Positions 1-32,000 of a stretch of 32,000 bases of DNA are shown one piece after another. The notes beneath the pieces were generated by a model, which had not been told where the DNA came from, did not search any database, and saw nothing but the letters and a program-made list of their open reading frames with translations. Origin of the DNA: Planctomycetales bacterium (GTDB lineage: Bacteria > 4484-113 > JAFGCY01); contig CP060262.1 of the NCBI GenBank assembly GCA_022646745.1, positions 2,310,001-2,342,000 on the forward strand, read 5' to 3'. The stretch's first letter is position 1. Each line of letters starts with the position of its first letter. A program made the position numbers and the translations under genes.

Positions 1-2793
1 ACCGGGGACGGCGCGATCATCTACGCCCGTGGCCCCGGATATGACTACCGCAAGCGGCACCGCGGCTCTGATTCCTATGACCTCTGGCGCTTCGACATGG
101 AGACGGGCAGGCATAGCGAATTCGTACGCAGCCCGGGCCGGGACAGCTGGCCGCAGGTGGACCGCGGCAGCGGCACGCTGTTTTTCGTCAGCGACCGCGA
201 TGGGACTGACAACATCTTCTCGATGCCGCTGGCTGGCGGGCAGGCCAGGCAGCTGACACATTACACGGATGACGGCCCGCAGTTCCTGCGGCTCAGCCCG
301 GATGCGGATGAGCTGGTGTTCTCGGTGTTCGGCAGCCTGCATGTGATGCAGCTGGCGGATGGCAGCGAGCGCAGCATCCCGGTGCGGCTGAAAAGCGAGG
401 GCAAGCATGCTGATGTGGTGGAGCAGACCGTGCGAAACGATGTGGAGGAACTGGCGGTCAGCCCCGACGGCAAGTACTTCGCCCTGATCGTCAATTCCGA
501 CCTGCACCTGCTGAAGAATCCGGACAGCTATCCCGAGGATGCGAAGCCGGACCAGGACCTGAGCATGACGATCCCGCTCTTGACCAGCGCCGGCCGCGAG
601 CGCAGCCCGAACTGGCACCATGACGGGCGGCGGATTGCATACCTGTCGGACCGTAACGGGCAGTTTGATGTTTTTGAATTCGACCTGGAAAGCGGCGAGG
701 AGCGGCAGCTGACGGACAGCCCGGTTGACGAGGGCATGCCGCGCTGGTCTCCGGTGGATGACCGCCTGCTGTACCTCAGTGGCAACCACGACATGCAGGT
801 GCTGGACACCGCGACGGGTGAAAGCCTGCAGCTGCAGCATGCGGAATTCCGCATCGGGCCCTTCGGTGACAGTGGCTACTGGTCGCCGGACGGGGCCTGG
901 ATCGCCTACAGCGTGGCGCCGGTCTGGTGGAGCGCGGATGTGTTCGTGATGCCCAGCGGCGGCGGCGATCCTGTCAACATCAGCATGACACCAGACAATG
1001 AAGGTGACCCGGTCTGGTCACCGGACGGACGTTTCCTCGGCTTCAGCTTCAGCAGCAGCGATGACTACTCCAACGAATTCGGTTCGCGAGCCCGCCTGCT
1101 GCTGCTTGAGCATGAGGAGCAGCATTACGACCCGGAACTGCTGTTCGAGGAGGACCGCATAAACCCGGAGGATGAAACGGCAGCCGATGAGGAGGCATCC
1201 GCTGAGGATGCTGAGCAGAAGCCTGAAGAGGATGGCGACGCTGCTGCCGGCGATGAGGAGGAAGCCGTGGAGCCGGTGCAGATCGACTTCACCGAGATTG
1301 AGAACCGGGCCGAGACCATCCCACCCTGGGGTGGCGATGCCTCCTTCAGGCTGTTCAGCCCGGATGGCAGCGTGGCTTACATCGTGCTGGATGACGGCGG
1401 CGACAACATGCTCGCTGCGGTTGACACCGAGAGCCTGGAAATGGAGGTGCTCGGCCCCGCCAAGCTGCGCGGCATGCAGATCACGGCGGATGGCAAGCGG
1501 ATCTACGGCCTGGTGGGCGGCAGCATCAGCTACCTCGACATCGACGGGATGGAGATGCGCGGCGGTGGCAGCATCGCCAGCAGCAGCAGCGTGGTGCAGG
1601 ACCGCTTCGCGCTGCGCCGCCAGTCCTTCAATGAGATGTGGCGCATCCTGCGTGACAACTTCTATGACAAGGGCCTGCATGGCACCGACTGGCAGGTTGT
1701 CAAGCGCAAGTATGAGCCACTGCTGGAGAGCGTGCCGACCGGCGAGGAATACACGATGCTGATGAACCGCATGGTCGGGGAGCTGGCGGCATCGCATTCC
1801 TGGTTCTTCAGCCCGGATGGCAGCGCCAGCAACCCGCAGGCTACTGGCTCACTGGGCATCGAACTCGACCCGGACTACAACGGTCCAGGCTGGCGGGTTG
1901 CCAGCGTGCTTTACGGCTCCCCGGCCTGGCAGCGGGGCAGTGAGCTGTTCCCGGGTGACGTGATCCTCTCAGTCAATGGCGATGAGGTGGGGGCGGGCAC
2001 CCAGCGCGAGCGGATGTTCAACAACACCGTCGGAGAACTGCTGGTGCTTGATGTGCAGAACGGCGAGCAGGCGATGGACTGGCTGGCAGCAAAGGAGGAT
2101 GCTCCGGAGGAGATCGCTCCCACGCGCCAGGTGTCAATCATCCCGGAGCACATCGGCCGGCTGTTTGGTGCAAAGTACGAAGCCTGGGTCAGGCATAACC
2201 GAGAGGCAGTGGATGAACTGGGCAGCGGCCGGATCGGCTACCAGCACATCGAGGGGATGGACTACCGCTCGCTGGCACGCTTCCGCCGTGAGCTGTACAC
2301 CCTCAACCATGACAAGGACGCGCTGATCATTGACGTGCGTTTCAACGGCGGCGGCGACATCTACGCCCAGCTGTATGACATCCTGACGAACAAAGTGCTG
2401 TTCCACTCCAAGACGCGCTTCGAGCAGTGGCGTGACACACCGGAATGGCAGTGGCACGGCCCGATCGTGGTGCTGATCAATGCGTGGTCCTACAGTGATG
2501 CGGAGGACTTCGCACATATGATGCAGGAGCAGGGAATGGCGACGATCGTCGGCGAGGACACCGGTGGCAACCTGATTGCGGTGGCCGGTGTGGGCCTGGC
2601 TGACGGCAGCTTCTTCGGCCTGCCGATGGAGGGCTGGTGGCGGCTGGACGGGCGCAACATGGAAGGCTTCGGCTGCCCGGCTGACGTGCCTGTGGAGATT
2701 GACCCGAACGCGCTGGCGGAGGGCCGTGACAACCAGCTGGAGGTCGCCGTCAGGACACTGATCGAGCAGCTTGGCGACGATTCGGCGCATTAG
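1..2793 (+). CDS. Tricorn-type protease paralog A (5-prime end outside window): beta-propellers + PDZ + S41-family peptidase domain
   Basis: Frame 1 is open from nt 1, upstream of the track Met at 97. The first residues align by eye with an internal segment of the downstream paralog (DGAIIYARGPGYDYRKRHRGSDSYDLWRF vs DQHLVYTRGPGDWARKDHHGSDNYDLYMF). Repeated SPDG-type propeller strands. PDZ-like GDVILSVNGDEV. S41-type motifs DVRFNGGGD, WSYSDAEDF (Ser codon 2494-2496) and EDTGGN. Confidence 0.85.
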   Translation, partial: TGDGAIIYARGPGYDYRKRHRGSDSYDLWRFDMETGRHSEFVRSPGRDSWPQVDRGSGTLFFVSDRDGTDNIFSMPLAGGQARQLTHYTDDGPQFLRLSPDADELVFSVFGSLHVMQLADGSERSIPVRLKSEGKHADVVEQTVRNDVEELAVSPDGKYFALIVNSDLHLLKNPDSYPEDAKPDQDLSMTIPLLTSAGRERSPNWHHDGRRIAYLSDRNGQFDVFEFDLESGEERQLTDSPVDEGMPRWSPVDDRLLYLSGNHDMQVLDTATGESLQLQHAEFRIGPFGDSGYWSPDGAWIAYSVAPVWWSADVFVMPSGGGDPVNISMTPDNEGDPVWSPDGRFLGFSFSSSDDYSNEFGSRARLLLLEHEEQHYDPELLFEEDRINPEDETAADEEASAEDAEQKPEEDGDAAAGDEEEAVEPVQIDFTEIENRAETIPPWGGDASFRLFSPDGSVAYIVLDDGGDNMLAAVDTESLEMEVLGPAKLRGMQITADGKRIYGLVGGSISYLDIDGMEMRGGGSIASSSSVVQDRFALRRQSFNEMWRILRDNFYDKGLHGTDWQVVKRKYEPLLESVPTGEEYTMLMNRMVGELAASHSWFFSPDGSASNPQATGSLGIELDPDYNGPGWRVASVLYGSPAWQRGSELFPGDVILSVNGDEVGAGTQRERMFNNTVGELLVLDVQNGEQAMDWLAAKEDAPEEIAPTRQVSIIPEHIGRLFGAKYEAWVRHNREAVDELGSGRIGYQHIEGMDYRSLARFRRELYTLNHDKDALIIDVRFNGGGDIYAQLYDILTNKVLFHSKTRFEQWRDTPEWQWHGPIVVLINAWSYSDAEDFAHMMQEQGMATIVGEDTGGNLIAVAGVGLADGSFFGLPMEGWWRLDGRNMEGFGCPADVPVEIDPNALAEGRDNQLEVAVRTLIEQLGDDSAH

Positions 2794-2842
2794 TGGATTA
2801 ATCTGGCAATCGCTGGTATACTGCCAGCGGCAAGGAAAAAGA

Positions 2843-2868
2843 GGGCGGCGGTTTCGTCGCCCTTTTTT
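2843..2868 (+). terminator. Rho-independent terminator after tricorn paralog A
   Basis: GGGCGGCG-GTTT-CGTCGCCC (8-bp stem with one G-U pair, 4-nt loop) followed directly by TTTTTT. It lies 50 nt after the stop codon. Confidence 0.6.
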
Positions 2869-3347
2869 GTGCCTGGAGGCCAGTGCCAGGCACTGGCAGG
2901 TCGTCAATCCGATGGATTGTCAATTGCTGGTTTCATACACCAGCCGCTGGCTGAGGCTTCTGCAAGTCAGAATGAGCTACAACATTGCCAATCAATGACA
3001 TTGCAGCGATCGCAGATTGGACGAAATGTGGCCATGGGCCGCATAGCCTGTCAGACCATGGGTCTGAGCTCCAGCATCTCGCTGTTTTGCTTTTCCGGCA
3101 CAGGCTCCGAATATCTCCTGCACGGTTCCTCCGGCGGATACACCGGCGGTACCGATACGGTCAGGGGCAATTGACCGTGCTCATATGGAAAGGCCGGATT
3201 GAGGCGGACCCCGCAGTTCCTGCGGTGTACGGCTATTGCGGCAGGGAAGGCATTCCCTGTGGCATGCCTGGGAGCGGATAGCTCCTGGCATGCCGCACCG
3301 AGGGGAGGGGGGCCAATTGTTACCGGGAATACATACACAAGTGTCCC

Positions 3348-3382
3348 TCTACACATATCCCGAATTGCTGTAGGATTTCATC
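3348..3382 (+). promoter_or_regulatory. Putative promoter of paralog 1, positioned for a leaderless or near-leaderless mRNA
   Basis: TCTACA (3348-3353), 17-nt spacer, TAGGAT (3371-3376), then exactly 6 nt to the ATG at 3383. Caveat: the AGGA inside the hexamer could instead act as a Shine-Dalgarno sequence. Confidence 0.35.
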
Positions 3383-6300
3383 ATGACGGGAACATGGGAC
3401 AAGTATCGGGCCATTTATATTGGAGCAGCTGCGCTGCTGCTGTTCGCCTGTGTGTCCTGCGGGGGCGGAGGCGGTTCCAGTAATACGGCGCTCCAGCCTG
3501 CGATCACGGGCAGTTCCGCCAGCTCACCGGAATCGGCAATCACGATCCCGGAGAATGAGCGAGATCCCGCACCGGCTGAGGATGCTCCTTCGATGGACGA
3601 TCTCAGCCGGATTCTCAGCGCAGAACTTGAGCGGTTGGGCAAGGACCCCGAACGCACCGCTGCCAAGGCACCGTCCGGTGTGGACAATGCGGCCTTTGAT
3701 CTGGTGGTGGCCTATCGCAGCCATTACAGCGGGGCCACCCTGCACTGGACGGAGCGCATGGTCGGCGACTATGACATGAACGGCGAGGTGAATGCCTCCG
3801 ACCTGACACCGATCGCGCAGCGCTGGAAGTTCCTGATTGACTACCTGCCGCCGGATGAGGCACGCGGCTTCGTCTGCTGGCCGAAGGGCCATCCGCGCAA
3901 TGGTGGTTTCTCCGGCGTGCTCAACGGCTTCCCGGGCTTCAACACCCCGGCACACCAGTGGCGCACCGCGAGAATCGACGGGGATGACAACGGCGAGATC
4001 AATGCCGCGGACATCACGCCGATCGCGCAGCAGTGGCAGGAGCGCGTGGACAGCTACCGCATCTACCGCATGGCCCCGGATGAGGATGAGTTCAGCATGT
4101 TGCGGCTCGGCGAGGAGGATACCTACACCATCCCGCGCAGCATCCACTTCAAGCCGGGCGAGACAGCGCCGGACCCGTCGTGGGTATACCGCCTGCACTA
4201 TGCGGATGTGACGATCCATCCGGGCACCTACCAGTACTACCTGGCACCCTATGACAGCCTCAGTGATGACGAGGGCACGCCCTCGCCTGTGATCAGCATC
4301 ACCTTTGACGACAGCAACCCGCCGCCTCCGCCGGAGGGCAACCAGCCGCCGGAAATCATCGTCACGGCGGACGTGACCAGTGGCGATGCACCGCTGCGTG
4401 TGGAGTTCGATGCCTCTGAATCAATTGACCCGGACGGGGAGATCGTGCTCTATGTCTGGGACTGGGAAGGCGACGGGCAGGTGGATGCCAGTTCCCAGAG
4501 CTCGCCGTATGCCTACCATATCTACCACGATATTGGCTGGTACCATCCGCAGCTCACGATCTGGGATGACATGGGCGGCAGTGCCACTGCCACGATAGAC
4601 ATCGAGGTCGGCGTGGGGGCCGGTGGTGTGCTGCCACCAAAGCTGGACCTGAGCGTCAGCCCGACGGAGGGCCCGGCACCGCTGCGGGTGGAAATAGATG
4701 CCGAAGTAGTTGCGGTGGATGGCAACTACTCAGGAATGCACTACGAAGTGGATGTCGAGGGTGATGGCGTGGTGGACTACACATACGGCAAGCATCCGAT
4801 GCCCATTCAGCCACATATATATGAGGTCGTTGGGACTTACCATCCGACCGTGACCGCGATCAATCATGCGGGCCTGCGCACCACCGCCAGTGTGGAAGTG
4901 ACGGTGAATGACAACATCGGGCCGCAGGCGGTGATCACACTCAGCCCGCAGACGGGCAATGCCCCGCTGGATGTGCATGTCAGCGGGCTGGACAGCAGTG
5001 ACCCGGACAGCAGCGAGTTAAGCTATGAGTGGACGATCGACGGTGTACCTTATGACGAATCCGGCGAACCGCAGCCCGGCGAGTTTGACAGGTCCTACCC
5101 GAAGATCGGTGAGCATGTATTCAGCCTGACAGTGACGGATGGCGGCGGCCTGACTGACTACACCGAGGAGACCCTGGTCGTGGTCCCGCCGGAGGGCGAC
5201 CTGCCACCGGTGGCCGTCGCCAGCGCGGAACCTCTGATCGGCGCGGCACCACTCAAGGTGATTGTCAGCCCGGAGGGCAGCTACGATCCGGAGAACCTGC
5301 CGATCACATTGCTCTGGGATCCATACGGCACCGGGAACTTCAAGAACTATGGCACAGCCGGGGTGTCATTCATATACGATGTTCCGGGTGTCTACGATGT
5401 GGCATTGCAGGTGCAGGATGCATACGGGCAGGCTGCCTTCGATACCGTGCAGATCACTGTGATTGACAACCACCCGCCTGTCGCGGCATTGTCAGCCAGC
5501 CCGGAAAGTGGTGATGCGCCGCTGTTGGTCGCACTAGACGCGACCGGGAGCTCGGATCCTGACGGGGATACGCTCAGCTTTGAATGGGACTACATCCATT
5601 ACCCCGGTGACAAGACCTGGGAGGCCGGCGAAGCGCTGGAGGCCTATGAATACAAGTTCGGCGGGCAGCATCTTGTGCGGGTGCGGGTAACCGACCAGTG
5701 GGGAGCATCCGCCATCGCCGAAACGACGATCCAGGTGACCGGACCAGGCTGGTACGTCGTCAAGATTGATGATGGCATGGCTGATTTCTGGAGCCCGGAC
5801 ATCGGGCTTGAGCTTGTGGATGGCAACCCGGCGGTGGCCTACAGCCATGGGGGCGCAGCGCGCTTTTCCCGCGGGGAGGATATTGACGGCCTGAGCTGGA
5901 CTACGCCGATTGACGTCGGGTTCTCTGATGACATCTACGGTGGCGTGCTCGGTCCCTCGCTGTCATATATAAACGGCGCACCTTGTGTGGGCTGGATGCA
6001 CCATTCCGGCGAGGTGATGTACTGCCGCGCGCTGGACTCGGTCGGATCTAGCTGGCAGGACCCGCAGCTTGTCTTCCATATCGGCGGCAGTGGCAGCGGC
6101 ACGGACATCATGGCGATAGCAGGCAACCCCGCCATGCTGTGGGTGGACGCGCTGGGCCATATGCGCTACTCACGGGCACTGGATGCCAGTGGGGGTATGT
6201 GGGGCACACCGTTTGACTTCGGCCAGATCAGCTCCGGGCAGGGCAACTACCAGGCGGAAATGGCAATCGTGAACAACACGCCGTCCGTCGCCTTCGTTGG

Positions 6301-6787
6301 CAGCAACTGGTTCGAGCCGGGCATCAACTACATCTGGTCCGATGACGAGTTCGGGAATGACTGGCAGGACTCCGTGGTCATCAGCGAGACGAACACCTCC
6401 TCCATCGGTGTATCGCTGACGACCATCGCCGGCAACCCGGTCGTGGCGTACTACTGTTCACTCGGCCTGGTGTTCCAGGTGGCCCCGGATGGCTTGAACA
6501 ACGAGTGGAGCGAACCTGTCGTGATCACCGCTGAACAGGGTAGCGGCGGCGGCTGGTTCTTCACCGGTGATGAGGTCTGCATCGCGGAACTAAATGGTGT
6601 GCCGGCGGTGCTGGATTCCCAGATGGGTCTGTGGATCGCCGAAAACGCCAATGGAACGAGCTGGTACGGGCCGGAGCATATCCCGAATTACGCCAGCGGC
6701 ACGACGTTTGCCCTGCTGGATGTGGATGGCCAGCCGGCGATCGCATGGCATAACAGCGCCGTGTATTACGGCGTGAAGCTGGACTGA
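3383..6787 (+). CDS. Surface lipoprotein, paralog 1 of 4: lipobox, split dockerin-like module, FN3-like, 5x PKD, Asp-box beta-propeller
   Basis: 1134-aa ORF. N-terminal hydrophobic segment ending LLLFAC/VSC followed by a Gly/Ser linker. Two EF-hand loops, GDYDMNGEVNASDLTPIAQRW and IDGDDNGEINAADITPIAQQW. PPPPP hinge. Five repeats of about 90 aa with PKD signatures (APLRVEFDASESIDPDGEIVLYVWDWEGDG). C-terminal repeats of about 50 aa. Confidence 0.88.
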   Translation: MTGTWDKYRAIYIGAAALLLFACVSCGGGGGSSNTALQPAITGSSASSPESAITIPENERDPAPAEDAPSMDDLSRILSAELERLGKDPERTAAKAPSGVDNAAFDLVVAYRSHYSGATLHWTERMVGDYDMNGEVNASDLTPIAQRWKFLIDYLPPDEARGFVCWPKGHPRNGGFSGVLNGFPGFNTPAHQWRTARIDGDDNGEINAADITPIAQQWQERVDSYRIYRMAPDEDEFSMLRLGEEDTYTIPRSIHFKPGETAPDPSWVYRLHYADVTIHPGTYQYYLAPYDSLSDDEGTPSPVISITFDDSNPPPPPEGNQPPEIIVTADVTSGDAPLRVEFDASESIDPDGEIVLYVWDWEGDGQVDASSQSSPYAYHIYHDIGWYHPQLTIWDDMGGSATATIDIEVGVGAGGVLPPKLDLSVSPTEGPAPLRVEIDAEVVAVDGNYSGMHYEVDVEGDGVVDYTYGKHPMPIQPHIYEVVGTYHPTVTAINHAGLRTTASVEVTVNDNIGPQAVITLSPQTGNAPLDVHVSGLDSSDPDSSELSYEWTIDGVPYDESGEPQPGEFDRSYPKIGEHVFSLTVTDGGGLTDYTEETLVVVPPEGDLPPVAVASAEPLIGAAPLKVIVSPEGSYDPENLPITLLWDPYGTGNFKNYGTAGVSFIYDVPGVYDVALQVQDAYGQAAFDTVQITVIDNHPPVAALSASPESGDAPLLVALDATGSSDPDGDTLSFEWDYIHYPGDKTWEAGEALEAYEYKFGGQHLVRVRVTDQWGASAIAETTIQVTGPGWYVVKIDDGMADFWSPDIGLELVDGNPAVAYSHGGAARFSRGEDIDGLSWTTPIDVGFSDDIYGGVLGPSLSYINGAPCVGWMHHSGEVMYCRALDSVGSSWQDPQLVFHIGGSGSGTDIMAIAGNPAMLWVDALGHMRYSRALDASGGMWGTPFDFGQISSGQGNYQAEMAIVNNTPSVAFVGSNWFEPGINYIWSDDEFGNDWQDSVVISETNTSSIGVSLTTIAGNPVVAYYCSLGLVFQVAPDGLNNEWSEPVVITAEQGSGGGWFFTGDEVCIAELNGVPAVLDSQMGLWIAENANGTSWYGPEHIPNYASGTTFALLDVDGQPAIAWHNSAVYYGVKLD
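3752..4039 (+). other. Split dockerin-like double EF-hand module of paralog 1 (aa 124-219)
   Basis: Two DxDxNGxVNxxDxTPxA loops separated by a conserved insert of about 45 aa (WPxGxPxNGGxxGxLxGxPGFxTPAxQWR). Confidence 0.55.
4346..5740 (+). other. Five tandem PKD domains of paralog 1 (aa 322-786)
   Basis: Repeated APL-V-FDAS-S-DPDG----Y-WD-GDG ... V-L-V-D motifs with a period of about 90 aa. Confidence 0.8.
5744..6784 (+). other. Asp-box (BNR-like) beta-propeller of paralog 1 (aa 788-1134)
   Basis: Seven G-x-P-A-[VIL]-x-[YW] strands: VDGNPAVAY, INGAPCVGW, IAGNPAMLW, VNNTPSVAF, IAGNPVVAY, LNGVPAVLD, VDGQPAIAW. They alternate with six D-x-x-G-x-x-W Asp-box-like turns: DIDGLSW, LDSVGSSW, LDASGGMW, DDEFGNDW, PDGLNNEW, NANGTSW. 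Confidence 0.65.
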
Positions 6788-6807
6788 GCCAGGACAGATC
6801 CCGGGTT

Positions 6808-6842
6808 TTGTCCCGCGGGCACCGGCAGGGTACAATGCAGAC
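6808..6842 (+). promoter_or_regulatory. Putative promoter of paralog 2, leaderless geometry
   Basis: TTGTCC (6808-6813), 17-nt spacer, TACAAT (6831-6836), 6 nt, ATG at 6843. No purine-rich SD between the -10 box and the ATG. Confidence 0.45.
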
Positions 6843-9800
6843 ATGGGACCAGGCAGGACCGGGCGGGCCGCAATCGCCGCTTGCTGTGCGCTGTGCTGCG
6901 CATCCCTGCTGCTGACCGCATGTGCTGGACGGAGTGGTGACGGTCAGCTGGATCCCGCAACTGCTGAAGCCGCAATCCCGCTCCCTCCAAGCGAAACCGT
7001 GGAGCTGCAGCTGCTGGAGGACACACTCGCCGCCGAACTGGAAAGGCTCGGAGTTGACCCGGATAGATCCGGCTCGCAGGCACCGAGTGGGGCAGCCAAC
7101 GCCGTCTTCGACCTGAGTGCGAGCTATCGCGACATCCGTGAAGGCGCGGTGCTGCAGTGGACCGAGCGCCTGCTGGGCGACTACGACATGAATGGCGTCG
7201 TCAATGCGGCCGACCTGACCCCGCTGGCCCAGAGATGGAAGTTCAGTGTTGACTACCGCGACGAAACTGAAGCGGGTGTGAGCTGGTGGCCGGAGGGTAA
7301 CCCGGGCAATGGCGGAATCGCCGGCATCCTCAGCGGCAGCCCAGGCTTTGGTACTCCCGCGCACCAGTGGCGCAGCGCACGGATTGACGGAGATGGCAAC
7401 GGCGAACTGAACCTGGCCGACGTGACCCCGATCGCCAGCCACTGGCAGGACAGCATTGACAGCTGGCGGGTCTACCGCCGCGGGCCTCAAGAGGGTGAAT
7501 TCACATTGCTGGAGGAGACGGAGGGCTGTGGCTATAGCCTGCTGCGCAGTGCGATGTACCCTGCCGGCAAGTCCGCACCTGACAACGGCTGGGCATTCCG
7601 CCTGCTGTTCGCCGAGCTCGGTGCAGCACAAGGGGAGTACAGCTACTTCGTTGCTGCCTACGACACGGCTTCAGGGACTGAGGGGCCGCAGTCCAACATC
7701 GTCAACCTCAACTTCGACCCGTTGGCCGAGCCGCCACCACCTCCGCCTGGCAATGCAGCGCCGGAAGCCACTTTCGGGATGGATGCATTCAGCGGGGACG
7801 CACCACTCGAGGTGAATTTCGACGCCGCTGCCAGTACCGACAGTGACGGCCGGATCGTCTTGTACCTGTGGGACTGGGATGGCGACGGCGTGAATGACCA
7901 GGGTAGCGGCCAGGCGGTACAGGCCCTGCACATCTACGGCCAACCGGGCTACTACCTGCCGCGCCTGACGGTCTGGGACGATGCCGGTGCGAGCAGTACC
8001 GTGGTGGCCGACAAGGGGATCAGCGTATCGCAGATGGGCATCCCCCCGCCACAGCTGGCACTGGCCGCCGGGCCGCTGGAGGGCAGGCGTCCGTTGCCGG
8101 TCGGCTTCAGCCCGGTCTACCACGTATCCGCCGGTGAGGAAGGGTTGCAGTTCAGCTGGGACTTCGATGGCGATGGGCAGCAGGACAGTGATGAGGCCGT
8201 CGAGTCCGGTGAAATCCTGCCATATACATATTGGGAACCCGGCAGCTACCGTGCGCGGCTGACGATCACCGATGCCAACGAACTGAGTGCCGCGGGCTTC
8301 GTGGATGTCAGGGTGACGGACAATGCCAACCCGCAGGCCAGCTTGTCTGTCACGCCGGCAGAAGTCGAACCGGGCCTGCAGTTCACACTGGAGGCTTCCG
8401 GCAGCACTGACCCCGATGGCGACGAGCTGGCCTACTTCTGGGACCTCGATGGCGATGGCGAGTATGAGGAGTCCGGCGGCACTGCTCCTACATTCAAGTA
8501 CTCCTTCAGCGAGCCGGGAGTGCACGAGCTTGGCGTGCTGGTCAGTGATAGCGCGGGGGCGACTGATGCGGCGACGGCCAGTGTCACAGTCACCGGTGAG
8601 TCAAACCTGCCTCCAATCGCTGTGGCCTCGGCCAGCCCGGCAGTCTACGGCGCACCGGCGGACATCACCCTCAGCGCGGTCGGCAGTGATGATCCGGAAG
8701 GGGAGCTCATTGAGCTGTTCCGCTGGGACCTGGATGGCGACGGAGTTTTCGAAGTCGAGACTGACAAGCGCACGCACATGGTGCATGTCACGCAGGTCGG
8801 TGAATACAGTGCGCGGCTGATGGTGGAGGACGAACAGGGCCTGACGGGTATTGCCGACACCAGCTACAGCGTAATCCCGAATGCAGCTCCCGAGGCTTTC
8901 CTGACCGGCAGCCCGGACGATGGGCAGATGCCGCTGTTCGTGCAGTTCGACGCCTCCCAGAGTTCCGACCCCGATGGCAACAGCCTGCAGTTCGCCTGGG
9001 ACTTCAACTACCTGCCGGGCCAGCAGCAGTTCGTGGCCGGCGAGGCGACCGCCAGCCACATCTATGAAAGCGGGGGCAGCCATGTCTGCCGTGTACGGGT
9101 CAGTGATGGGCTCGGTGGAGTGTCCCATGCCGACTTCGGCGTGGAGACACAGGGCAGCGGCTGGAACATCTACAAGCTTGACGATGCAGCCACATCCGGC
9201 TGGCGTACCCGGCTCGAGCTTGAGCTGGTGGACGGCCAACCGGCGGTGGCCTACCACGCTGACAACACGGGCTTTGGCAACCAGGACGATGTGCGCTTCA
9301 TCCGGGCGCTGGATGGGCTGGGCACACAGTGGGGCAAGCCGCTGCTTGTCGAGGACGGCACGCATCCCGGCCTCGGCGGACGCGGGATCAGCATGTCACT
9401 GATCGGTGGCCGTCCGGCGCTGAGCTGGGTGCGCGGCTCCGGCAACATCGTCTACTGCCATGCCAGCATCGGGGATGGCAGCAGCTGGTTCACTCCGGTA
9501 TCTGTCAGCAATGCCAGCGGCGTACCGCGTGGCGCCGGGCTCGCCATGGTGGATGGGCAACCGGCACTGAGCTGGGTGGACAGCGGCAACACTCTGCACT
9601 ACTGCCGCGCACTGGACCCGGCCGGCTTCAGCTGGCCCACGGCGCAGGACCTTGAACTGCTTGGCAACTTCGGCTACACGCATACCCCGGAGCTGGCGGT
9701 GGTGGCCGGCAAGCCGGTGATCGCCTATGTTGACGACCAGTTCATCGATGGCTCAGTACGCTGGAAGCCGGCGCTGGATAGCGAGGGCACAAGCTGGGAT

Positions 9801-10214
9801 GAAGCCGTGGAGCTGGACCTGGTGCTGAACCACATCATCGGCGTATCCGTGGCGGTGATCAATGGCAACCCGATGCTCGTGCATTACACACAGGACGGCC
9901 TGGTATTCCGCGCCGCGCTCGACGGCAAGGGCGAAGCCTGGGAGGACGCGGTGCTGATCAGCAGCGACAAGTACACCAACTCCTCCTTCTCCTACGAGCA
10001 GATGCGCATCGCAGAGCTGGACGGCAAGCCGGTGGTGCTCGCCAATGACATGGGCATCTGGTACGCGGACGATGCGGAGGGAAAAAGCTGGAGCGGCCCG
10101 GAGACCCTGCCGGATGACTGGCGGGCGGACACCTTCGACCTGCTGGTGCTCAACGGCGGCCCGGTGATCGCCTTTCAGGACAACGCACTGTACTACGCCG
10201 TCAAGCTGCCCTGA
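6843..10214 (+). CDS. Surface lipoprotein, paralog 2 of 4 (same architecture)
   Basis: 1123-aa ORF. Lipobox LLLTAC (Cys27). EF-hand loops GDYDMNGVVNAADLTPLAQRW and IDGDGNGELNLADVTPIASHW. PPPPPP hinge. Five PKD repeats. Propeller strands VDGQPAVAY, IGGRPALSW, VDGQPALSW, VAGKPVIAY, INGNPMLVH, LDGKPVVLA, LNGGPVIAF. Confidence 0.88.
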   Translation: MGPGRTGRAAIAACCALCCASLLLTACAGRSGDGQLDPATAEAAIPLPPSETVELQLLEDTLAAELERLGVDPDRSGSQAPSGAANAVFDLSASYRDIREGAVLQWTERLLGDYDMNGVVNAADLTPLAQRWKFSVDYRDETEAGVSWWPEGNPGNGGIAGILSGSPGFGTPAHQWRSARIDGDGNGELNLADVTPIASHWQDSIDSWRVYRRGPQEGEFTLLEETEGCGYSLLRSAMYPAGKSAPDNGWAFRLLFAELGAAQGEYSYFVAAYDTASGTEGPQSNIVNLNFDPLAEPPPPPPGNAAPEATFGMDAFSGDAPLEVNFDAAASTDSDGRIVLYLWDWDGDGVNDQGSGQAVQALHIYGQPGYYLPRLTVWDDAGASSTVVADKGISVSQMGIPPPQLALAAGPLEGRRPLPVGFSPVYHVSAGEEGLQFSWDFDGDGQQDSDEAVESGEILPYTYWEPGSYRARLTITDANELSAAGFVDVRVTDNANPQASLSVTPAEVEPGLQFTLEASGSTDPDGDELAYFWDLDGDGEYEESGGTAPTFKYSFSEPGVHELGVLVSDSAGATDAATASVTVTGESNLPPIAVASASPAVYGAPADITLSAVGSDDPEGELIELFRWDLDGDGVFEVETDKRTHMVHVTQVGEYSARLMVEDEQGLTGIADTSYSVIPNAAPEAFLTGSPDDGQMPLFVQFDASQSSDPDGNSLQFAWDFNYLPGQQQFVAGEATASHIYESGGSHVCRVRVSDGLGGVSHADFGVETQGSGWNIYKLDDAATSGWRTRLELELVDGQPAVAYHADNTGFGNQDDVRFIRALDGLGTQWGKPLLVEDGTHPGLGGRGISMSLIGGRPALSWVRGSGNIVYCHASIGDGSSWFTPVSVSNASGVPRGAGLAMVDGQPALSWVDSGNTLHYCRALDPAGFSWPTAQDLELLGNFGYTHTPELAVVAGKPVIAYVDDQFIDGSVRWKPALDSEGTSWDEAVELDLVLNHIIGVSVAVINGNPMLVHYTQDGLVFRAALDGKGEAWEDAVLISSDKYTNSSFSYEQMRIAELDGKPVVLANDMGIWYADDAEGKSWSGPETLPDDWRADTFDLLVLNGGPVIAFQDNALYYAVKLP
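7158..7445 (+). other. Split dockerin-like module of paralog 2 (aa 106-201)
   Basis: Same two EF-hand loops and the same conserved insert as paralog 1. Confidence 0.55.
7758..9152 (+). other. Five PKD domains of paralog 2 (aa 306-770)
   Basis: APLEVNFDAAASTDSDGRIVLYLWDWDGDG, LQFSWDFDGDG, STDPDGDELAYFWDLDGDG, FRWDLDGDG, SSDPDGNSLQFAWDF. Confidence 0.8.
9156..10211 (+). other. Asp-box beta-propeller of paralog 2 (aa 772-1123)
   Basis: Seven GxPA-type strands and Asp-box-like turns (LDGLGTQW, IGDGSSW, LDPAGFSW, LDSEGTSW, LDGKGEAW, DAEGKSW). Confidence 0.65.
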
Positions 10215-10260
10215 GTAAAGTGTTGAAGCCTGTTCCCCCAGCTTGCGAAGCAAGTGTTCC

Positions 10261-10294
10261 TTTACAGCCTCCCGTGAAAGGTTAGAATGTCTGC
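10261..10294 (+). promoter_or_regulatory. Putative promoter of paralog 3, leaderless geometry
   Basis: TTTACA (10261-10266), 16-nt spacer, TAGAAT (10283-10288), 6 nt, ATG at 10295. Confidence 0.45.
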
Positions 10295-13200
10295 ATGGCG
10301 TGGGAATGCCTTACAGGGCGGGGATTGACGGTGCTGCTCCGGACGGGGCTCGTGCTGTGCCTGCTCGCACTGGCATCCTGTGGTGGGCAGGTCGATAAGT
10401 CCAGCGTCAGCATGGCATCCTCGGGGCCTGTGGATCAGGCCGCTGCGCCGGTCAGCATCCCCGACAGCGAGCGCTTCCCGCCTCCCGCTTCAGATACTCC
10501 AACACATGAAGATCTGCAGGCCATGCTGGACAGCGAACTCGCGCGGCTCGGCAGGGACGAACGGACGACTTCACAGGCACCGCTCGGGAATGACAATGCA
10601 GTGTTCGACCTGAAGGTCAGCTACTTCGACCTGCGCCAGGGGGCAGTGCTGCACTGGACCGAGCGCCATCTCGGCGACTACGACATGAACGGCCTCGTGA
10701 ATGCCTCGGATCTCACTCCACTGGCCCAGCGCTGGAAGTACACCGTGGACTACCGCGATGCTTCTGAGGCCGGTGTGCCATGGTGGCCAGTTGGCAATCC
10801 GCGCGACGGCGGCTTCAGCGGTGTGCTGGACGGCAAGCCGGGATTCAATACCCCGGCGGACCAGTGGCGCACCGCCCGCATCGATGGCGATGGCAACGGT
10901 GAGGTGAACCTCGGCGACATAACGCCGATCGCCAGCCACTGGCAGCAGAACCTGGACAGCTGGCGTGTCTACCGCAGGGCCCCGGGGGAGGAGGAATTCA
11001 GCCTGCTGCTGCCGGACCCCGGGCTTGATTACACAATCGCGCGCTCGGCGAACTTCCCGCTGGAGCAGACTGGCCCTGACAGGAACTGGGCCTATCGCAT
11101 GCACTTCGCCGACCTCAACATCAGCGCCGGCAGCTTTGAGTATTACATCGCGCCGTATGACAGCCTCAGCGGCACGGAGGGCAGCCCTTCGCCCGTTGCC
11201 AGCATCGAATTCGTGAATGACCCTGAGCTGCCAGAGCCGGAGATCCCCGGCAACAAGCCGCCGGTGGCAAGCTTCATGGCCAGCCCGCGCACAGGCGACC
11301 TGCCGCTCACCGTGAACTTCGATGCGACTGCCAGCCACGACCCGGACGGGGAGATCGTGCTCTACCTGTGGGACTGGGAAGGTGACGGCGTGGTGGACCA
11401 GAGCGGCAACAACGTACCGGTCGTCAGCCATGTCTACACTGAGCCGGGCTACTGGAAACCACGCCTGACGATCTGGGACGACCTCGGCTCCAGCGCCACG
11501 CTGTATGCCAACATCAACCTTGAGATCAGCGAGGATGGCTGGCTGCCGCCGAAGATGACCCTGCGGGTGGAACCGAAAACAGGCAAGCGCCCACTGTCCC
11601 TGTTGTTCCTGCCAATCATTGACGCGCCGAATGGCATCGGCGGCTTGCTGTATGAGTGGGACTTCGACGGTGACGGGACGGTTGACAGCAATGCAACCAC
11701 CATCCTCAATCCAAATCCCTGGGAGAAGCCCGGGCTGGAATATGTCTATCAGGAGTCAGGAGTATTCCACCCCGTGCTGCGGATCACTGACAACAAGGGG
11801 CTGAGCACCTTTGCGATCGGGGATGTGGAGGTGCTGCCGAATGCAGACCCGGTTGCCAGCCTTGCGGTGTTCCCGGACAGCGGGGATGCCGAGCTGCGGG
11901 TCTCGCTGGATGCAGGCGAGAGTTATGACCCGGACGGGGATGAGCTGAAATTCTCCTGGGATTACCGCGGCACGGGCAAATTCTTCAGTACCGGCAACCG
12001 GGCCAAGGAGGAACACCGGTATCCGACCGGCACATATGAACTGGTGCTGCGGGTGCAGGATCCACATGGCGCATACAGTGAGGTGCAGCACACCATCACC
12101 GTCGGCGAACTGGCGCAGCCGACGGCAGTGATCACGGTCAGCCATCCGAAAATCCCGGTTGGCAGGCTGGTCTCCATCAGTGGCCGCGATAGCCTGGACC
12201 CGAACAACAGCATCCGCTATTGGCGCTGGGACATAGACGGGGATGGTGAATTCGATCCTGAGTTCGAAGGTAATTCAAACCTGCAACTTACCTTCGAGGA
12301 TCCCGGCGTGCGGCATATCACGCTTGAGATTGAGACTGCTGCTGGCTCCAAGTCACAGGCCACATACGACCTGGATGTGTATGTCAACCAGCGTCCGGTT
12401 GCCATCCTGACCGCCAGCCCGGACAGCGGGGAGTTGCCCCTGTCTGTCAAGTTTGATGCCAGCCAGTCCTATGATCCGGATGGCGGAAAGCTGGTGTACT
12501 ACTGGTGGCCTGATTATTACAGGACCCAGGATGCATTCAGGATCGATAGAACCTCAATGGAAGCGGAGTTTAACAATCCCGGGAAACATTTCTGGGGCCT
12601 GTACGTTATTGATGAATGGGGCCTTGAGTCGGATGTTTCTCTGGCGGAAGTGCAGGTTAACGGGCCAGGCTGGCAGCTCGTGAATATCAACGGCAAATCA
12701 AGGTATGAGAGCGCTGGAGGTCTGGTTGAATACCAGGGCAGGCCAGTTGTTTCCTTGAAGGCAGCACATCAGGCTTATGATGATCTCGTTTTGAGAACAG
12801 CCGTTGATCCATTTGGCCTATCCTGGAATGAACCGGTCGTCATCGATGAAATGGATGGTCCAGGCACAGGTTGTTACAGTTCCACGCTGGAAATTGTCAA
12901 CGGTACACCGACACTCGTATGGAGCACAGGTCCGGAGATGTTATGCAGCCAGCCGCTGGAAAGTTCTGATGACCTGTCGGTCTGGCGTGACCCATCGCTG
13001 ATTCAGTCAAACTGGAGTAATTACTATTCACTTGCAGACATGGATGGCCGGCCAGCCGTTTTGGCGACTTTTGACAACATCGGTTTTTCGTATGTACGTA
13101 GCGACGATATCAGTGGCCTTAACTGGTCAGTCTGGCAATCGCCACCTGTCTGGGAGTCCTGGCGTGCAATTGACCTGCTGTCGGTTCAGGGCCACCCGGC

Positions 13201-13708
13201 GTACTTCAATGTCCGAAAGCTTGGCAATGCCAGCTATGCGGTGACTTACTTCAACGCGGATGATGCGGATGGCAGCAGCTGGCAGCCTGCCGTGGAGCTG
13301 GCAATCGAGAAGCATCATGAGCCGAAGCTGGCCGGAGCGGTTATCGACGGCCGTCCGGCCGTGGCATATTCCGTCCGTGAGCCATTCGAAGGAATCCGCT
13401 ACTTGATCGCACTCGATGAATCCGGCAATAGCTGGTCTGAACCGGTTTTCCTGGACAGCAGCGGCGCGGACGACATATATGGCCTGTGGGACCTGGTCCA
13501 GCTCGCTGTTGTTGATGGAAGGCCGGTGGTGATGAACGGGATCGGGGACATGTGGCTGGCGGAGGATCCGCTGGGTGAGACCTGGGGAGAGAAGATTGAT
13601 TTCCCGCGGGATGATTTCATACTATTCACTGATCTTACGGACATCGGCGGCCACCCTGCTGTATTGGTTCAAGCAGCCTCGCTGCACTACGCCATCTACC
13701 TCCCCTGA
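10295..13708 (+). CDS. Surface lipoprotein, paralog 3 of 4 (same architecture; 3-prime two thirds lower GC)
   Basis: 1137-aa ORF. Lipobox LALASC (Cys29). EF-hand loops GDYDMNGLVNASDLTPLAQRW and IDGDGNGEVNLGDITPIASHW. Five PKD repeats. Propeller strands YQGRPVVSL, VNGTPTLVW, MDGRPAVLA, VQGHPAYFN, IDGRPAVAY, VDGRPVVMN, IGGHPAVLV. Confidence 0.88.
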   Translation: MAWECLTGRGLTVLLRTGLVLCLLALASCGGQVDKSSVSMASSGPVDQAAAPVSIPDSERFPPPASDTPTHEDLQAMLDSELARLGRDERTTSQAPLGNDNAVFDLKVSYFDLRQGAVLHWTERHLGDYDMNGLVNASDLTPLAQRWKYTVDYRDASEAGVPWWPVGNPRDGGFSGVLDGKPGFNTPADQWRTARIDGDGNGEVNLGDITPIASHWQQNLDSWRVYRRAPGEEEFSLLLPDPGLDYTIARSANFPLEQTGPDRNWAYRMHFADLNISAGSFEYYIAPYDSLSGTEGSPSPVASIEFVNDPELPEPEIPGNKPPVASFMASPRTGDLPLTVNFDATASHDPDGEIVLYLWDWEGDGVVDQSGNNVPVVSHVYTEPGYWKPRLTIWDDLGSSATLYANINLEISEDGWLPPKMTLRVEPKTGKRPLSLLFLPIIDAPNGIGGLLYEWDFDGDGTVDSNATTILNPNPWEKPGLEYVYQESGVFHPVLRITDNKGLSTFAIGDVEVLPNADPVASLAVFPDSGDAELRVSLDAGESYDPDGDELKFSWDYRGTGKFFSTGNRAKEEHRYPTGTYELVLRVQDPHGAYSEVQHTITVGELAQPTAVITVSHPKIPVGRLVSISGRDSLDPNNSIRYWRWDIDGDGEFDPEFEGNSNLQLTFEDPGVRHITLEIETAAGSKSQATYDLDVYVNQRPVAILTASPDSGELPLSVKFDASQSYDPDGGKLVYYWWPDYYRTQDAFRIDRTSMEAEFNNPGKHFWGLYVIDEWGLESDVSLAEVQVNGPGWQLVNINGKSRYESAGGLVEYQGRPVVSLKAAHQAYDDLVLRTAVDPFGLSWNEPVVIDEMDGPGTGCYSSTLEIVNGTPTLVWSTGPEMLCSQPLESSDDLSVWRDPSLIQSNWSNYYSLADMDGRPAVLATFDNIGFSYVRSDDISGLNWSVWQSPPVWESWRAIDLLSVQGHPAYFNVRKLGNASYAVTYFNADDADGSSWQPAVELAIEKHHEPKLAGAVIDGRPAVAYSVREPFEGIRYLIALDESGNSWSEPVFLDSSGADDIYGLWDLVQLAVVDGRPVVMNGIGDMWLAEDPLGETWGEKIDFPRDDFILFTDLTDIGGHPAVLVQAASLHYAIYLP
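10652..10942 (+). other. Split dockerin-like module of paralog 3 (aa 120-216)
   Basis: Same loops and insert. Very close to paralog 4 at the nucleotide level. Confidence 0.55.
11258..12661 (+). other. Five PKD domains of paralog 3 (aa 322-789)
   Basis: LPLTVNFDATASHDPDGEIVLYLWDWEGDG, LLYEWDFDGDG, SYDPDGDELKFSWDY, RYWRWDIDGDG, SYDPDGGKLVYYWW. Confidence 0.8.
12665..13705 (+). other. Asp-box beta-propeller of paralog 3 (aa 791-1137)
   Basis: Asp-box-like turns VDPFGLSW, SDDLSVW, DDISGLNW, DDADGSSW, LDESGNSW, EDPLGETW alternate with GxPA strands. Confidence 0.6.
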
Positions 13709-13711
13709 CGT

Positions 13712-13748
13712 CTGACACCGAATCCCCGAATTCTGGTATATTCCATTC
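13712..13748 (+). promoter_or_regulatory. Putative promoter of paralog 4, extended -10 and leaderless geometry
   Basis: TGgTATATT (TG at 13734-13735, hexamer 13737-13742), 6 nt, ATG at 13749. Only a poor -35 (CTGACA 13712-13717, 19-nt spacer). The CCCGAATT-CTG-TA core is shared with the paralog 1 promoter. Confidence 0.4.
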
Positions 13749-16700
13749 ATGGCTATAACCGGCGGCCATAACTGGGGAAAGTTTCCGGCTTATCTGTTTG
13801 CGGTACTGTTGCCTGTTGCAATTGCTGCCTGCGGTGGCTCGCGCGATGCAGGCATGAACCAGCCAGCAGCCGATCCTGCTTTGGGAGTACCTCCCGACAG
13901 CGAACTTTTCCCTCCACCTGCTGTCGACACTCCATCGCTAGAGGACCTGCAGGCCATGCTAGACAGCGAACTGGTACGGCTTGGCAAGGACGAACGGACG
14001 ACCTCACAGGCACCTCTTGGGAATGAAAATGCGGTGTTCGACCTGAAGGTCAGCTTCTATGACCTGCAGCAGGGGGCGGTTCTGAGCTGGACTGAGCGGC
14101 ATGTCGGCGACTATGACATGAACGGTCTGGTGAACGCTTCCGACCTGACCCCGCTGGCCCAGCGCTGGAAGTACACCATTGACTACCTGCCGGAAACGGA
14201 ATCCGGCGTGCCCTGGTGGCCGGATGGAAACCCGCGCGATGGAGGCCTGAGTGGCGTCATCAATGGCAAGCCGGGTTTCAACACCCCGGCTGACCAGTGG
14301 CGCACCGCACGTGTTGATGGCGATGGCAATGGAGAGATCAACCTGGCGGATGTGACCCCGATAGCCCTGCACTGGCAGCAGAATCTGGACAGCTGGCGCG
14401 TTTACCGCAGGGCACCCGGAGAGGAGGGCTTCACCCTGCTGCAGCCTGAACCCGGCCTTGGCTACAGCCTGCCGCGTTCAGCGCAGTTCCCGCAGGGGCA
14501 GGGCGGTCCTGACAACAACTGGGTCTACCGCATGCTGTTCCCGGACCTGGATGTCGGGCCGGGCAATTATCATTACTACGTCGCTCCATTTGATTCCACG
14601 ACCGGCACGGAGGGCGCAACTTCCCCTGTGGTGCAGATTGAGTTTCCCGTTGTCAATGAACCGCCGCCTCCTCCACCGGGAAATGAGCCACCGGAGGTCG
14701 TACTCAACGCGGATACTGCAATCGGCAATGTCCCGACAACCGTCAACTTTGATGCCACTGGCAGCTTTGACCCGGATGGGCAGATCACGCTTTACCTGTG
14801 GGACTGGGAGGGTGACGGAGTTGCTGACTTCTCCAGCAGCAATGCCCCGCAGGCCAGCCATGAATACACACGCTACGGCCGCTACAAGCCGCGCCTGACC
14901 GTCTGGGATGACAACGGTGCCAGCGCCTCCGCGCAGCTGGAGGTGTACATCACCCTGTTTGTGAATGGCAGGGAGCCGGCGGACATAGACCTGCAGGCTG
15001 ACGTGGTGGAAGGCAGGCGTCCCCTGCAGGTGCATTTCACAGCTGAAATGGACCTCAAGGGAAACAACCAGAATGACTACATCTTCGAATGGGACCTGAA
15101 CGGTGATGGCGAGCGTGATTCGAAGAACAAGCCATTGCCAGACGGTGTGCACTACACCTATGAACATGCGGGCAGTTACACGGCCCGGCTGTCCGCCGGT
15201 GATGGCTATGGCCTGTATTCCGAGTCATACCTTGCCATCAAAGTCCTGCCGAACACTGATCCTCTGGCAGTCATTGAATCGGATGTGACTGGCGGTGGTG
15301 TGCCATTGACCGTCAACTTCTCAGCAGCCGGCAGCTCCGACCCTGATGGCGACGCCCTGAGCTATGCCTGGGACATGGACGGAGATGGAGAGTTCGAGCT
15401 CGATACAGGCAGTGACCCCACAGCCTTGCATGAGTTTGTATTCATTGGTGAGTATCAACCTGCCGTGCGTGTCACGGATGAATACGGCGCGGTCGCGGTG
15501 AACAGCCTGGCGATCAGTGTCTCGACACCTGTAAACCAGGATCCAGTGGCATTCATCAGTGCCGATCCGCCAACCTGGTCCGCTCCGAAGACCGTTACTT
15601 TCAGCGGTGAGGGCAGTTATGACCCGGATACCGGGTCCGGGGTGAACCTCGTCTACAGTTTTGATTTTGACAATGACGGCATATTCGACCAGTCGTCCAT
15701 CAACAAGGAAGCAAGCTGGTACTTCGAGCAGCCGGGAACCTACCCCGTCAAGCTAGTGGTCGAGGACTACCAGGGTGGTGCTGGGGAAGCAGCATATCAA
15801 TTGGTTCTCACGGAGAACAGTCCGCCGGATATCGTGATGACCGCCTCTGTCACGGAGGGCAGCTTCCCGCTGCAGGTGGACTTTGACTGCAGCCAGAGCA
15901 CAGACCCGGAAGGCGATGATTTCCAGCTTGAATGGGACTTTGATTACTACAGCCCCGGCAATTTCGTGGAAGGAGGATTGACTGGCAGCCACGTTTACGA
16001 GACAGGTGGCTACCATCGCTGCCGGGTCAGGGCGACGGATTACTGGGGCCAGTCCTCCGAGGAGGAGATTGAGATCAGCTGCACCGGCAGCGGATGGTAC
16101 CTCAGTTTCGTTGACGATGCCAAAGTGCCTTACCAGGGCGAATCAGTTGACCTGGAAGTGATCAACGGCAAGCCGGCGATCTGCTACGGACAGCGTGGCG
16201 GTAATCCGCTGACAGCCTCTGTCAGGTACTGCAGTGCGATCGACGTTCACGGCCTGCGCTGGCGCAGCCCTCGCATGGTCAGCGACCTGGGAGAGGGAGT
16301 TGGCAGTGCGGTGTCACTGATTGACGACAATGGCCTGGCGCGAATTTCATGGCAGGACGCTTACGATGGGATCTTCACCTGCCGGGCACTTGATCCGCAG
16401 GGGCTGGCCTGGGGCAGCATCCGCCAGTTTCTTGACTATTTTCTTGAATATCCGCAGGGTACATCCCTGTCCATCGTGAATGGCAATCCAGCGCTGGCAT
16501 TCGTCACGGATGCAGAGCAGCTGGCATTTGTCAGGGCCAATGATTCCAACGGAGTTTCCTGGGCTGACCACATTCAGCTCGGGACCATCAGCAAGAATTT
16601 TGTTGACAACCACCAGATGCGCCTGCTTTCACTGGGAGGACTGCCATGCCTTGGGTTCATTGGCGACAGTGGTAGTTCGTCAACCGTATTATGGAGGAAA

Positions 16701-17138
16701 GCGAGTGATGCCAATGGAGCATCCTGGCAGAACAGCAAGGTTGTCGGACAAGCTGCCTCAGGAGTCCGTGGCCTGGGCATGGTGATAATCGATGGCAATC
16801 CCCTGCTTGCGTACTACTCTGATGTCGGGCTGGTGTGCCAGATCTCCCTGGACGATGGTGAAACATGGGAGCTGCCGGCAGTCGTGACGGATGTGCTGGC
16901 AGAGAGTGGCAGCAGGCCTTCCGAAGTCTGCATGATTGACTATGGCGGCGTGCCTGCCCTGCTGGACCAGTACATGCAGTTATGGGTCGCCGGAGATACC
17001 TATGGCGTGGGCTGGTCAGGCCCTGAAGCCATCCCGACCGTTGAGCCGGCTGACGCATTCGACCTCTGCATCGTGGATGGGAACCCTGCGGTTGCATTCC
17101 AGCAGGACAAATTGTTCTTTGCGATCAAGCTCCCCTGA
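13749..17138 (+). CDS. Surface lipoprotein, paralog 4 of 4 (same architecture; distal part lower GC)
   Basis: 1129-aa ORF. Lipobox AIAAC (Cys28). EF-hand loops GDYDMNGLVNASDLTPLAQRW and VDGDGNGEINLADVTPIALHW. PPPPPP hinge. Five PKD repeats. Propeller strands INGKPAICY, VNGNPALAF, IDGNPLLAY, YGGVPALLD, VDGNPAVAF. Confidence 0.88.
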   Translation: MAITGGHNWGKFPAYLFAVLLPVAIAACGGSRDAGMNQPAADPALGVPPDSELFPPPAVDTPSLEDLQAMLDSELVRLGKDERTTSQAPLGNENAVFDLKVSFYDLQQGAVLSWTERHVGDYDMNGLVNASDLTPLAQRWKYTIDYLPETESGVPWWPDGNPRDGGLSGVINGKPGFNTPADQWRTARVDGDGNGEINLADVTPIALHWQQNLDSWRVYRRAPGEEGFTLLQPEPGLGYSLPRSAQFPQGQGGPDNNWVYRMLFPDLDVGPGNYHYYVAPFDSTTGTEGATSPVVQIEFPVVNEPPPPPPGNEPPEVVLNADTAIGNVPTTVNFDATGSFDPDGQITLYLWDWEGDGVADFSSSNAPQASHEYTRYGRYKPRLTVWDDNGASASAQLEVYITLFVNGREPADIDLQADVVEGRRPLQVHFTAEMDLKGNNQNDYIFEWDLNGDGERDSKNKPLPDGVHYTYEHAGSYTARLSAGDGYGLYSESYLAIKVLPNTDPLAVIESDVTGGGVPLTVNFSAAGSSDPDGDALSYAWDMDGDGEFELDTGSDPTALHEFVFIGEYQPAVRVTDEYGAVAVNSLAISVSTPVNQDPVAFISADPPTWSAPKTVTFSGEGSYDPDTGSGVNLVYSFDFDNDGIFDQSSINKEASWYFEQPGTYPVKLVVEDYQGGAGEAAYQLVLTENSPPDIVMTASVTEGSFPLQVDFDCSQSTDPEGDDFQLEWDFDYYSPGNFVEGGLTGSHVYETGGYHRCRVRATDYWGQSSEEEIEISCTGSGWYLSFVDDAKVPYQGESVDLEVINGKPAICYGQRGGNPLTASVRYCSAIDVHGLRWRSPRMVSDLGEGVGSAVSLIDDNGLARISWQDAYDGIFTCRALDPQGLAWGSIRQFLDYFLEYPQGTSLSIVNGNPALAFVTDAEQLAFVRANDSNGVSWADHIQLGTISKNFVDNHQMRLLSLGGLPCLGFIGDSGSSSTVLWRKASDANGASWQNSKVVGQAASGVRGLGMVIIDGNPLLAYYSDVGLVCQISLDDGETWELPAVVTDVLAESGSRPSEVCMIDYGGVPALLDQYMQLWVAGDTYGVGWSGPEAIPTVEPADAFDLCIVDGNPAVAFQQDKLFFAIKLP
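14088..14378 (+). other. Split dockerin-like module of paralog 4 (aa 114-210)
   Basis: Same loops and insert as the other three paralogs. Confidence 0.55.
14685..16085 (+). other. Five PKD domains of paralog 4 (aa 313-779)
   Basis: VPTTVNFDATGSFDPDGQITLYLWDWEGDG, YIFEWDLNGDG, SSDPDGDALSYAWDMDGDG, SYDPDTGSGVNLVYSFDFDNDG, STDPEGDDFQLEWDF. Confidence 0.8.
16089..17135 (+). other. Asp-box beta-propeller of paralog 4 (aa 781-1129)
   Basis: Asp-box-like turns IDVHGLRW, LDPQGLAW, NDSNGVSW, SDANGASW, LDDGETW, DTYGVGW alternate with GxPA strands. Confidence 0.6.
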
Positions 17139-17261
17139 TTCCTGTTCTCCCCCGCGTTACATTCACGCCTCTCCAACTGTCGCCCTATACATCGCCGCAG
17201 CCTGCCTGCATCGGCCGCGCGCGAGCTAAACTAGGGAATCTGTTTCCAGGAGTTCTGACAC

Positions 17262-20200
17262 ATGCGTCTTCTGCGCCAGTGCTGTACCGCCTTCGTCCTC
17301 TTGACCGCCATGCTCGCTTCCGCCCGCCCGGCACTTGCCCTGCGCGAGGCCCAGAGCATCACCACCCCCGCCGTGAGCGCCGACGGCCAAACCGTCTACT
17401 TCGCCTGCTGGGGGGACATCTGGAGCGCGCCGACCGACGGCAGCCAGCCGGCTAGGCGCCTGACGGACAACATGTTCGAGGACCAGCGCCCGGTGATCTC
17501 GCCGGATGGCAAGACCCTGGCCTTCATGTCCAACCGCTTCGGCAACTACGACATCTTCACCATGCCGGTCAGCGGCGGGCAGGCCACGCGCCTGACCTTC
17601 AGTGACGGCTGGGATTACCCCTACGACTGGAACAGGGATGGCACGGCGGTGCTGGAGTACTCCAACCGCCAGGACCTGTGGGGCATCTGCCTGTATGAGG
17701 TCCCGCTGGACGGCAGCCAGCCGGTGCGCGTGACCGGCCCGGACCACGATGACAACGTGTTCGGCTGCTACCTCGGCGACGACCAGCACCTGGTCTACAC
17801 CCGCGGCCCCGGCGACTGGGCGCGAAAGGACCACCACGGTTCCGACAACTACGACCTGTACATGTTTGAACGTGCGACGGGCAAGCACACCCAGCTGACT
17901 GACTACGACGGCACCGACCTCTGGCCGCAGCCCGGCCCCGGCGGCAAGTCGATCTACTTCGTCAGCGACCGCGACGGCACGGAGAACATCTGGGAGATGA
18001 AGCTGCCCGGCCGCGAGCTGCGCCAGCTGACGCATTACAAGGGAGACGGCCCGCGCTGGATCCGTGTCAGCTCCGATGGCGACCAGATCGCCGCCGAGGT
18101 GTTCGGCGAGCTGCACCTCATCAGCACCGCCGACGGCAGCACGCGCAAGCTGGACATCCACTTCACCGACGACCCGAAGCATGAGATGCGCGCCACGCTG
18201 GACCGCCGCAATGAGGTCAGCGAGTTCGCGCTGTCCCCGAATGGCAACTACTACGCCTGCGTGGTGTTCGGCGACATCCACATCCTCAAGAATCCCGACA
18301 AGTACAAGGAGGATGAGAAGCCGGACCAGGACCTGTCGCGCACCTTCCCGGTGGTGGCAACAGCCGGCCGTGAATGGCAGGTGCGCTGGCATCCCGAGGG
18401 CAAGAAGATCGCCTACATCTCGGACCGCGACGGGCAGTACGACGTGTACACCTTCGACCTCGTCACGCAGGAGGAGACCAGGATCACGAATACTCCGCAG
18501 GAGGAGTGGTACCCGCAGTTCGCCCCGCATGGCAACGTGCTGGCCTACTACAGTGGCAACGACAGCATCATGCTCAATGACCTGGACGGTGGCGGCGAGC
18601 GCGAGCTGTTCCGCGGCCATGTGCGCCTCGGGCCCTGGAACCTCGGCTTCAACTGGTCGCCGGATGCGAAGTGGATGCTCGTGATGGCCAGCACCCTGCG
18701 CTATGAGTCAGACGCGCTGCTGGTGAACGTGGAAAGCGGCGAGGTTACGAACGTCACCCGCACGCCGGACTACGAGGACACGGCGATCTTCTCGCCGGAC
18801 GGCAAGTACCTCAGCTGGGGTGCGGAGACGCAGAACGGCGAGGACCTGATGCTGCTGGAGCTGGCGGCCGAAGCGAAGACCTACGACACACAGCTGCTCT
18901 TCCCGGATGACATGCCGAAGCCTGAGAAGGAAGAGGACGAGGCAAAGGACAAGGACGGGAAGTCCGATGATGCCGCCGCCGATGAAGCTGGCAAGGATGG
19001 CGAGGACGAAGCCAAGGGCGACGACGGGAAGCAGGATGATGAAAAGAAGGATGAGGTCGAACCGATCAAGATCGACCTCACGCGCATCGAGACCCGCGCC
19101 CGCAACATCGCGAACCTGCCCGGCAATGCCTACCCGGTGCTGTGGAGCCCGGACAGCAGCTTCCTCGTGTTCTACAGCGACCATACCGGCGACCCGACAC
19201 TTTATACATATGGAGTCGACGAAGGCGACGTGCAGGAGCTGGGCAGCGCGGCCGTAGTGGGCTACGGCGCATTCCAGCAGGACGGCAAGCGCCTGCATTT
19301 CCTGCGCGGCGGCACCCTGTCCTACATGGACATGCGCGGCCGCAGTGCCGCTGGTGGCGGCGCGGTGCCGGCCACGGCTCGCTCCGAATACGATACGCAT
19401 GAGCTCTGGCAGCAGCTGCTGTATGAGGGCTGGCGCTCCCTGCGTGATTCCTTCTACGACGAGGACATGCTCGGAGTGGACTGGGACGAGGTCTACAAGC
19501 GCTACTCCGCTAAGGTGCCAGAGCTGGGCACCCGCAATGAATTCAACACCCTGATGCGTTCCATGCTCGGCGAGCTGAGTGCCTCGCACCTTGGCTTCTT
19601 CGGTAATGGCGATGAGGAGGCCCCGCCCGCTGACACGACTGCCAGCCTCGGCGTGTGGTTCGAGGACCATTACGACGGTCCGGGCTGGAAGGTCAGCGAG
19701 GTGATCATGGATGGCCCGGCGGAGATTCCCGGCCAGGAGCTGCAGGTCGGCGATGTGATCCTGTCACTTGACGGCGAAAAGCTCGCGCCACGCACCAACT
19801 GGTATCGCATACTGCGCAACCGCACTGACCGGCCGGTGGTGCTAGGCGTGCAGCGCGAAGGCGAGGATGAGCCGCTCGAGATCACGATGCAGCCGGTGCC
19901 GCAGGGCAGCCTCGGCCAGCGTGAGTACCTGCAGTGGGTCGACGAGAACCGCCAGCACGTGGAGGACGCCACCGGCGGCCGGGTGGGCTACATGCACATC
20001 CAGTCCATGAACGGCTCCAGCCTGGCGAAGTTCCGCCGCGAGCTGTTCGCGATGAACCTCGACCGGGATGCGCTGATCATCGACGTGCGCTTCAACGGCG
20101 GCGGCAACATCCACGACGAACTGGTGGACCTGCTGGACCGGCGCATGTTCTGCTATAGCGGCCATCGCGGGCAGGATCGGATTCCGCAGCCCACCTTGAT

Positions 20201-20531
20201 GTGGCATGGGCCGATCGTGGTGCTGATGAACTCCTCATCCTTCAGCGATGCGGAGATCTTCCCGCACATCATGAAGGAGCTGGACCTGGCCACGCTCGTC
20301 GGCGAAGCGACCGGCGGAAACGTGATCGGGACCTACAACTTCCCGCTGCTGGATGGCAGCACCTTCCGCCTGAATACCTGGGGCTGGTGGCTGCCGGACG
20401 GCACGGATATGGAGGGCAACGGCGCCCAGCCTGACATCGAAGTGGAGATAGATCCTGAAATCGCCGCGCACGGTGGTGACAACCAGCTGGACAAGGCGAT
20501 AGAGTATTTAACAGATACACTCAACCGGTAG
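17262..20531 (+). CDS. Tricorn-type protease paralog B, full length, with N-terminal signal peptide
   Basis: 1089-aa ORF. AGGAG lies 9 nt upstream of the ATG. Signal-like N-terminus MRLLRQCCTAFVLLTAMLASARPALA. Propeller SPDG/SDRDG repeats. PDZ-like GDVILSLDGEKL. S41 motifs DVRFNGGGN, SSFSDAEIF (Ser codon 20244-20246) and EATGGN. Collinear with paralog A throughout. Confidence 0.9.
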   Translation: MRLLRQCCTAFVLLTAMLASARPALALREAQSITTPAVSADGQTVYFACWGDIWSAPTDGSQPARRLTDNMFEDQRPVISPDGKTLAFMSNRFGNYDIFTMPVSGGQATRLTFSDGWDYPYDWNRDGTAVLEYSNRQDLWGICLYEVPLDGSQPVRVTGPDHDDNVFGCYLGDDQHLVYTRGPGDWARKDHHGSDNYDLYMFERATGKHTQLTDYDGTDLWPQPGPGGKSIYFVSDRDGTENIWEMKLPGRELRQLTHYKGDGPRWIRVSSDGDQIAAEVFGELHLISTADGSTRKLDIHFTDDPKHEMRATLDRRNEVSEFALSPNGNYYACVVFGDIHILKNPDKYKEDEKPDQDLSRTFPVVATAGREWQVRWHPEGKKIAYISDRDGQYDVYTFDLVTQEETRITNTPQEEWYPQFAPHGNVLAYYSGNDSIMLNDLDGGGERELFRGHVRLGPWNLGFNWSPDAKWMLVMASTLRYESDALLVNVESGEVTNVTRTPDYEDTAIFSPDGKYLSWGAETQNGEDLMLLELAAEAKTYDTQLLFPDDMPKPEKEEDEAKDKDGKSDDAAADEAGKDGEDEAKGDDGKQDDEKKDEVEPIKIDLTRIETRARNIANLPGNAYPVLWSPDSSFLVFYSDHTGDPTLYTYGVDEGDVQELGSAAVVGYGAFQQDGKRLHFLRGGTLSYMDMRGRSAAGGGAVPATARSEYDTHELWQQLLYEGWRSLRDSFYDEDMLGVDWDEVYKRYSAKVPELGTRNEFNTLMRSMLGELSASHLGFFGNGDEEAPPADTTASLGVWFEDHYDGPGWKVSEVIMDGPAEIPGQELQVGDVILSLDGEKLAPRTNWYRILRNRTDRPVVLGVQREGEDEPLEITMQPVPQGSLGQREYLQWVDENRQHVEDATGGRVGYMHIQSMNGSSLAKFRRELFAMNLDRDALIIDVRFNGGGNIHDELVDLLDRRMFCYSGHRGQDRIPQPTLMWHGPIVVLMNSSSFSDAEIFPHIMKELDLATLVGEATGGNVIGTYNFPLLDGSTFRLNTWGWWLPDGTDMEGNGAQPDIEVEIDPEIAAHGGDNQLDKAIEYLTDTLNR
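20488..20506 (+). repeat. Left copy of 19-nt imperfect direct repeat (att-like), inside the last codons of tricorn paralog B
   Basis: TGGACAAGGCGATAGAGTA versus TGGAGAAGGCGATAGAATA at 21962-21980: 17/19 identical, with an 11-nt perfect core AAGGCGATAGA. Confidence 0.7.
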
Positions 20532-20609
20532 CTGACCTCGAACCCATCAGCATGCGCGTTCACGACGATATGCGGCAGCAGCTCGAACAGGATTTCGGCC
20601 AGCTCCTTT

Positions 20610-20960
20610 GTGTGGCCGCGGTCCCACAGCTTGCGGATTATATCGGCGCACACACTGCTGGAAGCCGCGGTAGGTGAAGTGCTGGACAGCAGGTCCAGCT
20701 ATGACGGCTCAGCAGGCACGGATCACACCGGCATGCAGATGGCGCTTGAGCTGTATCGCGCGACCTACGGGCATGTGCAGTTCAACGACCCAGCGAGCGG
20801 GTACGTGCTGCTGGCCTGCCTAAAGATGGCCCGTGCGCTGATCGCTGCGAAGCGCGGCGAGTTCCACACGGACAGTGTGCTCGACCTGGCGGGCTACGTG
20901 AAGCTGGCTACAGATTGTCGGCAGAAGGATCTTTCAGGCCCGGAACAATCTGAGCACTGA
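20610..20960 (+). CDS. Small phage-associated protein (DUF6378-like)
   Basis: 116-aa ORF with a GTG start. The segment YGHVQFNDPASGYVLLACLKMARALIAAKRGEFHTDSVLDLAGYVKLATDC resembles the conserved core I recall for small phage proteins (YG..nf..ia.....l...dv..mm.llKlaR......h.DS..DlaGYa.c). The start is uncertain. The 3-prime end overlaps the convergent gene by 53 nt. Confidence 0.4.
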   Translation: MWPRSHSLRIISAHTLLEAAVGEVLDSRSSYDGSAGTDHTGMQMALELYRATYGHVQFNDPASGYVLLACLKMARALIAAKRGEFHTDSVLDLAGYVKLATDCRQKDLSGPEQSEH

Positions 20961-21795
20961 TCTTCTTTGTACGGCCGGCAGCATAACTATCCGATGAAAC
21001 CACCGAGCGGCCAAGTCTCTGTTGGATTGCTTCGCGAGCAGTGCCGGCAACCCGACCGCCATCTATAGCGGCTGACATGTTTTCATCGAATCCCATGGCA
21101 TCCCGGACTTCTGCGATCTCTTGAGTTGAGCGTTCCGCCAGCATGGTCAAGATGACTTCCATCTCTGTCATGTTGTTGCGAAGGCTCTCTTTCTTGCCAA
21201 GGCCTTTCAAGGACTTGTGTTCGGCCGGCGTACGGCCGAACGTATGAAGATGGTTCGCCGCTGTCAGGTTGGCGTATTCCTTGCCGTGTGTGATGCCGCG
21301 CTCTTTCCACATGTCCGTCAGGGCCTTGCGCTCGAGTATTCCTTTAACCCTTGCGTTGATCCAGCTGTCCTCGCGGCCCTGCGCCTTGAAGCGCAGTATG
21401 CCTCGCTTGATGGCGATTGTCGGGTCCTGATCCTCCTGGATCCGCTCGTATCCGACCTTTGCAAGCCACCGCTTGAAAGGCTCGGCCTTGGGGGACGGGA
21501 TGGACTGCACGATTCTGAGGATGCCTTCAGGGTCCGCTGCTTCCATTGCGTACTCTTTCCCGTTGGGGGCCAAGAATTTCAACCTTTCCCAATTTGGGAA
21601 ACGTTGCTTTTCCCGGGCCTTCATCTTGCCCCAGTAGCTCGCGGCGTTATCGGTTTCCGCGAGACACTTAACTACATCAACGATACACAAGTACCACTTC
21701 CCGTTGTGGAAGATGCGACGAATCTCGTTTTCACCAAACAGGGTCGGGCTGAATTCGCCTTCCGGAATCAACCCACCGATCGGCTGCTTTGTCAT
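20908..21795 (-). CDS. Bro-N domain / DinD-like (DNA-damage-inducible protein D family) protein
   Basis: FGENEIRRIFHNGKWYLCIVDVVKCLAETDNAASYWGKMK and IVQSIPSPKAEPFKRWLAKVGYERIQE are characteristic of Bro-N proteins. The C-terminal half resembles the DinD family. I prefer the ATG at 21795 (MTKQP, preceded by GGAGAG 8 nt upstream) over the track start at 21864, whose extra 23 residues look non-coding. Confidence 0.75.
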   Translation of the reverse strand: MTKQPIGGLIPEGEFSPTLFGENEIRRIFHNGKWYLCIVDVVKCLAETDNAASYWGKMKAREKQRFPNWERLKFLAPNGKEYAMEAADPEGILRIVQSIPSPKAEPFKRWLAKVGYERIQEDQDPTIAIKRGILRFKAQGREDSWINARVKGILERKALTDMWKERGITHGKEYANLTAANHLHTFGRTPAEHKSLKGLGKKESLRNNMTEMEVILTMLAERSTQEIAEVRDAMGFDENMSAAIDGGRVAGTAREAIQQRLGRSVVSSDSYAAGRTKKISAQIVPGLKDPSADNL

Positions 21796-21934
21796 AGGCC
21801 TTGCTCTCCAATGGTTACTATACCTTTGACAAGCATAACATGGATCCGGAAAGAGTGTTGGCAAATATAAGGAGTGTTAACAGATTGTTGGCACCGTCTC
21901 GCTCTACCCTTCCATCCATCCATCACCGGCACGA

Positions 21935-21957
21935 ATATTTTGCGAGGTGCAAAATAT
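21935..21957. repeat. Perfect 9-bp inverted repeat with 5-nt spacer
   Basis: ATATTTTGC-GAGGT-GCAAAATAT. AT-rich, 4 nt from the right att-like repeat, in the region upstream of the minus-strand Bro-N gene. Confidence 0.6.
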
Positions 21958-21960
21958 GGG

Positions 21961-22008
21961 TTGGAGAAGGCGATAGAATACCTTGTCGGCCAGTTGCTGG
22001 GCGACTAG
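21961..22008 (+). pseudogene. Relic of the original 3-prime end of tricorn paralog B (displaced by the insertion)
   Basis: Translates as LEKAIEYLVGQLLGD-stop. Compare the current gene end QLDKAIEYLTDTLNR-stop and the paralog A end QLEVAVRTLIEQLGDDSAH-stop. The relic tail is GC-rich like the host. The tail now in use (tatttaacagatacactcaaccgg) is AT-rich like the insert. Confidence 0.5.
21962..21980 (+). repeat. Right copy of the 19-nt imperfect direct repeat (att-like)
   Basis: See the left copy at 20488-20506. Confidence 0.7.
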
Positions 22009-22134
22009 AGGAAGAGGCATTCAATCCTGTTCAAATGGCTATTCCGGCTGGGCCGGGATATTTAACTTGCCTGCCGGGCATAACGAATAGGAATTGAGTG
22101 AAGTCCGGGGCGTCATTCCCCGGTCAAGGCAACT

Positions 22135-23163
22135 ATGGATAGTCGCATACGTGAAATTGAGCAGTGGCTTGACGAGGCAAAGAACGACCTCCAGGACGGT
22201 GGTCGCGAAGCTTACCTCCGCAAGCTGTATCTGCTGGATGCTGAGATCCGGGCGGTGATCAAGGAAAACGATCCGCTGCCCGAGATGCAGGCATCCGCGG
22301 GGCGCCGCGCTCCCCGGGCAATCAGCTTGCCCGTGGCCGTGGCCGGGATCGCCGCGTTCGTGGTGATCGGCTCCGCCATAGTGCTGGGACAGGGTGCCAT
22401 CACCGGCAACCTGCGCAGTGCGGGCTTCACGGGCGACGTCGCTTCCAGCAACCTGGACAGCGAACTTACCATGGCCAGCCTGAACCGATTCCCGCAGGGC
22501 GAGGAACTTATCACGCTCGATGAACTGGATCCTGCCCAGCAGGCCCCAATGTTCACCGGCTTTGACAAGGACCGCGTCCTGGCCGCTCTGTCATCTGAGG
22601 ACTTCAGTCCGGACAGCGCGGTCACCCCGCTGGAGAATGCCAGCCTGCTGGTTTCCAATGCAGGTCAGCCCGCCGCCGGCCAGCCCCACAAGGGCCCCGT
22701 CGGTGACATCGGTGATGAACCCCGTCCGGTCTATTCACCGTCCAAGGGCAATAATGGCTCCAATAGCGGAATCGAGGTCCATATGGCAATGGCCCGCCAG
22801 ACCCAGGACGCCACGGCGATCCAGGTCCCGGCCAGCCCCGCCATCCCGATGGGCCAGCCGACCCTGTCTTCACTCTCCCAGAATCCGGACAATCGCGCAC
22901 AGTCCGAACCTCTCGTCGACCAGGGCAGGTTTAATTTCCCTGACTGGTACAGCGATAGTTCTGGGGTGGATCCTTTAGGGTCCTCGTCCAACGCCAATGG
23001 GCGTTCCTCCGAGGTAAAGCTGACCGGCGGCACTTCAGGGACAAAGGCGAAGGACGGCCAGGTGGAGAAGAAGAAGATGGGTTTGGATCCTGAGGCACTT
23101 AAGAAAATTGCCAATACGGAACTGAACGCCGATAAGGAATCCAAGAAGAAAAAGGATTCCTGA
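22135..23163 (+). CDS. Hypothetical bitopic membrane protein (helical N-terminus, one TM helix, long low-complexity tail)
   Basis: 342-aa ORF with AAGG 5 nt upstream of the ATG. N-terminal amphipathic helix IREIEQWLDEAKNDL. TM segment ISLPVAVAGIAAFVVIGSAIVL. The remainder is Ser/Pro/Gly/Ala-rich and ends in a Lys-rich tail (KESKKKKDS). No family recognised. Confidence 0.6.
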   Translation: MDSRIREIEQWLDEAKNDLQDGGREAYLRKLYLLDAEIRAVIKENDPLPEMQASAGRRAPRAISLPVAVAGIAAFVVIGSAIVLGQGAITGNLRSAGFTGDVASSNLDSELTMASLNRFPQGEELITLDELDPAQQAPMFTGFDKDRVLAALSSEDFSPDSAVTPLENASLLVSNAGQPAAGQPHKGPVGDIGDEPRPVYSPSKGNNGSNSGIEVHMAMARQTQDATAIQVPASPAIPMGQPTLSSLSQNPDNRAQSEPLVDQGRFNFPDWYSDSSGVDPLGSSSNANGRSSEVKLTGGTSGTKAKDGQVEKKKMGLDPEALKKIANTELNADKESKKKKDS

Positions 23164-23210
23164 CTCTTCGTCTCCCTCTATTATCCCCAGTGGTAAAGAG
23201 AGAAGGCGGT

Positions 23211-25061
23211 ATGGTACAGGCGGCAAACACTGTTGATAGGTTGTTGACAACACTCGTCGTGCTTGTCTGCATCCTGCCTGCGGCGGCATATGCCCAGGCC
23301 GACAGCACACAGATAAACTTCAGCATCAGCCCCAATGAGCTGCCGAGCGTGCAGGTCAACCAGGCTGAGGATGGCATCGAGATCCGCAGCGTCCGCGTGG
23401 AGGGTCTCGAGTACCTCGACGAGTCGACGGTGATCACCGGCCTGACGATCAAGGCCGGCGACATCCTCGTTGGCAACGTCACCGCCAAGCTCAACGCCGC
23501 TTCCGAAGCTCTGTACAACACGGGCTGGTACCAGGAGAAGCCGCTGCTTGCGCTGGACAGCCAGGGCGAAGGCGCGGTGCTCAAGGTCACCGTGCATGAG
23601 AACCCGATCTACCAGGGCACCACGATCACCGGCAACACTCTGTTCTCCACCGGTCGCATCCTGCAGGAAGTGGAAGGCGGGCCGGATGGTGGCAACGGCC
23701 AGATGAAGCCCGGTGACGTGATTAACGTCCGCAGCCTGCAGCGTGCGATTGACGGCATCTCCCGCCTGTATGCGGACGCCGGGTACATCGCCGCCGGTGT
23801 CAACAACTTCAGCTTCTCCTACGCCGGAGCCGACGAGGGCATGGTGACCCTCGACATCTCAGAGGGCTTCGTGGAGGACATCATCATCGCGGGCCTCGAA
23901 GGCACGCGTGAGGATGTGGTGCGCAGCCAGATCACACACCTGCATGCCGGCAGCGTGCTGACCCAGGACGACATTTACCGCGACATCAACCAGATCTACA
24001 ACACCGGCCTGTTCGAGACCGTCGAGCCCGACATCGAGCAGTCCCTCAAGCCCGGTTACGTGCAGGTGATCCTCAACGTGACCGAGGCAGCTACCGGCCA
24101 GGTCGGCTTCGGCCTCGGCTACAGCACCATCAACGGCCTGCAGGGCAGTGTGAACTACAACGAGAAGAACCTGTTCGGCAGCGGCAAGGTGCTGGGTGCC
24201 ACGGTGGTGTTCTCGCGCAACAAGCCGGGCCTGCAGCTGACCTACAGCGACCCTTACTACAAGGACGATTCCTTCTACAGCGTAAGCCTGTACAGCCTGC
24301 ATGAGCGCCAGCAGGCCGCTCCGGGCAGTGCCTACGAGAGTGAGCTGGCGGTGGACACGCAGGGTGTGAGTCTTGGATACGGGCAGCACCTCAATGAATA
24401 CGACAGCTGGCAGTCCACCTTCACCATTGCGGATTACGACTACGAGGTCCGCAAGGGTGACCCCTTCCGCGGCACCGACCCGCGTACCCGTGCCCGCCTC
24501 AGTGCCAAGGGCCAGACCCGCAAGGTTGGCCTGTCCTACACCCACGACACCCGAGACAACATCTTCAGCACCCACCAGGGCATCTATGTGAAGCCCACCT
24601 GGGAAATCGCCGGCCTCGGAGGAGACTTCTCCTTCCAGAAGCAGAGCCTTGAGGCGCGTGAGTTCTTCAAGTTCGGCAGCGGCACGCTTGGTTTCCGCGA
24701 GCGCGTCGGCATGGGCAGCGGTGACATCCCGATCTACGAGCAGTGGCGACTGGGCGGCGTGCAGAGCGTGCGCGGTATCCCGGAGGACATGCTGCAGGGT
24801 ACACACCACCTGCTGCTCAACGGTGAATACCGCGTGCCCTTCAACGATACCGTCGGCGGCGTGGCATTCATGGACGCCGGCTGGGCTGGCAACGGCTTTG
24901 ACGAGATGGACAACGCGGTGAGTGCCGGACTCGGTGCCCGCATCAAGCTGTCCTTCCTCGGTGTCAACGCGGTGCGCCTCGACTACGCCTGGCAGATCGC
25001 CGGAGACAAGGAAGACCACGGCGGCAGCCGCTTCCACTTCTTCCTCGGCGAGATGTTCTAG
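23211..25061 (+). CDS. bamA: Outer membrane protein assembly factor BamA (Omp85 family), short form with three POTRA domains
   Basis: Signal peptide LLTTLVVLVCILPAAAYAQ. Three POTRA-like units (IEIRSVRVEGLEYLD..., IYQGTTITGNTLFS..., FVEDIIIAGLEGTRE...). Barrel motifs GFGLGYSTINGLQGSVNYNEKNLFGSG and RLGGVQSVRG. C-terminal Phe (LGEMF). Synteny with lpxD. ATG 23211 is preferred over GTG 23190 because of the purine-rich GAGAGAAGG just upstream. Confidence 0.85.
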   Translation: MVQAANTVDRLLTTLVVLVCILPAAAYAQADSTQINFSISPNELPSVQVNQAEDGIEIRSVRVEGLEYLDESTVITGLTIKAGDILVGNVTAKLNAASEALYNTGWYQEKPLLALDSQGEGAVLKVTVHENPIYQGTTITGNTLFSTGRILQEVEGGPDGGNGQMKPGDVINVRSLQRAIDGISRLYADAGYIAAGVNNFSFSYAGADEGMVTLDISEGFVEDIIIAGLEGTREDVVRSQITHLHAGSVLTQDDIYRDINQIYNTGLFETVEPDIEQSLKPGYVQVILNVTEAATGQVGFGLGYSTINGLQGSVNYNEKNLFGSGKVLGATVVFSRNKPGLQLTYSDPYYKDDSFYSVSLYSLHERQQAAPGSAYESELAVDTQGVSLGYGQHLNEYDSWQSTFTIADYDYEVRKGDPFRGTDPRTRARLSAKGQTRKVGLSYTHDTRDNIFSTHQGIYVKPTWEIAGLGGDFSFQKQSLEAREFFKFGSGTLGFRERVGMGSGDIPIYEQWRLGGVQSVRGIPEDMLQGTHHLLLNGEYRVPFNDTVGGVAFMDAGWAGNGFDEMDNAVSAGLGARIKLSFLGVNAVRLDYAWQIAGDKEDHGGSRFHFFLGEMF

Positions 25062-25103
25062 GCAGCGGACACGACTTACATACGGACGGAAGGCAGAGGA
25101 AGC

Positions 25104-26465
25104 ATGGAGAGGCAAGGCAGCGACAAGCGGACGGTGCGCACCATCAGGTGGGCGGCGGCACTGCTGTGCCTGATTGCCATCCTGTCCAGTGCGGTCCCTG
25201 CCAGCGCAGCCGACACGGTTGAGTCCGTTGCCGTGCTGCTCAGGTTTGAGGGTGGCTTCGTCGGCAACGAGACGATGTCCCGGCTGGATGAGGCCCTGAC
25301 CGCAACTGCCCAGGTTGCCATCATGGAGCAGCTCGGTGGCGACCTGGACTACATCCTGCGCAACAGCGGTGAGGTGAGCGGCATCCTGTCCGATGTGGTG
25401 GACAGTGCGCTGGAGAGCCGCGGCTTCGACCTCGTGGAACTGTCCCTCGATCCCGGCGTGCGCACCACCGTCAACCTGACACTGCGCATCGCTGAGCAGC
25501 GCGTCAGCGCCTTCACCGTGGACTTCCATGTTATGGGCAATGTGCCGCGCATCAACGATTCACTCGGCGAAGATGAACAGCGTGTGGTCAACCGTCTGTA
25601 TGAGACCCTGGCCAGCACACCCTACGATGACAAGTCCTGGCTGACCTCACTCGTGCATGACACGGTGGCGGACGAGCTGTCCCGCATGCCGGCCTATGCG
25701 GACTTCGACCACAGCATCGTGACGGAGCCGGGTGAAACCACCCGGGTTGTTGTCAGTTTCGAGCCCCGGCCGGATGCGCTGCTCGTCAGTGACTTCAGCA
25801 TCAGCATCCGTAGCCTGACGCTCACCAACCTGCAGCTGCGCCCGGCGCGTGACAGCCTGGCCTACTACCTGCAGTCCTTCGTGGACCTGCCGGTCAGCTT
25901 CGTCAGCAACAAGCTGAGCCATTACCAGCAGGGGGCGATGAGCTACCTGAACAACAACTGTTCGCTGGTGGCGCAGTGCCCGGATTCCACGCTCAGCCTG
26001 CGGGTCAACACCTGCACGATCGAAGCCTGGATCAACCTGGACTCCACGCGCTTCCTGTATGACGCACAGATCCGGCTCGACCTCTGGGAGCACAGCGAAT
26101 ATGACATCCACGGCCGGCTCAGTGCCGGCGGTGGTCGCTTCATCGGTGGTCGCTGGGCTGCCTACTTCCATGCCGATTACCATCCTGGACTGGAACGGGT
26201 AAACCCGATGATCGGCGTCGCGCGCCAGCTCGGTCCGCAGACCCTGTTGAGCGCCGGCTATGACCTGCAGGCGGAAAGCATGCGCCTTCGGGGTGAGCAC
26301 CACCTGCGCCGCGATGTGTACTTCAGCGCGGACATCTTCACGGAAGACGACTGGGACTACCTGAGTGAGCTCGCCGTGCACTACCGACTGCATGACATAT
26401 ATGAGCTACAATTGGTGTCAACCATGGACGGAGAAGTGTTCGCTGCAATTGCTGCTGACCTGTAG
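25104..26465 (+). CDS. Hypothetical exported protein in the position normally held by skp/ompH
   Basis: 453-aa ORF. Signal peptide AAALLCLIAILSSAVPASA-AD. One POTRA-like beta-alpha-alpha-beta-beta stretch (VSAFTVDFHVMGNVPRINDSL...TRVVVSFEPRP). C-terminal part with alternating hydrophobic pattern. No family recognised. Confidence 0.65.
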   Translation: MERQGSDKRTVRTIRWAAALLCLIAILSSAVPASAADTVESVAVLLRFEGGFVGNETMSRLDEALTATAQVAIMEQLGGDLDYILRNSGEVSGILSDVVDSALESRGFDLVELSLDPGVRTTVNLTLRIAEQRVSAFTVDFHVMGNVPRINDSLGEDEQRVVNRLYETLASTPYDDKSWLTSLVHDTVADELSRMPAYADFDHSIVTEPGETTRVVVSFEPRPDALLVSDFSISIRSLTLTNLQLRPARDSLAYYLQSFVDLPVSFVSNKLSHYQQGAMSYLNNNCSLVAQCPDSTLSLRVNTCTIEAWINLDSTRFLYDAQIRLDLWEHSEYDIHGRLSAGGGRFIGGRWAAYFHADYHPGLERVNPMIGVARQLGPQTLLSAGYDLQAESMRLRGEHHLRRDVYFSADIFTEDDWDYLSELAVHYRLHDIYELQLVSTMDGEVFAAIAADL

Positions 26466-26489
26466 CCTGCAGCGTTCCGGCAGGTAAGG

Positions 26490-27689
26490 ATGAAGACGCT
26501 CGCTCAACTGGCAACTCTGACCGGCGGAAAGGTGAAGGGGGATGGGGAACTTTCCATATCCGGATTCTGCAGCCTTGAATACCCGAGGCCGGGCCATATC
26601 AGCTACATGGAGAAGCTCAAGGACGCCTCGAGCCTGTCCGACACGAACATTGCCGCGCTGATCACCACCGAGAGCCTGGCCGGGCATTTCACCAATGTGC
26701 TGATCCATCCCAATCCGCGACTGGCCTTCATCTCCGTGATGGAGGAGTTCATCGGCCCGCAGGCTGATGCACAGGGCTTCATCCATCCGCGCGCCGTGGT
26801 GGAGGAAGGTGCAGAGGTCCATCCGACCGCCCGTATCTCCGCCTGCGCCGTGATCAGCCCGGGCGTGCGCATCGGAGCCCGCACATTCATCGGTGCCGGC
26901 GTATATGTCGGCAAGGATGCGGTGCTCGGTGAGGACTGCTTCATCCATGCCAATGTCTCGATCTACAGCCGCAGCCAGCTTGGCAACCGTGTGGAGATCC
27001 ATGCCGGCACGACGATCGGCAGCGCGGGCTTCGGCTACCTGCCGACCAGTGAGGGCCACCGCCGCTTCCCGCAGGTCGGTGACGTGATCATCGAGGATGA
27101 CGTGGACATCGGCGCCAACTGCTGCATCGACCGCGCAGCGCTGGACAGCACCGTGATCCACAGCGGTACGAAGATTGACAACCTGGTGCAGATCGCGCAC
27201 GGCGTGAGCATCGGAACAAACACGGTGATTGCAGCCCAGACGGGCATCAGCGGCGGTACCAGCATCGGCAAGTGGTGCGTGATCGGCGGCCAGGCCGGCT
27301 TCCAGGGCCATATCACGGTCGGTGACCAGTCGATCGTGGCGGCCCAGAGCGGCGTGTTCAACAGCCTGGAGTACAAGAGCAAGGTTTCCGGCTACCCGGC
27401 CAAGCCGCATGGCCAGAGCCTCAAGGTGCTGGCGCTGACCTTCAAGCTGCCGCAGCTGGTGGAGAAGGTCAAGAGCATGGAGATCGACCTCGACCTGCTG
27501 TCCGGCGAGCTCAAGAGCCTGCGCAAGCGCGGTGCCAGCCCGGTTGCCAGCGGGGAAGCCACGCCGGAAGGCATGGCTGGCCTTGCCGAGAAGGTCCACG
27601 GCATCGAAATGGACCTCGAGCTGATCCGCAGCGAGCTGCATTCCCTGCGCAGCGACAATGGCGACCCCCCGACCGAAGGCAGCGCGTAA
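26490..27689 (+). CDS. lpxD: UDP-3-O-acylglucosamine N-acyltransferase LpxD with extended C-terminus
   Basis: N-terminal LAQLATLTGGKVKGDG. Left-handed beta-helix hexapeptide repeats (IHPRAVVEEGAEVHPTARISACAVISPGVRIGARTFIGAGVYVG...). FGY...G...P..G.VIIEDDVDIGANCCIDRA motif. Position after bamA. Confidence 0.9.
   Translation: MKTLAQLATLTGGKVKGDGELSISGFCSLEYPRPGHISYMEKLKDASSLSDTNIAALITTESLAGHFTNVLIHPNPRLAFISVMEEFIGPQADAQGFIHPRAVVEEGAEVHPTARISACAVISPGVRIGARTFIGAGVYVGKDAVLGEDCFIHANVSIYSRSQLGNRVEIHAGTTIGSAGFGYLPTSEGHRRFPQVGDVIIEDDVDIGANCCIDRAALDSTVIHSGTKIDNLVQIAHGVSIGTNTVIAAQTGISGGTSIGKWCVIGGQAGFQGHITVGDQSIVAAQSGVFNSLEYKSKVSGYPAKPHGQSLKVLALTFKLPQLVEKVKSMEIDLDLLSGELKSLRKRGASPVASGEATPEGMAGLAEKVHGIEMDLELIRSELHSLRSDNGDPPTEGSA
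27456..27527 (+). repeat. LpxD C-terminal helix, copy 1 (LVEKVKSMEIDLDLLSGELKSLRK)
   Basis: Repeated 126 nt (42 aa) downstream. Shared nucleotide strings GAGAAGGTC and GACCTCGA. Confidence 0.6.
27582..27653 (+). repeat. LpxD C-terminal helix, copy 2 (LAEKVHGIEMDLELIRSELHSLRS)
   Basis: In-frame duplication of copy 1, separated from it by a Pro/Gly/Ala linker. Confidence 0.6.
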
Positions 27690-27768
27690 CCCCCCCCCTC
27701 CCTAAAGCTACGCACCTCCCACGCCGATAAGTCCCCCATAAAGGCCATGCGCCGCCGAAGAGGGGCCT

Positions 27769-29667
27769 ATGTGGGTACGTGCATCCATCCTGATCCTGTT
27801 GATTTGCATCCTGAGTGCTTGCTCCACAACGCGTGCCGGTGATCCCGTCGAATTGCAGTCCGCCCAGGGGCAGGTGCTTGAACGCTTCCCGGGCACCGAA
27901 GCAAGTCTGCCGCGCAGTGCGATGATTGCCGGAGCGCTGCCGGCTGATGCCGGCAACCTGCTTGCGCGCAGTGCCAGTGCCGGCCCGGCCAATGGCGGTA
28001 TCATGCTGAACAGCGATGCTGACACTTCCAGCTGGGTGATCTGGGGCTGGTATGGACTTAGTTCGACCGTATTCCCTGAACGAATCAAGGTCCAGCTGCA
28101 GGCCCAGGACGAGCCGGTCCACATCCTGCTGGCGGATTTCGCACTGAAGCGCTGGCGTACCTACGAACCGGTTGAAGGCGCAGAAATCGAACTGGCCCCG
28201 CAGGACTTCTGTGACCGGGTGATCGGGCGTGACGGCCTGTTCTACGTGGCGGTGCTGGCCAGCGGCGGCAGCCAGCCGATTGTCAACGGCGTGGAACTGT
28301 CCACCAGCAACATCATCGAGATGCCTGCCCCGGCCCTGTGGACCACGGCCAGCCAGGGCGGCTATCCCTCCGAGATACATGTCGACTGGGAACCCACGCC
28401 GCTGTCCAGTGGTTGGACGATGAGGCGTGAGGACTGCGGCAGCGGCACATACAGTGAGTTCCCGGTGGAATGCTGCTCGTACATAGATCAGGATGTCGAA
28501 CCCGGCCGGATCTACCGCTACAGTGTCATCAACTACAACCTGCACGGGGAGGCCAGCTCCGGTCCGCCGGCGCTTGGCTATGCCGGAACGATCAGCGGTG
28601 CCAGGCTGACCGGCCTGCTACAGTACGATGATGACCACCCGGCGGCGGGGATCAGCCTGCAGCTTGGCAACGGGATGCTGGTTGGCAGCACTGACTGGCA
28701 GGGCCGGTTCCGCTTCAGCGGGGTCAGCCCCGGTCTCTGGACTCTCTGGCTGCTGGCGGATGGCCAGCGCGAAAAGCTCGGGCAGTACGCCTTCAGCGGC
28801 GCGGATGTGGATGCCGGCACGATTGAGCTGCCGCAGGGCGGCACGCCCCAGCTGGGCTGGCACTGGATCTACCCGCCGCGGAACCTCTACGTATCATCTG
28901 CAACTGACGACAGCGTGACCCTGAAGTGGGACAGCGCTGATCGGGCGACAACCTATGAAGTCTACCGTGGCCGCTTCACCGACCCCTACTGGGCTGAGCT
29001 GCAGGCCAGCACTGAACTGACGAGCATAGCCCTGCTGGACCAGGGCAACGGCCAGTACTACTACTGGGTGCGCAGCCGCGAAGAACTGCCCGGGTTCATG
29101 CGCGTCAGCGCGGTTGGCAGGGCCTGCGGGCACCTGTTCCCGGACAAGGGACTGCTGCCGGACACGATCTATGCAGTGCCGGACAGGACCCAGGTGCTCG
29201 CCGGTGAGGAAGTGACCTTCACCGTCAAGGCACACAAGACGGCGCATCCACTCAACTTCGTCAACAGTGTGCGCGTGACCTTCGAGGAAGGCAACGATTT
29301 CGTGGCGGGCAGCTTCAACCCGGGCAGTGTCGGCGGCAGCAGTGACACCGTGGACGGCCTGTGGAAGCTGGTTGCGCCGACCGATGGTTTCCTGCCGCTT
29401 GACAGCGAGGTGCTGGGCCAGCAGGACCCGATCAACGGGCGCTTTGTGATTGACTTCAACGTCACTCCGCTCGGTGGCAGCGAAGTGCTGAATGCCACCG
29501 GGGAGCTGTTCAACTTCCGCCTGCGGGTCTATACCGATGTGACAATGTCATTCCAGACAAGCAACGACCTGCTGCGGACGTACTATTCCGACGGCACGCA
29601 GATGCACGAGAATGTCTGGACGCATGATGACAACATGGGCATGCCCGTTGTGCGTGTGATCGACTAG
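27769..29667 (+). CDS. Multidomain lipoprotein: lipobox, unknown beta domain, FN3-like, CarboxypepD_reg-like, FN3, cohesin-like C-terminal domain
   Basis: 632-aa ORF. Lipobox ILSAC (Cys18). GRFRFSGVSPGLWTLWL (carboxypeptidase-regulatory-like fold motif). FN3-like PRNLYVSSATDDSVTLKWDSADRATTYEVYRG...YYYWVRS. The C-terminal 170 aa have a cohesin-like pattern (see findings). Confidence 0.75.
   Translation: MWVRASILILLICILSACSTTRAGDPVELQSAQGQVLERFPGTEASLPRSAMIAGALPADAGNLLARSASAGPANGGIMLNSDADTSSWVIWGWYGLSSTVFPERIKVQLQAQDEPVHILLADFALKRWRTYEPVEGAEIELAPQDFCDRVIGRDGLFYVAVLASGGSQPIVNGVELSTSNIIEMPAPALWTTASQGGYPSEIHVDWEPTPLSSGWTMRREDCGSGTYSEFPVECCSYIDQDVEPGRIYRYSVINYNLHGEASSGPPALGYAGTISGARLTGLLQYDDDHPAAGISLQLGNGMLVGSTDWQGRFRFSGVSPGLWTLWLLADGQREKLGQYAFSGADVDAGTIELPQGGTPQLGWHWIYPPRNLYVSSATDDSVTLKWDSADRATTYEVYRGRFTDPYWAELQASTELTSIALLDQGNGQYYYWVRSREELPGFMRVSAVGRACGHLFPDKGLLPDTIYAVPDRTQVLAGEEVTFTVKAHKTAHPLNFVNSVRVTFEEGNDFVAGSFNPGSVGGSSDTVDGLWKLVAPTDGFLPLDSEVLGQQDPINGRFVIDFNVTPLGGSEVLNATGELFNFRLRVYTDVTMSFQTSNDLLRTYYSDGTQMHENVWTHDDNMGMPVVRVID
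29161..29664 (+). other. Candidate cohesin-like beta-sandwich domain (aa 465-632)
   Basis: VLAGEEVTFTVKAHKTAHPLNFVNSVRVTFEEGNDFVAGSFNPGSV and ATGELFNFRLRV match, in spacing and hydrophobic pattern, the cohesin segments kpGdtVripV....gia..dF...Ydpnvle....epGdii and kdGvfatI.akVk. Eye-level similarity only. Confidence 0.3.
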
Positions 29668-29676
29668 CGCGCTGGC

Positions 29677-30084
29677 TCAGTAGATGCGCTGGTTGCTGTC
29701 ATCCAGGTTCTGCAGGAAGAAGGCTGTGTCCGTGAAGAACTCCAGCAGTGCTTCCTTCTGGATGCCAGCTATCCCGACCTCGTCCAGCGCGGCATTCATG
29801 TGCTCCAGCCAGCGCTCGGCCGCGCGCTTCGTGATCGGGAAACTCGCATGCCGTGCCCTGAGCGCCGGATGGCCCTTGCGCGCGGAGTAGATCTGCGGCC
29901 CGCCCAGCCGCTGGGCGAAGAATTCATACTGGTTCTGGATCGCCGAGTCCATGTCGTCAGGGAACATGTTGCGGAACCAGGGGTCCTCGTCCGCATAGAC
30001 ACGGGTGTAGAAGGCGGTGCTCAGCTCGACCAGCTTCGGCAGGCCGAGTTCCTCGAACAGGTTGTGGTTGTCAATCTTGAACAT
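29677..30084 (-). CDS. glbO: Group II truncated hemoglobin (trHbO / YjbI-like globin)
   Basis: 135 aa. LFEELGG-like start (LFEELGLPKLVELSTAFYTRVYADE), FFAQRLGGPQIYSARKGHPALRARHASFPI and AAERWLEHMNAAL are the hallmark trHb group II segments. Confidence 0.8.
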   Translation of the reverse strand: MFKIDNHNLFEELGLPKLVELSTAFYTRVYADEDPWFRNMFPDDMDSAIQNQYEFFAQRLGGPQIYSARKGHPALRARHASFPITKRAAERWLEHMNAALDEVGIAGIQKEALLEFFTDTAFFLQNLDDSNQRIY

Positions 30085-30105
30085 GAATCTGCTTCCGCGG
30101 CGGAC

Positions 30106-31353
30106 CTAGCCATGCACCTGCACGCCGGCGGATACCTCGATGTGGATGATGCGGCCGTTGCAGATTGTAAGGCAGGACCGGCCGTTGTCCAGCACGGCGC
30201 CGAAAACCGAGTCGAAATCATCCGCAGTGTCATCCGGGATCCTGAACGCGGCGAGGTCAGCGATGTAGGACGTGCACAGGCTGCCCAGCTCATGCTGGGC
30301 ATTGATCACCGCCAGACCGTTGCGCGTCACCATGGAGAACAGGGCCTGTAGCGGCAGTCCGGGGAAGTTGTCACGCACCAGCGACGCCTCGTGCAGCGGG
30401 GACAGCATGTCATTGCTCGCCAGGCTGTCAGTGCCCAGCGCCACGTTGATGCCGGCATCCAGCAGCTCCAGCAGCGGATGCTGCGGATGGCCGAAGTAGG
30501 CATGGCTGCGCGGGCAGTAGACGACCGTCGGACGCATGCGCTGCAGCACCGCAATGTCGCCGTCACTCAGGTAGTTCACGTGGATCGCCAGCGTGTGCTC
30601 GTCCAGGATGCCGTTGTCACCGTAGAACTGCACCGGTGACATCCCTGTGCCGCTGAAGTGCTCATTGCTGGTGCCCGCCAGTTCATGCAGGTGCTGGATC
30701 TCAGAGTCCTGCCCGTTGCGGATGAACTCGATCTCGCCGTTGAACTCGCTCATGTGCACGCTCAGCGGCACATGCGCCTCCGTTGCCAGCCTGCGGCAGG
30801 TGCGGGCCACGGCCAGGCTGGCAGTGTAAGGGGCATGCGGGGCATAGCCGAAGCGTGCGCGATTGCGGATCCGCTCGCCGTCCGGGTCGTCATTGTTGAA
30901 CTCGAAGCATTCCAGCAGCGGGATATGCCTGAGCCCGGTCAGTTCGATGCGGTCCCACTCCAGGTCCACCGTGTGGTGGTCAAACACCGTGGTGCAGCCT
31001 GACATTGCCAGCTGGCGGATGCTGTCCAGCGGAAAGGTGCTCAGCTGGTTGCCACGCTGCTTCTTCAGGTCCCGCACATGCTGCAGCCAGTCCACGAAGC
31101 TGCCGTTGAAGCTGGTCTGGCCCTGGCAGAACTCCAGCTCGAGGTGGGCATGGGAGTTGGTGAAGCCGGGGGTCAGCACCGCATTGCCAAGGTCGATGTC
31201 ACAGGGTGGTGCACCATGCACGTAGCCTTCGGAAATCGAGAGGATGCGGTTGCCGTCCGTCTCAAGCTGGACGTCACGCCTCAGGTCACCGGGTGCCACG
31301 AGTGCATACCTGGCCTTGATGATCAATGCTGCTCCTCCTCGCTGGGTCAGCAT
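30106..31353 (-). CDS. Amidohydrolase-superfamily metal-dependent deaminase/hydrolase (ATZ/TRZ-SsnA-like; possibly a nucleoside or aminofutalosine-type deaminase)
   Basis: 415 aa. HxH metal motif PGFTNSHAHLEL, later SVHMSE, HVNYL and ALGTDSLASN (Asp metal/catalytic motif). 21-nt gap to the globin gene, so likely co-transcribed. Confidence 0.75.
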   Translation of the reverse strand: MLTQRGGAALIIKARYALVAPGDLRRDVQLETDGNRILSISEGYVHGAPPCDIDLGNAVLTPGFTNSHAHLELEFCQGQTSFNGSFVDWLQHVRDLKKQRGNQLSTFPLDSIRQLAMSGCTTVFDHHTVDLEWDRIELTGLRHIPLLECFEFNNDDPDGERIRNRARFGYAPHAPYTASLAVARTCRRLATEAHVPLSVHMSEFNGEIEFIRNGQDSEIQHLHELAGTSNEHFSGTGMSPVQFYGDNGILDEHTLAIHVNYLSDGDIAVLQRMRPTVVYCPRSHAYFGHPQHPLLELLDAGINVALGTDSLASNDMLSPLHEASLVRDNFPGLPLQALFSMVTRNGLAVINAQHELGSLCTSYIADLAAFRIPDDTADDFDSVFGAVLDNGRSCLTICNGRIIHIEVSAGVQVHG

Positions 31354-31367
31354 CCATCATAGCAAAC

Positions 31368-32000
31368 TCAGCCGGTGCGGCGCTGCCTCTCCAGTGAGGG
31401 TTCAGTGTCGTGCCGCACGAGGTAGCCCTCATCCAGGCTGAGCATCGGGCGCTGTGGGACCTCAACCGGCGGCTCTACCCGGCTGCCGGCCCTGCGGTGC
31501 AGCAAGACGGAGAAGGCCGGCAGCCATGGCTGGGGAAGCCTGATGCCCCGCAGCTGCGGGACGGCGCGCCGGAATCGCTCAGCTAGCCTGTTGGCCAGTG
31601 CAAGCGGGGCCGCCAGCAGTGCATTGCCACAGATCAGGAGGGCTGCCAGCGAAAGCATGCCTGATTGCCACTGCGGATTGTCAGGCAGCAGCACCGGGCC
31701 GAATGCCAGCAATACCAGCAGTAGCGCAGTCGCGAGCAGCACCGATTGCCGTGGCCTTGGCTGCATGTTTATTGTCCAGCTGCGCAGCAGGTGTTCGCCC
31801 ACGACCAGTGCGAGCAGGATCACAAGCTCCAGCGCACTGCCCAGCAAGCGCTCGACGATCGGGACCGGGGGACGCAGGTGCACCATCAGCAGTGCCGTGA
31901 GCAGAAGCCAGGGCCAGGCCAGGCAGCGCCGCGAGAGGACGGTCATCAGCACGCCGGCGGCGAGGGCAAGGAAGATTGCATCACCGGTGAGCTGCAGCAG
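31368..32000 (-). CDS. Polytopic membrane protein, unknown function (N-terminus outside window)
   Basis: The reading frame stays open from 31952 to the window edge (…LLQLTGDAIFLALAAGVLMTV…). Several Leu/Ala-rich hydrophobic segments. 14-nt gap to the amidohydrolase gene. Confidence 0.5.
   Translation of the reverse strand: MLQLTGDAIFLALAAGVLMTVLSRRCLAWPWLLLTALLMVHLRPPVPIVERLLGSALELVILLALVVGEHLLRSWTINMQPRPRQSVLLATALLLVLLAFGPVLLPDNPQWQSGMLSLAALLICGNALLAAPLALANRLAERFRRAVPQLRGIRLPQPWLPAFSVLLHRRAGSRVEPPVEVPQRPMLSLDEGYLVRHDTEPSLERQRRTG

Follow-up and report, generated by a model that had tools for sequence, protein, structure and literature searches.

A copy-number-variable array of giant lipoproteins with a constant base and variable stalks and heads between conserved tricorn-type protease genes

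Four consecutive genes in the window (the whole 32,000-nucleotide stretch of DNA that was analyzed) encode giant lipoproteins, P1 to P4, that belong to a large lineage-specific lipoprotein family. The array that they form is a copy-number-variable, recombining hypervariable island with 2–4 copies in related genomes. Neither the family nor the island was part of the sequence-only reading of this DNA. Based on these results, we hold with somewhat better than even confidence that the array encodes variable surface binding lipoproteins, in which a constant base carries a recombining variable stalk and head. The four genes would then be old tandem paralogs within a family of envelope lipoproteins, and the constant base would consist of the lipid anchor, an N-terminal module of ∼245 amino acids (N-module), a Pro-rich hinge, and the first PKD domain (PKD1). 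Four further PKD domains, giving a stalk of perhaps ∼15–20 nm, and a non-catalytic seven-bladed lectin-like head would make up a variable reach-and-bind part. At the cell surface, the proteins would most likely bind ligands or surfaces, either in adhesion or to capture glycan or glycoprotein material, with several heads of differing specificity displayed from independently transcribed genes. Homologous recombination in conserved flanks (the protease genes and the N-module/PKD1 region) would swap distal cassettes and alter copy number, with purifying selection acting within each allele. Counting against surface exposure, lipoproteins of diderm bacteria can face the periplasm.

The sizes and starts of the four open reading frames (Table 1) had been given exactly in the sequence-only reading; the starts are spaced by 3460, 3452, and 3454 nt, and the intergenic gaps are 55, 80, and 40 nt. 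The paralogy proposed there was confirmed by a pairwise amino acid identity of 38–42% among all four proteins, which is far beyond chance. By region, identity is 52–77% in the N-module, ∼50% in PKD1, 25–47% in PKD2–5, and 25–36% in the C-terminal module (head). Nucleotide identity among the paralogs is 64–80% and long exact repeats are absent, so recent duplication or gene conversion was rejected. The predicted order of anchor, N-module, hinge, five PKD domains, and propeller was essentially right when analyzed with Pfam, AF2, and Foldseek, and literature searches for this combination of domains gave no match.

Table 1. Features of the array and its flanks, in window coordinates
Feature	Position	Strand	Description
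TriA	1..2793	+	tricorn-type S41 protease; truncated 5' by the window start; frame open from nt 1
Terminator-like hairpin + T-run	2847..2871	+	54 nt past TriA stop; consensus scan, pattern match only
-10-like hexamer TAGGAT	3371..3376	+	6 nt before P1 ATG; no Shine-Dalgarno; leaderless geometry
P1	3383..6787	+	1134 aa; signal peptide and lipobox to Cys26
P1 N-module	3566-4306	+	F-hand loops 3767-3802 and 3977-4012
P1 hinge	4307-4354	+	
P1 PKD1-5	4355-5743	+	
P1 propeller	5744-6784	+	
Promoter-like TTGTCC-17-TACAAT	6808..6836	+	ends 6 nt before P2 ATG
P2	6843..10214	+	1123 aa
P2 N-module	6978-7715	+	
P2 hinge	7716-7766	+	
P2 PKD1-5	7767-9155	+	
P2 propeller	9156-10211	+	sequence used as AF2 model input
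Promoter-like TTTACA-16-TAGAAT	10261..10288	+	10/12 matches; ends 6 nt before P3 ATG
P3	10295..13708	+	1137 aa
P3 N-module	10478-11212	+	
P3 hinge	11213-11266	+	
P3 PKD1-5	11267-12664	+	
P3 propeller	12665-13705	+	
Strain-specific replaced/inserted segment	11690..17083	+	distal P3 (PKD2 to head) and whole P4; low GC3
-10-like hexamer TATATT	13737..13742	+	6 nt before P4 ATG
P4	13749..17138	+	1129 aa
P4 N-module	13911-14645	+	
P4 hinge	14646-14696	+	
P4 PKD1-5	14697-16088	+	
P4 propeller	16089-17135	+	
TriB	17262..20531	+	secreted tricorn-type S41 protease, 1089 aa; Sec signal MRLL...ARPALA; AGGAG Shine-Dalgarno

Each protein begins with a lipoprotein-type signal peptide, judged by a positively charged n-region, a hydrophobic stretch (h-region), and a lipobox (consensus [LVI][ASTVI][GAS]C), the Cys of which is invariant in the four paralogs (LFACVSC, with VSC in P1; LLTAC; LALASC; AIAAC), and from these features all four are predicted to be acylated, as had been proposed. 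The helical segment noted earlier (L..EL.RLG) is a helix in the AF2 model, with a pLDDT of ∼96. The Pro-rich hinge is present in the array proteins, although the pattern first given for it departs in P3, which reads PEPEIPGNKPPV.

The N-module lacks a Pfam or NCBIfam family; a scan of NCBIfam returned only partial matches driven by the PKD domains. Its AF2 model (pLDDT 83, pTM 0.79) predicts an FN3-like sandwich with a dockerin-like pair of Ca-binding loops, and the module may be Ca-dependent. The two F-hand loops, DYDMNGEVNASD and DGDDNGEINAAD, have Asp or Asn at positions 1, 3, 5, 9, and 12 and a modeled helix after each, and positions 1 and 12 are invariant or nearly so across 61 family representatives. 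Dockerin_1 (PF00404) is the sole Pfam family that touches the N-modules, in six of six, with scores of 12.1–17.8 bits (E 0.004–0.23) that fall below the gathering cutoff of 22.9 bits. In a profile search of the PDB, the top four matches were cellulosomal dockerins, a sub-threshold likeness (E=0.0047) in which the two repeats match 2ccl_B in the same order; a sequence search of the PDB gave marginal dockerin matches only. Thus, of the dockerin-like double EF-hand first proposed, the two loops and their helices stand, and the Pfam dockerin score does not reach threshold. The loops lie ∼70 residues apart around a low-confidence Gly/Pro-rich insert and do not form a compact dockerin of 60–70 amino acids. 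The likeness to FN3 comes from weak Foldseek matches, the best being FN3 domains of cytokine receptors (E>=0.013, TM ∼0.2 over ∼87 residues), and one N-module homolog is named FN3-containing by NCBI. Pfam fn3 found no match in the N-modules, and Foldseek with the whole module gave nothing at E<0.001.

Word-indexed homolog searches had returned 15 and 8 matches, but the extreme rarity that these implied was overturned by an exhaustive HMM search, which found 186 representative clusters at E<=1e-30, a number that rises to 1136 at E<=1e-10; an indexed profile search also missed P4, although the exact P4 sequence stands in the collection. We located 138 N-module open reading frames in 74 loci of one uncultured lineage, with dozens of copies per genome, often in tandem arrays. 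A lipobox-like Cys is present in 102 of 136 family representatives, and the payloads are mostly PKD domains or lack Pfam annotation, with an enzyme in 1 of 61. These data define a previously unannotated N-terminal module that recurs on lipoproteins of a poorly known lineage, dozens of them in each genome, and provide a handle on how the cells of this lineage build their surface.

Between hinge and head, five PKD-sized units are evident in the alignment, and Pfam PKD models (PF18911/PF00801) match four to five stretches per protein (127–175 bits against a cutoff of 27; E 1e-37 to 1e-52), in agreement with the five domains counted earlier. The head of P2 gave a confident AF2 model (pLDDT 88.5, pTM 0.89) in which 28 strands form a seven-bladed propeller. 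The earlier description as a 6–7 bladed Asp-box propeller was therefore correct in fold, with seven blades, but not in motif: the turn in the repeat reads D-x-x-G-x-x-W, which exceeds an Asp-box by one residue, and a single canonical Asp-box occurs in the four heads, in P4. Pfam BNR found no match in P1–P4, and the heads do not have the features of BNR/Asp-box sialidase-type propellers. The C-terminal motif [YF][YF][AG][IV]KL[PD] does not fit P3, which ends in HYAIYLP. The best global fold match of the head was to the Photorhabdus PLL/PHL lectins (Foldseek TM 0.70–0.78, E ∼1e-9 to 1e-10), with an rmsd of 3.4–4.5 Å over ∼360 columns and 10–15% identity in the structural alignment. These lectins share seven blades and a similar size with the head; they are soluble and free-standing, whereas the heads are part of lipid-anchored proteins, and the likeness is one of fold. 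A sequence search of the PDB with the head gave spurious antibody matches and found no homology to PLL/PHL. The modeled lectin-type fold and the variable distal parts are consistent with the suggestion in the sequence-only reading of stalked receptors whose lectin-like heads vary.

The array was compared among four related MAGs (L004 being strain HKST-UBA01) and one ENA contig (L078). Copy number across the related genomes is 4, 3, 3, and 2, and P4 is absent from L004, L005, and L006. The contig contains the exact P4 sequence and has P3, P4, and TriB in the same order, providing independent confirmation of this arrangement. When P3 is aligned with the third array gene of L004, identity is 90–100% from the signal peptide to PKD1 and 27–43% from PKD2 to the head; the TriA ortholog of L004 is 98% identical. 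At the nucleotide level, colinearity with HKST-UBA01 is lost at ∼11500–11700 and regained at 17083. The value of dS is 0.10–0.11 in the flanks and 0.09–1.3 in the array. Because dN/dS is 0.03–0.3 and dS is elevated and patchy, positive selection was rejected as the source of head divergence. GC3 is 0.55–0.67 in the cassettes against 0.82–0.87 in the flanks, which could reflect relaxed codon usage instead of foreign origin. A search for the origin of the P3 head in a donor gave nothing above 33% identity, no close relative of either cassette (distal P3 or P4) was found, and metagenome scans with TriB and with an array-type N-module yielded no further orthologous arrays. Phase-variation repeats, invertible elements, and silent cassettes were not seen at the array. 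This locus is a clear case of giant lipoproteins with a constant base and an exchangeable head whose cassettes are replaced between near-identical strains, a pattern usually seen in molecules under heavy ecological pressure, for example in attachment, in the recognition of prey or particles, or in escape from phage.

The claim that the array sits between two exported tricorn-type proteases was upheld by Pfam and by Sec signals, with the count corrected by a third paralog (Tri0) further upstream in orthologous loci. The flanking genes have the tricorn order of propeller, Tricorn_C1, PDZ, and S41 together with the catalytic residues (Pfam, 1k32): TriA matches PD40, Tricorn_C1, PDZ, and Peptidase_S41, its L004 ortholog is a protein of 1100 aa with a Sec signal peptide, and TriB aligns with the PDB tricorn structure 1k32 at E=4.7e-46, including the SD, DHY, and E positions of the catalytic Ser, His, and Glu. 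This full domain order (propellers, C1, PDZ, S41) is shared with Thermoplasma tricorn and its bacterial homologs; the Thermoplasma enzyme is cytosolic, whereas those at the array have Sec signals for export and form three paralogs around lipoprotein genes. A separate leaderless-type promoter-like signal precedes each array gene, and the hexamer before P1 is conserved in L004, L005, and L006; TriB instead has a Shine-Dalgarno leader. Leaderless geometry was ruled out as a family-wide trait, being essentially confined to the P1–P4 array.

The tricorns are conserved neighbors of the array and might be its functional partners. One possibility is that the lipoproteins are substrate-capture antennae that hand proteinaceous or glycoprotein material to the three secreted tricorns, making this a protein-utilization locus. 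Consistent with this, the order Tri0-TriA-array-TriB is kept on one strand in four related genomes even though TriA falls to 57% identity, a Sec signal peptide is present on each of the three proteases, TriB retains its catalytic residues, and a tricorn homolog lies within ∼2.5 kb of an N-module gene at three distant loci (L032, L036, and L044). However, synteny among related genomes alone is no proof of function, and three extra adjacencies in ∼1.2 Mb of sequence are not clearly above chance. The adjacency predicted to recur across genomes held at the orthologous locus and not elsewhere in the family: most N-module genes, those in other tandem arrays included, lack a protease neighbor, with no recurrent one for the other ∼130 of 138 N-module open reading frames found. 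With the terminator-like site after TriA, the promoter-like signals of the individual array genes, and the separate leader of TriB, this leaves the functional coupling once proposed not established, and we regard the antenna explanation as unlikely. By analogy with NlpI-Prc and LbcA-CtpA, envelope pairs in which an outer-membrane lipoprotein works with an S41-family protease (PMC8764530, PMC8996183), the array proteins, whose genes adjoin secreted S41 genes, might instead be periplasmic adaptors that tether and activate tricorns at the outer membrane while the heads select envelope substrates. NlpI and LbcA are TPR proteins that have neither stalk nor head; the array proteins have both and contain no TPR (Pfam, NCBIfam). 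A five-PKD stalk with strain-variable heads suits conserved envelope substrates poorly, distant homologs of the heads in Bacteroidia carry a T9SS surface-sorting tail, and members of the N-module family greatly outnumber the proteases, all of which make such adaptors highly improbable.

The fold class of the head also takes in glycosidases and lyases, and Foldseek matches include a pseudaminidase and sialidases (best E=2.4e-10), the GH145 protein BT3686 (TM 0.65–0.68), and a PL42 lyase. The heads might thus be divergent sialidase-, GH145-, or PL42-like glycoside hydrolases or lyases forming an anchored carbohydrate-active set. This seems quite improbable, as the global TM to lectins (0.70–0.78) exceeds that to sialidases (∼0.5), the RIP motif is absent from all four heads and the canonical Asp-box nearly so, and the residues invariant among these 25–36% identical heads are repeat-scaffold Gly, Trp, Pro, and Asp only, with no conserved polar constellation. 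A bolder and improbable proposal is that the N-module genuinely serves for Ca-dependent docking, by which dozens of lipoproteins per cell plug into a shared receptor or into each other, with the tricorn-flanked array serving as strain-variable capture antennae that feed extracellular proteolysis. If so, this uncultured diderm lineage would have a modular surface display system comparable to the cellulosome or to T9SS display but built from lipoproteins, and cohesin-dockerin-type assembly would extend to diderm lipoproteins. Like cellulosomal type I dockerins and X-module-dockerin dyads, the N-module has two F-hand loops, a helix after each, and Asp at position 12, and as in the dyads this unit is closely tied to an Ig/FN3-like sandwich, a predicted one in the N-module. 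Cellulosomal repeat loops, in contrast, are ∼33 residues apart and their dockerins lie at the C terminus of enzymes, whereas the N-module lies at the N terminus beside a lipid anchor and its payloads are almost never enzymes. No cohesin was present among 115 neighboring open reading frames, and N-module gene neighborhoods gave no support to a cohesin neighbor or to a family-wide protease partnership.

Variable surface binding lipoproteins, the reading that we prefer, have counterparts in other bacteria. SusE/SusF-like surface glycan-binding proteins of Bacteroidota combine an N-terminal lipid anchor, Ig-like spacers, and a C-terminal non-catalytic binding domain with sequences that vary strongly from strain to strain. 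The array proteins resemble them in having a lipid anchor, spacers that would raise a non-catalytic C-terminal binding domain, and variability between strains; they differ in lacking a SusC/SusD pair or polysaccharide utilization locus context, in their dockerin-like/FN3-like base and seven-bladed head, and in lineage. Strain-to-strain replacement between conserved flanks is shared with flank-mediated hypervariable loci. The Vlp/Vsp proteins of Mycoplasma and Vsp/Vlp proteins of Borrelia are multigene families of variable surface lipoproteins that share with the array tandem paralogs, conservation of the N-terminal anchor region, and variability in the parts that are, or in the array would be, exposed, but the array proteins are much larger and modular.

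The four genes of the array (P1–P4, in gene order) lie exactly at the positions and on the plus strand that the sequence-only reading had assigned to them (see table), with start-to-start distances of 3460, 3452, and 3454 nt and intergenic gaps of 55, 80, and 40 nt. The signal peptides of all four encoded proteins contain a lipobox whose Cys is invariant, and the proteins can be aligned over their full length at 38–42% identity. This identity declines toward the C terminus, from 52–77% in the ∼245-amino acid N-terminal base (N-module) to ∼50% in the first PKD domain of the stalk (PKD1), 25–47% in PKD2–5, and 25–36% in the propeller head (C-module). At the nucleotide level, the paralogs are just 64–80% identical, and their comparison found no long exact repeats, which shows that P1–P4 are old duplicates and rules out recent amplification as their origin.

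Positions of features in the window and of the third tricorn-type gene in related loci
Feature	Location	Positions	Strand	Remarks
P1 ORF	window	3383-6787	+	1134 aa
P2 ORF	window	6843-10214	+	1123 aa
P3 ORF	window	10295-13708	+	1137 aa
P4 ORF	window	13749-17138	+	1129 aa
-10-like hexamer, P1	window	3371-3376		TAGGAT
-10-like hexamer, P2	window	6831-6836		TACAAT
-10-like hexamer, P3	window	10283-10288		TAGAAT
-10-like hexamer, P4	window	13737-13742		TATATT
Bro-N ORF	window	20908-21864	-	within low-GC segment
BamA/Omp85	window	23190-25061
Unannotated ORF	window	25104-26465		453 aa, signal peptide
LpxD	window	26490-27689
Tri0	L004	2488-5922		outside window, directly upstream of TriA
Tri0	L005	2456-5917		outside window, directly upstream of TriA
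Tri0	L006	2383-5877		outside window, directly upstream of TriA
Tri0	L007	2278-5733		outside window, directly upstream of TriA

Both flanks of the array encode tricorn-type S41 proteases, as had been proposed, each ORF containing PD40, Tricorn_C1, PDZ, and Peptidase_S41 domains. The downstream protease (TriB) has a Sec signal peptide and matched the Thermoplasma tricorn structure (E = 4.7e-46), and its catalytic Ser, His, and Glu align with those of that structure. The upstream protease (TriA) is truncated at the window start, and its ortholog in L004, the locus of strain HKST-UBA01, has a signal peptide. A third secreted tricorn-type paralog (Tri0), which has a signal peptide and is 35–43% identical to TriA and TriB, was found in the orthologous loci, so the array is flanked by three tricorn genes, not by the two that had been described as bracketing it.

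The N-module matched no Pfam or NCBIfam family at normal thresholds. Dockerin_1 was the sole family to touch it at relaxed thresholds, in six of the six modules tested (12–18 bits, compared with a cutoff of 22.9). When a profile of ten N-modules was compared with the PDB, four cellulosomal dockerins ranked first (best E = 0.0047), and both dockerin repeats aligned in the correct order. The two F-hand loops, DYDMNGEVNASD and DGDDNGEINAAD, have Asp or Asn at EF-loop positions 1, 3, 5, 9, and 12; dockerins typically have Asp at position 12. A helix is predicted after each loop, and the loops are ∼70 residues apart, with a Gly/Pro-rich, low-confidence segment between them that is 12 residues longer in P1–P4 than in other N-module family members. 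A 12-residue Gly-rich, GFSGVLNGFPGF-like insertion (residues 176–187 of P1, for example) is common to P1–P4 at this site and absent from the other family members, and AF2 confidence is low there. The AF2 model of the N-module is confident (pLDDT 83, pTM 0.79), and its strand order suggests a β-sandwich with two strands ahead of the F-hand pair and the remainder after it; a Foldseek search returned only weak FN3-type matches (E ≥ 0.013 over ∼87 residues). From the sub-cutoff Dockerin_1 scores, the dockerin matches in the PDB, and these weak FN3 matches, we conclude that the N-module is dockerin-like and FN3-like yet a member of neither family. On the boldest reading, which is improbable, the N-module would serve as a genuine docking device that depends on Ca and builds a modular surface layer out of lipoproteins.

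The expected Pro-rich hinge is present between the N-module and the PKD units, although P3 deviates from the proposed pattern, and each protein has the five predicted PKD-sized units, of which Pfam detects four to five. The C-module was modeled with confidence by AF2 (pLDDT 88.5, pTM 0.89) as 28 strands, and thus as seven blades. The sequence-only reading of a 6–7 bladed Asp-box propeller was correct in its fold, but just one canonical Asp-box is present, in P4. Each head contains seven G-x-P-[AV] strands and six D-x-x-G-x-x-W turns, the latter longer than an Asp-box by one residue. The top global structural matches were the seven-bladed Photorhabdus PLL/PHL lectins (TM 0.70–0.78), with poorer matches to GH145 BT3686 (TM 0.65–0.68), a PL42 lyase, and sialidases (TM ∼0.5); identity to all of these was 10–15%. 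In the AF2 model the conserved C-terminal motif is the final β-strand of the propeller, and its conservation would most simply be structural.

A scan of reference genomes placed the N-module in 74 loci, all from one uncultured MAG group labeled "UBP7," "bacterium," or "Planctomycetales bacterium." The MAG HKST-UBA01, which is closely related to the window, originates from saline activated sludge (PMC8495973). Within the fetched loci, an N-module HMM matched 138 ORFs, and the C-module was found in 62 ORFs, with both modules together in 40; tandem runs of N-module genes are common (for example, a run of four in L011 and one of seven in L053). When 1.84 billion representatives were searched exhaustively with the HMM, 186 proteins matched at E ≤ 1e-30, a count that rose to 1136 at E ≤ 1e-10, so the rarity implied by word-indexed searches (15 and 8 relatives) was rejected as a tool artefact. 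In these matches the N-module nearly always starts at residue 35–75, and a lipobox-like Cys is present in 102 of 136 Met-starting representatives. Free-standing N-module lipoproteins of ∼250–270 aa were also found. Among 61 representatives surveyed for their payload, 36 carry PKD domains; the survey also found a few other β-sandwich domains and one S15 peptidase, and otherwise sequence of no Pfam family. This survey points to the N-module as a common base of binding-type lipoproteins and led us to reject a role as an enzyme-display tag. Distant propeller homologs in Bacteroidia bear a tail for T9SS sorting (34.6 bits, with a cutoff of 27, in P0203, whose propeller occupies residues 8–338), which indicates that the head family is surface-exported there, by a different route and in a different phylum, and by analogy lends indirect support to surface exposure of P1–P4. 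Giant proteins that combine a stalk with a different type of propeller are common in the lineage; in L001 (5776–14367), the free-standing N-module lipoprotein P0004 is adjoined by two genes of ∼1380 aa that encode PKD domains together with PQQ/BamB-like propellers.

The gene order Tri0-TriA-array-TriB is kept in four related genomes, and array copy number is four in the window, three in L004 and L005, and two in L006. Nucleotide identity between the window and L004 is 95–99% across TriA and the intergenic region and a patchy 68–94% inside the array, where colinearity ends at ∼11500–11700 and returns at 17083. Between P3 and the product of the third L004 gene, identity is 98% in the signal peptide, 92% in the N-module, 100% in the hinge, and 90% in PKD1, but just 27–43% from PKD2 through the head. 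No P4 ortholog was found in the other related genomes; an independent ENA contig contains the exact P4 sequence, placed between P3 and TriB as in the window, which speaks against an assembly artefact. Relative to L004, dS is 0.10–0.11 for the proteases, varies from 0.09 to 1.3 along P1 and P2, and is saturated in distal P3, while dN/dS remains 0.03–0.3. Such values are those expected where alleles have been replaced in a mosaic fashion, and they led us to reject positive selection by point mutation as the source of the array variation. The replaced cassettes have a GC3 of 0.55–0.67 (0.82–0.87 in the flanks) and no relatives above 39% identity in the fetched loci or above 33% in the protein collection. 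Two metagenome scans yielded no further orthologous arrays, so this variation is described from few genomes.

The -10-like hexamers of all four array genes end exactly 6 nt before the ATG, and a Shine-Dalgarno sequence is absent. This geometry, which is conserved in the array orthologs of L004–L007, predicts leaderless mRNAs, each transcribed from its own promoter and beginning at the A of the ATG. It was found in 10 of 36 full N-module lipoprotein ORFs tested in the fetched loci (eight array orthologs, plus L028 and L071). TriB has an AGGAG leader, other window genes such as LpxD have SD-like leaders, and a terminator-like hairpin follows TriA.

We lean toward a reading in which P1–P4 would be variable binding proteins, each held by a lipid anchor and a stalk and tipped with a lectin-like propeller head. 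They would belong to a lipoprotein family that is specific to the lineage and shares a new dockerin-like/FN3-like module as its constant base, and their genes would lie in an island that undergoes recombination. Binding heads raised on an Ig-like stalk from a lipid anchor are already known, as are families of variable surface lipoproteins and hypervariable loci with conserved flanks. New are the N-module family, which had no annotation, the pairing of the N-module with this propeller, and cassette exchange between near-identical strains.

The proposal that P1–P4 work as capture antennae in functional partnership with the tricorn proteases is consistent with the shared strand of these genes, their conserved synteny, the export of every partner, and the presence of a tricorn homolog within ∼2.5 kb of an N-module gene at three more distant loci. 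We consider it unlikely, however, given the hairpin behind TriA, the different start signals of the array genes and TriB, the 115 ORFs adjoining other family members, which revealed no recurrent partner, protease enrichment, or cohesin, and the absence of tricorn from six extra metagenome loci. The neighborhood results also fail to bear out the adjacency as a general pairing: with no recurrent protease neighbors elsewhere, it is a property of this locus and not of the N-module family, and the tricorn proteases may simply provide the conserved borders within which recombination of the island takes place. It is very unlikely that P1–P4 act as periplasmic S41-protease adaptors comparable to those of the NlpI-Prc and LbcA-CtpA pairs (PMC8764530, PMC8996183). 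Catalytic heads are also very unlikely: the RIP motif is absent from the heads of P1–P4, and the only residues invariant across them are scaffold Gly, Trp, Pro, and Asp, which argues for non-catalytic, binding heads.

Downstream, the window contains a gene cluster (23190–27689), extending from BamA/Omp85 to LpxD, of the kind typical for biogenesis of the outer membrane and LPS, which indicates an LPS-bearing diderm. A 2024 review gives UBP7 genomes as 0.83–1.39 Mb with 36–53% GC (PMC11382960); the lineage studied here, with 62% GC and a 1.9-Mb contig, falls outside these ranges, with which the depositors' UBP7 label of L004 and L005 does not agree, and some members are named "Planctomycetales bacterium" at NCBI. 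The lineage has probably since been reclassified, and its present placement is uncertain. A 632-aa ORF (27769–29667) has a lipoprotein-type N terminus (LICILSAC), no Pfam or NCBIfam family, and neither the N-module nor the C-module. Multihaem cytochromes (Cytochrome_C7, MtrC/MtrF-like), found in 4 of the 115 ORFs adjoining N-module genes (loci L008–L077), were the sole repeated neighbor class besides housekeeping genes. A low-GC (0.54) segment at ∼20531–21968 carries the Bro-N domain gene; L006 lacks this segment and has the counterpart of window 21968–22540 directly after TriB, and the segment probably entered this strain as a small insertion derived from a mobile element or phage.
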